A stretch of 63,996 nt of DNA, counting the filler, from a bacterium (GTDB lineage: Bacteria > JAMOTN01): assembly GCA_027062325.1 (NCBI GenBank). It is 3 parts of 3 records of this genome, joined end to end, with 100 filler letters (N's around TTAATTAATTAA, not from the genome) between each part and the next. Parts side by side here need not be neighbours in the genome. Positions count along the whole stretch, not along the records: positions 22,427 to 44,672 come from JAMOTN010000068.1; 2 more parts are not named here. The stretch is one strand, 5' to 3'. Positions 1-63,996 of this stretch are shown piece after piece (position 1 is the stretch's first letter; each line of letters opens with the position of its first letter). The translations under genes were made by a program, and so were the position numbers. The notes below the pieces were generated by a model that was given only the letters and a program-made list of their open reading frames with translations, did not search any database and had not been told where the DNA came from.

Positions 1-2
1 TT

Positions 3-401
3 ATGGTTATGACAGATCAAGTTGCAGATATGTTGACTAGAATTCGCAACGCATATATGGCTCGTAAGAGCGAAGTGGACGTTCCTTATACTGAGTTTAA
101 AAAAGAAATAGTGCGTGTTTTGAAAGAAGAGGGTTATATCAAGGATTTTAAGTTTGTTAAGAGAACTCCTCAAAGTATATTGAGGATATATCTGAAGTAT
201 GATGAGAGAGGAAAGCCGGTTATACAGGGTTTGAAGAGAGTTAGTAAGCCTGGTCGTAGAATTTATTCTGGTGTTAAGAAGCTTCCCAAGGTTATGGGAG
301 GATATGGAGTTGCTATAATCTCCACACCCAAAGGAGTAATGCCTGATTGGAAAGCACGTGAAGAGAGAGTTGGCGGCGAGATAGTATGCTACGTGTGGTA
401 G
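3..401 (+). CDS. rpsH: 30S ribosomal protein S8
   Basis: TDQVADMLTRIRNA, RVSKPGRRIY, IISTPKGVM and GGEIVCYVW motifs; first gene of the spc operon segment. Confidence 0.98.
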   Translation: MVMTDQVADMLTRIRNAYMARKSEVDVPYTEFKKEIVRVLKEEGYIKDFKFVKRTPQSILRIYLKYDERGKPVIQGLKRVSKPGRRIYSGVKKLPKVMGGYGVAIISTPKGVMPDWKAREERVGGEIVCYVW

Positions 402-413
402 GGAGGGATAGCG

Positions 414-962
414 ATGTCTAAGATAGGAAAGAGACCTATACCAAAACCAGATAACGTCACGATTAATGTGGAGAAGAAAGATAATCTTATCGTGAAGGTG
501 AAGGGGCCTCGCGGTGAGCTTGTGAGGGAGCTTGCACCTGTAGTTGAGATAGAAATTCAGGACAATCAGATAGTTGTTAAGCCTCAGGATGAGAAAAATA
601 AGTTTTCACGCATGATGTGGGGAACTGCAAGGGCTGTGATAAATAATATGATAATAGGAGTGACTCAAGGTTTTAAAAAGAGCCTCATAGTTAAAGGATT
701 GGGTTACAGAGCAGAGGTAAAGGGTAACAAGTTGGTTTTGAATGTTGGTTATTCTCATCCGGTTGAGTTTGAAATTCCAAAGACTCTTAAAGTTACTGCA
801 GAGAAGAAAGCCGAGATAATCGTTACTGTTGAGGGAAATGACAAAGAAGAGGTGGGGCAGTTTGCAGCAAAAGTGAAGGCAGTACGTCCACCTAATCCGT
901 ATAAAGGAACTGGAATAATGTATGATGGTGAGCAGATTATAAGGAAAGAAATGAAGAAGTAG
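414..962 (+). CDS. rplF: 50S ribosomal protein L6
   Basis: MSKIGKRPI, VKGPRGEL, GLGYRA, VGYSHPV and PYKGTG motifs; spc operon position. Confidence 0.97.
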   Translation: MSKIGKRPIPKPDNVTINVEKKDNLIVKVKGPRGELVRELAPVVEIEIQDNQIVVKPQDEKNKFSRMMWGTARAVINNMIIGVTQGFKKSLIVKGLGYRAEVKGNKLVLNVGYSHPVEFEIPKTLKVTAEKKAEIIVTVEGNDKEEVGQFAAKVKAVRPPNPYKGTGIMYDGEQIIRKEMKK

Positions 963-977
963 TAAGGGGTGATAGAA

Positions 978-1352
978 ATGGCTAAGAAGACAAGAGCTGA
1001 TATGAGGAAAATAAGGCACTTGCGTGTGAGAAAGAAAGTCTATGGAACTTCCGAAAGGCCTCGTCTTGCGATTTTTAGGAGCAACCGCTATATTTATGCC
1101 CAGATAATAGATGATGATAGAGGCCTAACCCTTGTTTCGGCAAGTAGCTTGGAGAAAGGGTTCAGAGAGAAATATTCTGATAAAAAATCATTGAAAAATA
1201 AAGATATTGCGGCTGAGATTGGGAAGCTCATTGCTGAGCGTGCCAAGGAAAAGGGAATTACCAAGGTGGTATTTGATAGAGGTGGTTTTAAGTACCACGG
1301 CAAGATTAAAGCTTTGGCAGATGCAGCTAGAGAGGCAGGATTGGAATTTTAA
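978..1352 (+). CDS. rplR: 50S ribosomal protein L18
   Basis: [20 protein letters not shown] and [29 protein letters not shown] 978 preferred over GTG 969 by SD spacing. Confidence 0.97.
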
Positions 1353-1366
1353 GGGGGGGATAATAG

Positions 1367-1921
1367 ATGGTTAAGATGTTCATAGATCCTAAAGAGCGCA
1401 AAAAGTTGCAACCAGATGAAATAAGCTTAGAAGAAAGAGTTTTACAGGTAAAGAGGGTTACAAAGGTTACGAAAGGTGGTAAGAGAATCCGTTTTACTGC
1501 CCTTGTTGTTGTGGGAGATAAAAAAGGCCATGTTGGTATAGGATTGGGTAAAGCACGTGAGGTACCAGATGCTATAAAAAAGGGAATAGAAAAGGCAAAG
1601 AAAAATATGATAAAAGTTCCGTTAGAAGAGGGAAGAACAATTCCTTATGAGGTTATGGCAAAATTCTCGGCCAGCAATGTTCTTTTGAAGCCAGCTGTTC
1701 CTGGACACGGTATTACTGCAGGAATTGTGGTGAGAACTATTGCTGAGCTTGCCGGAATAAAGGATTTGACTTCTAAGGTTATAGGTTCTTCGACTGCTAT
1801 AAACGTAGCGCAGGCTACTATGAAAGCTTTGAGTTTATTGAAGAGTCCAGCAGAAATTGCTAAAATTAGAGGTATCCCTGAAGCAGAGCTTAGGAGAAGA
1901 GCTAACCTGAAAGTTAGTTAA
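1367..1921 (+). CDS. rpsE: 30S ribosomal protein S5
   Basis: RVTKVTKGGKRIRFTALVVVGD and GKAREVPDAI motifs. Confidence 0.98.
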   Translation: MVKMFIDPKERKKLQPDEISLEERVLQVKRVTKVTKGGKRIRFTALVVVGDKKGHVGIGLGKAREVPDAIKKGIEKAKKNMIKVPLEEGRTIPYEVMAKFSASNVLLKPAVPGHGITAGIVVRTIAELAGIKDLTSKVIGSSTAINVAQATMKALSLLKSPAEIAKIRGIPEAELRRRANLKVS

Positions 1922-2002
1922 TATGGTAGTTGAACTAAGAATTAGAAATTAGGTTGTTGTAAGTTGCAACATGAATTTGTGGATGATGAGGGGTGAGGAA
2001 AG

Positions 2003-2188
2003 GTGAAGAAGGTAAAGGTAAAACTTGTTAGGGGTTTGGCAGGAAAGAGAGAGCGTCATAAAAAGACTGTGTGGAGTTTGGGTTTGAGAAAGCCGGGACA
2101 GGAGGTTATAAAAGAGGCTACTCCGCAAATAATGGGAATGATAAAGAGTGTTGACTACCTTGTTGAGTGGGAGGAGGTGCAAGAGTAA
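2003..2188 (+). CDS. rpmD: 50S ribosomal protein L30
   Basis: 61 aa, KTVWSLGLRK...GMI; lies between rpsE and rplO. Confidence 0.93.
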   Translation: MKKVKVKLVRGLAGKRERHKKTVWSLGLRKPGQEVIKEATPQIMGMIKSVDYLVEWEEVQE

Positions 2189-2189
2189 G

Positions 2190-2639
2190 ATGAAGTTTGA
2201 AAACTTGAGATTGCCAAAGGGTGCAAGACGTAGAAAAAAAAGAGTTGGAAGAGGTATAGGATCAGGGCACGGTAAAACTTCTACTCGTGGACACAAGGGG
2301 CAGAAGGCTAGAGCGGGTCGCGATATACCACCATGGTTTGAAGGTGGGCAGATGCCGCTTTACAGAAGAATTCCAAAGAGAGGTTTTAGCAATGCTCCTT
2401 TCAAGAAAGAGTATGAGATTGTGAATGTGGCTACTCTTGATAAGTATTTTGAAAATGGTGAAGAGGTGAATGTTGAGACTTTATTGGCTAAAGGTGTTAT
2501 AAAGCGCGTTGGTAAGGATGGAATTAAGATTCTTGGAAAAGGTGAGTTGACTAAGAAATTGAAAGTTGTTGCTAACAAGTTTTCCAAACAGGCAGAGGAA
2601 AAGATAAAAAAAGCTGGAGGAGAAGTTGTAGTTTTGTAG
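2190..2639 (+). CDS. rplO: 50S ribosomal protein L15
   Basis: RVGRGIGSGHGKTSTRGHKGQKAR and FEGGQMPLYRRIPKRGF; ATG 2190 directly after the rpmD stop with GGAGG SD (ORF track start 2148 is too long). Confidence 0.97.
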   Translation: MKFENLRLPKGARRRKKRVGRGIGSGHGKTSTRGHKGQKARAGRDIPPWFEGGQMPLYRRIPKRGFSNAPFKKEYEIVNVATLDKYFENGEEVNVETLLAKGVIKRVGKDGIKILGKGELTKKLKVVANKFSKQAEEKIKKAGGEVVVL

Positions 2640-2675
2640 GGTAAGTTAAATTTATTACAAGGAAGGTGAAGCTTA

Positions 2676-3983
2676 GTGATAGCTGGAATGGGAGATGCTT
2701 TTAGGATAGGAGAGGTAAAGGATAGGGTTTTATTCACTCTAGCAATGCTAGCGCTTTTTAGATTGGGAGTTCACATTCCATTACCTGGAGTTGATCCCAA
2801 AGCGCTTACTCATATGATAGGTGGCGGTGGCGTGTTGGGTTTTCTCGATCTTTTTGTTGGTGGAGCTTTGAGGCGTTTTTCCATTTTTGCGTTGGGTGTT
2901 GCGCCTTACATTAACGCCTCTATCATTATGCAGCTGTTGATATATGTTGTTCCGGCACTTGAAAAAATGAGCAAAGATGAGGAAGGAAGGCGCAAGATAA
3001 ATGTTTATACGAGATATGCTACGGTTGCCGTAGCAGCGATACAAGCTTTAGGAATCACCTTTATGTTGAAAAATGCACCGGGAGTGCTACTTCCTGAGAT
3101 GCAGGAGAGATTTGCTTACTTTGCTATTTTGTCAGTTGTTACCTTAACTGCAGGAACGATGTTTCTCATGTGGCTTGGAGATCAGATAACAGAGTTTGGA
3201 ATAGGGAATGGAATATCGGTTTTAATTTTTGGTGGTATTGTTGCAAGGATGCCTGAGGCAGCTGTTCAGACTTGGAGGGCGTTCTCAGGAGATGCAAGTG
3301 CTATTCCAAAATTGGTTATTGTTCTTCTTCTTATGATAGCTGTAGTTGCAGGAGTTGTTATGATTCAAGAAGGAGTTAGAAAAATTCCAGTTCGTTATGG
3401 TAGAAGAATCTCTGGAAGAAGAGTTTACGGAGGACATTCTACTTATCTTCCAATAAGAGTTAACATGGGAGGAGTTATCCCGATAATCTTTGCAATATCT
3501 GTTTTGATGTTCCCTAATATGGTTGGAGGGTTCATTCAGAAAGCAGCTGGAGGAAAAGTTGCAACTTATCTTGGTCAGATACTTGCTTGGTTCAGGCCGG
3601 GGCATGTGGTTTATTACGTGCTTTATGCGCTTTTGATCATCTTCTTTACATTCTTTTATGCTTCCATCATATTTAACCCAGACGAGATAGCTGAAAACTT
3701 GAGAAAATACGGCGGAATGATAGCAGGAAGAAGGCCAGGTAAAAACACAGCTGAGTACATTGACAGAGTTGCAACACGTATAACGTTTGCAGGTGCTATT
3801 TTCTTGGCAATCATTGCATTAATACCTCATATGCTTAGGATGTTTGCGAAGGTGCCATTCTACTTTGGAGGAACAGCATTGCTGATTGTGGTTGGAGTTG
3901 CGCTTGACATAGTTAAGCAGATGGAGGCTCACGTAATAATGAGATATTATGAGGGAGCTCTCGGAAAGGGGCGTCTCCTTTAA
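2676..3983 (+). CDS. secY: preprotein translocase subunit SecY
   Basis: SIFALGVAPYINASIIMQLL, GIGNGISVLIF, GVIPIIFA, RPGKNT and FGGTALLIVVGV motifs; about 10 TM segments. Confidence 0.98.
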   Translation: MIAGMGDAFRIGEVKDRVLFTLAMLALFRLGVHIPLPGVDPKALTHMIGGGGVLGFLDLFVGGALRRFSIFALGVAPYINASIIMQLLIYVVPALEKMSKDEEGRRKINVYTRYATVAVAAIQALGITFMLKNAPGVLLPEMQERFAYFAILSVVTLTAGTMFLMWLGDQITEFGIGNGISVLIFGGIVARMPEAAVQTWRAFSGDASAIPKLVIVLLLMIAVVAGVVMIQEGVRKIPVRYGRRISGRRVYGGHSTYLPIRVNMGGVIPIIFAISVLMFPNMVGGFIQKAAGGKVATYLGQILAWFRPGHVVYYVLYALLIIFFTFFYASIIFNPDEIAENLRKYGGMIAGRRPGKNTAEYIDRVATRITFAGAIFLAIIALIPHMLRMFAKVPFYFGGTALLIVVGVALDIVKQMEAHVIMRYYEGALGKGRLL

Positions 3984-3999
3984 GGAGGGCTCCCTTTTT
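3968..3999 (+). terminator. hairpin plus T5 overlapping the secY stop codon (possible weak terminator or processing site)
   Basis: GGGGCGTCTCCT-TTA-AGGAGGGCTCCC followed by TTTTT. Confidence 0.35.
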
Positions 4000-4019
4000 C
4001 TATTGAGGGGGGGATATGT

Positions 4020-4661
4020 GTGAAGGTAAGGATATTTTTCGGACCGCCGGGATCAGGTAAGGGAACTCAAGCAAAACTTGTGATAAAAGAGGATCCAAGT
4101 TGGGTACACATAGCTCCTGGAGATATACTTAGGGCAAATGTGAAGGCTGGGACAGAACTTGGAAAGCAGGCTAAGAGGTATATGGATGAGGGGGTTTTGG
4201 TTCCAGATGAGATAATAGTTGCTATGATGGCAGAGGAGTTGGATAAAGCAAGAAAAGCTAGTAAAAACGTGATTTTAGATGGCTTTCCACGTTCTGTTGC
4301 TCAAGCAGAGAGTCTCATTCGTATGCTTGAAAAGTCTGATGATGTTAGGATAATAGAGTTTTCTGTGCCTGATGAGTTAATAATAGAGAGGTTGTCAGGA
4401 AGGTTAGTGTGTCCGAATTGTGGAGCAGCCTATCATATCAAGAACAATCCCCCTCAGAAAAATGAAATATGTGATAGGTGTGGCGAGAAATTGATTAGAA
4501 GGGATGATGATAAGCCTGAAGTTATTTCAAAGAGACTAGAGGTATATAGGGAAGAGACGAAGAAGGTTTTGGAAGTTTTATTGAATCATTATCCCTATAC
4601 AAAGTTGGCTGCTGACATGAGCATTGAAGAAATATACAAGGAGTTGAAAAGGTTCTTATGA
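4020..4661 (+). CDS. adk: adenylate kinase (Zn-binding LID type)
   Basis: GPPGSGKGTQA P-loop, LDGFPR, CPNC...CDRC LID and RRDDD. Confidence 0.97.
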   Translation: MKVRIFFGPPGSGKGTQAKLVIKEDPSWVHIAPGDILRANVKAGTELGKQAKRYMDEGVLVPDEIIVAMMAEELDKARKASKNVILDGFPRSVAQAESLIRMLEKSDDVRIIEFSVPDELIIERLSGRLVCPNCGAAYHIKNNPPQKNEICDRCGEKLIRRDDDKPEVISKRLEVYREETKKVLEVLLNHYPYTKLAADMSIEEIYKELKRFL

Positions 4662-5431
4662 TTTTCTTCAAGTCTGAGAAGGATATAGAAGGTATAGCGA
4701 GAGCGGGCAAAATTGTGGCCGAGGTTTTAAATAATGTGGCTAGTATTGTAAAGCCTGGTTTAAAAGTAGAAGAGATAGAAAAGCTGGCACGCGAAGTAAT
4801 AGCTGGGCATGGTGCCAGGGCGGCATTTTTAAATTATCAGCCACCTGGTATGAGATTGAGGTTTCCGTTCGCTACATGTGTTTCTGTGAATGAGGAAGTA
4901 GTACACGGGTTTCCTCAGGGCAAAGTTTTAAAAAAAGGGGATCTACTAAAGGTTGATGTAGGAGTGGAGCTTGGAGGTTACTATGCTGATGCAGCGCGCA
5001 CTTATATTGTAGGAGAATTTGATAATTCCAGAGATGAAGAATTGTACAATGCTGGTAAAGAAGCTCTTTTTGAGGCGATTAAAGTGGCAAAACCAGGTAA
5101 CACGGTTGGAACGATTGGACAAATAGTTAGTGCGGTGGCTCGCAAGTATGGATTTGGTGTTGTAACGAGTTACACAGGGCACGGTGTTGGCTTTGAAATT
5201 CATGAAGAACCGGAAGTACCGAATTACGGAGTAGATGGCGAAGGGGAATTGTTGGTTGAAGGGATGGTTATAGCAATTGAGCCAATGCTCACACATGGTT
5301 CAGGACGTGTAAAGGTTAAGAGAGATGGTTGGACAGTTGTTACGGTGGAAGGAAAAAAGGCTGTTCACTTTGAGCACACAGTCGCGGTGACAGCCGATGG
5401 TGGAAAAATTTTAACACCGTGGGGTGATTGA
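4658..5431 (+). CDS. map: methionine aminopeptidase type I
   Basis: [14 protein letters not shown]...YADAART, GHGVG..IHEEP, AIEPM and HFEHT metal ligands. Confidence 0.97.
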
Positions 5432-5651
5432 TTTGAAAAAGGATAGACTAGAGGTAGTTGGCACGGTTGTTGAGACGTTGCCAAATGCTACATTTAAGGT
5501 TAGACTGGATAACGGACATGAAATTCTAGCGCATATTTCAGGTAAGATGCGTATGCATTTTATAAGGATTTTGCCAGGAGATAAGGTTGCAGTGGAAATA
5601 TCGCCTTATGATTTGACTCGTGGTAGAATAGTCTATAGATACAAGAAGTAG
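5424..5651 (+). CDS. infA: translation initiation factor IF-1
   Basis: [39 protein letters not shown]; alternative TTG start at 5433. Confidence 0.98.
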
Positions 5652-5663
5652 GGGGGATAAGAG

Positions 5664-5783
5664 ATGAAGGTAAGGCCATCAGTTAAGAGAATTTGTGAGC
5701 ACTGCCGTATAATCAGAAGAAAAGGTGTAGTTCGTGTAATTTGTAAGAAAAATCCAAGACACAAGCAGAGACAGGGTAAGTAG
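5664..5783 (+). CDS. rpmJ: 50S ribosomal protein L36 (Zn-ribbon type; absent from the ORF track)
   Basis: Manual translation [47 protein letters not shown]; lies between infA and rpsM. Confidence 0.97.
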
Positions 5784-5798
5784 GGGAGGTAGAGAGAA

Positions 5799-6188
5799 AT
5801 GGCAGTAAGAATTGCAGGTGTTAACTTACCTGAATCTAAGAGTGTAGAGATTGCTCTCACTTACATATTCGGCATAGGGAGGCCGTCTTCGAAGAAAATA
5901 TTGGCGACTGTAGATGTTGATCCGAATAAGAAGGTTCGTGATTTAACAGAGGATGAGATAGCCAGAATAAGAAAAGAGATAGAAAACAATTACATGGTTG
6001 AGGGAGATTTGAGAAGAAAGATAGCTATGGATATAAAGCGTTTGATAGAGATTGGATGTTATAGAGGTCTTCGTCATAAAATGAGATTGCCTGTGCGAGG
6101 GCAAAGAACTCGTTGTAATGCACGTACTCGTAAAGGTCCGAAGAAGACAGTTGGTGGTGTAGGAAAAGCTAAGAGAAGAAAGGCATAG
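5799..6188 (+). CDS. rpsM: 30S ribosomal protein S13
   Basis: [18 protein letters not shown] and [23 protein letters not shown]. Confidence 0.98.
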
Positions 6189-6206
6189 TATAGGGGGGAT
6201 ACAGTG

Positions 6207-6584
6207 ATGGCTCGCAAGAAGAGAAGAGAGAAAAAATTTGTTAGGAAGGGCGTAGTGCATATAAAGTCTACTTTTAACAATACAATTGTTGCAATTACTG
6301 ATGAAAATGGAAATGTTGTCAGTTGGGCTTCTGGTGGTACCGTAGGTTTTAAGGGGACTAGGAAAGGTACTCCTTATGCAGCTCAGCTTGCAGCAGAAGC
6401 TGCTATCAGGAAAGCTAAGAATTATGGGTTAGAAGAGGTGGAGATCTACTCTAAAGGTCCAGGTCCGGGAAAGGAGGCAGCAATTCGTGCTGTAGAGGCA
6501 ACTGGAGTGCGTGTGGCTGCATTAAAAGATGTAACTCCTGTGCCTCACAATGGATGCAGGCCTCCGGGTAGAAGAAGAGTTTAA
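6207..6584 (+). CDS. rpsK: 30S ribosomal protein S11
   Basis: [28 protein letters not shown] and [13 protein letters not shown]. Confidence 0.98.
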
Positions 6585-6625
6585 TACATTTTAAGAAGTA
6601 CCTGGTTATTCAAGGGGGGAGAAAA

Positions 6626-7252
6626 ATGGGTAGGTATATAGGACCGGTGTGTAGGTTTTGTAGGAGAGAAGGAATGAAGCTTTACCTTAAGGGGGAGCGT
6701 TGTTACACGGAAAAATGTGCTCTTGAGAGGAGGAATTATCCTCCGGGTGATCAGGGTGCGCGTCGTAAGATGAGAAAGATGACCGAATACGGGCGTCGTT
6801 TGAGAGAAAAGCAAAAACTTAAGAGAATGTACAATATGCGTGAAGAGCAGTTCGTGCGCTTCTTTGAGATGGCTGCTCGTATGAGAGAGGGTCAAGTTGG
6901 TGAAAACTTAATGAGATTGTTGGAAAGACGCCTTGATAATGTTGTTTACAGGCTTGGTTTTGCAGCTTCGCGTAATCAAGCTCGCCAGATTGTAAGGCAC
7001 GGACATATATTGGTAAATGGCAAAAAGGTGGATATTCCTTCGTACTTGGTAAAGGAAGGAGATGTGATTACTGTGAGTGAGAAGTCTCAAGATTTTATAA
7101 AAAAGATTGTGGAAGCTAATGCAAATGAAGTACCAGCTTGGTTAGAGTCGAACAAGGAGGCTCTCACTGGTAAAGTGGTAAGGTATCCGACACGTGAAGA
7201 AATGGATACACGTATAAACGAGCGTTTGATTGTCGAGTTCTACAGCCGATAA
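6626..7252 (+). CDS. rpsD: 30S ribosomal protein S4 (Cys/Zn form)
   Basis: CRFCRREG...C...[24 protein letters not shown] and IVEFYSR. Confidence 0.98.
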
Positions 7253-7265
7253 TTCTGAAGGTGAT

Positions 7266-7307
7266 GGGCGGTTGGGCAATCTTAATGTCTGACCGCCCCT
7301 GTTTAGT
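7266..7307 (+). terminator. 13-bp hairpin between rpsD and rpoA (attenuator, terminator or processing signal)
   Basis: GGGCGGTTGGGCA (7266-7278) pairs with TGTCTGACCGCCC (7286-7298) including 3 G-U pairs; weak T tail CTGTTTAGTT. Confidence 0.5.
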
Positions 7308-7345
7308 TGTTGCATTCACGAGAATAACAGTGGGGGTGTAGTTGA

Positions 7346-8374
7346 ATGGAGAGAATACCGGTTAAGCCAAAGATAGAGTACTATGTGATGGAGGAAGTGC
7401 CCTCAGATAGATATTTGCGTGTTGAGATTACTCAGTTAAGAAGGGGTTTTGGAGTTACAATTGGAAACTCAATAAGGAGAGTTTTATTATCTTACATAAA
7501 AGCTGCGGCACCAGTTTATTTTGAGATGAGAATAAATGGTGCTATTGTGCAGCATGAATATCAGGGGCTTGAGGGAATTTATGAGGATGTTTTGGAGATT
7601 GCCCAGAATATAAAGCAGATAAAGATAGTATTTCCTGAGAATCATTCAGAGACCCGTCTTCGTCTTAGCGTTAATAAGAAAGGAGAGTACAAGGCAAAGG
7701 ATTTTGAAACGGATGCATTGGTAAAAATAATAAATCCTGATCAGCATATTTTGACTTTGGTTAAGGATATGGAAGTTGAGATAGATATTCTTTTTAAATG
7801 GGGCATAGGTTATGTTGATGCTCATGAGAATATGGAGAGAATGCAAGGAGAATTTACTGAGGGAACTGTTATATTTGTTGATTCTCTTCACAATCCGGTG
7901 GAAAAAGTTAACTTTGATGTTGAAGATGAGGCTGGAGAGACGGGATTGGAAGAGTATGATAGATTAATTTTAGAAATTTGGACAGATGGTCGTGTTACCC
8001 CAGAGGAGGCTTTAAAAGAGTCAATAGCTTGGTTGAATGATTACTACAGTATGTTGAGTATTGCTGTTGACAGTGGAGTTGAGGTGAAAGCACCTATAGC
8101 AGAGGTTGCTTCGTTAGTAGCAGAAGAAGAGGTTAAAGAAGCAGAGGTAGCTTCTGAAGAAAATTCTATGTTGTCTATGAAGATAGAGGATATAAGCGAC
8201 TTTACACCTAAGGTGGTTAATCCCTTGAAGAAAAATGGTATAAATACTGTTGGGGATCTTGTCAAATATTCTAAGAGTGAGTTGAAGAGCTTGAAGGGTG
8301 TGGGGCCTACTACCATAAGAATAGTTGAGGAGTTTCTTGCTAAGTACAACCTTTCGCTCAAAGAGGACAAGTGA
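7346..8374 (+). CDS. rpoA: DNA-directed RNA polymerase subunit alpha (divergent)
   Basis: RGFGVTIGNSIRRVLLS, YDRLILEIWTDG..TPEEAL and C-terminal GINTVGDL HhH domain; lies between rpsD and rplQ. Confidence 0.96.
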   Translation: MERIPVKPKIEYYVMEEVPSDRYLRVEITQLRRGFGVTIGNSIRRVLLSYIKAAAPVYFEMRINGAIVQHEYQGLEGIYEDVLEIAQNIKQIKIVFPENHSETRLRLSVNKKGEYKAKDFETDALVKIINPDQHILTLVKDMEVEIDILFKWGIGYVDAHENMERMQGEFTEGTVIFVDSLHNPVEKVNFDVEDEAGETGLEEYDRLILEIWTDGRVTPEEALKESIAWLNDYYSMLSIAVDSGVEVKAPIAEVASLVAEEEVKEAEVASEENSMLSMKIEDISDFTPKVVNPLKKNGINTVGDLVKYSKSELKSLKGVGPTTIRIVEEFLAKYNLSLKEDK

Positions 8375-8390
8375 TTAAGGGGGGAGAAAG

Positions 8391-8786
8391 ATGAGGCATA
8401 GAAAATATCGTGGAAAATTTGGGCGTAGGATAAATGCGAGGAGAGCTTTGTTCAAAGAATTGGTACGTCAACTGTTCTTGAATGGGCGCATAAAAACTAC
8501 TGTTGCCAAGGCAAAGGTAATTCGTAAGTTTGCAGAGCGTCTTTTGAGTATTGCCAAAGAGGATAACTTTAATAATCGGAGAAGACTGCATCAGTTCTTT
8601 GGTAAGAGAGATATTGTTCGTCACGTATTTGAGAATATTACTCCTGCTATAAAGGATAGGAATGGTGGTTACACTGCAATATATAAGGTTGGATTCAGAC
8701 GTGGAGATGCTGCTGAAATGGCAGTGATTGAGGTAATAGATTATTGGAAGAGGCTAAATGAGGAAGAGAAAGAAACTGAAGAGTGA
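8391..8786 (+). CDS. rplQ: 50S ribosomal protein L17
   Basis: MRHR, GRIKTTVAKAK and RNGGYT..YKVGFRRGDAAEMAVIE. Confidence 0.97.
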   Translation: MRHRKYRGKFGRRINARRALFKELVRQLFLNGRIKTTVAKAKVIRKFAERLLSIAKEDNFNNRRRLHQFFGKRDIVRHVFENITPAIKDRNGGYTAIYKVGFRRGDAAEMAVIEVIDYWKRLNEEEKETEE

Positions 8787-8821
8787 TTTTTAAATTTGTC
8801 CTAAAAATAATTTAGATGCAG

Positions 8822-8861
8822 GCGGTCCGCACATAGCTTTTAGCGGGCCGCTTTATTGTTT
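8822..8861 (+). terminator. Rho-independent terminator of the alpha operon
   Basis: GCGGTCCGC-N12-GCGGGCCGC stem followed by TTTATTGTTT. Confidence 0.75.
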
Positions 8862-8875
8862 ATGGTTGTTCTGGT

Positions 8876-8884
8876 TGGTATAAT
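8876..8884 (+). promoter_or_regulatory. extended -10 promoter element upstream of ecfA1
   Basis: TGGTATAAT (TGn-TATAAT) right after the terminator, about 65 nt upstream of the ecfA1 start. Confidence 0.5.
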
Positions 8885-8947
8885 TGAGGCGGCGAAACAG
8901 TTCCCGTAACTACTTAATAGCAACTCTTCATGAGAGGAGATAGCTTA

Positions 8948-9688
8948 ATGTCAGAAATGTCAAATCGGCGAATTATCCAAACGGATCTTTTGGTTGGACT
9001 TAAAGATGTTAGTGTAAGTTACGTTTCGGATAAGGTGGCTTTGAATAAGGTTAATTTAAAAATTTTTTCAGGAGAAAAAATAGCTGTTGTTGGTAAAAAT
9101 GGTTCAGGAAAGACTACTCTGGGAAAGCTTTTAGCTGCTCTTGTTGAACCAAGTGATGGAGAAGTGGTGATTAACCAACCAGCGTGCTACTTATTCCAAA
9201 ATCCTGAAAATCAGGTTGTCATGCCAACTGTGGAGCGAGAAGTTGCTTTTGGTTTTGAAAATATGGCGATGGATCCAAAGATAATGCATGAGAAGGTAGA
9301 GGGTCTGTTGAGAGCTTTTGGACTTTTTAAAAAGAAGAGTTCAAATGTTGAGGAGTTGTCAGGAGGGCAACTTCAGCGGCTGGCTATTGCTTCATTGGTT
9401 GGTTTAGAGTATCGTTTATTTTTCTTTGATGAGCCTTACGCTTATTTGGATCCTGATTCTGTTAGAAATGTTGATGATATTTTGAATGATTTGGTTGATG
9501 ATGGAGTTACCGTGATGGTTGTCATACATAGGCCTCAATATCTCGAAAAGTTTAATTATCAAAGAGTTTTGTTATTTGATAGGGGACGATTAGAATATGA
9601 TGGTCCAGTTGGTAACTTCATGCGTTCAAGAAAATTGTTAGCCATGGCTGGTTGGAATGGAGATTTTTATTTCAAGTTTAAAAAGTGA
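8948..9688 (+). CDS. ecfA1: energy-coupling factor transporter ATPase A1
   Basis: GKNGSGKTT Walker A, FQNPENQ Q-loop, LSGGQ and DEP; conserved rplQ-ecfA-ecfA-ecfT-truA order; ATG 8948 follows AGGAG. Confidence 0.88.
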   Translation: MSEMSNRRIIQTDLLVGLKDVSVSYVSDKVALNKVNLKIFSGEKIAVVGKNGSGKTTLGKLLAALVEPSDGEVVINQPACYLFQNPENQVVMPTVEREVAFGFENMAMDPKIMHEKVEGLLRAFGLFKKKSSNVEELSGGQLQRLAIASLVGLEYRLFFFDEPYAYLDPDSVRNVDDILNDLVDDGVTVMVVIHRPQYLEKFNYQRVLLFDRGRLEYDGPVGNFMRSRKLLAMAGWNGDFYFKFKK

Positions 9689-9702
9689 TTTTTGGGTAAG
9701 GA

Positions 9703-10413
9703 GTGGAACAAGTGGTAATATACTCTTTTAAGAACTTCTCTTATGCATACTACGGTGTAACCAAAGTTTTTGAAAATTTAAATCTGCGAATTGGTTCAAA
9801 TAATCCCCAAATTGTGGCTTTTGTTGGGCCATCTGGTTCTGGAAAAACAACTCTTTTATCTGTGATGGCAAAGCTTGTAGAAGATTACAGTGGAGAAGTT
9901 CTGTTTGAGGAGAAAAATTTGAAAGATTGGAAGGAGCTTGAATTTAGAAAAAAAGTTTTGATGTTGCTTCAGTCTCCTGAAAAACAGTTGTTTGAAGAGA
10001 ATATTTTGGCAGATGTTTTGTACACATTAAAATACGATAACTTGACTGTTGAAGAGAAGATGTTAAAGGCACAGAGGGTTCTAGAATTAGTTGGCCTGCC
10101 GAAAGATAGATGGGATAAGCCCTATTACAGATTATCTGGTGGAGAGGCTAGGAAGGCTGCTTTAGCTGCTGTTTTGGTGAAGGATTCAGAGGTGCTACTT
10201 TTGGATGAGCCAACTAGTGGTATAGATAGCGAGACGCGCCAGGAACTTTATAGAATATTTAAAAATTTAAAACGAGCTGGAAAGAGTATATTCTTTTCTT
10301 CTCACGATGTTTACTTTGTTAAGGCGGTTTCTGATGAGGTGTTTTTTGTGGATAATGGTTTGGTGAAACCTGCAGAGAATGTTGAGAAGGCAAGGTATTG
10401 GGGAGTGGTGTGA
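9703..10413 (+). CDS. ecfA2: energy-coupling factor transporter ATPase A2
   Basis: GPSGSGKTT, QSPEKQLFEE, LSGGE, LLLDEPTSGID and SSHD. Confidence 0.88.
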   Translation: MEQVVIYSFKNFSYAYYGVTKVFENLNLRIGSNNPQIVAFVGPSGSGKTTLLSVMAKLVEDYSGEVLFEEKNLKDWKELEFRKKVLMLLQSPEKQLFEENILADVLYTLKYDNLTVEEKMLKAQRVLELVGLPKDRWDKPYYRLSGGEARKAALAAVLVKDSEVLLLDEPTSGIDSETRQELYRIFKNLKRAGKSIFFSSHDVYFVKAVSDEVFFVDNGLVKPAENVEKARYWGVV

Positions 10414-11210
10414 TGTTCAACTACTGGGAGGCAGATACGGTATTTCACAGGGCTAATCCAATTGTAAAAGTACTTTTGACCTTTTTGCTTTTGATTTCCA
10501 TGTTTTTTACCAAAAAAGTTGAGGTTATGGTTGTATTTTTCGCAACTTTTATAATGATGTTTTGGTTAGCAGATACGCCGTGGGCAAAGGTTAAAGGTTT
10601 TGCTAGAATGATATTCTGGTTAGTGTTAATAACTTTTCTGCTGAATCTTTTTTATTCTGAAGAAGGTAAGATTTTGTGGCAGTTTTGGAAGTTAAAGATT
10701 ACCGAAAAGGGACTATATGACTCGATTTATTTCTCGTTGCGATTTGTGAATTTGATTTTACTTGTTCAACTTCTATTGGGAACTACGCAACCGATAGATG
10801 TAGCCACAGTTGTTGGAAGAGTGTTCAAGCCATTGGCTCGCCTTTTTCCAAGCGCGGGCTTTGCAGAGATGGAGATAATGTTGCTTCTAGCTCTCAGGTT
10901 TCTTCCAATATTTCAAAATGAGATAGAGTGGCTAATAAAGTCCAAAAGAGCTAGGGGAATAGTTGAAGATACGTTTACAAAAAAGGTTGATGGAATAGTT
11001 GGAATGGTTGTGCCACTTTTAATAAGTGCTTTCAAGAGAGCAGAAGAGTTGGCTGTTGCTTTGGAGTTGAGAGGATTTGATCCGTTTAAGGAGAGAACTT
11101 CCTATGTCAAGTGGGAGTTTAGTATGGCTGATGTTGTTGTGATTCTTTTTTACCTAATTTTAATTTTTGCTGTGATAATTCAAAAGAAGATGATAGTGTG
11201 GGATATTTAG
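10413..11210 (+). CDS. ecfT: energy-coupling factor transmembrane component T
   Basis: Hydrophobic protein; HRANPIVK, LALRFLP, ARG and RAEELAVALELRGF motifs; TGATG coupling to ecfA2. Confidence 0.9.
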   Translation: MFNYWEADTVFHRANPIVKVLLTFLLLISMFFTKKVEVMVVFFATFIMMFWLADTPWAKVKGFARMIFWLVLITFLLNLFYSEEGKILWQFWKLKITEKGLYDSIYFSLRFVNLILLVQLLLGTTQPIDVATVVGRVFKPLARLFPSAGFAEMEIMLLLALRFLPIFQNEIEWLIKSKRARGIVEDTFTKKVDGIVGMVVPLLISAFKRAEELAVALELRGFDPFKERTSYVKWEFSMADVVVILFYLILIFAVIIQKKMIVWDI

Positions 11211-11221
11211 GGGTGATGTAA

Positions 11222-12073
11222 TTGGTTACGTTTGTTGGGTGGTTGAGCTACAGTGGTCAAAATTACTACGGTTTTCAGCGTCAAAAAGATTTTCCAACTA
11301 TCCAAGGAGCGTTTGAAGATGTGGTTTCGACTCTAGTGCAACAAACGGTAAGGATTTCAAGTTCCGGAAGAACTGATAGGGGGGTAAATGCAGTAGGTCA
11401 TGTTGTTTCCTTCTCTTTAGATAGATTGCCTTTTTCGCCAGACAAATTTAAAGAGTTGATAAATACTCGTTTACCTGAAGATATAAGGTTGTTAGATTTG
11501 AAAGTTGTGAGTGGTAAATTTGATCCAAGAAAAAGGGCATACAGTAAGATTTACCGTTACCAGATTTGGTTGGGAGATGTTTATCCCTTTTTCGCTTCAA
11601 TGTCGTGGTGCGTCAGGACAGAAAAAAGGTTCAAGGGGTTAGAGTTTGATTTTGCAAGATGCCAGCAGGCTTGTGAAGTACTTGTTGGTGAGCACGATTT
11701 TGCTTCGTTTTGTTCGACTCAAGCAGCTAAAGAGAAGAAAAGCACTGTGAGGCGTATCTTTAATTATACGGCCAAGCTGGTTAAAGATTGTATTTTTGAT
11801 TTGTCAGGGGATTTTTTGGTTTTAGAAGTGGAAGGTGAGGGATTTTTGCAGTATCAGGTGAGAATTATGACGGCTTCGATTCTTGAAGTGGCTTTTGGAA
11901 GAGAAAATTTGGATTGGCTTAAAATGTTGCTTGAAGTAAAGGATCGGCGTGTTGCGCCACCAATGGCTCCACCACAGGGATTGTTTTTATGGAGAGTGAA
12001 TTATAGAGGAATTGAGTTTATGGATGTTTCGAAGTTAAAAAGAGATCCAGCTACTGGTAAGTTGAAATTGTGA
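11222..12073 (+). CDS. truA: tRNA pseudouridine(38-40) synthase
   Basis: YSGQNYYGFQRQ, SGRTDRGVNA (catalytic Asp), GEHDFASF, GFLQYQVR and APPQGLFL. Confidence 0.95.
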   Translation: MVTFVGWLSYSGQNYYGFQRQKDFPTIQGAFEDVVSTLVQQTVRISSSGRTDRGVNAVGHVVSFSLDRLPFSPDKFKELINTRLPEDIRLLDLKVVSGKFDPRKRAYSKIYRYQIWLGDVYPFFASMSWCVRTEKRFKGLEFDFARCQQACEVLVGEHDFASFCSTQAAKEKKSTVRRIFNYTAKLVKDCIFDLSGDFLVLEVEGEGFLQYQVRIMTASILEVAFGRENLDWLKMLLEVKDRRVAPPMAPPQGLFLWRVNYRGIEFMDVSKLKRDPATGKLKL

Positions 12074-12110
12074 TGTGTTAGAAGTTTTTAAGAATAATGA
12101 GGTGAATTTG

Positions 12111-12830
12111 ATGGAATTCAGGGAGGATTTTTGGAGTTGGGGAGCAAGGCAAGAAGATTTAAATGAGAGTTACAACAGGGGAAAGCCGTATTGTCAGTGG
12201 GGAAGAGTTGGAGCTTGTTGTAGACAGTGTTTAATTGGTCCTTGTCAATTAAGGCAGCAGGATATTGCAGTGTGTGGTAAGAGATGGGAGGATGTTCTCT
12301 ACTCTTCATATGTTGAGCAACTTGCGCGTGCTTTCGCAATGATTGGTGAGCATGAGATGGCTGGAAAAATGTTAGAGCATAGTTTGAGGAGAGGTACATT
12401 GAACAAAGTTTTAGAATTGGTTAATAATTGGATGAAAAGGGTAGCTGATTCGAATAATGAAGTGAATGGTGATACAACCCCCTATCTTTGGTTGGTTGAT
12501 TGTTCGTCTGTGAGGGTGTCTGCTGGAAAGATTGCTCAAGAGTTTGCGAATAAAGCTGCTGAGCTGAATGTTGTGACGGAGAGGGTGAGATGTTTAGAGT
12601 GTGGGAGTGCTTTAAGGAAGTTTGCAATGATTGGGAGTGGAAAAGTTGCTATTCCTGAGGCTTTGTGTCCCGTTTCTATTCTGTGGTTTACGTGTGGTAT
12701 AGTAAAAGGAGTAAAAGTTGTGATAAATCCGCCATTCGATGGGATATTTTTATTTTCAAATTTGTACAAGTGGGGGAAAAAGGCTCTCTATAACTTTGAG
12801 AATTGGTTGCTGGATGAGGAAAGCATCTGA
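12111..12830 (+). CDS. miniature, internally deleted CooS (Ni-CODH/prismane-family) like Fe-S protein
   Basis: C-x7-CCxxCxxGPC-x8-CG N-terminal motif as in CooS D/B clusters; C-terminal AIPEA...GVKVVINPP resembles the CooS C-terminus; only about 240-250 aa (alternative start 12075). Confidence 0.55.
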   Translation: MEFREDFWSWGARQEDLNESYNRGKPYCQWGRVGACCRQCLIGPCQLRQQDIAVCGKRWEDVLYSSYVEQLARAFAMIGEHEMAGKMLEHSLRRGTLNKVLELVNNWMKRVADSNNEVNGDTTPYLWLVDCSSVRVSAGKIAQEFANKAAELNVVTERVRCLECGSALRKFAMIGSGKVAIPEALCPVSILWFTCGIVKGVKVVINPPFDGIFLFSNLYKWGKKALYNFENWLLDEESI

Positions 12831-12852
12831 GTAATAGTGGGGAGTGGATTGA

Positions 12853-14598
12853 ATGGTTAGGAAAAAAGAGGTTAAGAAGTTAAATAGCAGTATGAGGGAG
12901 AGTCTCAATTACTTAATAGATATAGCAAATTTTGTAGCGGTTGATCTTGATTTTAACAGTGTTTTACAACGAATTGTTGATCGTTCAACGGATTTTTTCT
13001 CTGCTCAAAGTTGTTCAATAATTGCTAATATTGAGGGACGTTATATTGTTGTTGCTGCTACCGGGAGTAGTAGGGATCTTATAGGAAGGGAGATAAAGCC
13101 GGGTGAAGGAATCGCAGGAAAAGTTATAGAAACGGGAAAACCTGTATTTAGTCGAGGAACTTCTAAGCGTTACAAAAAGCAGTCGTTTATGGTTATACCA
13201 TTGGAGAGAAGTGGTCGGGTTGTAGGAGTACTGAATATAACAGACAAATCTGATGGTGAATTCTCTTTTGAGGATTTTGAAATAGCGCAAGCACTCAGTA
13301 AGTATCTTGCAATATTTGTTGAAAATGCTAAGTTGTTTACAGAGCAAGCGAGACTTTATGATAAGTTGGAATTGCTTTACGTTACACTTGATAAATTGAA
13401 TAGGTACATACTTCCACGTGAAATATTTGACTTCTTAATTCATCGAATACGAGAGGTTGTTGGTGCCGAAAGAGTATCGGTGATGGTAGAAGAGGCAGGG
13501 GCTCTAAAGGTCGTAGCTGCGAGTGGTTTTGAACCTCCTGATGATTATATAACTTCTGGTATATCCTGGGAGGTTTTTACCTCCAATAAACCTTTGTGGA
13601 TAAAAAATATAGAAGAGGAAGAATTTTCAAAATTTGCAAGGCATACTGAGGAGTACACAACTAAAAGTGCAATTGTGGTGCCGCTTGAGACTGATGGAGA
13701 AGTCCTGGGAGTGTTGAATGTTACTAATAAGTTGAGTGGAGATTTTGATGAGGATGATTACAACTTAGTTGTAGCAATAGCGAATGTTTCGGCAGTAGCT
13801 CTCCATAGGGCTATGCTTTACGAACGTGTAGAGAGAAAATATGCAGAATACTTTTATTTAAGTGAGGTTGTGAAAGCTGCCCTTCATGCTACTGGCCTTG
13901 AGGCTCTTTTGAGAGAGTGGTATACCTTCCTAAAAGTGAATGCACATATACCACATCTTCACATAGTGCTGGAGGTGACGCGGAGTAGGGCATTGGATGA
14001 TGGGGATGTGTATACTTTAGAGGTTGGAGATGGACGGTTGGAGCAATTTGTTTCTGAAACCTTTAGAAATTATAAGCTGGTTTTGTTCTCTCCTGCTGAT
14101 GCTGCTTTTTTAAAGATGTTGGCTTCAGAGATGGTGATGGCGTGTGCAGCTATAGCGGGAGAGAAAATCAGATATGAGGAAAGAAAGGTAAATTTGAGTG
14201 TTAAGGTAAGGAATCCTGCAGAGGAAAAGTATGAAATAGAGAAGAAAGTGAGAATAAGAAAAGTTGCAATGGCAATAGCTGAGGATATGGGAGAGGATGT
14301 TGAGGCTTTGATAAAAGAGATAGATAAGTGGAACAAAAGTTCAACTGGTAAACTTGTTTATAAAGGAGAAAAGTGGAGTGGTGGAGGTTATCCTTATGGA
14401 TTAAAAGCTCATCAAATTCCATGGGAAGCTAGGGTTTACAGTGTTGCTGAGACTTTTACTTCTATCGCTTTAAAAGATGATGTGGAAAAAGCACTAATGC
14501 TTGTAAAAAAAGAGTCGGGAAGGAGCTTTGATCCTAAGGTAGTGGAGAGCTTAGAGAGACTTTATTACTCTGGAAAGTTGAAAGAGTTTGTAGAATAG
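12853..14598 (+). CDS. tandem GAF-domain protein with degenerate HD-GYP C-terminal domain
   Basis: Two GAF repeats (VIPL...VGVLNITDK..GEFSFED; VVPL...LGVLNVTNK..GDFDEDD); C-terminal EKWSGGGYPYGL..QIPWEARV and SGRSFDP.VV, but no HD motif. Confidence 0.8.
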   Translation: MVRKKEVKKLNSSMRESLNYLIDIANFVAVDLDFNSVLQRIVDRSTDFFSAQSCSIIANIEGRYIVVAATGSSRDLIGREIKPGEGIAGKVIETGKPVFSRGTSKRYKKQSFMVIPLERSGRVVGVLNITDKSDGEFSFEDFEIAQALSKYLAIFVENAKLFTEQARLYDKLELLYVTLDKLNRYILPREIFDFLIHRIREVVGAERVSVMVEEAGALKVVAASGFEPPDDYITSGISWEVFTSNKPLWIKNIEEEEFSKFARHTEEYTTKSAIVVPLETDGEVLGVLNVTNKLSGDFDEDDYNLVVAIANVSAVALHRAMLYERVERKYAEYFYLSEVVKAALHATGLEALLREWYTFLKVNAHIPHLHIVLEVTRSRALDDGDVYTLEVGDGRLEQFVSETFRNYKLVLFSPADAAFLKMLASEMVMACAAIAGEKIRYEERKVNLSVKVRNPAEEKYEIEKKVRIRKVAMAIAEDMGEDVEALIKEIDKWNKSSTGKLVYKGEKWSGGGYPYGLKAHQIPWEARVYSVAETFTSIALKDDVEKALMLVKKESGRSFDPKVVESLERLYYSGKLKEFVE

Positions 14599-14615
14599 TG
14601 TGAGGAGGGATTGAT

Positions 14616-15683
14616 ATGGCGAGGATTTTGGTGATAAATCCTGGATCAACTAGTACTAAGATAGCGGTTTACGACGATGAGCGCGAAATATTTAGTAAGA
14701 CAATAGAGCATTCTGCGCAGGAGATTGCGAAGTTTGACAGAATCATAGATCAGTATGAATTTAGAAAGGAACTTGTTGAGAAGACTTTGGAAGACGCAGG
14801 AATTCCTCTTGAAAGTATAGATGCAATAGCAGCGCGCGGAGGAAATATGAAACCCGTTCCTAGTGGGACTTTTGAGATAAATGATGCGATGATTGAGGAT
14901 TTGAAGGTTGGAGTAATGGGACAGCACCCTTCTAACCTTGGTGGAGTCATAGCAAAGGTTATAGCTGATAAATTGGGTATAAAGGCATATGTTGTTGATC
15001 CAGTAGTGGTTGATGAGATGGATGAAATAGCGCGTGTCACAGGACTTCCACAGATTAAGAGAAAGAGTAAGGATCATCCGTTAAATCAAAAAGCGGTTGC
15101 AAGGAAGGCAGCATCAGAGCTAGGAATATCTTATGAAGATGGGAATTTTATAGTAGCTCACATGGGTGGAGGAATATCAGTTGGAGCGCATAAAAAGGGA
15201 AAAATGGTAGATGTTACGAATGCTCTTGATGGAGATGGAGCATTTACTCCAGAAAGAAGTCAAAGATTGCCTTCTGGAGATTTGGTGCGTCTATGCTTCT
15301 CTGGAAAATACACTGAGGAAGAAGTAATGAAGATGCTTGTGGGAAGAGGTGGATTAGTTGCTCATCTTGGAACGAATGACGCAAGAGAGATAAGAAAAAG
15401 AATAGAAGCAGGGGATGAAAAGGCTAAATTAATATTTGAGGCTATGGCTTACAACATTGCGAAGGATATTGGTGCTATGGCGACGGTTTTAGAGGGAGAT
15501 GTGGATGCAATTGTTCTTACAGGTGGGTTAGCTAGGGATGGATATTTAATGAAAGTTATTAAAGAAATGGTTTCATTTATAGCACCAACATTTGTGTATC
15601 CTGGTGGATTTGAGATGGAAGCTTTGAGAGATGGAGTATTAAGAGTTTTGCGAGGTGTGGAAGAAGCAAAGGTTTACAAGTAG
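14616..15683 (+). CDS. buk: butyrate kinase
   Basis: ILVINPGSTSTKIAVY, HPSNLG, VDPVVVDE, LNQKAVAR, VAHMGGGISVGAH and AIVLTGG. Confidence 0.95.
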   Translation: MARILVINPGSTSTKIAVYDDEREIFSKTIEHSAQEIAKFDRIIDQYEFRKELVEKTLEDAGIPLESIDAIAARGGNMKPVPSGTFEINDAMIEDLKVGVMGQHPSNLGGVIAKVIADKLGIKAYVVDPVVVDEMDEIARVTGLPQIKRKSKDHPLNQKAVARKAASELGISYEDGNFIVAHMGGGISVGAHKKGKMVDVTNALDGDGAFTPERSQRLPSGDLVRLCFSGKYTEEEVMKMLVGRGGLVAHLGTNDAREIRKRIEAGDEKAKLIFEAMAYNIAKDIGAMATVLEGDVDAIVLTGGLARDGYLMKVIKEMVSFIAPTFVYPGGFEMEALRDGVLRVLRGVEEAKVYK

Positions 15684-15695
15684 TGGGGGAAAACA

Positions 15696-16439
15696 ATGGA
15701 TGTGGCTTTGCTATTTTCTGGCGGAGTAAAGAGTTTGGAAGCTCTTGAGTTGCTGGTAGAATTAGAAGATTCAGAGAGGTTGAAAGTGTGGCCTGTGTTT
15801 TTTGCTAATCCTTTGGAAGGCTTTAAAGGAGAGCGGATCTTTTGGCAACTAAAAAAAGCAAGTTCGTTGGCCACTGCGTTTGGAAAGAAACTATATGTGT
15901 TATATCCCGATGATGAGTATGGCGATTTGATTTTGGAATTTTTCAAAGAAGGGTGGCCGCGTAGGAGGTTGTGCCAGAATATAAGGATATATCTTGTGAG
16001 GAGGTTGATAAAATCTGGGTTTAATTCTGTTGCTTTTGGAGATGTGTTGCTTGCAAGTTGTTTAGGAGGGAAAAAAGATTTCAATTATGTGGTTATGCAT
16101 AGTGGTTATAAGGGGTGGGTGTTTTTTCCACTTTCGGCGACTAAGTTGGAACCAACTAAAGTTGAGAACGTCTTATTTATTAGGAGAAGAGAAAAAGGGT
16201 TGATTGGTAAAAAAAGTGCTTATAGATTGCGAAAAAAATGGGGGGATATAGCTTTGAAAAGTAGTTGCCTTTTGCAGAAGAGGGGAGGGGAGAATGAGTT
16301 GATAAAAAAGATGAATTGGTTGGCTCAAGTTGGGGAAATAAATGATTTTTACAATTATTTAGGAGTAAAGTGGTATTGGATGGGTGGAAAGCTATATGCT
16401 GAAAAGATTGAGATTGGCGTTCAAACTACTCCATTTTAA
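15696..16439 (+). CDS. degenerate ThiI/MnmA-like PP-loop family protein
   Basis: LLFSGGVKS (cf. SGGLDS), GDVL (cf. GEVLGQ), PLSATKLEPT..E (cf. RPLSAKLLPPT..E) and SCLL (cf. GGCLL). Confidence 0.55.
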   Translation: MDVALLFSGGVKSLEALELLVELEDSERLKVWPVFFANPLEGFKGERIFWQLKKASSLATAFGKKLYVLYPDDEYGDLILEFFKEGWPRRRLCQNIRIYLVRRLIKSGFNSVAFGDVLLASCLGGKKDFNYVVMHSGYKGWVFFPLSATKLEPTKVENVLFIRRREKGLIGKKSAYRLRKKWGDIALKSSCLLQKRGGENELIKKMNWLAQVGEINDFYNYLGVKWYWMGGKLYAEKIEIGVQTTPF

Positions 16440-16454
16440 TTGGGAGGGAGAAGA

Positions 16455-18791
16455 TTGAAAGCTTCTGAGATAGTGAAAAAATACTTTTCATTGGATAACG
16501 AGAAGAAGAAACTGTTGGTGGAGAAGATAAAAAAGTTGCCGCTTGATATTTCTGTTAAGTTGATAGCTGTTATTTTGAAAAAAGAAGAAGATCAGGAGAT
16601 GCGAGTATATCTAAAAGAGATTTATCAATCTTTAAATCCAGAGCCTAAGAAAGAGCCTACGTTGGAGGAACTGATTAAGGAAGGTAATACTAAAGCGTTT
16701 GATTTGTTTAGGAAGAAAAGTATAGAGGATAGAATAGCTTTTTTGAAAGCTTTTAATGAGTTGGATGCTCCTTTGGTTAATAAAGAGAGGTTTTTAGAAG
16801 AAGTTTTATTAAAGAGTACAAATTCGATGGTTATAGCTACTGCTATTTCTCTTCTTAAAAACTTTGATAGGAATAGGAGAGTAGAAAGAAGGGTTGAGAA
16901 GTTTTTGGAACACTCCGATGAGAGGGTAGTTGCTAACTCCATCGAGCTTTTGACAGAGTGGGGGGATAAGAGAGTCAAGGATAAGATAAAAGAGTTTGTA
17001 AACTCTGGTGATGCTCGTATAAAAGCAGCAGCTGCTATGTACTTTGAGAAATTGGGATTTGCTGAGGAATTAAAGGAGGCTGTGGAAAGCTTGAATACGG
17101 CAGGAGATGCTGCCTCTAAAGAAGCTTTGGAGTGGGTTGCTGATAATGTAAAGTTAGAAGATGAGAAAAGTGTGCAAGAGACTGAAAAAACAGGAGATTT
17201 TCCGGAGAATAAGAATAAGGAAAGTGCGAATGAAGAGGATCAGAAAGATAGTAAGCAGTTTAAAGAGGGAGAGAGTACACCGGTTATTGAAAGTTCTATC
17301 GGAAATGGGACAGCTGGTGAGAAGATTGAAACTCGTATTGAGACTGAGAGTGAGCAAATAAATAGGTTGCTCAATTCGGTGGACAAGAGGGCAAAGAACG
17401 ATAGGTTTAGAAAGGTTGTAATGATGGTTTTGCTTTTGGTATTGGTTTCTCTGGGGGCTGTCGCAAGTTACTGGTGGTTTAAGATTGGGAGAGGAGAGGT
17501 TTCAAATACGGTGGTTTCAAAGGGTGTTCGTAAAGATTCTTTAAGAGTGAACTCAGGAAGAGGTTTGAAACAGCCTCCCCAACGTGCTCAAAATCCTATC
17601 GAGAAGATTAGAAAATATGTGAGATTTGGTGATTGGGATAATGCATACACTGCTTTAGTAGACTGGTTAGATGGAGTTTCGCATATTAACCAATGGTCTG
17701 ATGTGCTGCTTGCTGTTGATGTGTTGATCAATGCTCCTGCTACTATGAGGGACAAGGAGAGTATTTTGAGGACTTTGCTCAAGCGCTGTTCGGATAATAG
17801 TATGGCTGTTTTTGCAAGAGCCTATTTTAACTACTACGCTTATGGTGGAAAGGGAATAGATGAGAAGGTGGTGGCAGTTCTGGATAAAGTTTCCAACTCC
17901 AAGGTTAGGGAGTTTGTGAAAAAAGTGCGGGAGTATTTATTCCAGAAAAAGTTTGTAGTTTATCAAAGTGAGGTCAAAACTGCAGTGAAAGCTTTGATTG
18001 ATAATGTTTGGAAAGGGAAAGTTGTTGGAGTTTTTGCTTTTGAGAAGGCTGCTTTGGAAAAAGTTTTAAAGATAGCTTCTGCAGATTTGAAAATTGTTGC
18101 TACTAGTGTCAAAAGAGGAAAGGGAAGCGATTGGAAGATGTTATTGAGGGTAAAAGGCAGTTTAGTATTTTGGAATGGTATTGAAAAGAGTGGAATATTT
18201 GATTTGGTGTTTTTGTGCAGAAACAATGGTATTGTAGGTTTCAGTGTGGTGGAGAAGGATGTTAAGACTTATGATAAGTTAAAATCTAGTGGAACTGCTT
18301 TAGGAAACTGGGCTTTGGCTTTGAGAAGGGTATTGCGTGCAAAAGGGAAGGGAGAAGTTATTAAAGCTGCAAGGAGTTATGTGAAGAGTTATAAACATGT
18401 GGCTCCTTTTACCTATTACCGGAAGTTGATTGATGAAGGTGTTGAAAGAAGTGATGAAGTTTTAATAGGGTGGATGTACAATCTTTTTGAATGGGAAGAT
18501 TACTGCGATGATAAAATGAAAAAAGAAAGGGAAGAGTTAACAAATATTCTCTCGAATATGGAAAGTTACAGTCAGGAAGGCTTATTGGGAAAATTGAAGG
18601 GGTTGAAAGGAGTAAGTATGGAGTTGAAGGCTTTGATATGGAGAGTGGCTGTTGAGGTAAATGATGCGAATACTGCAGCTAAAATTACTAAATTCTATGA
18701 GTTAAATGCACCTTTTAATGTATTCTTTAGAAGAATAATGTTATCAAAGGAGAAGGTGGTCTTATGGAAAGACTTGAGGAAATTGTTGTAA
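16455..18791 (+). CDS. HEAT-repeat membrane-anchored hypothetical protein
   Basis: HEAT-like HSDERVVANSIELL and SGDARIKAAAA; acidic linker; single central TM (VVMMVLLLVLVSLGAVASYWWF). Confidence 0.65.
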   Translation: MKASEIVKKYFSLDNEKKKLLVEKIKKLPLDISVKLIAVILKKEEDQEMRVYLKEIYQSLNPEPKKEPTLEELIKEGNTKAFDLFRKKSIEDRIAFLKAFNELDAPLVNKERFLEEVLLKSTNSMVIATAISLLKNFDRNRRVERRVEKFLEHSDERVVANSIELLTEWGDKRVKDKIKEFVNSGDARIKAAAAMYFEKLGFAEELKEAVESLNTAGDAASKEALEWVADNVKLEDEKSVQETEKTGDFPENKNKESANEEDQKDSKQFKEGESTPVIESSIGNGTAGEKIETRIETESEQINRLLNSVDKRAKNDRFRKVVMMVLLLVLVSLGAVASYWWFKIGRGEVSNTVVSKGVRKDSLRVNSGRGLKQPPQRAQNPIEKIRKYVRFGDWDNAYTALVDWLDGVSHINQWSDVLLAVDVLINAPATMRDKESILRTLLKRCSDNSMAVFARAYFNYYAYGGKGIDEKVVAVLDKVSNSKVREFVKKVREYLFQKKFVVYQSEVKTAVKALIDNVWKGKVVGVFAFEKAALEKVLKIASADLKIVATSVKRGKGSDWKMLLRVKGSLVFWNGIEKSGIFDLVFLCRNNGIVGFSVVEKDVKTYDKLKSSGTALGNWALALRRVLRAKGKGEVIKAARSYVKSYKHVAPFTYYRKLIDEGVERSDEVLIGWMYNLFEWEDYCDDKMKKEREELTNILSNMESYSQEGLLGKLKGLKGVSMELKALIWRVAVEVNDANTAAKITKFYELNAPFNVFFRRIMLSKEKVVLWKDLRKLL

Positions 18792-19198
18792 AGGTTGGTG
18801 ATGATTTACCAACCGTATTGCGGAAGTTGGTTGATGCTAAGGCTACCGAATTGCCAGTTGTGGATAGCGATTTTAGAGTTGTAGGGGTTATTGGGTTGCC
18901 AGAAATTGTTGATGTTACCATGCCTTTGAAGGAAATGGGAATAGTGCGGGAGTTTGCTACGCTTCTTGATGTAGAAATTGATCCTTTGTTAAACACTTTG
19001 GTTAGGGCAATAGATCTTGCAAATGATGAATATGATGTTATAGGAGAAGATTGGACTTTGTCAGAGGTTTTGGCTGTTTATAGGCCCGGGAGAATTGTTG
19101 TTGTGGTGGATGAGAGAGGACGACTCAAAGATTTTTTGACTGCTTATAAAATTGCTTCTCTCCTTCTCAAGGAAATTGAAATAGGAATGAATGCTTGA
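18764..19198 (+). CDS. CBS-domain protein
   Basis: LPVVDSDFRVVGVI and VVVVDERGRLKDFLT CBS pair. Confidence 0.75.
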   Translation: MERLEEIVVKVGDDLPTVLRKLVDAKATELPVVDSDFRVVGVIGLPEIVDVTMPLKEMGIVREFATLLDVEIDPLLNTLVRAIDLANDEYDVIGEDWTLSEVLAVYRPGRIVVVVDERGRLKDFLTAYKIASLLLKEIEIGMNA

Positions 19199-19221
19199 GT
19201 TTTGAAAGTTGCAGGTAGAAG

Positions 19222-20049
19222 GTGAGGAGATTGATAAGATACGGATTTCATCTGGCTCTTTATCCTAGAAAGTGGAAACATGCTGATTTTATCGAATCTA
19301 CAGAAAAGTTGGGATGTAACTTCTGTCAAGTATTTGCAGGAAATCCGCGTGGATGGAGTTTAAGGGCGAACAAGGAGAAGTTGCATGAGTTGGGAAAAAG
19401 AGCTAAGGAAAAAGGTATAGGAGTCCTTGTTCATACAGGTTATCTTGTGAATCTTGCTTCAAGTTTGCCGGGCGGAATTGAAAAGTCTATTAGAAGGATA
19501 GATGAAGAGATAGAGGCGGCTCATCTGTTGGGGAGTGATTACATTGTTGTGCATATGGGAAAGCCCAAAAATTTAGGCAAAGAAGAGGGTATTCGTTTGA
19601 TGATAGAGGCTTTAAAGTTGATCTCCAAAGATAAGAGGAAGTTTATACTGCTGGAGAATACTGCGGGAGCAGGAAGTGAGCTTGGGGCTAGTGTATATGA
19701 GTTGAAGAGTGTTTTAAGTGAAGTTGAGGTTGGCGGTATTTGTTTTGATACTGCTCATGCCTACGCTGCAGGAATTGATGTGGCAGATGTATCAAAGTTG
19801 AAAGAGTATGCTGACTTTTTTAGAAAATACGTTAAAGTTATCCATCTAAATGATACTGCCCGTCCTTTTAAAAGCCATGTTGATAGACATGCACTTTTAA
19901 AAAATGGATATATTGGTTCTAAGCTTGAGGACTTTGTTAAGTTTTGTTTGGATTTGAGCGTGAGGAATTTTGTGGTTGAACTTCCTTCTGATGATTTTGA
20001 GGAGTACGTTAGGAATGCCCAGATTTTAAAGGAGTGGTTGGGTGTCTGA
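19222..20049 (+). CDS. nfo: endonuclease IV (AP endonuclease family 2)
   Basis: VHTGYLVNL, VVHMG, LLENTAG, CFDTAH, IHLND, DRH and VVE zinc ligands. Confidence 0.9.
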   Translation: MRRLIRYGFHLALYPRKWKHADFIESTEKLGCNFCQVFAGNPRGWSLRANKEKLHELGKRAKEKGIGVLVHTGYLVNLASSLPGGIEKSIRRIDEEIEAAHLLGSDYIVVHMGKPKNLGKEEGIRLMIEALKLISKDKRKFILLENTAGAGSELGASVYELKSVLSEVEVGGICFDTAHAYAAGIDVADVSKLKEYADFFRKYVKVIHLNDTARPFKSHVDRHALLKNGYIGSKLEDFVKFCLDLSVRNFVVELPSDDFEEYVRNAQILKEWLGV

Positions 20050-22135
20050 AGTTAATCTTGATATAGAAAGGGCAAAGTCGGAGGCTTCCCGGCTCATTGT
20101 TCAGAAGAGATGGAAAGAGGCACTAGAAGTTTTAAAAAGTGTATGGGATAGGGAGAAAAATGTTGTAATAGGTGCGATGTTGCTTGATGTTTTAAATAAG
20201 CTTGGATACGCTGAAGCAGCTTGTGAAGTTGCCCTTGAGATTTTTAATAAGTTTGGATTGAAGAATTATGCTGCTTATGTTTTGATAATGCTTGCAGAGA
20301 TTTTTCCGAAAAATCTTCCAAATGAGTTAAAAGAAAAGTTAGAGAATAACCGTCGTGAATTTTTCAAGATTTTTCTGAAATTTTATGAAGGCTTGAAGAA
20401 TAAGCTAGATAAATTGGTAATGGGAAATTTCAGTGAGAAAGCAGGAGATATAAAAGAAAATGAGGAAAGTATAGTTCAAGAGTTTGAGCTCAATAAAGAA
20501 CTTGTGGATAACCTTTTTTCTGCTTTGTGTGAATTTGACAAAAATACCTGTTCAAAAGTTTTGGATATATGGGCGAATCGTTTGGCAAAACTCTATCGAG
20601 AGTACAGACGTGAAGAGTTATTAGAAATGGCCAAATATATGCTTGAACTTTCGCTTGATACGTCTAAGTCTCTGTCTTCATTTCTTGGATTGGCTGTCTT
20701 GTACGTTGATATAGGAGATTACGATGCGGCACTTGAGCTTTTGTGGAAGGCTGAAATGTTTTATCCCAAAGAACTCAAAATACTGGATAGGATGTCAGAA
20801 GTTTATCTGCGCGTTGGAGATTTAAAACAAGCGTGTAGAGTTTTAGAGAAAGCTTTGCAATTAAATTCAGATGATGTGGAAGTTATGAAGAAGCTGGGGA
20901 TAGTCTACAGGGAATTGGGTGAATACGATAAGGCTGAAAATATTTTAAAAGAAGCTTTGAACAAGGGTGAAGATTGGGAAATTTACTACAATCTAGGAAA
21001 GATATCGTACTTAAAAGGTGATTATGAGGCAGCCCAGATCTACTTGAAAAAGAGCAAGGCGATGAATCCAAATGATACCTATACTTACAATGCATTGGGA
21101 AAACTTTACGCTACAATGGGCAAGTTTGCCAAGGCTATAAGGGAGCATCAACAAGCTCTGGAAAGGAATCCTTATGATTACTATGCTTACCTTTGCTTAG
21201 CTCAGATTTACATGCAGCTTGATAGGTATGATGATGCATATGAGTTGTTAGAAAGAGCGGTTCGTGAGTTGGAGAATGCGGAATTAAAGGTGATGTACGC
21301 TCAACTTTTGAGAAAGCGTGATCGATTGGACGTTGCTTTAGATGTGCTTCAAGAGGTGGTTTTAAAAGACCCAGCTAATTATCAGGGTCATTACAACCTT
21401 GGGTTGGTTTACATGTCGCGAGGGGAGGAAGAGTTGGCTTTGAGGGAGTTTGAGATTGCATGGTCGTTATCGAGGGAAGATGTTTATGTTGCTAATGCTT
21501 ATGCGTCTTTACTGATTGAGCGGGGTGAGTATGAGAAGGCTGAGCGTGTGTTAAGTAAAGTTTTGGATAAAGAGGATCCTTATACATTGAATCTACTTGG
21601 AATTTGTAAGCTTGAGAGAGGAGATGAGAATGAGGCTAAAAAATTGTTTGAGCGTGCAATAGAGAAGCTTGATAAATCAGAATTTCGTTTGAACTTAGCG
21701 TATGCACTTGAGAAAATGGGAAAAGTTGATCATGCTTTAAAGGAATATGAGGATGTTGTGAAGAAAAATCCAAACTATGCACTCGCAAAATATCATCTAG
21801 GAAAATTGTATTTGGAAAAGGGTGATTATTCTAAAGCTTTAAGTTGGTTGAGAGCCGCTTGGTATGATGATCCACACGATGTATATGTGGTTAATAAGTT
21901 GGCGATTACATATATGAATTTGGGAAGAGTTAAGCAGGCAGAAGAAATTTTAAAAGAGGCTATTAAGTACGCTCCCGAGGATTGGATGTTGTGGTATAAT
22001 TTGGCTGAAGTTTACGAAAAGTTAGGGAATTTATCTGAACAAAAGAGAATGTTGTACAAGGCTTTGGAGCTTGCAGAAGGAGATAATAAGAAGTTGGTGG
22101 AGCAGAAGTTAAATGTTATTGAAGTTGCGAGTTGA
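20042..22135 (+). CDS. tetratricopeptide repeat protein
   Basis: More than 10 TPR-like units (YYNLGKISY..GDYEAA, YNALG.LY..MG, YNLGLVY, YHLGKLY). Confidence 0.9.
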   Translation: MSEVNLDIERAKSEASRLIVQKRWKEALEVLKSVWDREKNVVIGAMLLDVLNKLGYAEAACEVALEIFNKFGLKNYAAYVLIMLAEIFPKNLPNELKEKLENNRREFFKIFLKFYEGLKNKLDKLVMGNFSEKAGDIKENEESIVQEFELNKELVDNLFSALCEFDKNTCSKVLDIWANRLAKLYREYRREELLEMAKYMLELSLDTSKSLSSFLGLAVLYVDIGDYDAALELLWKAEMFYPKELKILDRMSEVYLRVGDLKQACRVLEKALQLNSDDVEVMKKLGIVYRELGEYDKAENILKEALNKGEDWEIYYNLGKISYLKGDYEAAQIYLKKSKAMNPNDTYTYNALGKLYATMGKFAKAIREHQQALERNPYDYYAYLCLAQIYMQLDRYDDAYELLERAVRELENAELKVMYAQLLRKRDRLDVALDVLQEVVLKDPANYQGHYNLGLVYMSRGEEELALREFEIAWSLSREDVYVANAYASLLIERGEYEKAERVLSKVLDKEDPYTLNLLGICKLERGDENEAKKLFERAIEKLDKSEFRLNLAYALEKMGKVDHALKEYEDVVKKNPNYALAKYHLGKLYLEKGDYSKALSWLRAAWYDDPHDVYVVNKLAITYMNLGRVKQAEEILKEAIKYAPEDWMLWYNLAEVYEKLGNLSEQKRMLYKALELAEGDNKKLVEQKLNVIEVAS

Positions 22136-22136
22136 A

Positions 22137-22325
22137 TTAGTAAGGAATAAGTAGTGCAATGATGATTCCAAGAGCTGCTATTGAAGGAGTAAGGTATCTA
22201 TAGCTTTTAACTCGTTTTGTAGTTTGGAGTTTAAAGGCGTTGCGTTTTATGAACTGAGTTATCTTGTTAACTGCAGGAATCACATCATATTTATCTTCTA
22301 TTTTCACAAAAACCCCGCCGGTTTC
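22137..22325 (-). CDS. 3' fragment of a gene cut by the contig end; possibly a vWA (BatA/BatB-like) protein C-terminus
   Basis: Manual translation ETGGVFVKIEDKYDVIPAVNKITQFIKRNAFKLQTTKRVKSYRYLTPSIAALGIIIALLIPY*; the TGG.F motif and terminal TM resemble Bat vWA proteins. Confidence 0.4.
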   Translation of the reverse strand, partial: ETGGVFVKIEDKYDVIPAVNKITQFIKRNAFKLQTTKRVKSYRYLTPSIAALGIIIALLIPY

Positions 22326-22326
22326 T

Positions 22327-22426
22327 NNNNNNNNNNNNNNNNNNNNNNNNNNNNNNNNNNNNNNNNNNNNTTAATTAATTAANNNNNNNNNNNNNNNNNN
22401 NNNNNNNNNNNNNNNNNNNNNNNNNN
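22327..22426. other. artificial contig linker
   Basis: N44-TTAATTAATTAA-N44 (stop codons in all six frames). Confidence 0.98.
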
Positions 22427-22861
22427 CCCATATCTCCTCACTGCTTCCTCTATCGCTGAAAAACACAAATCCCCCCTTATCCGATTACTTACCTTTTGGT
22501 TTTAAATTGAGGAGAATAACTTCTTTTCTTTAATCTAATTTTACCTTACTCTTTGTATGTGTAAGTATTAAGACTTACTCCTTCTTTTTTGACAAAAGTT
22601 TACATAAAATTTTTATCAAATCACAACGCTGCTCCCACTCTTGCCCTTGCCTTTACCCTTGCCCTAACCCCTTGCGAAGTGTTTGCCACCTTCAAGATGT
22701 TTGCTGCCTTCAATTTATCTTTAATTTACCTTCAATCACATTTAATCGTTTTTTATCTGCGCAATCATTTGTTTATCCAGTTTATCTGTTCTTATCTGTT
22801 TCTACAGCATAACCCGTTTGACGACTCCTAGCAGATGGCCCATTTGAGTTCATCGTTCATC

Positions 22862-22901
22862 TGTTCCTACAACATATCTGGTGTTTCTACAACATATCTG
22901 G
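22862..22901. repeat. 20-bp tandem duplication covering the stop codon of the third dynamin gene
   Basis: TGTTCCTACAACATATCTGG / TGTTTCTACAACATATCTGG (1 mismatch). Confidence 0.85.
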
Positions 22902-25046
22902 CAAGCTATTCTTTAAATTCATCAATGCATCACGTATTCGGGCCACTCCATCTTCTACTTCCTTTAGAATCTCCGCCAGCTGTTTACTGTTGAGTTTGTT
23001 ATTGCTTTTCGCTACTTTCCTAATCTTGTTTAAGGTCTCTGCAATTTCAACCGTGGAATCCATCCATTCCGCAAGCAAGTTTTCTAATTCGCTTATCAAA
23101 TTTTCATATACCCAAATCACAGAAAGTGAGGTTGTTTTAACGTATTTCCTAAATCTTTTCCAGAACTTCACAAATTCAATTACTGCTGGGAAGTTAGAGA
23201 ACTCCAAAAGATTGTGGTAGCTTACTGTTTCTATTTCGTGAACTGTTTTGAGAGCATCAATTGCATCTTGCAAAAATTTTAGCGTATGATTATTTAAAGA
23301 GCCTTTTTTGATTTTTTTTAGAAAACTTTCCACATCTTGTGCTCTGGTGAAAGAGGGGTATGCTTCTTCTATCTGTTTTACCTCACTAAAAAGTTTAGCA
23401 GATACGGGAATTACAATAATTTTTTCTTCTGGCAATCCCAGGTTGTGCAGTTTGTTTTTGATAAAATGAGCAATTCGTAATGGAATTTTTATGGTTGCCA
23501 TGTCGTGTTCCATTACGTCTATTTTGTTAATGAGACATAATATTGCTGGAGATTCTTCTCCAGTTTCTTTTATTTTCTTCACAGTGTCGGCAATTTCCTT
23601 CAAGAGTTTTAATTCTATATCCTGCAAGTGTTTTGAGTAGTCCATAACAAAAATTATTAGGTCTGAGGAAAAGATTAAGTCCTCAAGAATTTGATAAAGA
23701 AAATTATGTTCTGATGCTGCGAAATCGGGACCTACGGTATCCACAAGTTTAATGGATTCCATTAGTCTTTGGGAGGTAAGTGAGGGGTCTAAGTAAGGTA
23801 AACTTTGTGAGAGAGGAAAGAAAACGCCTATATATCCTAATTTTTTACCGTCATATTTTTTTTCTTCAAACATTTCAAATAAATGATTGTAAAGGTCCTT
23901 TGAACTGGGAAAGATTTGAATTCCGCCTTCAGTTTCGTCTGTGATAAGAACACTTTTAGAATTGAAGATGTTGACACCTTCATATATAACGATGTTTGGA
24001 GTAGGTGTCTCTGAACTTTCTGGAGCATATTTTTTGCCAATAAGTGCGTTTATAACAGAACTTTTACCTGCTTTTTTACTTCCCAAAAGAAGATAAACAT
24101 GGTTTGCCCGCATTTTTTCATTTAATGTGTTAGTCAATAGATCAATATCAGCTACTATTTTTTCACACGCGAAGGCATTTACTAATAGGTTAAATGAAAA
24201 TAAGTTGTAAAGTTCGATTAAGAAACTAAAATCTACTTTTTCAAGTGGCAACCCTACTAAATATAGGGTTTCGCTGAGTATTTGTCGCAACCCTTCTGCT
24301 ACTGCTTTTAAGTTGGAAAAGTTGAACAATAACGTTTCTCCCAGGAAGTGTTCCATGCTTATCAAAAAAGCTTTTTCTGAAATACCCAGATAAAGCATTG
24401 CTTCTGCAGTTTTAAAAATTTGATCTTCAGGAACAAACAAAAGAATCACGTTCTGCGTAGCTGTTGTCTCCAATGAGGCAATAAAATTAACAAAGTCTGA
24501 AAAACGTTTTATTGTTATAGTTTCAAAATAGCTGGAGGCAAGGTTAAGAAAGACTTCTTCTGTAAGTTCTACAACTTCTTCCTCTATACTTCTTTTCCCT
24601 CTTCTTTCTGGTTTCCCCCTTTCTTTTTTGTGTTTGTTGACTCCCGTATCTTCCCCGTCCTTTTTTAAAGTGAATTTCCTTTGAAAAAATTTTCTAATTC
24701 TCTTTTTTAACTCTGAAGGAATTTCCTTTTTCCTAAACCAACTTTTTATATAGAACTCCTCATATTTGTTGGGGGGTGCCCATGCAACAATAGCACCCCC
24801 TTTATATTCAACTTCTTCACATACCTTCACAGCTATTTTCAGAGAATCATTAATATTTCCTCCGACTTCTTCCAGCACCGTGTGTAATTTTTCTTCACCT
24901 GTCCAAATAACATGTTTTTTCCTATTTAGCGCTTCCATTAAATGAAATTTGTTTTTCGTTGTTATCACATCCATTGATCTCTTTCTCTCCTTATTGTTAA
25001 TCTCTTCTCTCTTTGTCGTTGTTTTATCCTTATTTATACTTGCCAC
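22887..25046 (-). CDS. dynamin-family GTPase (Dyn3; paralogue of 28509..31232 with a short C-terminal stalk)
   Basis: G1 GSKKAGKS, G2 APESSETPTPN, G3 DTVG, VMDYSKHLQ, G4 INKID and IPVSA; alternative start ATG 24974. Confidence 0.85.
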   Translation of the reverse strand: MASINKDKTTTKREEINNKERKRSMDVITTKNKFHLMEALNRKKHVIWTGEEKLHTVLEEVGGNINDSLKIAVKVCEEVEYKGGAIVAWAPPNKYEEFYIKSWFRKKEIPSELKKRIRKFFQRKFTLKKDGEDTGVNKHKKERGKPERRGKRSIEEEVVELTEEVFLNLASSYFETITIKRFSDFVNFIASLETTATQNVILLFVPEDQIFKTAEAMLYLGISEKAFLISMEHFLGETLLFNFSNLKAVAEGLRQILSETLYLVGLPLEKVDFSFLIELYNLFSFNLLVNAFACEKIVADIDLLTNTLNEKMRANHVYLLLGSKKAGKSSVINALIGKKYAPESSETPTPNIVIYEGVNIFNSKSVLITDETEGGIQIFPSSKDLYNHLFEMFEEKKYDGKKLGYIGVFFPLSQSLPYLDPSLTSQRLMESIKLVDTVGPDFAASEHNFLYQILEDLIFSSDLIIFVMDYSKHLQDIELKLLKEIADTVKKIKETGEESPAILCLINKIDVMEHDMATIKIPLRIAHFIKNKLHNLGLPEEKIIVIPVSAKLFSEVKQIEEAYPSFTRAQDVESFLKKIKKGSLNNHTLKFLQDAIDALKTVHEIETVSYHNLLEFSNFPAVIEFVKFWKRFRKYVKTTSLSVIWVYENLISELENLLAEWMDSTVEIAETLNKIRKVAKSNNKLNSKQLAEILKEVEDGVARIRDALMNLKNSLPDML

Positions 25047-25064
25047 AACAGCCAGTAAAAGGGG

Positions 25065-27707
25065 TTATATGTGGCTCAGCTCTGCCTTTAGTTCGCAAAT
25101 TTTGCCGAGTATTTCGTTGGCGATTCTAACCTCTAATTCCTTTTTAGCATTTTTTTCGATTTTAGAAGGGGCGATTAAAGCGATGTTGTTAACTATAAAT
25201 TCCCAGAAAATATTGGGATTGTCCTTTGTATGTGGAGATTTTATTTTGTCAACAAGAATTTCGTAATAGTAGGTCAACACGTCAACAATGGTTTCTTCAA
25301 GTCCAAGAGCATTTACAACGGTTTCCGTGAGTATCTTTTTTATGATTTCTGCATCCTTTTCTATCTCTTTTTCTACTTCTTCATAGCTTGCGTAATGTGT
25401 TTTTGTTACCTCAATGTTTTCACTTAATGCATCTGCCCTCTCTTCCTCCAATCTGTCCTCTGGATTCTTCCAATACAGGGAAAGGTGACGTTCTATAGAA
25501 TCAAGAATTTTACTCGAAAAACTTTTTTTAGAAAGGGATTTACTCTTACTGGGAACTGCGGTGTTTTTAGCGGAATTTGCTGTAGCTTGTTCTTGTTGGG
25601 AGGTTTGCAATTCTTCCATTATCTCATCTAATTTTTCTGTTACGAGCTCTAGAAGAGCAGATATTGTTTGCTTAGACAAGTTTACCATTTTATCTAAACG
25701 GCTTTTTTTAAACAGGAAGGAAACCAGTTGTAAAGCTAGTGTTTCCTTTCCAACGTATTTCTCAAGCCCGGGATATTTCTTAAAAATTTCCTCAATCATC
25801 TCTTTAAACCCTTTCCAATTAACCATCTCCTCCTGATAAATGAGTTCATTTTTTATGCCTTCAAAAGGTAGAGGAAGATAAGGATCAAAGTTTTCGTTAT
25901 ATGCAAACAAGCTGTATATATCTCTTTCCCATGTTTTAAAAACGTTCACACGGTCAGTTGACCCAACTCTATGCTTCATTATTTCTACAAATGGTCTTGT
26001 GTAACGCTGTGTTATAACTTTTATAATTTCATGTCCTTTGGCAAACGGAAACTCTCTATCCAGTAATTCCACAAGTTTCTCTAAAAGCTTATCCCATTCA
26101 TCTTTGTCAGCTTCCATTACTTCAAGCAGTTTTTCGGCAAACTTTCTGTTGATTTCCTGCAGATACGCCACAAGAACGTCTTCCAGAAAAGCCAGCTTGC
26201 TTTGCAATTTCCGGCGAAAAACTTCACGTAGTCTTTTGGCATATTCTTCCGTAACTTCAGCTTCGCGAACGTATTCTGCAGCAAGCTGGGTTTTTATTTG
26301 ATCTTTCTCTTTATCTGAAATGCTAAGGTCCATGTTTCTTATTCGCTCTATAAGTTGCTTACTTATGGCTTTCTCGTTTTTTATTTTTAGCACTTCAAAA
26401 TTTTTAAAACGCGCCAGTTTTCCTTCACCTTTTTCCGTTATATCCAGCATGAGTTTATCATAAGTTTCTTTGACAAGACCCACGTAGTTTTTTCTGACAG
26501 TGTTGGGATCTGCAACGGACTGTAAAATTTTTTCCAATGTGTCAATAATCTCGTGCAATTCTTCAAGTCGTCTGTTGATTTTCTTCTCAAGATTTGGAAT
26601 CCTTTCCTTTTCGTTGTATTCCTCAAGTTTTTTCTTCAACTCTTCAATCCCGCTGGTAATCCCCAATCCTTTCAGCCTTTCAGAAGCATTTATCTCAGAT
26701 GGGACAACTCCTTTTTCTTCAAGATAGGCAAGCGCAGATCCAAAAATGACCCTGTATTCTGGAACGTTGAGATTGTATTTTTTTAGCTCGTTCATAAAAA
26801 CTTCAAAATTTTCCTGTAAAGCTTTTGAACTACTTAGCATGTCAGCTTGGTTCAGGAAGAAAAAAAGCTTTTCTGTAAGGTAACTTCCCTCTTCTCTCAT
26901 CTTAGGACTGAGTATCATGTCAACTTCGGGTTTGTTTATGCTGGGTTTATGTGCAGGCCTTATGTAAACGATTGCGTCTACTTCTTTCATTTTCTGTTGA
27001 GTATATTTTGAGTGGCGTATTGCGGGCGAATCAAAGCCGGGCAGATCGTACATGATTATATTTTTGAACTTTTCCAAGGCTGGCGATTTAATAATTACGG
27101 TTTTTATTGCCAGAGATTTGTATTCGTCGGTAATAAAACTGCGAGCCTGTTCAGGAGACATGGTTTCTATGCCTCTATCAAGCAGTCTTTTGATTTCCCT
27201 TTTCCCATTTACCATTGATTTAAGATCATTTATAACCGAATTTACCTCTGAAGACGAAAATTTTTCTCCTACTTTTTCTATCTCTTCCATTCTCAAACTT
27301 TCCAGTGTTTGCTCGTACGCATTTGGGTAACCGATTTCAGCCAGCATTTGACGGAGTTTTTGAGTGAACTCTTCGCGCGTGAGAAAGTGGACCTCTGCAG
27401 TCGGGGTATCCGAATAAACAATTTGAGTGATGGCATAAGTCATTCTTCTGTCGGCGCGTGGAAGTATATCGTTTTCTATGAGAGCGTTTAAAAATGTGCT
27501 TTTACCCGAACTTTCAGTTCCAACAACCGCTACTTCAAATATGCCCTTCTCAAACTTTTCTTTGAACTTCTCAAAATCGCGTCGCAGCGAGTAAATTTTA
27601 TCGTAATCAATCTCTACCGGAAAATCCGAGCTATACTCTTCCAGCTTTTCAAGGAGTGAAAGAGCTTTATCAACCTTTGGTTTTAGCCTGTCAAAAGAAA
27701 ACTTCAT
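25065..27707 (-). CDS. dynamin-family GTPase (Dyn2)
   Basis: VAVVGTESSGKSTFLNALI, ILP..DRRMT (G2), YDLPGFDS (G3) and LNQAD (variant G4); long helical C-terminus; GGAGGT SD. Confidence 0.9.
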   Translation of the reverse strand: MKFSFDRLKPKVDKALSLLEKLEEYSSDFPVEIDYDKIYSLRRDFEKFKEKFEKGIFEVAVVGTESSGKSTFLNALIENDILPRADRRMTYAITQIVYSDTPTAEVHFLTREEFTQKLRQMLAEIGYPNAYEQTLESLRMEEIEKVGEKFSSSEVNSVINDLKSMVNGKREIKRLLDRGIETMSPEQARSFITDEYKSLAIKTVIIKSPALEKFKNIIMYDLPGFDSPAIRHSKYTQQKMKEVDAIVYIRPAHKPSINKPEVDMILSPKMREEGSYLTEKLFFFLNQADMLSSSKALQENFEVFMNELKKYNLNVPEYRVIFGSALAYLEEKGVVPSEINASERLKGLGITSGIEELKKKLEEYNEKERIPNLEKKINRRLEELHEIIDTLEKILQSVADPNTVRKNYVGLVKETYDKLMLDITEKGEGKLARFKNFEVLKIKNEKAISKQLIERIRNMDLSISDKEKDQIKTQLAAEYVREAEVTEEYAKRLREVFRRKLQSKLAFLEDVLVAYLQEINRKFAEKLLEVMEADKDEWDKLLEKLVELLDREFPFAKGHEIIKVITQRYTRPFVEIMKHRVGSTDRVNVFKTWERDIYSLFAYNENFDPYLPLPFEGIKNELIYQEEMVNWKGFKEMIEEIFKKYPGLEKYVGKETLALQLVSFLFKKSRLDKMVNLSKQTISALLELVTEKLDEIMEELQTSQQEQATANSAKNTAVPSKSKSLSKKSFSSKILDSIERHLSLYWKNPEDRLEEERADALSENIEVTKTHYASYEEVEKEIEKDAEIIKKILTETVVNALGLEETIVDVLTYYYEILVDKIKSPHTKDNPNIFWEFIVNNIALIAPSKIEKNAKKELEVRIANEILGKICELKAELSHI

Positions 27708-27882
27708 CGTGATCTACCTCCCTCTTTTCTGCTAAACCGACTCTAGCCACTTCGCCTCCCATTAGGTTTCCACAAGCGCCCTTAGTTTGAATTTTCTAAG
27801 ATTTTTTCCAGTTTTTCCAAAGTATCCTTGAGTTGTAATGTGATGTCTTTTAGTTCTTTAACAACCTCCTTTAACTGCTGAT

Positions 27883-28512
27883 TTACAGAGAATGCTTGAT
27901 TAATTTTAAGAAAATCATAATTACCAAGATTACGAATACAACCCCAAATATTAGCCACATCATTCTTGCTAAGTTCCTTGAGCGACTTTCCTCTTGAAGA
28001 GAACGAGTTGAAAATTTTTTTTTCAATCCACTTAGATTTTCTTTTCCGTACTTTTTGTCAAATTCTTCAAAGTTCTCCTTCAATTCCGCAAAATATTTTG
28101 GTTCCACCTCTTCAAATATTTCTGCCATTACTCCGAGAATCCGAATAAACAGATCCGTATCTTTTACAACTCTGTTGAAAGCCTCTTCAACCAATTTCTC
28201 CTGTCGCTGATGTTTAAACCATATAAAACTGCGCAGTTTGTAAATGTTTTGACTTAGAAGTTTGACTCCTTCCTGATCAAAGAGGTAGGAGGCAACCTCT
28301 ATGAGAATGGAGTCAAAGTTTACTGTTTGAATGGTTAAGGCATTCCCCTTGTAATTTTGACGAGCTATCTCTTTCTCTCTCTTTAGGAACAGTTCCTCAA
28401 CCTCAATTCCTTTCATTCCCTCACCTATCTCTATTCCCATGAGTTCTGCAAGTTCAGATAGCTTCTCTGAACCACTTTCAAATGCACGATCGTAAAAAAT
28501 CATATTCTTCAC
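27883..28512 (-). CDS. dynamin-operon accessory protein: 209 aa with C-terminal TM in frame 0, or 243 aa with a coiled-coil tail after a -1 shift at an A9 tract
   Basis: GTGA overlap with the Dyn1 stop; A9 at 28015-28023; the -1 frame stays open to 27782. Confidence 0.7.
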   Translation of the reverse strand: MKNMIFYDRAFESGSEKLSELAELMGIEIGEGMKGIEVEELFLKREKEIARQNYKGNALTIQTVNFDSILIEVASYLFDQEGVKLLSQNIYKLRSFIWFKHQRQEKLVEEAFNRVVKDTDLFIRILGVMAEIFEEVEPKYFAELKENFEEFDKKYGKENLSGLKKKFSTRSLQEESRSRNLARMMWLIFGVVFVILVIMIFLKLIKHSL

Positions 28513-31232
28513 CTCTTTACTTGATAAAGTTTAGAGATTTGATTCCATCTTGTAGTAAAACCTTCAATGTGCTTTTCAAACTCTTCAAGTAGTTTTTTGA
28601 CCTTTTGTCTTTCTTCTACAGACAACTCCAAAGCCTTCAAAACATCCTCTATTGGTTGTCTGACACTGTTTATGAAGGATACGACATTTTGCCAAAATTC
28701 CTCTGCCTTTTGACGAGTTATCTCTTCCACTACTTCTCTTAAACTTTGCTGAATTCCCTCACTTGAGATAATCTTCTCAATTTTACTGGCAATCTCTCCT
28801 TGAGCCTCCTGAAAGTGAGAGATGACTTCTTCAAGTACTCCATCCGCACGTTCATCTATGGAAACGGGGCTTGCAAATGGAAGAATTTTTCGCAGAAAAC
28901 CAGTGTGAACATGCTTGAAAACTTCTTTAAAATCAACTTCAATGCGTAATTTTTCCAAATCCAGGATATTGTTTTCAACTTTTTTTATAATCTCTGCTAA
29001 CCAATGCTGCCATTCAAACGACGGGGAAATTGAAGGTAATTCTACTTCAAGCTTTTCTGGCAGTAATTTGTCCACTTCAATGCCTTGCAACTCATCTTTA
29101 AGTGTTTTAAGGGCACCTTCTACCTCCGATTTTAAGTTTTCCATTTCCTTTTCAAGTCTTTTTTCGTATTCTTCAATTTTCTTCTCTAAATCCTCCCTCA
29201 AAATCCCACGGAATTCTTCCCTTAATAGAGCTTCTATTCCATCTATTAGAAAATCTCCCTTGAAAATAGTTAGATGAGAAAACTGGGATTTTAGCCTTTC
29301 TAATTCATCCTCAATACTCGTGAATATTTTATCTAACCAGCCCTTCTGAGAAATTTCTGTCAGTTCGTTTATAAGTCTTTCCGTTAACTTTCTAAAGTAG
29401 TCAGAAGCAGCAATTAAATTCTCACTTGCAATTGCTTGGATACTTTTTTGGGTGGTGATTACACTTATATGCACGACTTCTTCTTTGACTTCTTCCAAGC
29501 TTTCCACAATTCTCCTAAATCGTTCTTCCGATAGAAGTGAGCTTGTGTAGTTCAAAAACTTGGTGGATGCTTGACGGATTTTTTCGGTTTCGTCGGATAT
29601 TAGAAGAAGCCCACTTTTGCAGGTGTTTTGGACCAGTTTTTGCCTGGTGTCAACTGTGGCAAAGGTTGAATATGCCTTTTCTATATAGGCTTTGTCCTGG
29701 GCAACGTAGATCAGATGATTCTTGAAGGGTTCAAAGTTGGAAAGGGCAACTATATCCTCAAATCTAATTTCATCGGGGTCAACTTCAAAAATGTATTCAA
29801 AGGTGTTAATTTGATTCTGTATAAATCTAGCAACTGCTCTATCTATCTTATCCTTATACACTTTCGGGCGTAGAAATTCTTTCCACTCCGGATTATTCAC
29901 GGCTTCTGGAAACTTTTTCTTAAATTCCACGGTATAGAAATACGTCATAGCAGAAATTGGAATTGCGACCACTCCTTCCAACCCACTTCTTTCAAGAACA
30001 TGCCTTATAAAGAGAGCAACGCGAGATATTATCTTTTCGGTTGAAGTGTCGTCAAACATTAGATCAAGTTTGTTTATCGCGCATATTAGGGAATGCATTT
30101 TTTGTTTGAAAACTTCTTTCAGCCTTTCAAGAAGTTCCACTTCACTCTCTTGGGCGTGTTTTGAGTAATCCACCACGAAAACTGCAACATCGGCTTTATT
30201 CAAATACTCTTCCGCTATCCTTTTGTGATCCTCTGCTCCTGCAAGGTCTGGCCCCGGAGTATCGTAAATTTCAAAATTAATACCGGGCTTTCGGGGATAA
30301 TAAACACGCATTGTGGGAAGTCCTTCTCCTCTATCTTTTACCCTTTCAAACTCCATATGTATGTAATCCCATAGTTCTTCTTTTGTGGAAAAGTGCAAGG
30401 TTCTACCGCCGTATTCAAGCTTTAACCCTCCATCGTGAGGAATGTATTCAATAACATTTGGGGTTGGAAGTTCAGCACTTGTCGGAGCAAACTCTTCTCC
30501 AAGCAGTGCGTTGACAACCATACTTTTGCCGGATTTCTTGGTGGCAAAGACCGCAACTTTTATATTTCTCAACTCAAGTTTTCTAAGATTTTCAATAATC
30601 GCTTTAAAATTATCACGAGTTGTTGTTACCAGTTCACCTACAATTTTTTTAAGCTGGGAACTGGCACCTATAAGTTCTGGATTCGCCTCTAGGTTAAAAT
30701 TTTGAGCATACTTAAAAGATTCTTCGGCTGCTTCTATAACCTCTTCCTTTTGGCTTTCAAAAACTTTCAATGCTTTCTTTGTAGCAACTTCAGACGGGGT
30801 GCTGACGTTCCAACGAAGTCCTAAAAGAATTAACTGTTGAATCGTGTTTGCAACTTCCTTTTCATCCGAGGATTTGACAAGAAGTGTTACACTATTGGGG
30901 GTTAATTCGTAGGGGGATATCCCCAGTTTAAACACTTTATCTAGAGCCTCAGAAAGAGAATATACATCATAGCTTTCCGAGTTTACCTCCAGAACTGCTC
31001 CTTCGGAGAACTGAACCTCTTCTGCTATCTTCCAAAAATATTTTTCTGCGGAATCAACTTTCTTAAGTCTGCGAGATAAAACTTCAAGTGAGCGGTAAAG
31101 CGGAGGGGTTTTAGAATCGTAAATTATCACGTATTTTTCTCCGGATGTGAGTAAATTTTCAAGCTCTTTTTCTGATCTGGCAACTTTTACACCTCTGTAT
31201 TGCATTGAAGGAGATTGAATTGGATTGATCAT
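28509..31232 (-). CDS. dynamin-family GTPase (Dyn1; CrfC/YjdA-like G-domain motifs)
   Basis: VAVFATKKSGKSMVVNALLG, APTSAELPTPN, YDTPGPDLAG, VVDYSKHAQ, AINKLD and IPISA; about 380-aa coiled-coil C-terminus; AAGGAGGT SD. Confidence 0.9.
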   Translation of the reverse strand: MINPIQSPSMQYRGVKVARSEKELENLLTSGEKYVIIYDSKTPPLYRSLEVLSRRLKKVDSAEKYFWKIAEEVQFSEGAVLEVNSESYDVYSLSEALDKVFKLGISPYELTPNSVTLLVKSSDEKEVANTIQQLILLGLRWNVSTPSEVATKKALKVFESQKEEVIEAAEESFKYAQNFNLEANPELIGASSQLKKIVGELVTTTRDNFKAIIENLRKLELRNIKVAVFATKKSGKSMVVNALLGEEFAPTSAELPTPNVIEYIPHDGGLKLEYGGRTLHFSTKEELWDYIHMEFERVKDRGEGLPTMRVYYPRKPGINFEIYDTPGPDLAGAEDHKRIAEEYLNKADVAVFVVDYSKHAQESEVELLERLKEVFKQKMHSLICAINKLDLMFDDTSTEKIISRVALFIRHVLERSGLEGVVAIPISAMTYFYTVEFKKKFPEAVNNPEWKEFLRPKVYKDKIDRAVARFIQNQINTFEYIFEVDPDEIRFEDIVALSNFEPFKNHLIYVAQDKAYIEKAYSTFATVDTRQKLVQNTCKSGLLLISDETEKIRQASTKFLNYTSSLLSEERFRRIVESLEEVKEEVVHISVITTQKSIQAIASENLIAASDYFRKLTERLINELTEISQKGWLDKIFTSIEDELERLKSQFSHLTIFKGDFLIDGIEALLREEFRGILREDLEKKIEEYEKRLEKEMENLKSEVEGALKTLKDELQGIEVDKLLPEKLEVELPSISPSFEWQHWLAEIIKKVENNILDLEKLRIEVDFKEVFKHVHTGFLRKILPFASPVSIDERADGVLEEVISHFQEAQGEIASKIEKIISSEGIQQSLREVVEEITRQKAEEFWQNVVSFINSVRQPIEDVLKALELSVEERQKVKKLLEEFEKHIEGFTTRWNQISKLYQVKR

Positions 31233-31314
31233 TTATACCTACCTCCTTGTCCAAAAATTCAAACATACTTTTCACGTTTTTGTCATTATTTTGTGATAAA
31301 AGCAAACCGGTAAC

Positions 31315-31323
31315 ATTATATCA
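31315..31323 (-). promoter_or_regulatory. extended -10 promoter upstream of the dynamin genes
   Basis: Minus strand TGATATAAT (TGn-TATAAT), about 83 nt upstream of the Dyn1 ATG. Confidence 0.5.
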
Positions 31324-31380
31324 AATATTCGCCTTTGCTTTTTTCTCCCCCTTCTTTTCTTCTTGGTTGGAGGTTGAAAT

Positions 31381-32670
31381 TTATAAAATATCAAGATTGT
31401 CAAACTTTTTTTCAAATTTTTCTTCAAATACTTTTTCAAATTCTTCTGTAGGATGATCTTTGCGATAGATGAGTTTTTCTTCTTTAGTTGATGCAATTTC
31501 TTCAAGCTTTAAATTAGCTTGCAGGAGGAGTTTGTAGAACGACAGTAGGATTTCATCGGCGAATTCTCCATAGGAATCCCATTTTTTCATTGTTTGCTTC
31601 ACCCTAACAATTGCTTCTGCTGCTATACGTGCTGTGATCTCAGTGCGACTGGTTGGACTATAAAGCCGTAAGGGTTTTAAAATCTTTCTCTTTAAACTGT
31701 CAACGATGTAGTCAGCAATACTTCCTCCATAGCCCCCGCGATAGAGAAATTCAAAAATTAGCTCATCCCACATTTCAATCTCGCTTTCAACGACTCTGCC
31801 GTTGGCGATCACATCTCCAAAAATCTTTGAGGTTAAATTTGCGTGAGATTTTATCACAGTGGCAATTTCCTCGTCTGAAAAGATACGCCTGATGTGGTAA
31901 GTTATATCGTGCAACAACTTTGTTTTTAAAAGATCAGCTGCTGTGAATAGGACAGAAAGATACCTTTCGAAAAGATTGTTGATTTCTTTTATATTCCAAT
32001 GTACATCTGGAGAAAAATAGTCCAAGCTATCGGCAAGTAGTTTCGTTCCATAAAAGGTACCAGTTTTCCTTCTTCTACGAAGTAAATCCAGCAAGGATTT
32101 TCTTCCGTCATTCAACTCTGAGATAAGAGATAAACCTCCTTTAAGAAGTTCTGTCACCGTGGAGATCACTTTAGCACTCTTCACTTTTTTCCTAAGTTCC
32201 TCAGCCATCCTGTAACAGATCGGTAAATCCTCCACAGGTATACCCTGAGAAATATCCAGAATGGATTCTGCAGTTTCAGCTATGAGAGTTTTATCAGCAG
32301 AAGAGATTTCCCACTTTTTCAAAACGCGCGGTGAGAACTTTTTTATCACCTTGTTATACAATTCAATTTCTATTTCAGGGATGATAAGTTGCTTTTGCTC
32401 GGCAACTATTCTGGATATTTCCTTTACCTTTTCCTTAAATTCTTCTATGGACATGGGCGTGTGATAATCCTTAATCTTTTGTTGAACGTAAAGTAACAGC
32501 TGGCCAGAAAGCTTTGAAAGTGCAGAGCTGACAAGTTTAATATAACTTGGATGTTTTTTCACAACTTTTTGTATTTCGCTTGCAATTTCAAGGATAAGCT
32601 GATTGTCAAATTTTTTCTTTTCAAATTCCCTTTTCGATTCCCTTTTCCCAAATTTACCCCTCTTTACCAT
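31381..32670 (-). CDS. hypothetical alpha-helical protein (about 430 aa), dynamin island
   Basis: Long ORF with SD; K/E/L/I-rich; no recognisable motif; alternative GTG start 32679. Confidence 0.7.
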   Translation of the reverse strand: MVKRGKFGKRESKREFEKKKFDNQLILEIASEIQKVVKKHPSYIKLVSSALSKLSGQLLLYVQQKIKDYHTPMSIEEFKEKVKEISRIVAEQKQLIIPEIEIELYNKVIKKFSPRVLKKWEISSADKTLIAETAESILDISQGIPVEDLPICYRMAEELRKKVKSAKVISTVTELLKGGLSLISELNDGRKSLLDLLRRRRKTGTFYGTKLLADSLDYFSPDVHWNIKEINNLFERYLSVLFTAADLLKTKLLHDITYHIRRIFSDEEIATVIKSHANLTSKIFGDVIANGRVVESEIEMWDELIFEFLYRGGYGGSIADYIVDSLKRKILKPLRLYSPTSRTEITARIAAEAIVRVKQTMKKWDSYGEFADEILLSFYKLLLQANLKLEEIASTKEEKLIYRKDHPTEEFEKVFEEKFEKKFDNLDIL

Positions 32671-32978
32671 CCAAACCACCCCTTTCTTTTTGGGGAAGGT
32701 CCTACGAGCAGCCTTCAGGAAATTGTTGTGGTAGAACCTACCCCTTTGCTACCCCTGCCCTGCGTATAGAAGATACAGGGCAGAAAAGCCACAGAGCAGA
32801 AAAGCTGAAGCAGAGTGTGTTAAGCTGTGGTGGCGTTACTATGGGTTGGTTTTGCAATTGTGTTCCAGCTTTATAGTTACATCTAAGCTTTGCAATTGCG
32901 CCAAAGTTTGGATTTTAAGCAGAAGTTCCAAGCCACTTTCTCTGGTTTTTGGCTGTGGCTCTCAGCATATCAAGGAAG

Positions 32979-34004
32979 CTACACCAAATCCTTCGTGATA
33001 TCCACGAATATTTGTGACGCGCTGTCAAAAAGAGATGTAATCTTCTCGGCAATTTCTCTTGCAAAGGATTCGTTCATTTTGCTACTCAATCCCCATTTAA
33101 CTGCAGTTCCTATAAGGGGGATGAAACGTGTAAGCTGTTTTGAAGTGGATCTGGCAAACAGTCTTGTTGCCATTCGTTGAAGGGTTGCTCTCAAACCCTT
33201 TCGTGTAAATAGATAGCGGACTTCTGCTATGAATGCTGAGGTAAGTTTGGTAACAACAGGACTTTTTACAAGTTTGTCTGTAAGTTGTGGGAGAAATTTT
33301 GAAATTGTGTAGTGTTTGGCAATGCCGTGTGCTAGTGCTTTTGCCACACTTTGACTCACCGTTTTTCTCGCCATTGAATTGAATTTCCTTTGCAAAGACT
33401 TTTTGACTTGCTTAGCCAGATTCTCAAAAGCAATAACGGTAAACGCGGTGGCAAGGATAGATTCTATAACTAACGTGCTGTATCTAGAGGAAAACTTGTA
33501 GGTGCTGTTTAGTGTAGCCGCTACCTCGCCCCCCATTGATGCTAATTTGATAAATCCCGAAACAGGACCCAGGGCATTTGAAGCAAGGTCTAAAAGACTT
33601 GATAGGATGTTGTGATTTTGGAGTTCGGCGTAAAGATTTTTGAAAACAAGATTAAATATCATACTTTTCACTCTGTTGATTTTTACAAAGTTTGGTCTGT
33701 TTAAAACTGCTTCAACTACGCATTCTGCAATCTTCTTTTTCAACCTTCTTTCTTCTGGAGTAAGTTTTTCAAGCTTGACAGGCTTTATTTCAAGCATTTG
33801 AAAAACTGCCTCCACAGCCGGTGCCACAACTTCAAATATTTTTTCTTTCAAATTCCGATAGTCCCCCATAAGTGTTTCTATTTCTTTCTCTATTTCTTTC
33901 TCAACTTTTCTTTTCTCAATGATGGCTTTTAGAGCTGAACCAACAGCCTCATAAATGAATTGCTCATTAGAAAGATGGGAAATTACGAAGAGATTTTTCC
34001 TCAT
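32979..34004 (-). CDS. EcsC/DUF697-like helical protein, dynamin island
   Basis: C-terminal LTRFIPLIGTAVKWGLSSKMNESFAREIAEKITSLF resembles the K.IP.IG...G...N tail of EcsC/DUF697 proteins; ATG 34004 follows GGGGGGAGG (track start 34055). Confidence 0.55.
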   Translation of the reverse strand: MRKNLFVISHLSNEQFIYEAVGSALKAIIEKRKVEKEIEKEIETLMGDYRNLKEKIFEVVAPAVEAVFQMLEIKPVKLEKLTPEERRLKKKIAECVVEAVLNRPNFVKINRVKSMIFNLVFKNLYAELQNHNILSSLLDLASNALGPVSGFIKLASMGGEVAATLNSTYKFSSRYSTLVIESILATAFTVIAFENLAKQVKKSLQRKFNSMARKTVSQSVAKALAHGIAKHYTISKFLPQLTDKLVKSPVVTKLTSAFIAEVRYLFTRKGLRATLQRMATRLFARSTSKQLTRFIPLIGTAVKWGLSSKMNESFAREIAEKITSLFDSASQIFVDITKDLV

Positions 34005-34154
34005 CTTCCTCCCCCCTTTTTTGCTTTTTTCTCCTCGCTTCTTACCTGCTTTCATTTATAAAGAGCAAGGTGGAAACAATTTTGTGACATGAAATTTTAA
34101 AATTTTGAAGGCAACCATTCTTGACAGTGCCAAACGAGGCATTGCTAATTCATG

Positions 34155-34523
34155 CTATTCTTCACTTGTTCCTTCCTGAAAATGTAGAAGGTATTTCTTG
34201 GTTTTATTGAAAAGGAGACGATATTGATTTTCGATGCGAATGCGCGGATCATCTTCTATTAGAGGATTAGAGGGAACCCCGCTTCGAAAATTATGTTTTT
34301 CGCTACTTTTTGCTTTATTAGTTCTAAAAGTTCCTCATTGTTGAGCTTTTCAATTTTTTCAATTCCTGCAACCACGCAACACATTTTCAATACGTCTTTT
34401 GAAATACTGTCAATTTTGTTAGAATGCCTTTTTAACAGTTCAGATTTTGCTTGAATGGTCCAGTTGGGATGAAATACAAGCTCTCTTGCTTTGTTAGTAA
34501 CTATGAGGTAGTTCCCGCGGTAT
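34155..34523 (-). pseudogene. 5'-truncated, frameshifted gene remnant of unknown family
   Basis: Frame A YRGNYLIVTNKARELVFHPNW...EELLELIKQKVAK, then frame B HNFRSGVPSNPLIEDDPRIRIENQYRLLFNKTKKYLLHFQEGTSEE*; no start or SD for the 5' part. Confidence 0.45.
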
Positions 34524-34689
34524 CACACCGTTATCTTGACAAGAAATGCCAGGGTAGAAAAGCTGTCAACACTCGTTCTTACAAGTAGAAAGGGGTATGC
34601 AGTAGAACTTGCAAAAAAATGACCAAACGTAAGAACTGCCTGTTTCCTTTTTCAGGGCTGTGAAACGCTACTTACAAGAGTGTTATCAG

Positions 34690-34782
34690 ATGGAGGTGTG
34701 CAGCTGTAACACTATAAAAGACATAGCAGAAAAAATTGGAACATCCCCAGCAAAACTTTGGGAAGAGATAAAAACTGGGTGA
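34690..34782 (+). pseudogene. remnant of a DUF4405-protein paralogue C-terminus
   Basis: TIKDIAEKIGTSPAKLWEEIK aligns with RLIDISEKTGASPAQIWEELV at the end of 35359..36006. Confidence 0.55.
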
Positions 34783-34833
34783 AGTTTTAGATAGTTAGTG
34801 TTGGTTTTGCAATTATCAACTAAAACACAAACA

Positions 34834-35241
34834 CTAGCCTGTTTCAACTATTATCTCCATCTCTTCAATGTTAACCATTGCATGGACTGGACAGTACTTC
34901 TTGGCACTGCTCATAAGTTTTTCAGCAGCTTCTTTTTCCATTCCCTTGAATTTAAATTTTATCGTTATTTTTTCGTAAACAACTGGTGGTTTTTCTGATT
35001 GCTGGGCTTCCACCTCTACTTCTACTTCTGGTAAAGGTAAGTGTCTCTTAGCAAGTATTAACTTTGCAGTAGCAATAAGACATGAGGGAATTGCAGCCAA
35101 AAAGTATTCCATAGGAGTTGGAGCAGCATCATCTCCCCCTGCTTCTTTTGGTTCATCCATAGATATTTCATGATGGCGCACCTTTGCTTTGAAGTTGAGT
35201 TTATTTTCTTCAGAGATTCCCTTAAAACTTTTGATTTTCAC
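34834..35241 (-). CDS. OsmC/YhfA-family protein
   Basis: MDEPKEAGGDDAAPTPMEYFLAAIPSC and KYCPVH, both conserved Cys present; GTG 35241 follows AGGAGG. Confidence 0.85.
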   Translation of the reverse strand: MKIKSFKGISEENKLNFKAKVRHHEISMDEPKEAGGDDAAPTPMEYFLAAIPSCLIATAKLILAKRHLPLPEVEVEVEAQQSEKPPVVYEKITIKFKFKGMEKEAAEKLMSSAKKYCPVHAMVNIEEMEIIVETG

Positions 35242-35358
35242 TAAAATCCCCTCCTTGACTAAAAAAAACAACTAAGAACCTTATTTTAAAATTATACCTC
35301 ATAAAAATTTAGAATTAGCTATAATAATCGATAATCTAAAAAAATAGGGGGTGGCTTT

Positions 35359-36006
35359 ATGAAGTCAGATATAAGAAAGTTTACTTCGCTTATTCTGGCT
35401 TACTCATTCTTATTTGTTGCTTTTTCTGGATTAGTGTTGCTCTTTACGCCACCAGGGCGCATAGCAAATTGGTACGGCTGGAGTTTCTTAGGTCTGAGTA
35501 AAGGACAGTGGGAAGCATTTCACGTATTTTGGGGAGTTGTCATGATTGTTTTTATTCCAATACACCTCTACTTCAACTTATCTCCTTTTAAAGCCTATGC
35601 AAAGTCTAAAACCTTCTGGGTAGCAACTGGATTGAGCTTAGTTTTGATAATACCAGCTTATCTTGATTGGCCACCTTATTCGTGGATTGATAAGGCAACA
35701 GAAAAGGTAAAAGATTGGTACGATTCACGCTATGGAACTAGTAAAGGTGGTTACAAAGGTGGCAGGAGTTTTTTTCAGCAAAAGTCCGGAGTTATTCAAC
35801 CACGTGTACACATGGAGTTGGAAAAATTGCGTGATTTGGCAGAACGTGATCTTAAGGCTGAATTTTACGAAGTGAAACGATATCTTGAGGATAAATATGG
35901 AATACAAGTCAGGGGGAGAGACAGGTTAATAGATATCTCAGAAAAGACAGGAGCATCACCTGCTCAAATTTGGGAGGAACTTGTGAAGAAATTTCTGAAA
36001 AAGTAA
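35359..36006 (+). CDS. DUF4405-like membrane protein (putative cytochrome b-like)
   Basis: SGLVLLFTPPGRIA.W.GWSFLGLSKGQWEAFH...IHLYFN; 3 TM segments plus a soluble C-terminal domain. Confidence 0.75.
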   Translation: MKSDIRKFTSLILAYSFLFVAFSGLVLLFTPPGRIANWYGWSFLGLSKGQWEAFHVFWGVVMIVFIPIHLYFNLSPFKAYAKSKTFWVATGLSLVLIIPAYLDWPPYSWIDKATEKVKDWYDSRYGTSKGGYKGGRSFFQQKSGVIQPRVHMELEKLRDLAERDLKAEFYEVKRYLEDKYGIQVRGRDRLIDISEKTGASPAQIWEELVKKFLKK

Positions 36007-36022
36007 GTAAAAGGATGGCAAA

Positions 36023-36056
36023 GTAAAGGGACCGCCAACAAGCTGAAAGCGGCCCC
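36023..36056 (-). terminator. Rho-independent terminator of the TonB receptor gene (possibly bidirectional)
   Basis: Minus strand GGGGCCGC-N13-GCGGTCCC-TTTAC between convergent genes. Confidence 0.6.
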
Positions 36057-36073
36057 GAATTTTTAGCTATTTT

Positions 36074-37996
36074 CTACCACTTTATCTTTACTCCTACGAA
36101 AGCTTCGCGTGGAGTTCCGGCATAGTTTTTGACCGGCTGATAATCCTTGTCAGATATGTTGTTAACTCTTACGAAAATCTCAACTTTTTCACTTACTTTA
36201 TACGAAACGTTCAGATCCGCAACGGTGTACGAATCCAGTTTTTCAGTATTATTTGTATCAGTGTAACGCTCCCCAATTGAGCGTACACTCAATTCAGCTT
36301 TTACCTTCTTCTCCTTGTAGCTTACATTGGCAGTAAGTTTATGTTTAGGCTTATACGGAATGTAATTATCGGTGTTGTCATTTTTGGCATTTATGTAGGT
36401 ATAAGAAGCAGACACATCTACATGGTTTGTAAGTTTGTGATTAATTTTAGCTGACCATCCCTTACTTGTAGCTTCATCTACGTTGACAGGCTGCCATTTG
36501 GTTCCAGTATTTTGCCAAGTTATAAGATCGTCGTACTTATTGCGATAGAAAGTCAGTTCCAGTTCGGTTTTTTCAAATTTTTTGGATATGCTGACGTTTA
36601 TCTCACGATTGGTCTCGGGATCTAAATTTGGGTTTCCAGAGCTCCAGCCTGTGTCTGGCCAATACAAATCGTTAAGTGAGGGAGCCTTGAAGCCTTTTGA
36701 ATAATTCATTTTGAAAGTCATATCAGAAACTTTTCTAGCAAAACCTACTTTGAAGGTTGTCTCTGAATCAAAGGCTTCGTTTTTATCAGTTCTAATAGTT
36801 ACATCAACTACGGAAAGAGCATTCTTCTTCTCACTAAGTTTCCACTTGTAGCCCAACCATACTCCAAATGTGTCAACATCCTTTTCATAAGTTGAAGAGG
36901 ATAAGTAGTGCCCGTATTCATGTTTAAAGTCAAATCCTCCTAATAAAATCTGCTTTTCATCTATAACGTGTTTCGCAAGGAATGATGCATCCTCTAATAT
37001 TCCTGTTACATCAGAAGAGTAATACTTATAAGTATCATCGGGATCTTTTGTTTCGGTGTTTTCATAGTATTTGTGCAGTTTTAGAGTATAAGAGGTTTTA
37101 TCTGATACATCTTTTTCTATGCTTATGCCGGCCAAAAATGCTTTTCTGTCCTCGGTATAATTGTTGTCATCGTTGTTCAAACTGAACCCATCAGAAGTTC
37201 CAAAGTCTAAATCGATATCATCATCCCAGTACTTAAATGTAGCTTTGTAAGTGTAGGCACCATCATGATTTACCACTTTTAAAGTGGCATAGTTTTTCTC
37301 AACTCCATCTTCTTCTGTTCCGTTGTAGTAGGCAGAAAATCCATCAGTTTTATAATGTCCAAAGCCGAGATACCAGGATGTGCTTTTGGAATTGCGAGCG
37401 GTGGATAAATAGAATGAAAATGTAGAATCTTTACCTCCAAACAGTTTCAAATTAGAAGTGGTTGTAGCATTTTTAGGGATAACTTCAATTATATTTATAA
37501 CTCCACCCATAGCATCTGATCCATAAGATGAACTGACAGATGTATTGGATAGCTCTACTTTTGTTGGTGCAAAGAGAAATAACATGCCGAAGTCGAAGTT
37601 TCCTGTTGTGGGGCTTTTCACTTGGAAACCGTCTATCAACACCAATGTATCTTTTGAAGAAAGTGAGGAAGCTGTTATTAGAGAAGAGAGCTTACCTGGC
37701 CCTCCGTAGTTGTTAACAGTGAGATTCGAAGAGATGTTTTCCAATGCTTCTGAAAGCGGTTTGAATTCTTCAAGGGATAATTCCTCTGAGCTAATAATTT
37801 CGGTATGCACAGAAGTTAAAGTGGCAGTTTCAGGTATTCTATCAGGGGTAACAACAACTTCAATTTCTGTTCCCTTTGCATAATAATCTACTTTTGCAAA
37901 TGTGAGATTGCCCAGCATCAATAAGAGAAGTAAGAGCAAAGCGAACTTTGCTAACAATGTAAAAAGAGAAAATTCACCTTTAGGTGTGGCCTTCAT
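36074..37996 (-). CDS. TonB-dependent outer-membrane receptor, BtuB-like
   Basis: Signal peptide; TonB box EVVVT; plug TLVLIDG...SSSYGSDAMGGVINII; GFKAPSLNDLYW...GNPNLDPE; NNISDKDY; terminal W. Confidence 0.88.
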   Translation of the reverse strand: MKATPKGEFSLFTLLAKFALLLLLLLMLGNLTFAKVDYYAKGTEIEVVVTPDRIPETATLTSVHTEIISSEELSLEEFKPLSEALENISSNLTVNNYGGPGKLSSLITASSLSSKDTLVLIDGFQVKSPTTGNFDFGMLFLFAPTKVELSNTSVSSSYGSDAMGGVINIIEVIPKNATTTSNLKLFGGKDSTFSFYLSTARNSKSTSWYLGFGHYKTDGFSAYYNGTEEDGVEKNYATLKVVNHDGAYTYKATFKYWDDDIDLDFGTSDGFSLNNDDNNYTEDRKAFLAGISIEKDVSDKTSYTLKLHKYYENTETKDPDDTYKYYSSDVTGILEDASFLAKHVIDEKQILLGGFDFKHEYGHYLSSSTYEKDVDTFGVWLGYKWKLSEKKNALSVVDVTIRTDKNEAFDSETTFKVGFARKVSDMTFKMNYSKGFKAPSLNDLYWPDTGWSSGNPNLDPETNREINVSISKKFEKTELELTFYRNKYDDLITWQNTGTKWQPVNVDEATSKGWSAKINHKLTNHVDVSASYTYINAKNDNTDNYIPYKPKHKLTANVSYKEKKVKAELSVRSIGERYTDTNNTEKLDSYTVADLNVSYKVSEKVEIFVRVNNISDKDYQPVKNYAGTPREAFVGVKIKW

Positions 37997-38238
37997 CTTT
38001 CCTCATCCTCCTTTTCAAATAGTGTTTTAAAACTGATCAAAAATTATACGGCCACACCTGCACCCCATAAACCTGCTACTGGAAAAAACACATCTTAGTG
38101 TTATATAACCAAAAATGGAAAGTTTGGCAAGCTTATAATAAAGTGACTCCTAATGAGGAACATTCAGTGTTATTAGGCAATAAATAAATTAATCGAAATA
38201 GAGATAAAGTACAAAGTATAAAAGGAGGTAGTGCAGAG

Positions 38239-38982
38239 ATGTTTCATCATTTACATGAGAGCTTACATCACTTGATTCATACATTAGTTCACAACTTATC
38301 TTCTGCAGGATGGATGAGCGTTATAATCGCCTTTATGATTGGTTTTTTACACGAGTTTGATCCTATTCACAACAGGTGGATGCTGTTAGCAGCAGCGGTA
38401 GCTGTTGGGAGAAAGCAGCGTCAGTACTGGCTGTTTGCTGTCACTGTTGGAATTTTACATTTTTTTACTAACTTAATCATAGTTTTATTTGTAAAGGGAC
38501 TAGTGTCACATGGAGGGGCAGGGGGAATCGAAAAAGTTGACATAAAAATTTTATCAGGCATATTTTTAATTATGTTGTCATTATATATAATATTTCACAA
38601 ACATGAGCATCATTATGATAGTGGTGGAGAGAAGTCAGGGAAACATAAAGCTTCTCACGAATCAGATAAAAGAGATAAAAATGGCCCCCTTACTACCAAA
38701 GAGACATTTCTTTCAGCTCTTGCAGTTGGAATTACACCTTGTCCGCTGACAGTTCTTATCCTATCCACAGCCTCAACTTTAATGAATTGGCTTCAGACGG
38801 TTTTAGTTGTTTTCTTCTTCCACTTAGGCTTAACTTCTGCAGTCTTAATGTTTACCTATATCATGGCCAGAGTTGGACGTCCGTTTTTTGAAAAACATAC
38901 AGCAAAAGCACGACTCATTTCAGCGATATTGATACTTATTTGGGGAGTTGTGTTGATTCTGCGCTCAAAGTTACTTGGATGA
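38239..38982 (+). CDS. RcnA/NiCoT-like nickel/cobalt transporter
   Basis: GFLHEFDPIH (cf. GALHALEPGH), His-rich N-terminus and loop, GITPCP (cf. GLIPCP); about 6 TM. Confidence 0.75.
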   Translation: MFHHLHESLHHLIHTLVHNLSSAGWMSVIIAFMIGFLHEFDPIHNRWMLLAAAVAVGRKQRQYWLFAVTVGILHFFTNLIIVLFVKGLVSHGGAGGIEKVDIKILSGIFLIMLSLYIIFHKHEHHYDSGGEKSGKHKASHESDKRDKNGPLTTKETFLSALAVGITPCPLTVLILSTASTLMNWLQTVLVVFFFHLGLTSAVLMFTYIMARVGRPFFEKHTAKARLISAILILIWGVVLILRSKLLG

Positions 38983-39507
38983 AATTTCATTTGCTCCCTT
39001 TATAGGTTCCAATACTATTGCAACTGTCTCTGCTTCTACCACTTCTCCTTCTTTAATGTTGACTTTGGTAACTTTCCCAACAAATGGGGCTTTCACTTCG
39101 TTTTGAAGTTTCATAGCCTCCAGTATAAATAGTAGATCTCCTTCTTTTACGATATCCCCTTCAACCACTGCAACTTTTATAATATTACCGGTTATAGGAA
39201 CTTTTATTTCTCCAGATGAACTGGCGTCTTTTGATTTACGTCTTCTAATTGAATCATCCGACACACTCACAAAGTAGTTTTCACCTTCTATATTTAAACT
39301 AAAGCCATCTTCTCTCTTATAAACGTATATTTCAAAACTTTTTCCATCTATTATTGCCGAGAAAGCCTTAAACTCAAGTTTTTTGAGATCTATCACAACA
39401 CTTTCAGAAGTTTCAAAATCAGTAACTTCTATTAGATCTTCGTGATTTTCTACTCTATTTACATCGAATTTGACCTCTTTCTCTCCACAAGAAACTGTTA
39501 CTTTCAT
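38971..39507 (-). CDS. biotin carboxyl carrier protein of an acyl-CoA carboxylase
   Basis: VPITGNIIKVAVVEGDIV...LEAMKLQNEVKAP biotinyl domain. Confidence 0.9.
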   Translation of the reverse strand: MKVTVSCGEKEVKFDVNRVENHEDLIEVTDFETSESVVIDLKKLEFKAFSAIIDGKSFEIYVYKREDGFSLNIEGENYFVSVSDDSIRRRKSKDASSSGEIKVPITGNIIKVAVVEGDIVKEGDLLFILEAMKLQNEVKAPFVGKVTKVNIKEGEVVEAETVAIVLEPIKGANEISSK

Positions 39508-39519
39508 CTACACCACTCC

Positions 39520-41070
39520 TTAGGGGAGGTTTACTGAACTCATTTTGTAAGGGATATTTAGCAATCTCCAGTTTGAATAGGAGGCTGATTTTGAGTTGTC
39601 GCTAATTGTAACTTTATCTGTGGAAGAAGAACTATGAATGGCGGAGAAATCTGTTTCTGTTTTGGCTTTGAAGAACAATGCTGCTGCTATTTTCATTGCA
39701 AGACATTGATATCTTTGAGGACGTTTAAAGTTTTTCTTGCCAAGCCAGTACACGCTATAATTACCTAGTTTAAATGTCTCTTCTGATAGTATCTTTTGTA
39801 AAACCCAAATGTTGGTTTTGACTCCCTCTACCCTAAACTCATCGAGTGCTCGCATGGCTCTGGCTATAGCTTCTTCGCGAGTCGAACCCCATATTATCAA
39901 TTTGCTAATCATGGAATCATACTCCAATTTCACCCTGTCACCGTAATAAACTCCGCAGTCATTTCTAACTCCAGGGCCTTCAGGAAGTCGCAACGCCTCA
40001 ATCTTTCCGGCACTTGGCATCCAATTGTTCTCATAATCTTCTGCGACAATTCTCAGCTCTATTGCATGTCCTATAGGAATTGAAGGTACCTTGATAGATT
40101 TGAGATTTTCTCCTTGAGCAGCTAAAATTTGAAGTTTTATTAAGTCAAGTCCTGTTATAGCTTCAGTAACTGGATGCTCCACTTGGATACGGGTATTTAC
40201 TTCCATGAAATAAAACTCATTTCCATCCACTAAAAATTCCACTGTTGCCGCACCATGGTATTTCGCTTTTTTTATGAGTTTCACCGAGGCTTCTTTTAAT
40301 TTACTTCTAAGTTTTGGAGTCAGAGTGGGAGCTGGTGCCTCTTCTATAATCTTCTGATACCGTCGTTGAATTGAACAGTCTCTCTCAAAGAGAAATAAAA
40401 CATTGCCGTGTTTATCCGACAGTAGCTGAACTTCTATGTGTTTAGGATTTTGCAAGAATTTTTCTATGTAAACTGCAGTTTTGCCAAATGCTTTTTCGCT
40501 TTCTGATACAGATATTTCAAAGTTTTTTATAAGTTCATCCTCGCTCCAACAGATACGTATTCCTCGTCCTCCACCTGCTGCAGCATTTTTTATTATCACC
40601 GGATAACCTATCTGGTTTGCTACTTTTAAGGCTTCTTGAGTGTCATTTATCAGATCGCTTGAAGGAACCATGGGAATTTTGAGCTTTTTAGCTATTTTTT
40701 TGGCTTCAATTTTGTCTCCCAAAAGTTTCATAGCGGTGTGGTCTGGACCTACGAATATTAGATTCATCTTTTCTATTTCCTTCGCAAACTCGTGGTTTTC
40801 TGATAAAAATCCGTACCCCGGATGGATTGCATCTGCTTGAGATTTTTTAGCTATGGAAAGTATCTCTTCCACATTAAGGTAACTCGATACTGGAAAGGCA
40901 TAATCGGCCAAACGCACGTGTATTGAATCCCTGTCGTCTGGAGTGTAGATTGCCACACTCTCTATACCCATATCTTTACAGGTTCTTATTATTCTCACTG
41001 CTATCTCACCGCGGTTTGCTATGAGAAGTTTTTTTATAGTTTTCTTCTTAACATCTTTTTTAAACCACAT
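39520..41070 (-). CDS. accC: biotin carboxylase subunit (AccC/PccA-like)
   Basis: LLIANRGEIAVRIIR, HPGYGFLSEN, GGGRG, RDCSIQRRYQK, EVNTRIQVEHPVTE and YDSMISKL. Confidence 0.9.
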   Translation of the reverse strand: MWFKKDVKKKTIKKLLIANRGEIAVRIIRTCKDMGIESVAIYTPDDRDSIHVRLADYAFPVSSYLNVEEILSIAKKSQADAIHPGYGFLSENHEFAKEIEKMNLIFVGPDHTAMKLLGDKIEAKKIAKKLKIPMVPSSDLINDTQEALKVANQIGYPVIIKNAAAGGGRGIRICWSEDELIKNFEISVSESEKAFGKTAVYIEKFLQNPKHIEVQLLSDKHGNVLFLFERDCSIQRRYQKIIEEAPAPTLTPKLRSKLKEASVKLIKKAKYHGAATVEFLVDGNEFYFMEVNTRIQVEHPVTEAITGLDLIKLQILAAQGENLKSIKVPSIPIGHAIELRIVAEDYENNWMPSAGKIEALRLPEGPGVRNDCGVYYGDRVKLEYDSMISKLIIWGSTREEAIARAMRALDEFRVEGVKTNIWVLQKILSEETFKLGNYSVYWLGKKNFKRPQRYQCLAMKIAAALFFKAKTETDFSAIHSSSSTDKVTISDNSKSASYSNWRLLNIPYKMSSVNLP

Positions 41071-41108
41071 GAGTTTCACCTCACTATTCATAAGGTGACG
41101 GAATTAAT

Positions 41109-41151
41109 AAGTAAAAGGGAGGGGGCAGCGGTGAATCAATGCCACCCCCTC
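41109..41151 (-). terminator. Rho-independent terminator-like hairpin between the carboxyltransferase and biotin carboxylase genes
   Basis: Minus strand GAGGGGGTGGC-loop-GCTGCCCCCTC followed by CCTTTTACTT (11-bp stem with 2 G-U). Confidence 0.65.
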
Positions 41152-41189
41152 AAGGTGCAGGTGGGTGCAGGTGTGGTCAAAGGGGTAAG

Positions 41190-42746
41190 CTACAACGGTA
41201 TGTTGCCGTTCTTTTTAGGTGGAAGGGAGTCACGTTTTGTAAGGAGATATTCCAAGTGTTTGTAAATGAATTTTCGAGTATCCTTTGGGTCTATGACATC
41301 ATCTATGTATCCTGTTTGGGCCGCAACGTAAGGATTTGCAAAGTTTTGCCTATATTCTTCAACTGCAGCTTTGCGTGCTAAAGCTACTTCTTCTTTCTTT
41401 AAGTTCGCAAATTTTCTTTTATAGAGGATGTTAACAGCTCCTTCAGGTCCCATAACGGCAATTTCGGCCGTAGGCCATGCAAGGTTGATGTCAGTCGCAA
41501 GGTGTTTTGACCCCATAACGATGTAAGCACCACCGTATGCCTTTCTGAGAATCACCGTTATCTTTGGTACGGTTGCTTCACTGTAAGCAAACAGAAGTTT
41601 GGCTCCATGAGCTATTATTCCGCTATGCTCCTGCTCAATTCCCGGCATGAAGCCCGGAACATCGACGAGTGTGAGAATTGGAATTTGAAAGGCATTGCAA
41701 AATCTCACAAAGCGAGCAGCTTTAACGGCTGCTTTACAATCTATTGCTCCTGCAAAGTGAAGTGGTTGATTTGCAACTATTCCAACAACTATTCCTCCGA
41801 TGCTTGCAAATCCTATAACTATGTTTGGGGCAAAATTTTCCTGAAGCTCAAAGAAATAGGCATCGTCAACCATTGCTTCTATAACTTTCTTTACGTCATA
41901 CGCCTTCAGAGGATCGGAGGGAACTAAGTTGTACACATGACTAACTTCACGATTTGGATCATCTCTTGATTCAATAATCCTTGGGCCTTCTGCATTATTG
42001 GAAGGTATAAAATTCAGCAGTTCCCTCACCCATGCATATGCATCTTCTTCTGTGACTGCTGCATACGTTGCAACTTGAGTTTTGGTTGTATGAATCTCTG
42101 CTCCACCTAACTCATCTTTTGTGGTCTCAACTCCCATGACAGCCTTTACGACATCTGGACCTGTAACAAACATGTTGGCTATATCTTTAACCATTACCAC
42201 AAAATCTGTAAGAGCTGGTGAGTAAACAGCCCCCCCGGCACACGGTCCGGCTATTATGGAGATTTGAGGTATAGTTCCTGAGTATCTAACATTTCTTAAG
42301 AATATCTCTCCGTAACCTGCAAGTGAGTCAACACCTTCTTGAATGCGCGCCCCACCTGAGTCGTTTATTCCTACAACAGGAGCACCTGTTTTATAAGCTA
42401 AATCTATAACTTTACATATTTTTTCTGCAGCAGCTTTCGATACTGATCCTCCGAACACTGTAAAATCTTGTGAAAACACAAATACAGTGCGCCCATTTAT
42501 CTTTCCCTTACCAACTACTACTGCGTCACCGTAAATCTTCTTCTTCTCCATTCCAAAGTTATGACAACGGTGCACGACGAATCTGTCGATTTCCACAAAG
42601 GAACCTTCATCAAGAAGCAAATTTATTCTTTCACGAGCTGTAAGTTTTCCTTTAGAGTGCTGCTTTTGAATCCTTTCATTGTCATTTGAATAAAGTGCTT
42701 GCTCAAGGCGCTTATTATAGTCATTTATGACATTTGCTATGCTCAT
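41190..42746 (-). CDS. pccB: acyl-CoA carboxylase carboxyltransferase subunit (PccB/MmdA family)
   Basis: GKLTARERI, QDFTVFGGS, DSGGARIQEG, GPCAGGAVYSPALTD, DVPGFMPG, RKAYGGAY and KNGNIPL. Confidence 0.9.
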   Translation of the reverse strand: MSIANVINDYNKRLEQALYSNDNERIQKQHSKGKLTARERINLLLDEGSFVEIDRFVVHRCHNFGMEKKKIYGDAVVVGKGKINGRTVFVFSQDFTVFGGSVSKAAAEKICKVIDLAYKTGAPVVGINDSGGARIQEGVDSLAGYGEIFLRNVRYSGTIPQISIIAGPCAGGAVYSPALTDFVVMVKDIANMFVTGPDVVKAVMGVETTKDELGGAEIHTTKTQVATYAAVTEEDAYAWVRELLNFIPSNNAEGPRIIESRDDPNREVSHVYNLVPSDPLKAYDVKKVIEAMVDDAYFFELQENFAPNIVIGFASIGGIVVGIVANQPLHFAGAIDCKAAVKAARFVRFCNAFQIPILTLVDVPGFMPGIEQEHSGIIAHGAKLLFAYSEATVPKITVILRKAYGGAYIVMGSKHLATDINLAWPTAEIAVMGPEGAVNILYKRKFANLKKEEVALARKAAVEEYRQNFANPYVAAQTGYIDDVIDPKDTRKFIYKHLEYLLTKRDSLPPKKNGNIPL

Positions 42747-42793
42747 ATCGCCCACCCCCAATTGAGTTTTCTGAATCGTTAAAGCTTCAAAGC

Positions 42794-44672
42794 TTAACTG
42801 ATAGACTTTTCCAAGGTGGGCGATGTTGAGTTAGAAAGGGCTTCTCTCAAAATTGTGGGTATTTCATGGATTCTTAAAGCTACTTTTATACCCCTAGTCT
42901 CCAAATATTTCTGTTTACTGATGGCATCTCCCTTCCCACCTTCAACTATCGCTCCTGCATGGCCCATACGACGACCTTGAGGGGCACTTTTCCCAGCAAT
43001 GTAAGCGACAACTGGCTTGGGGTAATTTGTGTTTTTAATATAGTCTGCTGCTGCTTCTTCTGCACTACCTCCTATTTCTCCGATCATGACAACTGCGGCT
43101 GTATGGGGATCATCTTTTAGCAACTCCAATATATCCAAATAATTAGAACCTATAATTGGATCCCCTCCTATACCAATGACAAAGGACTGTCCCATTCCAC
43201 AGCTACTCAAGAGATTTACAACTTCATAAGTTAAAGTTCCACTTCTTGATATGACTGCAATTTTTCCTGGTGTGAATATAGACGCAGGCATGATACCTAC
43301 CTTTGCAATACCTGGAATCATCAATCCCGGACAATTTGGTCCCACTATTTTTACTTCAGGATATGTCCTTTGGACAAAATTTTTTACTTCCAGCATATCC
43401 TTAACTGGAATACCTTCTGTTATGACAACTACATTTTTTATACCGGCTTCTACTGCTTCCAAGATTGCATCCTTTGCAAACGGGGCAGGTACAAAAACAA
43501 GAGAAGTGTCTGCTCCAGTCTGATCCACTGCTTCTGCAACTGAATTGTAAACCGGAACAAAGAATTCTTTATCTTCTGCTTCAAACTTTATGGTAGTGCT
43601 TCCTTTTCCGGGAACAACTCCTCCTACAATTTTGCTTCCATAAAGAAGGCACCTTGAGGCATGAAAACTCCCTTCTCTCCCTGTTATTCCTTGCACGATA
43701 ATTTTATTTATGTTGAGCAGATTTGAACCTTTTTCTGACTTCAAATTAAAGGATTCTTGACTGAACTTTTGGAGGTTTATGGGTTTTCCCTCTGCAATTG
43801 CCACCGCTGCTTCTACCGCTTCCTTCAAGTCTTCAAATATGTAGCACTTATTGTTCAAAGAACGTTGTAGAACTTCTACACCTTCCGCATAATTTGTTCC
43901 GCGCATTCTTATTACAGTTGGGGGAACAGAATCAAGACCAATTTCTTCTACTGCTTCCTTGATACCTGCGGCTATTCTGTCACACCTGACTATGCCTCCA
44001 AAGATATTCACTAGAATACAGCTAACATCAGTTTCAAGAGCCAGTATTTTAAATGCTTCTTTAATCCTATCAACAGTAGCCGTTCCACCAACATCTAAAA
44101 AGTTGGCCGCCTTTCCTCCAGCTGCAGCAATTTCATCCATAGTTGCCATTGCAAGTCCTGCACCATTGACCATGCAGCCAATATTTCCATCCAATTTTAC
44201 AAAGTTTAAACCAATTTTGGTAGCCTTCAACTCCACTGGATCTACTTGTGATGGATCAAACCAGTCGTTCCACTCAGGATGCCTGAAGGAGGCGTTATCA
44301 TCTAGGTTGAGTTTTGAATCTATGGCTATTAGTTCATCATCCTCTGTTAATACAAGAGGATTTATTTCAACTAATGAGGCATCTAACTCTACAAACAAGC
44401 TGTATACTGCTCTTGCAATTTTTACGAAATCCCTCACCAGATTTGGAACGGAGTTAATCAAGCCTGTGTCAAAAAGACCGTAAGCTAGGTTTCTTAACTG
44501 AAAATCTTGAACTCCTATGAGTGGATCTATGTAAATTTTCTTTATAAGCTCAGGTTTCTCCTCTGCAAGTTTTTCTATCTCAACACCACCTTCTGAAGAA
44601 GCTATCATAACTATCTTTTCCGAGGCTCTATCCAAGGTACAGCCTAAATAAAACTCCTTTTTAATATCCACA
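42794..44672 (-). CDS. sucCD: fused succinyl-CoA synthetase beta-alpha (SucC-SucD), 5' end cut by the contig edge
   Basis: SucC motifs (SSEGGVEIE, EINPL, GNIGCMVNGAGLAMATMD, NIFGGIVRCD) run in frame into SucD motifs (VQGITG, GPNCPG, SRSGTLTYE, GIGGD, MGHAGA). Confidence 0.9.
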
Positions 44673-44772
44673 NNNNNNNNNNNNNNNNNNNNNNNNNNNN
44701 NNNNNNNNNNNNNNNNTTAATTAATTAANNNNNNNNNNNNNNNNNNNNNNNNNNNNNNNNNNNNNNNNNNNN
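44673..44772. other. artificial contig linker
   Basis: N44-TTAATTAATTAA-N44. Confidence 0.98.
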
Positions 44773-44904
44773 AGGTTGTTTGAAAGAGGATATAACGACG
44801 AATATGAGAACTAAAAAGACGGTGAGAGTTATTAGTATGACGATTATCTTTTGAGGTGTAGGAAGTTGTTTAATCTTTCCGAAGAATTCTGAAAAAAATC
44901 CCAT
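44773..44904 (-). CDS. 5' fragment of a membrane protein cut by the contig end; FliF-like N-terminus possible
   Basis: MGFFSEFFGKIKQLPTPQKIIVILITLTVFLVLIFVVISSFKQP after a G-rich SD; the amphipathic helix-QKI-TM-P pattern resembles FliF. Confidence 0.4.
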
Positions 44905-44953
44905 TCCCCCTTATCCCCCCTGAAGGTGTTAACTAATTGATTAGACTTAAATA

Positions 44954-44969
44954 ATTGTCATATGACAAT
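44954..44969. promoter_or_regulatory. perfect 16-bp palindrome, candidate transcription-factor operator
   Basis: ATTGTCATATGACAAT in a divergent intergenic region. Confidence 0.55.
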
Positions 44970-45119
44970 CCTTCAAAAAGTTACAAGATGATTTTAACAT
45001 ATACTTTGGGCTCATACCACTTGCCATATAGTTTGTTTGAGAGATTTTATTTTTTTGATACAATCCAAATGTATTTTGTTTGATTAAAAAATGATCAATG
45101 TTAGAGTGGAGGGAGAATT

Positions 45120-46655
45120 ATGGGAAAAGGAGTGTTTTTTGGTTTGGTGCTGGTGTTTTGGTGTGGAGTAGTTCTTGCTGATAGTTACTATTCAGATTTA
45201 AAAAAGACTCCAAGTTATTTAATCTTTCTCAAGAGATGGGGAATAATGATTGGATATCCTGATGGCACTTTCAGGGGAGAAAAAACTGCCAGTAAATTTG
45301 AAGTAGCAGCTTCCATATGGAGAATGTCAAATTATTTGGAGATTCAAAGGGAGTATCCCCCTATAAAGCCAAAAGGATTTGAAGATTTAATAAATGAGTT
45401 GAATGGACGCTTAGCTCTGTTGCAGAGAAATATGGTTAATATTAGAGGCGATTATAAGAAAAGTAGGATTGAAAGGGTTTTTGAGTATTTGAGTGGCTGG
45501 TATGGCTTAGATGATTATCATTTTCAGGAGCTAAGGAATAAAGTTGCTTTAAAGTTTTCAGGCGAAAGAGATGATATAAGGTTTTATGTTCAGGGGAAGA
45601 TGCAAAAAGATTTAGCAGATGGAAAGGATACTTTGGGAGTTTTAAAGTTGGATAAATGGTATGTTGGATTGAAGAATTTACGTTTGGATTTGTTTTACGA
45701 TTACATTACTAAAATTGGGTTTATGCCTAAAGGAGTTCTTGCTGGATATTTTGATTTTTTAACTTGGTTGAAGCCCAAAGGGGCTGTTGGGGTTGAGTTT
45801 GGAAAGTTCAGAGTTCTGTTCACGTTGGGGGAAGATAAATTTGAGGCTGGGAAAAGAACCAAAGATCTCCAAAGTTGGGGGGGATTTTACAATTTGAAAA
45901 GTAACAAAGGAATGTTAAATGTACTAGTATGGCAAAAGTTAGATTCGGTAGGAGCAAAGTATAGGTTAGATCCGGTATTTTGGGGGTTGAACTACAGGAA
46001 GGATTTTAGGAATAAAAAAGTAGTTTATAGATTTTATTTATCTTTGTGGCACGAGGAGGGAAATGATAGTAGTTTTGAAAAAGCGGTAAATGATTTTGAT
46101 TTTACCTCTTCAAAGTATTTAAGGAGCATCAATCTCACTAATTATAAAGCAGATATGAGTCTTGCTTATAATATTGGAATGGCATTTGAGAGCCAAAAGA
46201 ATTCTTTGAGAGTATTTTATTACTCTTCAGATAAGGATTTTGCTGCTCCGATTCCTGAATTGGGAGTTTTCAAAACTTGGAGAAGCCTGCCTTCAAAAGG
46301 ATTAAATGCAATACCTGTGGGTAGCTTTTGGGGCTACTGTGTAAAGAAGAAAAACGATGATAGCATTTATTTAAATCCGTATGTTTATACGAATGTTGAT
46401 AAGTTTTGGTTTAACTGGGATTATAGGGTGAATAATAGGGTTTTATGGCGTCTATTTTATGAAAATTTTGAGCAAGCTGAGGAAAATGCCTTTATTGAGC
46501 ATGCAGATTTTGACAGTTATGGAATTGTTTTTGACTATACTTACAGTAAAAATGTGAAGCTTTACTTTTATGTATCTAAGTATGAATTTGATGAGAGTGA
46601 ATACAAAGACTACGCGAAAGTTGGTTTACAGTGTGAGGTTAAATTCAAACTGTGA
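45120..46655 (+). CDS. SLH-domain outer-membrane beta-barrel protein (OmpM-like)
   Basis: Signal peptide; SLH motif LKRWGIMIGYPDGTFRGEKTASKFEVA; short coiled coil; aromatic-rich alternating beta strands ending VKFKL. Confidence 0.75.
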   Translation: MGKGVFFGLVLVFWCGVVLADSYYSDLKKTPSYLIFLKRWGIMIGYPDGTFRGEKTASKFEVAASIWRMSNYLEIQREYPPIKPKGFEDLINELNGRLALLQRNMVNIRGDYKKSRIERVFEYLSGWYGLDDYHFQELRNKVALKFSGERDDIRFYVQGKMQKDLADGKDTLGVLKLDKWYVGLKNLRLDLFYDYITKIGFMPKGVLAGYFDFLTWLKPKGAVGVEFGKFRVLFTLGEDKFEAGKRTKDLQSWGGFYNLKSNKGMLNVLVWQKLDSVGAKYRLDPVFWGLNYRKDFRNKKVVYRFYLSLWHEEGNDSSFEKAVNDFDFTSSKYLRSINLTNYKADMSLAYNIGMAFESQKNSLRVFYYSSDKDFAAPIPELGVFKTWRSLPSKGLNAIPVGSFWGYCVKKKNDDSIYLNPYVYTNVDKFWFNWDYRVNNRVLWRLFYENFEQAEENAFIEHADFDSYGIVFDYTYSKNVKLYFYVSKYEFDESEYKDYAKVGLQCEVKFKL

Positions 46656-46700
46656 TAAAATCTAAATGTGAATTAAAGTGAAAAATCGGAGGGATGTGAG

Positions 46701-47609
46701 GTGAAGATGGTGGGGAAGTTTTTTATGTGGATTGCGACAGTTGCAGGGTCCATTTTTGCATGGAGTTGGTTGAATCCTAAGGATAAGAAGGTGGCTGAGG
46801 ATCTTTCAGAGATTGAAAATGCTTATGAAAAGTATGGGGCTGATTCGGCTTTAGCTCAGTTTTTGGTATCAAGTGATGCAGAGGGAGCAGCAATTTTTGT
46901 TTATTCTGAGGAAGAGGAGAACTTTGTTAAGGTAGCAAAGAGCGGAGTAGAGGTTGGAGAAGTTAACAAGCATAAGATGGATTTATCACAACCTTTAAGT
47001 CTGAAACGTGGAGATTACGATGTCAGACTTTGGCCTGTTAGAAGAAATGATGTGGTGGTAGCTGTGGTGGCAGTTGCAGCTGATGGAACTACTTTTGAGG
47101 TTTACTTACCTCTTTTGAAAATGATGGCTCTTTCTGAATACATGGCTTATACCCTTAACCATGTGAAGGGTGTGGATGAAGTTTTACAAGTTTACACTCA
47201 GGCTCACTTTGAGAAAGTTTTGAAAAGAGAACTTGAAAGGGCAGAGAGGCAGCATGGAACTTTGACTTTGTTGTTTGTAGAGGCAGCAGAGGAATTGACT
47301 CCAGAGCAAAATAAAGCTGTTGTTGATAAACTTCGTAAATCGACTAGAATCTTAGATGTTATATTCTCACTTGGGAATAGATTTGCAGTCATATTGAGTG
47401 AGGCTGGAGAAGAGGAAGCTGCTAGAGTCGCAGATAGATTGATATCAGAGCTTTCAAAACTTGAATTGCCGCAAATATATTTAGGCAGTGCTACGTATCC
47501 TGCAGATACCACTGTTCAGCAGAATTTGGAAGATGCGGCTATGGAGGCTTTGAAAACTGCAAAAGAGAGGGGGGTAAAGTACGTTAAGTACTCAGAGCTT
47601 TACAGATAG
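46701..47609 (+). CDS. membrane-anchored protein with degenerate GGDEF domain
   Basis: D.VLQVYTQAHFEKVLKRELERAER...LTLLFV, R..DVIFSLGNRFAVIL and IYLGSATYP; active-site GGDEF replaced by LGNRF. Confidence 0.75.
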   Translation: MKMVGKFFMWIATVAGSIFAWSWLNPKDKKVAEDLSEIENAYEKYGADSALAQFLVSSDAEGAAIFVYSEEEENFVKVAKSGVEVGEVNKHKMDLSQPLSLKRGDYDVRLWPVRRNDVVVAVVAVAADGTTFEVYLPLLKMMALSEYMAYTLNHVKGVDEVLQVYTQAHFEKVLKRELERAERQHGTLTLLFVEAAEELTPEQNKAVVDKLRKSTRILDVIFSLGNRFAVILSEAGEEEAARVADRLISELSKLELPQIYLGSATYPADTTVQQNLEDAAMEALKTAKERGVKYVKYSELYR

Positions 47610-47616
47610 AGGAAAG

Positions 47617-48414
47617 TTAAAGGATTGATTGAAAAATTAGCTTTAACCAAGCATAGGATGATGGTATAAGGCGTTTAATACGTTGGGGTTGGTGGATAAT
47701 TCTCCAGAGCCACTCAGCCCCTTTTTCTTGCCATGATTTGGGAGCTCTTTTTACTTCACCCGCTATTACGTCAATCGTTCCTCCAACTGCGAGAATAATG
47801 GGAAAAAAAATTGGTGACTTAGTGTTTAAAAGGGATTTCACCTCAAAGTTTTTTTTAAGTTTATATGAAAAAAGCTCTTGTTTAAAAGCTCCCATTCCGC
47901 AAATAATGATGAACGGATTTGTGTTATTGAGTTCCCAAACTTTCATAATATTTTCAATTATTTGATTTTCTTCTTTAGAGTGTGGCTTAAAATAACCGTG
48001 GTGATAATATAACACTTTTTTTCCTTTTTCTTGTAGTTTGGATATGGCTTTTATCAGAACTTCTTCCTTTGAGCCCACTAAAATGAGTTGTGTGTTTGAG
48101 AGTTGGATTAGTTTGAAAGTTAAATCTACCCCCGTAGTTCTTTCAGTCGAGTTTAGTATTTTGCTATTCTTAAAATTTTGTATTAGTTTTAAAAATTTTA
48201 CAACGGACATACCATCAGGAAGTAGAAAATCTGCATTTGCGTATAGAGAGAATAATTCAGGAATATTCATAACTTTTGGAAATGTTGTGAAGTCCACAGA
48301 AAAAACACTAACGAATTTTTCTTTACTCTTTTTTATAAGCTTTCTTGCTAATTCATCGGTTTTTCCTGAAAACCAGTTTAATTGTTTAAGTTGTGTTAAA
48401 AAATTATTTGTCAT
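47617..48414 (-). CDS. WecB/TagA/CpsF family glycosyltransferase
   Basis: ADFLLPDGMSVV, ERTTGVDL, HHGYF, GMGAFKQE, VGGTIDVIAG..KRAP and EWLWRI..QPQR. Confidence 0.88.
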   Translation of the reverse strand: MTNNFLTQLKQLNWFSGKTDELARKLIKKSKEKFVSVFSVDFTTFPKVMNIPELFSLYANADFLLPDGMSVVKFLKLIQNFKNSKILNSTERTTGVDLTFKLIQLSNTQLILVGSKEEVLIKAISKLQEKGKKVLYYHHGYFKPHSKEENQIIENIMKVWELNNTNPFIIICGMGAFKQELFSYKLKKNFEVKSLLNTKSPIFFPIILAVGGTIDVIAGEVKRAPKSWQEKGAEWLWRIIHQPQRIKRLIPSSYAWLKLIFQSIL

Positions 48415-49697
48415 ACCTTACTCCTTAAATTTTCCTTATTTTCTTCATTTAGAGAAGCAATTTTCAACTTTAAACCTTCTCTTCCAATAACTTTTACTTT
48501 ATCTCCGGGTTTGAGAGAAGAGGTATCAGATGTTGCTATGGCTTCCCAAAGTGTCCCATCCCAAAAAACTTTGAGTTTTGGAATAACTTCTTCAACGGTT
48601 GCTTCGCCTTTGGCTTCGTAAACTTCTGAGTGTCTTGGACGTGATTTTATTATCAGATACACCATAGTGGCTATTGCCAGTGCGAAAAAAATTGCAATTG
48701 GTATGAAGAATTTGTAGAGTGAAAAGGAAGCAGGAAGAAGAATAGCTGATCCTATTACAAAAGATATTATTCCTAGAATTCCAAGTATTCCAAAGCTTGG
48801 GATGGACATCTCAGCCACTGCAAAAAACGCTGCTAAGAGTATTAGAGCAACTCCAAAGTAGTTTACAGGAAGACTGTTTAGACCGTATAGAGCTACTATT
48901 ATGCACATTGCTCCCAACGTGCCTGCAATGAGTGAAGGAGTGAAAAATTCGAGGATGAGAAGAAGAGCCCCCAATGATAGGAGTTGATATGCAATTTCTG
49001 GTTTTGCTATCCACATTAGAAATTTTTCAGTGGCTGTTGGAGTGAATTCTACAAGTTTTACTTCGAATCCAACAAAATGCTTAGCAACTTCTTCGGGTGA
49101 ATTTGATATAAACGAGATGAGTTGAGCTTTCAATGCTTCTGTAGCTGTTAGAGTTTTACTATTCCTTATTAGTTGCCAAAGCAATTCTTCGTCCTCTTTT
49201 GTAACTAGTTTTTTTGTTTCCCAAAATGCTTTCAATGTGTTGAATAAAAACTGTTCTGTTTTTTGTTTCAAGGATTTTTTTAAGTCCTTACCACTGAGTT
49301 GGATTGGTGTAATACCGCCTATTATTGTGTGAGGAGCAGCAGATGAGTAGTGGCCTGCAAGAAGCAGTATTACTCCTGCTGAAAATGCACTGGCTCCTTC
49401 GGGATAAACCATAGTCATTGTTGTAATTTGATCATCACGTAACAATTTGCCGATTTCTACTGCGGATTCTATGAGGCCTCCTGGTGTATCAAAAGCAAAT
49501 AGTAGGTAATTAAAATGTTTTGTCTTTGCATAATTTATTGCTCGCTTTAAAAAATCTGTGAGCGCAGGCGTAATAGCTCCAGAGTATTTTACAAATAGCA
49601 CTCTAACTGTCCCTGAATTGCTTGCTCCAATAGTTTGAATGGGTGATGTTAAAAAGAGTACTATGAGAACAAGTATAAGCTTACCTGATAACTTCAA
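48411..49697 (-). CDS. nfeD: NfeD long form (ClpP-class serine protease domain, TM region and OB-fold)
   Basis: DTPGGLIES, ASAFSAG (catalytic Ser), LTATEAL, LE.FTP TM block and C-terminal GTLWEA...GDKVKVIGREGL. Confidence 0.85.
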   Translation of the reverse strand: MKLSGKLILVLIVLFLTSPIQTIGASNSGTVRVLFVKYSGAITPALTDFLKRAINYAKTKHFNYLLFAFDTPGGLIESAVEIGKLLRDDQITTMTMVYPEGASAFSAGVILLLAGHYSSAAPHTIIGGITPIQLSGKDLKKSLKQKTEQFLFNTLKAFWETKKLVTKEDEELLWQLIRNSKTLTATEALKAQLISFISNSPEEVAKHFVGFEVKLVEFTPTATEKFLMWIAKPEIAYQLLSLGALLLILEFFTPSLIAGTLGAMCIIVALYGLNSLPVNYFGVALILLAAFFAVAEMSIPSFGILGILGIISFVIGSAILLPASFSLYKFFIPIAIFFALAIATMVYLIIKSRPRHSEVYEAKGEATVEEVIPKLKVFWDGTLWEAIATSDTSSLKPGDKVKVIGREGLKLKIASLNEENKENLRSKV

Positions 49698-51297
49698 ATT
49701 CCCATCTCACCTCTTCTTGAAGCCATACGCCATCTTTTGACTTTACAGAGTGGGGAAGAAGCCTTACCATGTATTTTCCAGTTTTTAGGGGGAGGAGTGG
49801 TTTGAAATACACCCCGTACTTATCAGTTGTGACTTTACCAATTACTGGAGTTATATCAGGTAATTTGTAAACTTTGAATTTAACAGCAATGTCCTTACTT
49901 GCTTCTATCTCATCTTCGAATATTACTCTTATGGTAGTTGAAGAGAGGACGACTTTTCCAGTTGGATAGTACTTCTTGACTTTGGGAGGTGTAGGAGTAT
50001 TTGATTCCTTTCTAAAATCCTTTGTTTCGGCGTACTCTTCAAGTTTTTTATAACTTTTAGCTAGGACATTTCGAACAAGAAGTGTAATTTCCGAAGTTGG
50101 TGGAAATTTGATGGTTACAGACCTTGTGCCAACTTTTGCTCTTTTCCAACGAATCAATTTATTAGATGCAATAAGACGAACAGTAAGCCAGTTTACAGTC
50201 GCAGGTAAAATTGGCTCTGTGAATATTACAGTAACGGAGTTTGTGCTCCACTTGACTTCTTGAACTTGGAATTTCTTTGGATAGGAGAAGAAGCGCCAGA
50301 TTTTCTCGGAGAGGTGCCTTCCTGTTAGATCAGTTATATCGCTTGATAATACTAATTTAAAGCTTTTCCCTTTGATTTCTTTTATGAAAGGAGTAATGTA
50401 GAGAATTTGCTTTTCCATGTTATATAGAAGTTTCGAATAAATTGGCTCATTATCTGCGAAAAAGGCTACAGTAGTTGAATTTAAAGTTTCTGGTTCGACG
50501 GGGGCTGAAAAAAGAACTTCTATGGTGGATAGAGAATCAATGTTTGAATTTGGTTTGGGCTTTATTAGTTTTGCGTCAAATACGGTATTTGAAGCAGAGC
50601 GTGATAATAACCAAAAGCTCCAAGAGATAGGTGTACCCAGTTTGTTTCCAGCTTCATCAGCAAGTTTTCCTGAAACAGTTATGGTGTACATATCGGGAGG
50701 TAGAGATGTGAACGGAATAAATTTGAGAGTTAGCTCTTCTGGGATCCAGACTATTTTACCCGGAATACGAATACCTTTTGAATTTTTTAGGGTTATGGCA
50801 TTTTGATCAAGACTATCTCTAGACAAAGTTTCAGAAAAGACAACTTTTATCTCTGATAAAGAAAGAACTTTATCTCCTACTGATGGGAAAGTTTCGAGAA
50901 CAATTGGAGGAATGGTATCCTGCTTGACTACAGTATAGAAAGAGAAGAAAAATTCCTTTCTAAGTTTCTCACCTGTTTCTGCAGTTATGTCCGGTTTTAT
51001 AATCAGAGTGTATTTTTTGTTTTCCTCAAGAGGAGATATTGGTTTTATAAAAATTTCGTTGGGATCGTTAGGATTTTTTGAGACGTTACACTGTATGTAG
51101 GTTTCAGGAATTTTTAATGAAAAGTACCAATCGTTTAGATAACTGTCTTTTATTGGTGAATCAAACCTTATCTTTATTACCACATCGAGTGGAACATTGA
51201 TTTGACCGTCCTGCGGATAAGTTGAGACGACGCGTAATGCCCAAATGTGGGCTGAAAATAGTAAAATTAAAAGCAAAATTACTTTACTTCTCTCCAT
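49681..51297 (-). CDS. secreted Ig-like (Big_5-type) repeat protein
   Basis: Signal peptide; VVSTYPQDGQINVPLDVVIKIRFDSPI, DTIPPIVLETFP and LADEAGNKL...SWSF repeats. Confidence 0.8.
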   Translation of the reverse strand: MERSKVILLLILLFSAHIWALRVVSTYPQDGQINVPLDVVIKIRFDSPIKDSYLNDWYFSLKIPETYIQCNVSKNPNDPNEIFIKPISPLEENKKYTLIIKPDITAETGEKLRKEFFFSFYTVVKQDTIPPIVLETFPSVGDKVLSLSEIKVVFSETLSRDSLDQNAITLKNSKGIRIPGKIVWIPEELTLKFIPFTSLPPDMYTITVSGKLADEAGNKLGTPISWSFWLLSRSASNTVFDAKLIKPKPNSNIDSLSTIEVLFSAPVEPETLNSTTVAFFADNEPIYSKLLYNMEKQILYITPFIKEIKGKSFKLVLSSDITDLTGRHLSEKIWRFFSYPKKFQVQEVKWSTNSVTVIFTEPILPATVNWLTVRLIASNKLIRWKRAKVGTRSVTIKFPPTSEITLLVRNVLAKSYKKLEEYAETKDFRKESNTPTPPKVKKYYPTGKVVLSSTTIRVIFEDEIEASKDIAVKFKVYKLPDITPVIGKVTTDKYGVYFKPLLPLKTGKYMVRLLPHSVKSKDGVWLQEEVRWEFEVIR

Positions 51298-54200
51298 AGT
51301 TTGTATTTCTCACCTGCCCATTTGATTCTGTATTTGAATTTTAATGAATTTACTCTTATGATCGCAGTTTTTTCGTCGGTTGCTATAATTCTAAACTCGG
51401 GGATTTCCTCTGAATCAAGGGAGGTAATGTTTACAGGTTTTAGCTTTTCAAATAGATTTGCGTTATTTGATAAGAGGTGAACTGTTAAGGATACGGGGAA
51501 AGAGTTTTCAGCTGTAGATTTAGAAATCTCAATCTTTTCTATTTTAAAGTTAGGTTCTACTGTTCTGCCAGCAACTTTTAAATGCGGTAATACGTAATGG
51601 CTTTCTGACATTATGGTATCAACAGTTAATACAAAGCTTCCGACATAATCTTCAGGAAGGTGCAGTATTAAATTGTTGCCATTTATTTCTATATTTGCAT
51701 CTTCAACACCTTCTCTTGTTATGAGACGTGCAGATTCAAAGCGTTTGATTTTGTCGTTAAAGGATATTATAAGTTCTCCACCAATGTCACATTTTCTAGA
51801 TTTGGGAATTATGGACAAAAGCTTTAATTTTCTCCCAATCCAAACTTGCCATTTGTAGTTTTCTTTTTTGGCTTTCCTTATCCAAGAAAGTGATATGACA
51901 TTTTTGCCGGGATTGAATTTTACATCTTCTGCTGTTAACACTTCGTTCCAAAGGTAGAAATCGGTTATTGGTGAACCATTCACCTTTAGGTGAATATCTC
52001 TAGGGGTTTCTCTAAATTTGACGATTATTCGAGATGCACTTTCAACTCTACCCGTTGGATGTAAACTTATAATATTTACGGGTTCTATAACATTGAACGA
52101 AGCTTTAGCTTCTTTTAATGTTTGGCCATACTTATCCTTGATGTTTTCCATTATTATATTAGCTTCCCCTCCAAATTTAATCATAGGAAGTTTTATGGAA
52201 ACTATGGCATAAGATATGTTGATATTTTTCTTATCAACATTTATGTCAAAGTTGTCGGTTTGGACTTTAACAGAGTCTATTGTTTCTACTGGATTTGAGA
52301 ATACAAATACTACTTTAGAATACTGGGGAAGCAGTGTTCCTTCTTTAGGGATGACTCTGACCACCTTTAATGGAGATATGACTGTAAAATGCCAGGATTT
52401 AGTGTACTCTTGTCCGCTTTCATTTGTCCATTTCAAAACTATGACGTTATCTCCTTCTAATACCACATCATCAATGGAGAAGTTAACAGCTTTTCTATTA
52501 TAGAACTTATATTCTACTCCGTTAACGATGACTTTTAAAGATTTAAATTTACGGGAGAATGCAAACTTTGCTTGAACGGGTTTAAGAACTTTTCCAACGG
52601 GGTAGAAGCTTAGGAGTTTTATAGGAAGCTTTTCATACATTCTGTTTTCTATGACTTTAAAAAATGGGTGCTGCATCTTTCCACCTGTTGTTGATACTAA
52701 CCCACTTATGGTTAATTTTACATATTTCGAATATATTGGATTGAGTGGAATTATCTCGATTAGACGTGGATCTACAAATTGTATATCGCACTTTATTGGT
52801 TCGTTTTTATCAGTTGTGAGACGAACGGTTATAGGATTTACACTTTCGGCAATGACAGATGTGGAAAGTTTGACAAAGAGTTTTGAGCGTAAAACTTTGG
52901 GATATACGGCAATTACTTGTGGAATCTGAGGTGGTTTACGTTTTTTCACCGTGAATGAGTATTTAAAGCCATCGAATCTTGATGAATCATATGCTATGAA
53001 ACCAGCATCTATTGAAATCGTGTATTTACCAGGTTTCTGATCAAATTTTATAGCAATGGTTCTGTCTTCTGGCTGTTCAACTTTAAATCTGACAAGCTCC
53101 GTTTCATTTCTAACCACACTTACGAGTTTTGATACTGCCGATAGAACGACAGGTTTATTAAAAGTTATGTGGCACTCAAATCCTGGGAATACTTTAGATT
53201 CGTTAGTAGGAGAAAATTCAACAACAAATGTTTTTTCAAGTATTTTAAGGAAGTTAAAGCTCCAACTTATAGCGTGATCTAACATTGTAAAGTCCCTTGC
53301 TTGTATTACTGGTTTTATATCTACTCTGTAGCGCCCTTCCTTATAGTCATATGGATAAAATTTTAGGCAATTCTTTTCTATTACCCATCGTCCGGGGACT
53401 TTTAGGCCATTTGCTAACGTAACAGTGGCTGCATCTTTGGGAATGAAAAAGTTAAGGCGTTTGTTGAAGCAAATACTTATTGTGAATGAGTTTGCCCGAA
53501 GAGTTCCTGTGGGAGAAAAAGCTATAACTTTTAAAGGTGTTTTGTTTTCTACACGCTCAGTTTTCCAGTGGAATTTCATGATTTTTAGGTCACCTGTGAT
53601 TGGTTTGAGATCCAGAAGTAAGGTATAGTCTGTATCTGGAGCTAAAGTTACTAGGGGTTTTATTACAATGGCAGACAAGCTTTTAACCCAAGTTACTGAT
53701 AAGGGAACATTTTGGTTCTGGTTTTTCAATTGTACGTATTTATCAAGAGATGTCATAGAAAGTGGTGGCTTGGAGAGGAATATCATTATTGTTGGTTTTA
53801 AGGGAAGGGTTTCTGTAGGTTTAGGAGATACATTTAAAATTCTACCATGCCAAGTTTGTTTGGTTGAGAAAGACCAGGAGAAATTATAGCCCATTTTGTT
53901 GCCAGCTAGGTCTTTTATCTTATTACCTCGAATGAGGACAGTATAGTTGGAGGAACTTTTGAGGATACCTGTATCTAGTATTATAGCTTTATTTTCAACT
54001 TTAAAGTTTACTTCTTTAGTGGATTTTGAATTTTCTATGAAAAGTACGGCCCCTTTTTCAGCTTTTATTTTTTCTGAAAAGATTGCGAAAATTTTTGGGT
54101 TTATAGGAATATTTTGAGAATTTGGTGCAGGAGAAGTTTTAATTATTTTTGGAGGAGTTGTATCAAAGAGAGAGTAATCAAGAATCACACTTTTTTGTAA

Positions 54201-54878
54201 AAAAGCCCCACTTTTGGATTTAGTCAATCTATTTACTACAACTCGCAGATTGAAGCGGGTTTTACAACGCCACACAATAACTTTCCCATTGATTTTGTAT
54301 TCTCCTTTTATGCGCTTGTTATTAGAGATGAATATTACTTCTGCAGAACTTAGTGGTTCATCAAATGTAATTTGTCCGTTGATAATGGGAGATGTTATCT
54401 CTTCATAGACAGAAGGATAGTGAGATATCTTTGAAAAGAAATGTTTTGGCAATTTTACAGGAGAAGCTATTTCTTCAACATAATCTTTCTCTAAAGTATT
54501 TCCGTACTCTGAGCGTAAAAGGGCAGAGGAGATTATAAGAGTAAAATTACCAAACATATGCGTTGATGGGAGTAAAACAACAGTTGTAGGAGAAGATTGG
54601 GAAATCCAAAAAGTATAATCGACAGGATTGGCAGTTTCATCTATGAGCATTATTGCTGTTTGTATGCTGGAAGGATCGGGAGGTTGAGAAAATTTTATAA
54701 AAACTTTATCTAATGTTCCGTTGTAATATTTGGGTGTAACTGAAATTACGTAAAATTCGGGTGTAGAAGATATAACTTTAGTGTAAAAAATGGACAGTGC
54801 AAATATCAATAATAACGGTATAAATGAATTTTTAATTGGCTTCCTGTATCCAACCTTCACAACTTTCCTCCTCTCCAT
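51279..54878 (-). CDS. large secreted or membrane-anchored Ig-like (Big_5-type) repeat protein
   Basis: N-terminal TM/signal; DTTPPKIIKTSPAPNSQNIPIN..I.AIFSE and IKDLAGNKM..NFSWSFST; about 10 similar beta-sandwich units. Confidence 0.8.
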   Translation of the reverse strand: MERRKVVKVGYRKPIKNSFIPLLLIFALSIFYTKVISSTPEFYVISVTPKYYNGTLDKVFIKFSQPPDPSSIQTAIMLIDETANPVDYTFWISQSSPTTVVLLPSTHMFGNFTLIISSALLRSEYGNTLEKDYVEEIASPVKLPKHFFSKISHYPSVYEEITSPIINGQITFDEPLSSAEVIFISNNKRIKGEYKINGKVIVWRCKTRFNLRVVVNRLTKSKSGAFLQKSVILDYSLFDTTPPKIIKTSPAPNSQNIPINPKIFAIFSEKIKAEKGAVLFIENSKSTKEVNFKVENKAIILDTGILKSSSNYTVLIRGNKIKDLAGNKMGYNFSWSFSTKQTWHGRILNVSPKPTETLPLKPTIMIFLSKPPLSMTSLDKYVQLKNQNQNVPLSVTWVKSLSAIVIKPLVTLAPDTDYTLLLDLKPITGDLKIMKFHWKTERVENKTPLKVIAFSPTGTLRANSFTISICFNKRLNFFIPKDAATVTLANGLKVPGRWVIEKNCLKFYPYDYKEGRYRVDIKPVIQARDFTMLDHAISWSFNFLKILEKTFVVEFSPTNESKVFPGFECHITFNKPVVLSAVSKLVSVVRNETELVRFKVEQPEDRTIAIKFDQKPGKYTISIDAGFIAYDSSRFDGFKYSFTVKKRKPPQIPQVIAVYPKVLRSKLFVKLSTSVIAESVNPITVRLTTDKNEPIKCDIQFVDPRLIEIIPLNPIYSKYVKLTISGLVSTTGGKMQHPFFKVIENRMYEKLPIKLLSFYPVGKVLKPVQAKFAFSRKFKSLKVIVNGVEYKFYNRKAVNFSIDDVVLEGDNVIVLKWTNESGQEYTKSWHFTVISPLKVVRVIPKEGTLLPQYSKVVFVFSNPVETIDSVKVQTDNFDINVDKKNINISYAIVSIKLPMIKFGGEANIIMENIKDKYGQTLKEAKASFNVIEPVNIISLHPTGRVESASRIIVKFRETPRDIHLKVNGSPITDFYLWNEVLTAEDVKFNPGKNVISLSWIRKAKKENYKWQVWIGRKLKLLSIIPKSRKCDIGGELIISFNDKIKRFESARLITREGVEDANIEINGNNLILHLPEDYVGSFVLTVDTIMSESHYVLPHLKVAGRTVEPNFKIEKIEISKSTAENSFPVSLTVHLLSNNANLFEKLKPVNITSLDSEEIPEFRIIATDEKTAIIRVNSLKFKYRIKWAGEKYKLWREVK

Positions 54879-54883
54879 AAAAG

Positions 54884-57616
54884 TTAGAGATTTTTCATAA
54901 TCTCTTCTGCTTCGTTTTTAGTTTTTTCTTCTTTTTGAGGAATTGATGTTGGTGCAGAGGCTAATGAACCTCTCATCTCCATAAGAAGTTTAGTAATAAG
55001 TGGTTTTAAATCTGGATATTTGGCTTTCAATTTTTCTAGTTCTTCAACAACTCCTTGACCTACTGTTTCAAGTATAGCTTCTAAAGTCATTTTGACGAAA
55101 TCGTCAGACTCCTTCATTGCTAGAAGTACTCCCTCTGTTATTTTAGGTCCCAGTTCGGGAAGTTTTTTATTGACTATACCACGCACCAAATTGTTGTTAC
55201 TGGCAGCTTCCGGGGCAATACGTTTAATAAGCATTGCCACGATTTTACTATCGTTAGTTGTTTTAACAAACTCGATTGCTTTTTCAAATATTATTTCTTC
55301 AGGCCAATTGACAAGAATTTCGTAAATTATCGCTGTAACTTCGGGATCCGAACGATCAGCTAGGTCGAGGAGAGCTTGTCTCTTGGAAGCACTTTGAGCT
55401 GCGATTTTCAGAAGCTCGATTATAAAGTTCCTGTACTTTGGAAATTTCAGGTATGCATCTAGTAGTGTAGCTAAGAATGAGTTATTTTCTATATCCATTA
55501 TTGCATGCTTTATACTTTCCGGAATTTCTTTACCATGAAATGAGAGCAAATATTTTAAAACTGATTTCTTAAGGACTTCGCTTTCTGATATGGAATTCCC
55601 CATGGTTTTGAGCAGGTAGGAGGCAACAGCAGTATCTGGCTCAGATAGTAGGGCTTTCATAAGAAGCTGATCAAATTTAGCAACAGTATCAAAATCTGCA
55701 AATAGTAAGGCTTCAGCAGCTTGTTTTCTTATTTCTGTGTTCTCTTTTCTATTGGTGATTATATTTAGTAGGACTTTAAATGTTTTGTCAGGAACGTCAG
55801 AAGATAAATAATAGCTTAACACTTTGATTGTTAATTTTTTCAACATTAGATCAGTTTGAGGAGATGTAGCAAGTTCAAATACGACACTTCTTGCGTCAGG
55901 TCCAACTTCTGAAAGAATATTAAGGGAATGTTCAACAAGGGGAATTTCTTCAATGTTTTGCTTCTCAGTTTCCCTGATTTTCTTTACAACATATTCTAAG
56001 AGAAGTTTTACAAAGCTTATAGAATTCATACCTGAAAGATTTTTTACAATGATTTCACATTCTTCAGGATCTCCATTTTCTAAAACATCAACTATTATTC
56101 TCAATGCTTCTTCTCCACGAATTTGAGATAAAGCAAGAACTGCTGCTTTTCTCTCCTCTAGATCTTCTGAGTCCAAAAGAAGGGAAATTTCAGTTATTGC
56201 TTCACTTCCAAATCTATTTAGAACATTTCCAGCCCAATAATGTATGTCCGGATTATTTTCTAAGAAAGCCATGATTAAAGGCTTTATAACTTTTTTTCCC
56301 ATGGAAAATAGAATATCTGCTGCTTTTGCTCTGAGCCCCCATTTGGGGTCTTTAAACCTAGATATGAGGATGGGAATTACTTCGTCAGTTTTAATATTTG
56401 AAATTGCAGTTAAAGCGTAATATCTTATTCTTTCATTATCATCTTCCAAGGCTTTACTGAGATAATTTATAGCATCTTTTCCAAGCTTACTTAAGGCTTG
56501 GAGTGACCAGTAGACCATATCTTCATCGGCACTTTGAAGTTGCTCAACTAATAAATTAAAAGCTTTCTCACGCTTGAGAATCAAAAGAGTTGCTGCACGT
56601 TCACGGATTGTCCAGATTTTATCTTTAAAGGCCTTTATCATAAGCTTTAGACTTTCGGGGGAGTCAATTTCGCTAACAGCTTCAAGAGCGAATAAGCGCA
56701 TATCTGGATCTTGGGAGTTCATAAGTTTTGCAAGTGTTGGCAGAATTTTTTCTTTGTTTCTTGCAGCAAGAACTTTTAGCCCCCAGTATTTGGCTTCAGA
56801 TGAGGCTTTTGTGTTGGAGAAAATTTCTTTAATTACTCCATCCACTTCAGGGCTATTTGTAAATTTTAAAATGTCAGCTGCCAGTCTTCTTATCAACCAT
56901 GAGTCTTCGTCGAAAGCTTTAACAAGAGTTTTAATTGCTTCAAGAGATTTTATCTCTCCAAGTGCAACTATTGCCCACATTTTTTTATTATTGTCTTTTG
57001 AAGCTAAAAGGGCTTTGGCAACAGGAAGAAAATTTTCTTTTTTGAAACGAGCAAGAAGCTTTAGTGACCAAAATGCTATATTTTCATCTCCGAGATCGCT
57101 CAAATTTTGCTTGAAGGCTTTTTCAAGATAGGGAATAGCCTTTTGAGCGAAGTTTTCTTCAATGATTTGAGCTGCTGTTTGTCTTACTGTCCAAACTTCA
57201 TCTCCCAGAGCTTTTATTACTGTGGTTAGAGCTACCGGGGACATGTGATTTCCAATTGCTCTTATTATGTGTTCACGTATCTTATAATCTTTTTCTTTGT
57301 TGTATAAGTTGGCAAGTTCTTGCGTAGCTTCTGGGGATTTAATATCCCCCAATGTTCTTATTGACCAGTACCTGAGGTCTTCATTATGATCTTTTGCCAA
57401 ACCTGCTTTTAGATATGCAACTGCTGCTTTACCAAATTTGGAAGTGATTATTTCACTTGCTGTTTTTCTAGCAATCCACATGGGGTGTTTGAATACTAAA
57501 ATCAGATTTGGGATGGCAATTTCCGGTTTAAAGTTAGCCAGTTCTTTAACTCCTTCTAAAACGACTTCTTTTTCTTCGCTGTTTAATTTCTTTTTTACAA
57601 TGCTCAGCGACCCCAT
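54884..57616 (-). CDS. HEAT-repeat (PBS lyase-like) protein
   Basis: Repeated D..W.IR..AA and D.RYW.I..L units across about 500 aa. Confidence 0.88.
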   Translation of the reverse strand: MGSLSIVKKKLNSEEKEVVLEGVKELANFKPEIAIPNLILVFKHPMWIARKTASEIITSKFGKAAVAYLKAGLAKDHNEDLRYWSIRTLGDIKSPEATQELANLYNKEKDYKIREHIIRAIGNHMSPVALTTVIKALGDEVWTVRQTAAQIIEENFAQKAIPYLEKAFKQNLSDLGDENIAFWSLKLLARFKKENFLPVAKALLASKDNNKKMWAIVALGEIKSLEAIKTLVKAFDEDSWLIRRLAADILKFTNSPEVDGVIKEIFSNTKASSEAKYWGLKVLAARNKEKILPTLAKLMNSQDPDMRLFALEAVSEIDSPESLKLMIKAFKDKIWTIRERAATLLILKREKAFNLLVEQLQSADEDMVYWSLQALSKLGKDAINYLSKALEDDNERIRYYALTAISNIKTDEVIPILISRFKDPKWGLRAKAADILFSMGKKVIKPLIMAFLENNPDIHYWAGNVLNRFGSEAITEISLLLDSEDLEERKAAVLALSQIRGEEALRIIVDVLENGDPEECEIIVKNLSGMNSISFVKLLLEYVVKKIRETEKQNIEEIPLVEHSLNILSEVGPDARSVVFELATSPQTDLMLKKLTIKVLSYYLSSDVPDKTFKVLLNIITNRKENTEIRKQAAEALLFADFDTVAKFDQLLMKALLSEPDTAVASYLLKTMGNSISESEVLKKSVLKYLLSFHGKEIPESIKHAIMDIENNSFLATLLDAYLKFPKYRNFIIELLKIAAQSASKRQALLDLADRSDPEVTAIIYEILVNWPEEIIFEKAIEFVKTTNDSKIVAMLIKRIAPEAASNNNLVRGIVNKKLPELGPKITEGVLLAMKESDDFVKMTLEAILETVGQGVVEELEKLKAKYPDLKPLITKLLMEMRGSLASAPTSIPQKEEKTKNEAEEIMKNL

Positions 57617-57628
57617 TTTTATCCCTCG

Positions 57629-58180
57629 CTATCTTTTAGTTCTCTCCTCTTTTTCCTTTTTTCTACGTTCTTCCTTAGCGACTTCTTTTTTACTTTCAAC
57701 AGCTTCTTTGATAATATCTTCGACAAATTTTCCAATGTATTCTTCAGAAAATTCGTACTTATATGGAAATTTACTTTTCTTCAGAGTTAACAAGTTGCCA
57801 AAACCGTCTTGGAGAACAATTGCATTATCTTTTATTGTTTTGAGACGCCAAAAAGTTCCAATTTTGTCTCCAGGAAAAAACGTTTCTACTTTTCCACTTG
57901 CTGCATCTTTTAAAACTACACTAACAGCGCTATAGGGAGTTTTGACAATTTCTAAAATCCAGAACTTCTGCCAAGGTTTGAGTCCAACTTCAGGAGTAGG
58001 AACAATTATTCTTAATTTAGGGACAAGTTTTGTTTCGTGAGTAGGTTTTTGTGTTTGAAGACTTTCATCTTCAGCTAGAAGATCCACTAAGCTTTGATGG
58101 TCTTCGGCTTTTATCAAGGTGGAGAAGAGAAGAGTAAATAAAATAAACGCTAAACACTTTAAATGTGCTGTTTTTGCCAA
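57629..58180 (-). CDS. secreted protein with GspC-HR/PilP-like beta domain
   Basis: Signal peptide; ILEIV...SVVLKD...ETFFPGDKIG..WRLKTIKDNAIVLQ pattern typical of GspC/PilP. Confidence 0.45.
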   Translation of the reverse strand: MAKTAHLKCLAFILFTLLFSTLIKAEDHQSLVDLLAEDESLQTQKPTHETKLVPKLRIIVPTPEVGLKPWQKFWILEIVKTPYSAVSVVLKDAASGKVETFFPGDKIGTFWRLKTIKDNAIVLQDGFGNLLTLKKSKFPYKYEFSEEYIGKFVEDIIKEAVESKKEVAKEERRKKEKEERTKR

Positions 58181-58221
58181 ATATATTACCTCCCTTTAGC
58201 GAACTAGTCAGCTTAATTTAG

Positions 58222-58237
58222 TGTTATAATTATAACA
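58222..58237. promoter_or_regulatory. palindromic bidirectional extended -10 element or operator
   Basis: TGTTATAATTATAACA reads TGnTATAAT on both strands, between divergent genes. Confidence 0.6.
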
Positions 58238-58297
58238 TCAAAATCTAACAATATAGAACAATTGAGGCAAGCAGCTTAGTAGTGGTTTTAGTTAGGA

Positions 58298-58783
58298 GTG
58301 AAACGTTTAATGTTAAGAAGTTCTAGGGTTTTCTTTGCAATGTTTCAGTTTATGGCTTTCTATAGCGTTGAAGATTTGGTTAGTTTGACGGGAACTTCTA
58401 AAGTTACAATTTACAAGCAGCTTTCTAACTTGAAGGAGATGGGGTTACTTTTACAGAAATCCTCGCTCTATCTGCCTAATTATTACAGATCAAGTTGTGT
58501 GAAATTTAAGCTGGCACTAGATTTGTTGTTTTTAGAGGAGAGTTCTCAAAGTTTGAAAACAAAAAGTGTTGCTGAGAGAGAAGGATATTCAAGAGTAGAG
58601 GTTATTGCCTCGTCTGTTTTGCCTTTTGAGAGGGAAGAAAATGTAAAAAAAGGGTTTGATTCTGTCAATAAGTATCATATTACTGTTTCTGAGATACTCC
58701 AAATAAGGGAAAAATTGCCCATTGATTTGAGGGAGGTTATTGATTACAGGTTAGAATTTTTGAAAAAATTATACAAACGATAG
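58298..58783 (+). CDS. winged helix-turn-helix domain protein
   Basis: YSVEDLVSLTGTSKVTIYKQLSNLKEMGLL HTH pattern. Confidence 0.65.
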   Translation: MKRLMLRSSRVFFAMFQFMAFYSVEDLVSLTGTSKVTIYKQLSNLKEMGLLLQKSSLYLPNYYRSSCVKFKLALDLLFLEESSQSLKTKSVAEREGYSRVEVIASSVLPFEREENVKKGFDSVNKYHITVSEILQIREKLPIDLREVIDYRLEFLKKLYKR

Positions 58784-58795
58784 TGTGGGAGTGAT

Positions 58796-61126
58796 GTGGT
58801 TGTGAATTTTAAAGAAGTTGCTGTTTTAAAAATGTTGAATAAAAAACAGATTGAAAAATTATGGGAGACAAAAGAGTTAAAACTCGATTACAAGGTGCCG
58901 TGGCGTAACTGTTGGTATTTGACTTTTAAAAAAGGAAGAGAGTTTTACCTTGGGCGTATAAACTACTTGAAGGTTGAAATAAAAAAAAGGGAGGATGATA
59001 AGTTTCCTTATTTAGAGGCTGCTTGGATATTGAAAATAAATGAACCGGTTAAGCTTGAAATATCCAAGTTTTCCAAGTTTTTTGAAGAGCTTTCTGACAT
59101 AGAGTATCTTTCTTTTGAAGAGATGTTGAAAAAGGAGAAGGAAAAGGAACGTAAGATGTCTGATGAAGAAAAGAAAATGTTGATAAGTCGCTATATGGAG
59201 CGTATAACAATTGCTTCTGCAAAAGGGAATTTAAATGAAGCTTTTTGGAGCGCGGATAGGTTAATGGATTTTACCTCTTCATCTGCTCTTGCAAGCTTTT
59301 ACTATGGTATGGTGTTGGAGGCTATGGGAAGATTAGAAGAGGCTATATGCCACTTTTTAAGAGTGATAGAGGAAGATAAGAGAGCTTTATTGGCTTATGT
59401 TCACCTGGGATTTTGCTTGGAAAGAAGAGAGATGGTTGATGTAGCAACAAAGTTTTACAAAGAGGCTTTAAAGCTTGCTCCAGATTCGGAGCTTGTTAAG
59501 TTTCACCTTGGAAAGGCACTGCTTGAGTTGAAAAGGTATGAGGAAGCTGCTAAATACTTGGAAGAGATAGTAAGCAGTGGAGCAAAGAATGTGGAGATTT
59601 TAAATCTTTTAGCTGTGGCTTATGCCTTTAGCAGGCAGGTTGAGAAAGCTTATAAAATTTGGAAGGATATTGTGGATAGTGGAAAAGCTACTCCAGCTGT
59701 TATTTTCAATTATGCAAAAGCTTGTTTAAATATTGGTAAGATTGCTGAGGGGTTACGATACCTTGAAAGTTTAAGAGAAGAAGTAGAGGATCCAAATTTC
59801 CGTGCGATGGTCGAAGCAGTTATAAAGGAGATAAGTGAGAGTGAGGGGATGAAAAATGCTAAGGGATTGGCTGACTACTTTGAGGGCAAGTTTGGTGTAA
59901 GGGTTGAGGGACTCACAGAAGAGGTTAGAAAGCATGTGGATATTGCAGAGTTGGAGAAATTCTTGGAAAAGTATGATTGGGATGATTATGACTTGAAAGT
60001 TATACGTTTTGAACCTGAGGAGTCGGATAAGGATTACGAAGTTGAAAATAAAGTTTTGTCTATATACAAGCAGGTATGGGTGCGTTCCAAAAAGTTTGGG
60101 CGTAAATTGTCAAATGTATTGAAAAAAGGCATAGAAAAAACACGAGTTGAGGTAAAGGATATGGGGAAGGATACACCAGTTGTCATAGATAGGCGTGATT
60201 ATACGCAGATGAGTGAAGAAGATTTTAAGCAGATATATGAAGAGCTTATGGAAATGATTTCAGAAGATCCAGAAAATGCATGGTATTACTATCATTTGTC
60301 GAGAATCCTTGATATGAACGGGCGAGAGAAAGAGGCCTTTGAATTTATAAATAAAGCTGTAGAATTGGAGCCAGATAACCCCATGTTTTTATACTATAAA
60401 GCGCTGTTTTTAGAAAGGCGTGGGGAGCTGAAAGAAGCTTTAGAGTTGCTTCAGAGAGCACTTATAGTGGACGTGGATTCGGAGTTGGAAAGAATTTTCG
60501 AAGAGATTGGTTTTAAGAAGTCAGACATATACTTTGCTATGGGAAATATTTTGGTAAGGATGGATAGGATAGAAGAGGCTGTATCAGTTTTGAAAAGAGG
60601 ACTGGAGATGGATCCCAAAAATCCCATTGCTCACTTTCAATTGGGAGCTTGTCTTGAAATTTTGAAGCGTTACGATGAAGCAAAACAACACCTTATAAAT
60701 TCAATAGCCATAGATCCGCAATTTGCTTATTCTTACATAAAATTGGGATTGGTTTACTACAGGCAGAAATTGTATGAGGAGGCGATACTGAACTTTGAAA
60801 AAGGACTTGCGCTTGCACCTTACATTACAGAAGGGTTGTACTGGTTAGGAGAATTGTATTATGAACTTGGAAATAAAGAGTTGGCGTGGCAACTGTGGAC
60901 TGCAATTTTGAACAATTCCACTCCAGAGGATCAGTTTTGGAAACTTGCCAAGATGAGAATTGAGGAGTTGGAGGGAAAAGCTGGACCTGAAGGTGAAGGA
61001 GATGTGGGTAATAATAGCGGTGGTAAAGGCAAAAAAGGGGCAACTAAAAAATCTGCTTCTAAGAAAAAAAGAGATGAAAATTTAAAAGATAGTGATAAAG
61101 AAAGTGGAGACAATGAAAAGAAGTAG
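58796..61126 (+). CDS. tetratricopeptide repeat protein
   Basis: Two TPR blocks (AYVHLGFCL, KFHLGKAL; AHFQLGACL, SYIKLGLVYY, LYWLGELY); charged low-complexity tail. Confidence 0.88.
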   Translation: MVVNFKEVAVLKMLNKKQIEKLWETKELKLDYKVPWRNCWYLTFKKGREFYLGRINYLKVEIKKREDDKFPYLEAAWILKINEPVKLEISKFSKFFEELSDIEYLSFEEMLKKEKEKERKMSDEEKKMLISRYMERITIASAKGNLNEAFWSADRLMDFTSSSALASFYYGMVLEAMGRLEEAICHFLRVIEEDKRALLAYVHLGFCLERREMVDVATKFYKEALKLAPDSELVKFHLGKALLELKRYEEAAKYLEEIVSSGAKNVEILNLLAVAYAFSRQVEKAYKIWKDIVDSGKATPAVIFNYAKACLNIGKIAEGLRYLESLREEVEDPNFRAMVEAVIKEISESEGMKNAKGLADYFEGKFGVRVEGLTEEVRKHVDIAELEKFLEKYDWDDYDLKVIRFEPEESDKDYEVENKVLSIYKQVWVRSKKFGRKLSNVLKKGIEKTRVEVKDMGKDTPVVIDRRDYTQMSEEDFKQIYEELMEMISEDPENAWYYYHLSRILDMNGREKEAFEFINKAVELEPDNPMFLYYKALFLERRGELKEALELLQRALIVDVDSELERIFEEIGFKKSDIYFAMGNILVRMDRIEEAVSVLKRGLEMDPKNPIAHFQLGACLEILKRYDEAKQHLINSIAIDPQFAYSYIKLGLVYYRQKLYEEAILNFEKGLALAPYITEGLYWLGELYYELGNKELAWQLWTAILNNSTPEDQFWKLAKMRIEELEGKAGPEGEGDVGNNSGGKGKKGATKKSASKKKRDENLKDSDKESGDNEKK

Positions 61127-61159
61127 TTAAATTAAAGAATGTCTTGAGGGACTTTAGTT

Positions 61160-61558
61160 ATGAAAAGAGTCAAATTTGACAGAATAAAAGGGATCAAGCA
61201 TTATATTAAGCTTGTTATTTTGTCTTTGTTTGGAGGTTTTGTTTTTGCTGTGTTTTCAAGTTTTCTGGTTGGAGGGCTATTTGTAGTTGCAGGTAAAGTA
61301 TTTTTAAAAGGAGTTTGGTATGGAGCGGTTGGGACTGCACTGCTATTGTTATTTGCAGGAGTTATGTACTCTGCAAATTTTGTGATGCCCGCAGAAGTTT
61401 GGAAAGTTGAGGATTGGAAGTACCGAATGGATGAGTATTACGATTATCTATTCTTGGTTAGGGAACGTAATCTAAAATGGTCAGTTGTTTTTATAACTTC
61501 TGGGGTAGGGGCTGCTTTGTTTTTTGCAATTATTGATTGGTACCTAAAAATTCATTGA
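61160..61558 (+). CDS. hypothetical membrane protein (3 TM)
   Basis: 132-aa ORF with SD and three hydrophobic segments. Confidence 0.65.
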   Translation: MKRVKFDRIKGIKHYIKLVILSLFGGFVFAVFSSFLVGGLFVVAGKVFLKGVWYGAVGTALLLLFAGVMYSANFVMPAEVWKVEDWKYRMDEYYDYLFLVRERNLKWSVVFITSGVGAALFFAIIDWYLKIH

Positions 61559-61614
61559 GGTTTAATAGGAGGGAAATAAGAGTCAACCAGTGAAGAACGG
61601 AAAACGGTAAACCA

Positions 61615-62352
61615 CTAGAATAAAGCAGATTGTTCATTTATAAGTCTTCGTCTGTATTTTACAAGGCTGTTGTGAGCAAGGCGAGTAGGTTCAGGAAGAC
61701 GATACTTTGCTAGTTTAAGAGTAACTTTTATAGCGAATGGTAATTTTACTTTAAAGCCGCTTGAGACAAATATCGGTTTTGTGTTAGTGCGAGTTCTAAC
61801 TGCTGCTCCGATAACTTCAGTTTCATGAATTAGCATAGATATACTTCCTCTTTTATTGCCAAGTTTAAAGTGCTTACCACACAGGATTTTTTTTGCACAT
61901 CCTATTGTTGGAATACCTGTGACCATTCCAAGGTGGGTTGCGATTCCAAGTCTTCTTGGATGAGATATTCCATGCCCATCAACTATTAAAAGTTCTATTG
62001 GATGGGAAAGTTTTTCAGTGGTTTTTTCAATAACTTTTATCAAAACAGGGAGTTCTCGAAAAGCAAGAAGTGTTGGGATATATGGGATGTTAACTTCAGT
62101 TTCTTCTACTGTGATGAGCTCAGACTTTAGTGTCTGAGTGTTTAAAATCACTACACTTGCAATTGCTGTGGTAGGGGTTTTGTAGGGATTTAAGAATGTT
62201 ACATCACATCCTGCAACAAGCTGTGGAAATGATTTGAATTTAATTGGTTCGGTTTTGAGTAAAACCTTGCGTAAATTTTTTTGCAGCTCTACAGCATTTT
62301 TGTAGGAAAAATTTTCAATTACTTCAAATGTTTTTTTCTTTATATCCTTCAT
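61615..62352 (-). CDS. nfi: endonuclease V
   Basis: AGCDV, PYIPTLLAFRE, VDGHGISHPRRLGIATHLG, IGCAK and LPEPTRLAH. Confidence 0.95.
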   Translation of the reverse strand: MKDIKKKTFEVIENFSYKNAVELQKNLRKVLLKTEPIKFKSFPQLVAGCDVTFLNPYKTPTTAIASVVILNTQTLKSELITVEETEVNIPYIPTLLAFRELPVLIKVIEKTTEKLSHPIELLIVDGHGISHPRRLGIATHLGMVTGIPTIGCAKKILCGKHFKLGNKRGSISMLIHETEVIGAAVRTRTNTKPIFVSSGFKVKLPFAIKVTLKLAKYRLPEPTRLAHNSLVKYRRRLINEQSALF

Positions 62353-62363
62353 ATACTGCTTAC

Positions 62364-62684
62364 CTACCGATTTGATTGGTTGTTTAATGGTGCGTTTGTT
62401 TTGAGAAGGTAATAGACTTTTGCTTTGTGAAGACCAAGCTCCTTCGCTTTTTTTTCAAGAAATATGGGATTTTTAAGTTGTTCAATTTTAACTTTTAGAT
62501 CTTTTAGTTGTAAAGATAGCTTTGCAGTATTGTTCTTGAGCTTCGCAATTTCACTTTTTAGTGTTATGAGCTTTACTTGGAGCCATACACGTCCCATCAG
62601 TATTGTGGCAAAGACAAATATGAGTAAGATAAATCTAAAGACTAATTGCCTGTCCAAGCGAGAGGATTTTGAAGTGCTCCTCAA
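62364..62684 (-). CDS. ftsL: cell division protein FtsL
   Basis: Short cytoplasmic N-terminus, one TM, leucine zipper and P..LEKKAKELGL; directly downstream of rsmH. Confidence 0.7.
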   Translation of the reverse strand: MRSTSKSSRLDRQLVFRFILLIFVFATILMGRVWLQVKLITLKSEIAKLKNNTAKLSLQLKDLKVKIEQLKNPIFLEKKAKELGLHKAKVYYLLKTNAPLNNQSNR

Positions 62685-62706
62685 CTTTTATCACTCCCTG
62701 AAACTG

Positions 62707-63714
62707 CTATTCCTCAGCTATCTTTTCGGCTATACGTAAAGTTGCACTACGTGCCCGTGGATTTATCTCTATCTCTTCTTCGGTAGGTTTGAGCTTTGCT
62801 ATAAATTTTACAGTTTTTTTTCGATTACACGTGCATATTGGTTGTTTTGGGGGGCAAACACAACCTCTTGCAAATTCTTTTAGAGTATCTTTTACGATTT
62901 TATCCTCAGCACTATGAAAAGTTATAATAGCAATACGTCCACCAACCCTTAATGAAGATATTGCTCTTTTTAAACCTTCTCTCAACTCGGAAAATTCGTT
63001 GTTAACGGCAATTCTTATAGCTTGAAATACGGGGGCAACCACATTTTTACGGAATTTCTTATTTTTGAAAGTGCGTGCGAATGCACGCTTTACTATCTTG
63101 GCTAGTTCTGTTGTTGTTTTGATAGGAGCGATTTCTCTGGCTTTGACAATTGCGCGAGCAATTCTCGTTGGAATGTTTACTCCTCCTTCTTTTAGAATTT
63201 TAACGAGTTCAGCAAAACTTGAACCATTCACTATGTCATAGGCTGTAATAAAAGTGCCGTGTTGATCAAAGCGCATATCCAGAGGTCCTTCTTTATCGTA
63301 AGAAAAACCGCGCTCTGGGTTGTCAACGTGTGGGCTTGAGATTCCAAGGTCGAACAAAATGCCATCTACTTTTTCTATTCTGAGCTCCTTGAGTATGTCG
63401 TGAAGGTTTAAGTATGAGGTATGAACAATAAAAACGCGTGCATCATTAACATTTTCCTTAAAAATTTTTACCATTTCCGCATCTTTTTCAAGGGCAATGA
63501 TTTTACCGTTTTTTAGTTTTGAGAGAAGTGTTAATGTATGTCCGCCAGTGCCAGCAGTGGCATCCACATAAACGCCGTCTTCATTGATAAGTAAAAATTT
63601 GAGTACTTCTCTTGGCATAACTGGAATGTGGATTTTACTTTTCATATATGTTATCTTTTCAATGATTGTTTTAATATCACCGAACTGTTCTGAATTTTTA
63701 TTTGATTTTTCCAC
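62707..63714 (-). CDS. rsmH: 16S rRNA m4C1402 methyltransferase
   Basis: HIPVM, YVDATAGTGGH, DLGISS, GPLDMR, FQAIRIAVNNE, ITFHSAED and NPRARSA.LR. Confidence 0.96.
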   Translation of the reverse strand: MEKSNKNSEQFGDIKTIIEKITYMKSKIHIPVMPREVLKFLLINEDGVYVDATAGTGGHTLTLLSKLKNGKIIALEKDAEMVKIFKENVNDARVFIVHTSYLNLHDILKELRIEKVDGILFDLGISSPHVDNPERGFSYDKEGPLDMRFDQHGTFITAYDIVNGSSFAELVKILKEGGVNIPTRIARAIVKAREIAPIKTTTELAKIVKRAFARTFKNKKFRKNVVAPVFQAIRIAVNNEFSELREGLKRAISSLRVGGRIAIITFHSAEDKIVKDTLKEFARGCVCPPKQPICTCNRKKTVKFIAKLKPTEEEIEINPRARSATLRIAEKIAEE

Positions 63715-63733
63715 CTAAGTCCCCCCTATGGAT

Positions 63734-63996
63734 TTACCACAATTTTTTCAAGAATCCGTAGCAGCCTTTTATTATTTCACTCGCTGTATATATAGAACCA
63801 GTGACAGCTATTTTTTTATTATTTTTAACTGCTTTGATGATATCGTCCAATTCTACGCAGTTGGCTTCAATTGAAAATTCAGCTTTAATTAAGTTTTGCA
63901 ATTTATTAGAGGAAATTGCTCTTGGATGATTAGAACTTGTAACCCACAGTTTTACTTGAGGATGAGAAGTTAAAAATACGCTTATCTGTTTTAAAA
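63734..63996 (-). CDS. folC: folylpolyglutamate synthase/dihydrofolate synthase, C-terminal part (runs off the window)
   Basis: Manual translation ...LWVTSSNHPRAISSNKL...IAVTGSIYTASEIIKGCYGFLKKLW*; PRA and VTGS.Y motifs of the FolC C-terminus. Confidence 0.75.
   Translation of the reverse strand, partial: LKQISVFLTSHPQVKLWVTSSNHPRAISSNKLQNLIKAEFSIEANCVELDDIIKAVKNNKKIAVTGSIYTASEIIKGCYGFLKKLW

Follow-up and report, generated by a model that had tools for sequence, protein, structure and literature searches.

Bacterial dynamin-like proteins (DLPs) are mostly encoded by gene pairs lying side by side, and their products are thought to form hetero-oligomers in membrane tethering or repair, as outlined in PMC6104087 and PMC4159319. 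Only one of the two units of DynA binds the membrane according to PMC4159319. A two-gene dynamin operon that protects against jumbo phages, with both P-loops required, is described in a preprint (Millman et al., 10.1101/2022.05.11.491447). In ETEC, the first Leo gene is split into LeoC, which carries the G domain and a membrane anchor, and LeoB, which provides the stalk (PMC4159319; 10.1101/2022.05.11.491447). The locus reported here carries dynamins of a D1 type (Dyn1, Dyn3) and a D2 type (Dyn2), and represents a form, elaborated within one lineage, of a paired dynamin family that is unstudied and horizontally scattered. A literature search found no description of this D1/D2 family.

The cluster originates from a hydrothermal-vent bacterium (genome 1.65 Mb, 84% complete) and lies in a window of 63,996 nucleotides, the whole stretch of DNA analysed. 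This window is composed of three contigs (1-22326, 22427-44672 and 44773-end) with N44-TTAATTAATTAA-N44 between them, which means that the TPR gene on the left does not adjoin the cluster. The true contig end lies 460 bases from the cluster, and the one available flank contains genes for OsmC, DUF4405, a TonB-dependent receptor and a carboxylase/CoA-ligase, with a flat GC content across it. Short contig pieces from two other studies (97-100% identity) span the dynamin genes and the region of the 358-aa gene, indicating a stable gene arrangement among close strains.

Six co-oriented minus-strand genes, G1-G4 dynamin motifs in the three large proteins and a small gene GTGA-coupled to Dyn1 had been described in an earlier note on this DNA. 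The six ORFs were confirmed in 22887-34055, as was the coupling (Table 1). All three large proteins exceeded the Pfam Dynamin_N cut-off of 27 bits (Dyn1, 62 bits, 9.5e-17; Dyn2, 75.8 bits, 5.3e-21; Dyn3, 43.3 bits, 5.2e-11) and carry the P-loop, switch-I Thr, DxxG and N(K/Q)xD motifs; they are the only full Dynamin_N matches in the 84%-complete genome. The sequence at the contig edge does show the reported SD plus ATG, although its frame breaks off after 5 bases. The presumed gene debris at 34155-34782 turned out to be part of an ORF-poor 778-base spacer (34056-34833) with no ORF above 53 aa and no Rfam family, and its origin as debris is putative; the supposedly repeat-rich spacers contain a few short repeats.

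The intergenic gaps from the 358-aa gene to Dyn3 are 299, 148, -4, 175 and 18 nt. Since the homology of Dyn3 to the family begins at residue 25, the ATG at 24974 is its likelier start, and the last gap then increases to 90 nt. The database copy of the 209-aa protein starts at residue 4 (206 aa). A consensus scan of the minus-strand gaps revealed no terminator-like sites, with counts below those of shuffled sequence, and none of the RNA runs searched for the locus carried it. Four of the genes are set apart by 148-299 nt, a spacing that counts against the membrane reading preferred below, and co-transcription is putative.

Table 1. Positions of genes, protein segments and repeated motifs of the dynamin locus in the window.
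Feature	Position	Strand	Details
358-aa orphan gene	32979-34055	(-)	database copy 341 aa
432-aa orphan gene	31381-32679	(-)	database copy 429 aa
Dyn1	28509-31232	(-)	907 aa
Dyn1 N-terminal alpha/beta domain, residues 10-160	30753-31205	(-)	conserved across D1 family
Dyn1 G domain, about residues 225-445	29898-30560	(-)	alignment A2, 58 sequences
Dyn1 predicted trunk-tip motif T777-V790, TGFLRKILPFASPV	28863-28904	(-)	amphipathic aromatic/basic, conserved
Tail-anchored protein	27883-28512	(-)	209 aa; GTG start; 4-nt overlap with Dyn1 stop
TM helix of 209-aa protein, residues 187-205	27898-27954	(-)	hydropathy scan, Kyte-Doolittle 3.18
Dyn2	25065-27707	(-)	880 aa
Dyn3	22887-25046	(-)	719 aa; probably 695 aa from Met25
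16-nt motif CAGRGYAGAAAAGCYR, two tandem copies	32776-32807	(+)	gap between 358-aa and 432-aa genes
16-nt motif CAGRGYAGAAAAGCYR, third copy	34550-34565	(+)	~500 bases upstream of 358-aa gene

Dyn1 comprises an N-terminal alpha/beta domain, neck helices, a G domain (G1 ATKKSGKS, switch-I T257, G3 DTPG, G4 NKLD) and a long helical trunk. Its AF2 model (mean pLDDT 79.9) gave BDLP (2j69, E 6e-14) as the best Foldseek match; using VIA, SynDLP (Z 20.1), mitofusin (Z about 19.5), IniA (Z 17.8) and Cj-DLP1 (Z 17.1) were retrieved. At E ≤ 1e-3, 43 other proteins matched Dyn1, the full-length ones with 28-34% identity. The N-terminal domain contains a near-invariant QQ motif (Q132-Q133), of which Q132 is invariant in 35 sequences. 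Modelled alone, this domain reached a pLDDT of 91.5; Foldseek found no match at E ≤ 0.001, the best VIA score (Z 4.6) and those for HPr (Z 4.4-4.5) are both below the trustworthy level, and no Pfam family matched the domain in 24 D1 members. In relatives, the columns of the trunk-tip motif are occupied by GGFWRWL- or RGLLGFLLLVLS-type motifs, and the region is missing from Dyn3. The motif is located within a low-pLDDT stretch of the AF2 model and is a candidate membrane paddle.

Dyn2 has an N-terminal G domain (G1 GTESSGKST, G3 DLPG, G4 NQAD), can be aligned with Dyn1 and Dyn3 over this domain only and represents a separate lineage. The D2 family profile matched Cj-DLP1 (5owv_A) at 3.2e-12 and also SynDLP and BDLP. 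Dyn3 shares 29% identity with Dyn1 over the G domain, in an alignment of residues 320-619, and spans positions 1-568 only of the 870-position D1 profile. Its N-domain is interrupted by a basic insertion and no longer contains the QQ motif; the G motifs are intact, and no remnant of a trunk was found in the 460 downstream bases. Dyn3 is a fast-evolving paralogue of Dyn1 without the helical trunk; its long end branch (2.07) makes its position in the tree unsure. The notion of three dynamins of two subtypes is in agreement with these data, Dyn1 and Dyn3 being paralogues and Dyn2 belonging to the other lineage. Trunk-less D1 copies were also observed beside a longer copy in L018, L036, L045 and L064, each as sister to its own long copy (SH-aLRT 95-100); short D1 genes of this kind originated independently in at least four other genomes.

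Among the six proteins, the hydropathy scan identified a sole clear transmembrane segment, that of the 209-aa protein, for which no sequence relatives were found among 1.84 billion representatives. In seven of nine thermophile-clade loci a single-TM gene follows right after the full-length D1 gene. Locus L010 contains a D1 gene and a small membrane-anchored gene without D2, and L015 and L073 show the order D2-D1-TM gene. In P0030 (1447 aa, two sources), a D1-like protein is fused to a homologue of the small membrane protein of L018 (43% identity, E 1.2e-31), and a TM helix is located at the P0030 end. In comparisons of the 209-aa protein with the other small membrane proteins, shuffling its soluble part gave scores at least as high as the real sequence in 886 of 1000 cases, and shuffling its N-terminal part did so in 315 of 1995 scored cases; the analogy is therefore one of position and architecture, with no demonstrable sequence homology. 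The 209-aa protein is proposed to be the membrane partner of Dyn1.

Of the 62 loci fetched, 50 were evaluable, and in 36 of these the gene immediately upstream of a D1-like gene is D2-like, an order reproduced by Dyn2 followed by Dyn3. The window combines two modules that are separate in other genomes, Dyn1 with the tail-anchored protein and Dyn2 followed by Dyn3. The family extends over at least six phyla, with members in Aquificota, Thermotogota, Nitrospirota, Clostridia and Bacteroidales, and a D1-like gene (E ≤ 1e-30) was present in 5 of 101 genomes from the order of one carrier (G041). Rarity among relatives and frequent defence-type neighbours in other phyla fit a dedicated defence better than housekeeping repair.

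Overall, the most likely function, for which we consider the chances evenly balanced, is that the D1/D2 dynamins act in GTP-driven membrane tethering or repair. Dyn1 would be drawn to the cytoplasmic membrane, or kept there, by its amphipathic trunk-tip motif together with the 209-aa tail-anchored protein. Dyn2 and D1-type proteins may form a heterotypic complex, as in known dynamin pairs, and GTP-dependent G-domain dimerisation would tether, fuse or reseal the membrane at sites of damage, including phage-induced lesions. Dyn3, composed of N-domain, neck and G domain, would serve as a G-domain partner or regulator and not as a membrane-binding unit.

The two upstream genes had been counted as parts of a single six-gene system. 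A protein database search with the helical 358-aa protein retrieved a self match only, and its ESM Atlas model (pTM 0.70) had no neighbour with TM > 0.3. The EcsC/DUF697-like nature attributed to this protein was not supported by the Pfam search, which gave no such match even at E ≤ 10; the best match was DUF445 (E 0.0056, below cut-off). The helical 432-aa protein likewise matched only itself among 5.8 billion proteins and no Pfam family above cut-off. Its ESM Atlas model (pTM 0.18) was without a usable neighbour, and a weak match to phrog_28578 (unknown function) was obtained at E 8e-6. Homologues of either protein were not detectable in the 62 related loci; the 432-aa query matched only two loci, both cut from the source genome itself. 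Both genes are lineage-specific orphans tied to the dynamins by position alone, which leaves a single six-gene system unsupported, and they may or may not take part. The 16-nt motif CAGRGYAGAAAAGCYR, a possible operator, has three genomic copies, all in the dynamin locus (reversed control, 0), and is located before the two orphan genes only and absent before the dynamin genes.

There is a nearly even chance that the island is not a single unit and that its genes are transcribed as up to four neighbouring units, the two orphan genes each on their own, Dyn1 together with the anchor gene, and Dyn2 together with Dyn3, with orphans unrelated to the dynamins. Gaps of 299, 148 and 175 nt lie between these units, the 16-nt motif is confined to the orphans, and the two dynamin modules are found apart in other genomes; with no relatives of the orphans, in the 62 loci or elsewhere, no co-occurrence with dynamins is demonstrable. 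This division is opposed by the single strand shared by all six genes with no predicted terminator between them, and by the stable arrangement in close strains. In addition, the three dynamins of the genome all stand together, as would be expected if the four downstream genes, at least, work as a group.

The D2/D1 genes, here with Dyn3 and the anchor, could instead constitute a dedicated anti-phage system remotely related to Eleos (LeoBC + LeoA) that would detect infection and target the membrane or phage structures, a serious alternative that we nevertheless consider less likely than not. The patchy distribution over at least six phyla and the precedent of the two-gene operon active against jumbo phages described in 10.1101/2022.05.11.491447 are in line with it. 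LeoBC matched 11 of 16 D2 proteins, and LeoA or LeoBC 10 of 21 D1 proteins, but the profile scores are low (≤54 bits for the family, 24.9 bits for Dyn1 with LeoBC, none for Dyn2 and Dyn3 at E ≤ 0.01). Defence-type neighbours occur within three ORFs in 8 of 25 loci picked for long flanks, a raw count from hand-picked loci. These comprise PDC-S15/FRG (L019, L033), PDC-S02 (L039), WYL regulators directly upstream (L042, L071), BnzA/BnzB (L071; weak BnzA match in L031), a GajB-like helicase (L070) and a type I methylase (L049); several PADLOC neighbour matches are, however, generic (ABC transporters, L044; cysteine desulfurase, L070; sigma-54 activator, L054). An FRG-domain gene overlaps the D1 end in 5 of 13 Nitrospirota loci, and a serine recombinase or Xre-type regulators adjoin some Clostridia loci. 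On the other hand, the family is absent from the IMG/VR contigs, phage records and plasmids searched, and housekeeping or metabolic genes without defence genes occupy the thermophile-clade loci and the one visible flank of the window. This flank and the flat GC content give no support to the acquired defence island suggested in the earlier note.

It is highly improbable that, in place of repair or defence, the dynamins serve to divide the cell or to build its envelope, roles proposed for E. coli CrfC or Streptomyces DynA/DynB. Known bacterial DLPs do include division-linked members according to 10.1101/2025.06.23.661029 and PMC6104087, and the thermophile locus L010 adjoins SMC genes. A core function in division, however, would hardly be expected of genes present in only 5 of 101 related genomes, the CrfC profile scored ≤23.8 bits versus a cut-off of 1146, and the window's flank contains no division genes.

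The putative GTP-driven membrane tethering or repair by D1/D2 dynamins can be compared with several characterised systems. The arrangement had been claimed to match none of these, which is correct insofar as none of the three dynamins maps at family level to Eleos, CrfC or DynA, yet the core pair is recurrent and not unique. Eleos, as described in 10.1101/2022.05.11.491447 and PMC4159319, similarly has two consecutive dynamin genes and a patchy multi-phylum spread, and the LeoC/LeoB split resembles in concept the trunk-less G-domain protein and separate anchor of the window. It differs in that profile scores are at the superfamily level only, that the N-terminal domain, the separate tail-anchored protein and the D1 duplication are features of the window and not of Eleos in these descriptions, and that the visible flank lacks defence genes. 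Bacillus subtilis DynA consists of two fused DLP units and functions in membrane repair and phage tolerance, the same function as proposed here. In the NCBIfam DynA model, Dyn2 matches the second unit only (E 1.5e-21 over positions 570-868), with 76 bits versus a curated cut-off of 1600; the D1 type has no match to the first unit, and the units in the window are three separate genes.

SynDLP (MGD), mitofusin-1/2 and Nostoc BDLP gave the best matches to the Dyn1 model (Z 20.1, Z about 19.5 and Foldseek E 6e-14, respectively), in which helices from both the N and C termini likewise form the bundle that carries the G domain. Their sequence identity to Dyn1 is 11-17%, and Dyn1 has the extra N-terminal domain; unlike the mitofusins, it has no transmembrane segment in the hydropathy scan. 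The Campylobacter jejuni pair DLP1/DLP2 (PDB 5OWV/5OXF), as described in PMC6104087, is likewise encoded by two different side-by-side dynamin genes of the BDLP/mitofusin fold, and Cj-DLP1 is the best solved match of the D2 profile, although the sequence similarity is limited to ~80 G-domain residues. In contrast to this pair, D1 proteins carry the conserved 150-residue N-terminal alpha/beta domain, and the window adds a trunk-less third paralogue and a tail-anchored partner gene. A role in membrane tethering or repair is proposed for both systems.

The three contigs of the window derive from a single metagenome-assembled genome (MAG; 1.65 Mb, 81 contigs, 84% complete) and are joined by artificial spacers, so that genes on opposite sides of a spacer are not genomic neighbors, and the TPR gene to the left of the dynamin cluster is not a neighbor of it. 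As the cluster lies next to the left end of the middle contig, the right-hand flank is its sole real context. The six minus-strand ORFs described in the earlier note were present, with intergenic gaps of 299, 148, −4, 175, and 18 nt in transcription order. A simple promoter/terminator scan revealed no terminator-like sites in the cluster gaps and yielded fewer sites than in shuffled sequence; hence, formation of one transcript is neither supported nor excluded by it. An Rfam search of the middle contig gave no family, and none of the RNA runs searched contained the locus. The GC content was flat over the cluster.

Contigs, genes, repeats, and further gene blocks of the window
Feature	Position	Strand	Remark
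First contig	1-22326		
Spacer	22327-22426		N44-TTAATTAATTAA-N44
Middle contig	22427-44672		
20-nt tandem direct repeat	22862-22901		across Dyn3 stop codon
Dyn3 gene	22887-25046	-	719 aa; sixth in transcription order
Dyn2 gene	25065-27707	-	880 aa; fifth
209-aa gene	27883-28512	-	fourth; 4-nt overlap with Dyn1 stop
Dyn1 gene	28509-31232	-	907 aa; third
432-aa gene	31381-32679	-	second
12-nt periodic repeat	31400-31447		within 3' end of 432-aa gene
16-nt motif CAGRGYAGAAAAGCYR, two tandem copies	32776-32807		before 432-aa gene
358-aa gene	32979-34055	-	first
16-nt motif CAGRGYAGAAAAGCYR, one copy	34550-34565		~500 bases before 358-aa gene
Carboxylase/ligase gene cluster	38971-44671	-	to contig end
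Spacer	44673-44772		N44-TTAATTAATTAA-N44
Third contig	44773-63996		
Five-gene block	47617-57616	-	including a 910-aa HEAT-repeat protein

Two further gene groups were observed in the window. According to their Pfam domains, the genes at the right-hand end of the middle contig code for a biotin-lipoyl protein, a biotin carboxylase, a carboxyltransferase, and a CoA-ligase/ATP-grasp protein; presumably they resemble the genes for 2-oxoglutarate carboxylase and citryl-CoA synthetase in autotrophs using the reverse TCA cycle. On the third contig, the HEAT-repeat protein is accompanied by two Big_5 Ig-like proteins (1199 and 538 aa), an NfeD membrane protein, and a WecG-type glycosyltransferase. Over the whole window, the GC skew was very strong (0.3-0.5) at plus-strand genes and about -0.1 to -0.25 at minus-strand genes; we take this to be coding-strand purine loading as in some thermophiles.

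All three large proteins scored above the Pfam Dynamin_N gathering cut-off of 27 bits (Dyn1, 62; Dyn2, 75.8; Dyn3, 43.3), confirming their previous description as dynamin-like, and a search of the whole 1.65-Mb MAG identified their genes as its sole Dynamin_N genes. The G1 P-loop, the switch-I Thr, the G3 DxxG, and the G4 N/TKxD motifs are kept in each of them; the G4 motif of Dyn2 reads NQAD, and the Lys at this position is variable in other members of the Dyn2-type family (D2), too. Dyn1 and Dyn3 are paralogues, with 29% identity over 303 aligned columns comprising the G domain and the subsequent helices; they were assigned to a common Dyn1-type family (D1). In a profile-profile comparison of D1 with D2, the G domain alone was aligned (probability 96%), and Dyn2 represents a lineage separate from that of Dyn1 and Dyn3. 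No hydrophobic segment was found in any of the three proteins.

An AlphaFold2 model of Dyn1, built from 58 sequences (mean pLDDT 79.9), displayed a helical neck and trunk attached to the G domain. Foldseek analysis of the model identified BDLP, the dynamin-like protein from Nostoc (E 6e-14), and VIA-align gave Z scores of 20.1 for the SynDLP MGD, about 19.5 for mitofusins, 17.8 for IniA, and 17.1 for Cj-DLP1 of the Campylobacter jejuni pair. Dyn1 is thus predicted to be a dynamin of the BDLP/mitofusin type. When solved structures were searched by sequence, nothing close to Dyn1 or Dyn3 was found, and Cj-DLP1, SynDLP, and BDLP were the closest ones to Dyn2 and the D2 profile.

In a collection of 5.8 billion proteins, Dyn1 gave 43 other matches at E≤1e-3, the full-length ones being 28-34% identical. 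When genomes, one for each species, were scanned with an alignment of Dyn1 relatives, 62 loci were obtained from Aquificaceae, Sulfurihydrogenibium, Desulfurobacterium, Thermotogota/Fervidobacterium, Sulfurimonas, Nitrospirota, many Clostridia, Bacteroidales, and a Succinimonas. ORFs were called in all 62 loci and scored with the D1 and D2 profiles. Among the 50 loci with enough upstream sequence to be evaluated, a D2 gene was located directly upstream of D1 on the same strand in 36; the 14 unpaired ones were 13 Nitrospirota loci and one Lachnospiraceae locus. The Aquificaceae locus L010 has D1 without D2. In the window, this adjacency is that of Dyn2 and Dyn3, which are 18 nt apart, with Dyn1 as an additional upstream D1.

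Two other gene arrangements were observed among these loci. The richest GTPase cluster of the family occurs in Candidatus Riflebacteria (L051), where one D2 and three D1-type genes are accompanied by a gene for a 760-aa protein matching Double-GTPase (DO-GTPase1) and by a 436-aa unknown. In five Nitrospirota loci (L019, L023, L026, L033, and L061), the end of the solo D1 gene is overlapped by an FRG-domain gene (PADLOC candidate PDC-S15), which in L019, L023, and L033 is followed by a DksA/TraR zinc-finger gene; D1, FRG, and DksA/TraR form a three-gene unit that is distinct from the D2/D1 pair.

A metagenome scan with Dyn3 revealed nothing beyond its own 22,246-base contig, and of the 40 nearest genomes available, related at the domain level only, one gave a weak match. 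Protein tables name a 39.8-kb contig from another assembly of the same organism, and the contigs of one run, which may be the source of the DNA, matched the locus over its full extent with 100% identity. From two runs of other studies, short pieces with 97-100% identity were obtained, scattered from the Dyn3 gene to the spacer past the 358-aa gene, indicating that the arrangement is present in closely related strains.

The 209-aa protein contains the sole clear transmembrane helix among the six proteins; its position at residues 187-205 points to a tail anchor. A protein of 190-350 aa with a single transmembrane helix is encoded directly after the full-length D1 in seven of nine loci of the thermophile clade (L010, L012, L013, L014, L015, L018, and L073), the exceptions being L011, with a basic amphipathic tail, and L075. 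In Clostridia and Bacteroidales loci, one or two soluble proteins of ~105-125 aa without a Pfam family are found instead. The strongest link between D1 and the small membrane protein is the natural D1 fusion P0030 (1447 aa, two sources), in which a full-length D1 carries a 538-residue extension. The first ~145 residues of the extension are 43% identical to the small membrane protein of the Sulfurihydrogenibium locus L018 (E 1.2e-31), a further ~390 residues follow this part, and the C-terminus is a transmembrane helix.

At the sequence level, blastp of the 209-aa protein against the other small membrane proteins gave E values >0.3. An HMM of their soluble parts scored it at -2.3 bits, with 886 of 1000 shuffles scoring at least equal, and an HMM of the N-terminal 70 residues at 2.6 bits, with 315 of 1995 scored shuffles at least equal. 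As shuffled sequences score as well, it is unsupported that the 209-aa protein is homologous to any of these proteins. An exhaustive phmmer search of 1.84 billion representatives gave its self match alone. The relation to the small membrane proteins of other loci is thus a parallel in position and architecture. The gene that is separate and downstream of D1 in L018 was observed as a fusion to D1 in the database proteins P0030 and P0050 (1447-1448 aa).

Dyn3 covers, from its residue 25, positions 1-568 of the 870-position D1 profile; it retains the N-terminal domain, the neck, and the G domain but lacks profile positions 569-870, which comprise most of the trunk and the tip. Translation of the 460 bases downstream of the Dyn3 stop revealed no trunk remnant. 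In its N-terminal domain, Dyn3 carries a basic insertion and has lost the QQ motif of the family. The D1 tree was calculated with 80 rows, including eight hand-picked database proteins and omitting ORFs <480 aa, with five D2 proteins as outgroup; Dyn3 formed a very long branch (2.07) within the thermophile clade, its exact place being unsure. Short D1 copies adjoin a longer copy in four other loci: L018 from Sulfurihydrogenibium (581 aa, profile positions 15-547), L036 from Succinimonas (558 aa, 1-516), L064 (585 aa, 1-540), and L045 from Bacillota (522 aa, 1-501). In each case, the short copy groups with the long copy from the same genome as its sister (SH-aLRT 95-100), which argues for a three-dynamin layout that is rare yet repeatedly evolved. 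The layout nearest to that of the window is L018, with a long D1, a small membrane protein, and a short D1. In L074, from the complete 1.55-Mb genome G088, the D1 type is represented only by a short copy devoid of the trunk (558 aa, covering profile positions 14-562), and the 19 kb examined contained no full-length partner.

Residues 10-160 of Dyn1 form a predicted alpha/beta domain (pLDDT 91.5 when modelled alone) that is conserved throughout the D1 family, Q132 being invariant in 35 sequences. Comparison with solved folds gave a best VIA Z of 4.6, with none convincing, and Foldseek gave nothing at E≤0.001. An HPr fold, a term used in one JGI record that calls a D1 homologue 'HPr-like', reached Z values of 4.4-4.5, with no Pfam HPr match in 24 members. 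In view of the weak Z scores and the negative Foldseek and Pfam HPr results, the fold was left without assignment. The predicted tip of the trunk carries a conserved amphipathic motif of aromatic and basic residues (TGFLRKILPFASPV in Dyn1, GGFWRWL or RGLLGFLLLVLS in relatives), which is a candidate membrane paddle and is missing from Dyn3. Apolipoprotein matches of the trunk (D1 profile versus ApoA-IV, E 1.8e-9) were read as amphipathic-helix composition rather than homology.

The two genes at the beginning of the cluster code for orphan proteins. Both the 432-aa and the 358-aa protein gave self matches alone in a word-index search of 5.8 billion proteins and no Pfam family above cut-off; the ESM Atlas gave no usable feature match and no structural neighbor with TM >0.3, and PHROGs gave weak matches to families of unknown function. 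The 358-aa protein had been described as EcsC/DUF697-like, an assignment that was not supported: neither family, which we take to be PF12787 and PF05128, respectively, was listed by Pfam at E≤10, in a search whose HMMER filters discard most matches with E above ~0.1. Its top matches were DUF445 (0.0056), COG2_C, and FANCA_helical, all below cut-off. All three copies of the 16-nt motif CAGRGYAGAAAAGCYR in the 1.65-Mb genome are at the locus (reversed control, 0), and none was found upstream of the dynamin genes. The motif hints at a common control of both orphan genes and may be an operator. Apart from position, nothing ties the orphans to the dynamins. From the six-gene system proposed in the earlier note, a core thus remains that comprises the D2/D1 pair, the D1 with its anchor, and the trunk-less paralogue, and to which the two orphans are not assignable; the observation reported there was largely right and its interpretation half right.

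The core adds a new form to the known theme of paired bacterial dynamins, in which a recurrent D2/D1 pair is combined with a duplicated D1 plus its tail-anchored partner and with a trunk-less paralogue. From family knowledge and gene architecture, we infer a mechanism in which the anchor would assist recruitment of the dynamin to the membrane, GTP would drive heterotypic tethering or repair, and Dyn3 might serve as a regulator. The real flank of the window locus codes for OsmC, DUF4405, a TonB-dependent receptor, a DsbD-like protein, biotin carboxylase, carboxyltransferase, and CoA ligase, and the neighbors in thermophile loci include fumarase, argininosuccinate synthase, SMC, PlsX, GlmS, ClpX, TsaD, and PNPase; together with the flat GC content, these metabolic and housekeeping flanks were counted for a general membrane role.

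The main rival explanation is a dedicated defence role. It is favored by the sporadic occurrence of the family (D1 at E≤1e-30 in 5 of 101 sampled genomes from the order of one Aquificaceae carrier) and by the overlap of an FRG-domain gene with the end of D1 in 5 of 13 Nitrospirota loci. Defence-type genes, namely PDC-S15/FRG, PDC-S02, directly upstream WYL regulators, Bunzi-like genes, a GajB-like helicase, and a type I methylase, were located within three ORFs in 8 of 25 loci chosen for long flanks, a raw count that is suggestive only. The PADLOC matches in three further loci were generic by Pfam, and the one visible flank of the window locus contains no defence genes. The D1/D2 family was not found on IMG/VR contigs or phage records, and on plasmids there were matches at the G-domain level to other dynamins alone.

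A joint reading is possible, if rather doubtful: the D2/D1 proteins would constitute a class of prokaryotic dynamin machines that is distinct, horizontally mobile, and marked by four properties, and its most complete natural version would be found in the vent bacterium of the window. Proposed within this reading are a sensor-like N-terminal domain of D1, a dedicated tail-anchored membrane receptor that is fused to D1 in some genomes, repeatedly evolved trunk-less G-domain paralogues as built-in regulators, and a membrane defence triggered by infection or lesion; the two orphans would be lineage-specific triggers or effectors. The favored reading is still that of a general membrane role by anchor-assisted recruitment.

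Bacterial dynamins are represented by a handful of model proteins, and whether they serve membrane repair, vesicle release, division, or phage defence is still a matter of debate. The present locus is indicative of a large and so far unstudied family of pairs in thermophiles, gut Clostridia, Bacteroidales, and Nitrospirota, with testable features: the N-terminal domain, a tail-anchored partner backed by a gene fusion elsewhere, and repeated independent trunk-less paralogues. If the anchor recruits the dynamin, it would be a simple bacterial counterpart of the receptor-mediated recruitment of eukaryotic dynamin-related proteins, and if the family defends against phages, the Eleos-type defence class would be broadened. 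The thermophile proteins would be good material for structural work. Literature searches revealed no paper on the D2/D1 family, on such three-dynamin operons, or on dynamins in these thermophile groups.

As anticipated by the earlier note, the locus did not map onto Eleos, CrfC, or DynA, the profile matches to these systems being of superfamily level. The DynA model (NCBIfam NF052648) reached 76 bits versus a cut-off of 1600, on Dyn2 and with its second unit alone; DynA combines two DLP units in one polypeptide, whereas the genes of the window are separate. For CrfC/YjdA (NCBIfam NF007368), at most 23.8 bits versus a cut-off of 1146 were obtained. Regarding Eleos, which consists of LeoA and LeoBC, Dyn1 matched the PADLOC LeoBC profile with 24.9 bits (E 2.5e-6), Dyn2 and Dyn3 gave no match to Leo profiles at E≤0.01, and the best Leo score over 37 relatives from other genomes was 54 bits. 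Michie et al. 2014 (PMC4159319) describe LeoC, a G-domain piece with a membrane anchor, and LeoB as the two parts of a split first gene in the Leo pair. A preprint (Millman et al. 2022) describes a two-gene dynamin operon that protects against jumbo phages and requires both P-loops, and gives the occurrence of Eleos as ~1% of genomes, 60% of them beside defence systems. Most bacterial DLPs occur as side-by-side pairs for which a repair role has been proposed, as stated by Liu et al. 2018 (PMC6104087). The match of D2 to Cj-DLP1 is limited to the G domain and does not establish orthology. The arrangement of the Cj-DLP1/2-type pair, two different DLP genes side by side, is also that of Dyn2/Dyn3 and of 36 of the 50 evaluable loci.
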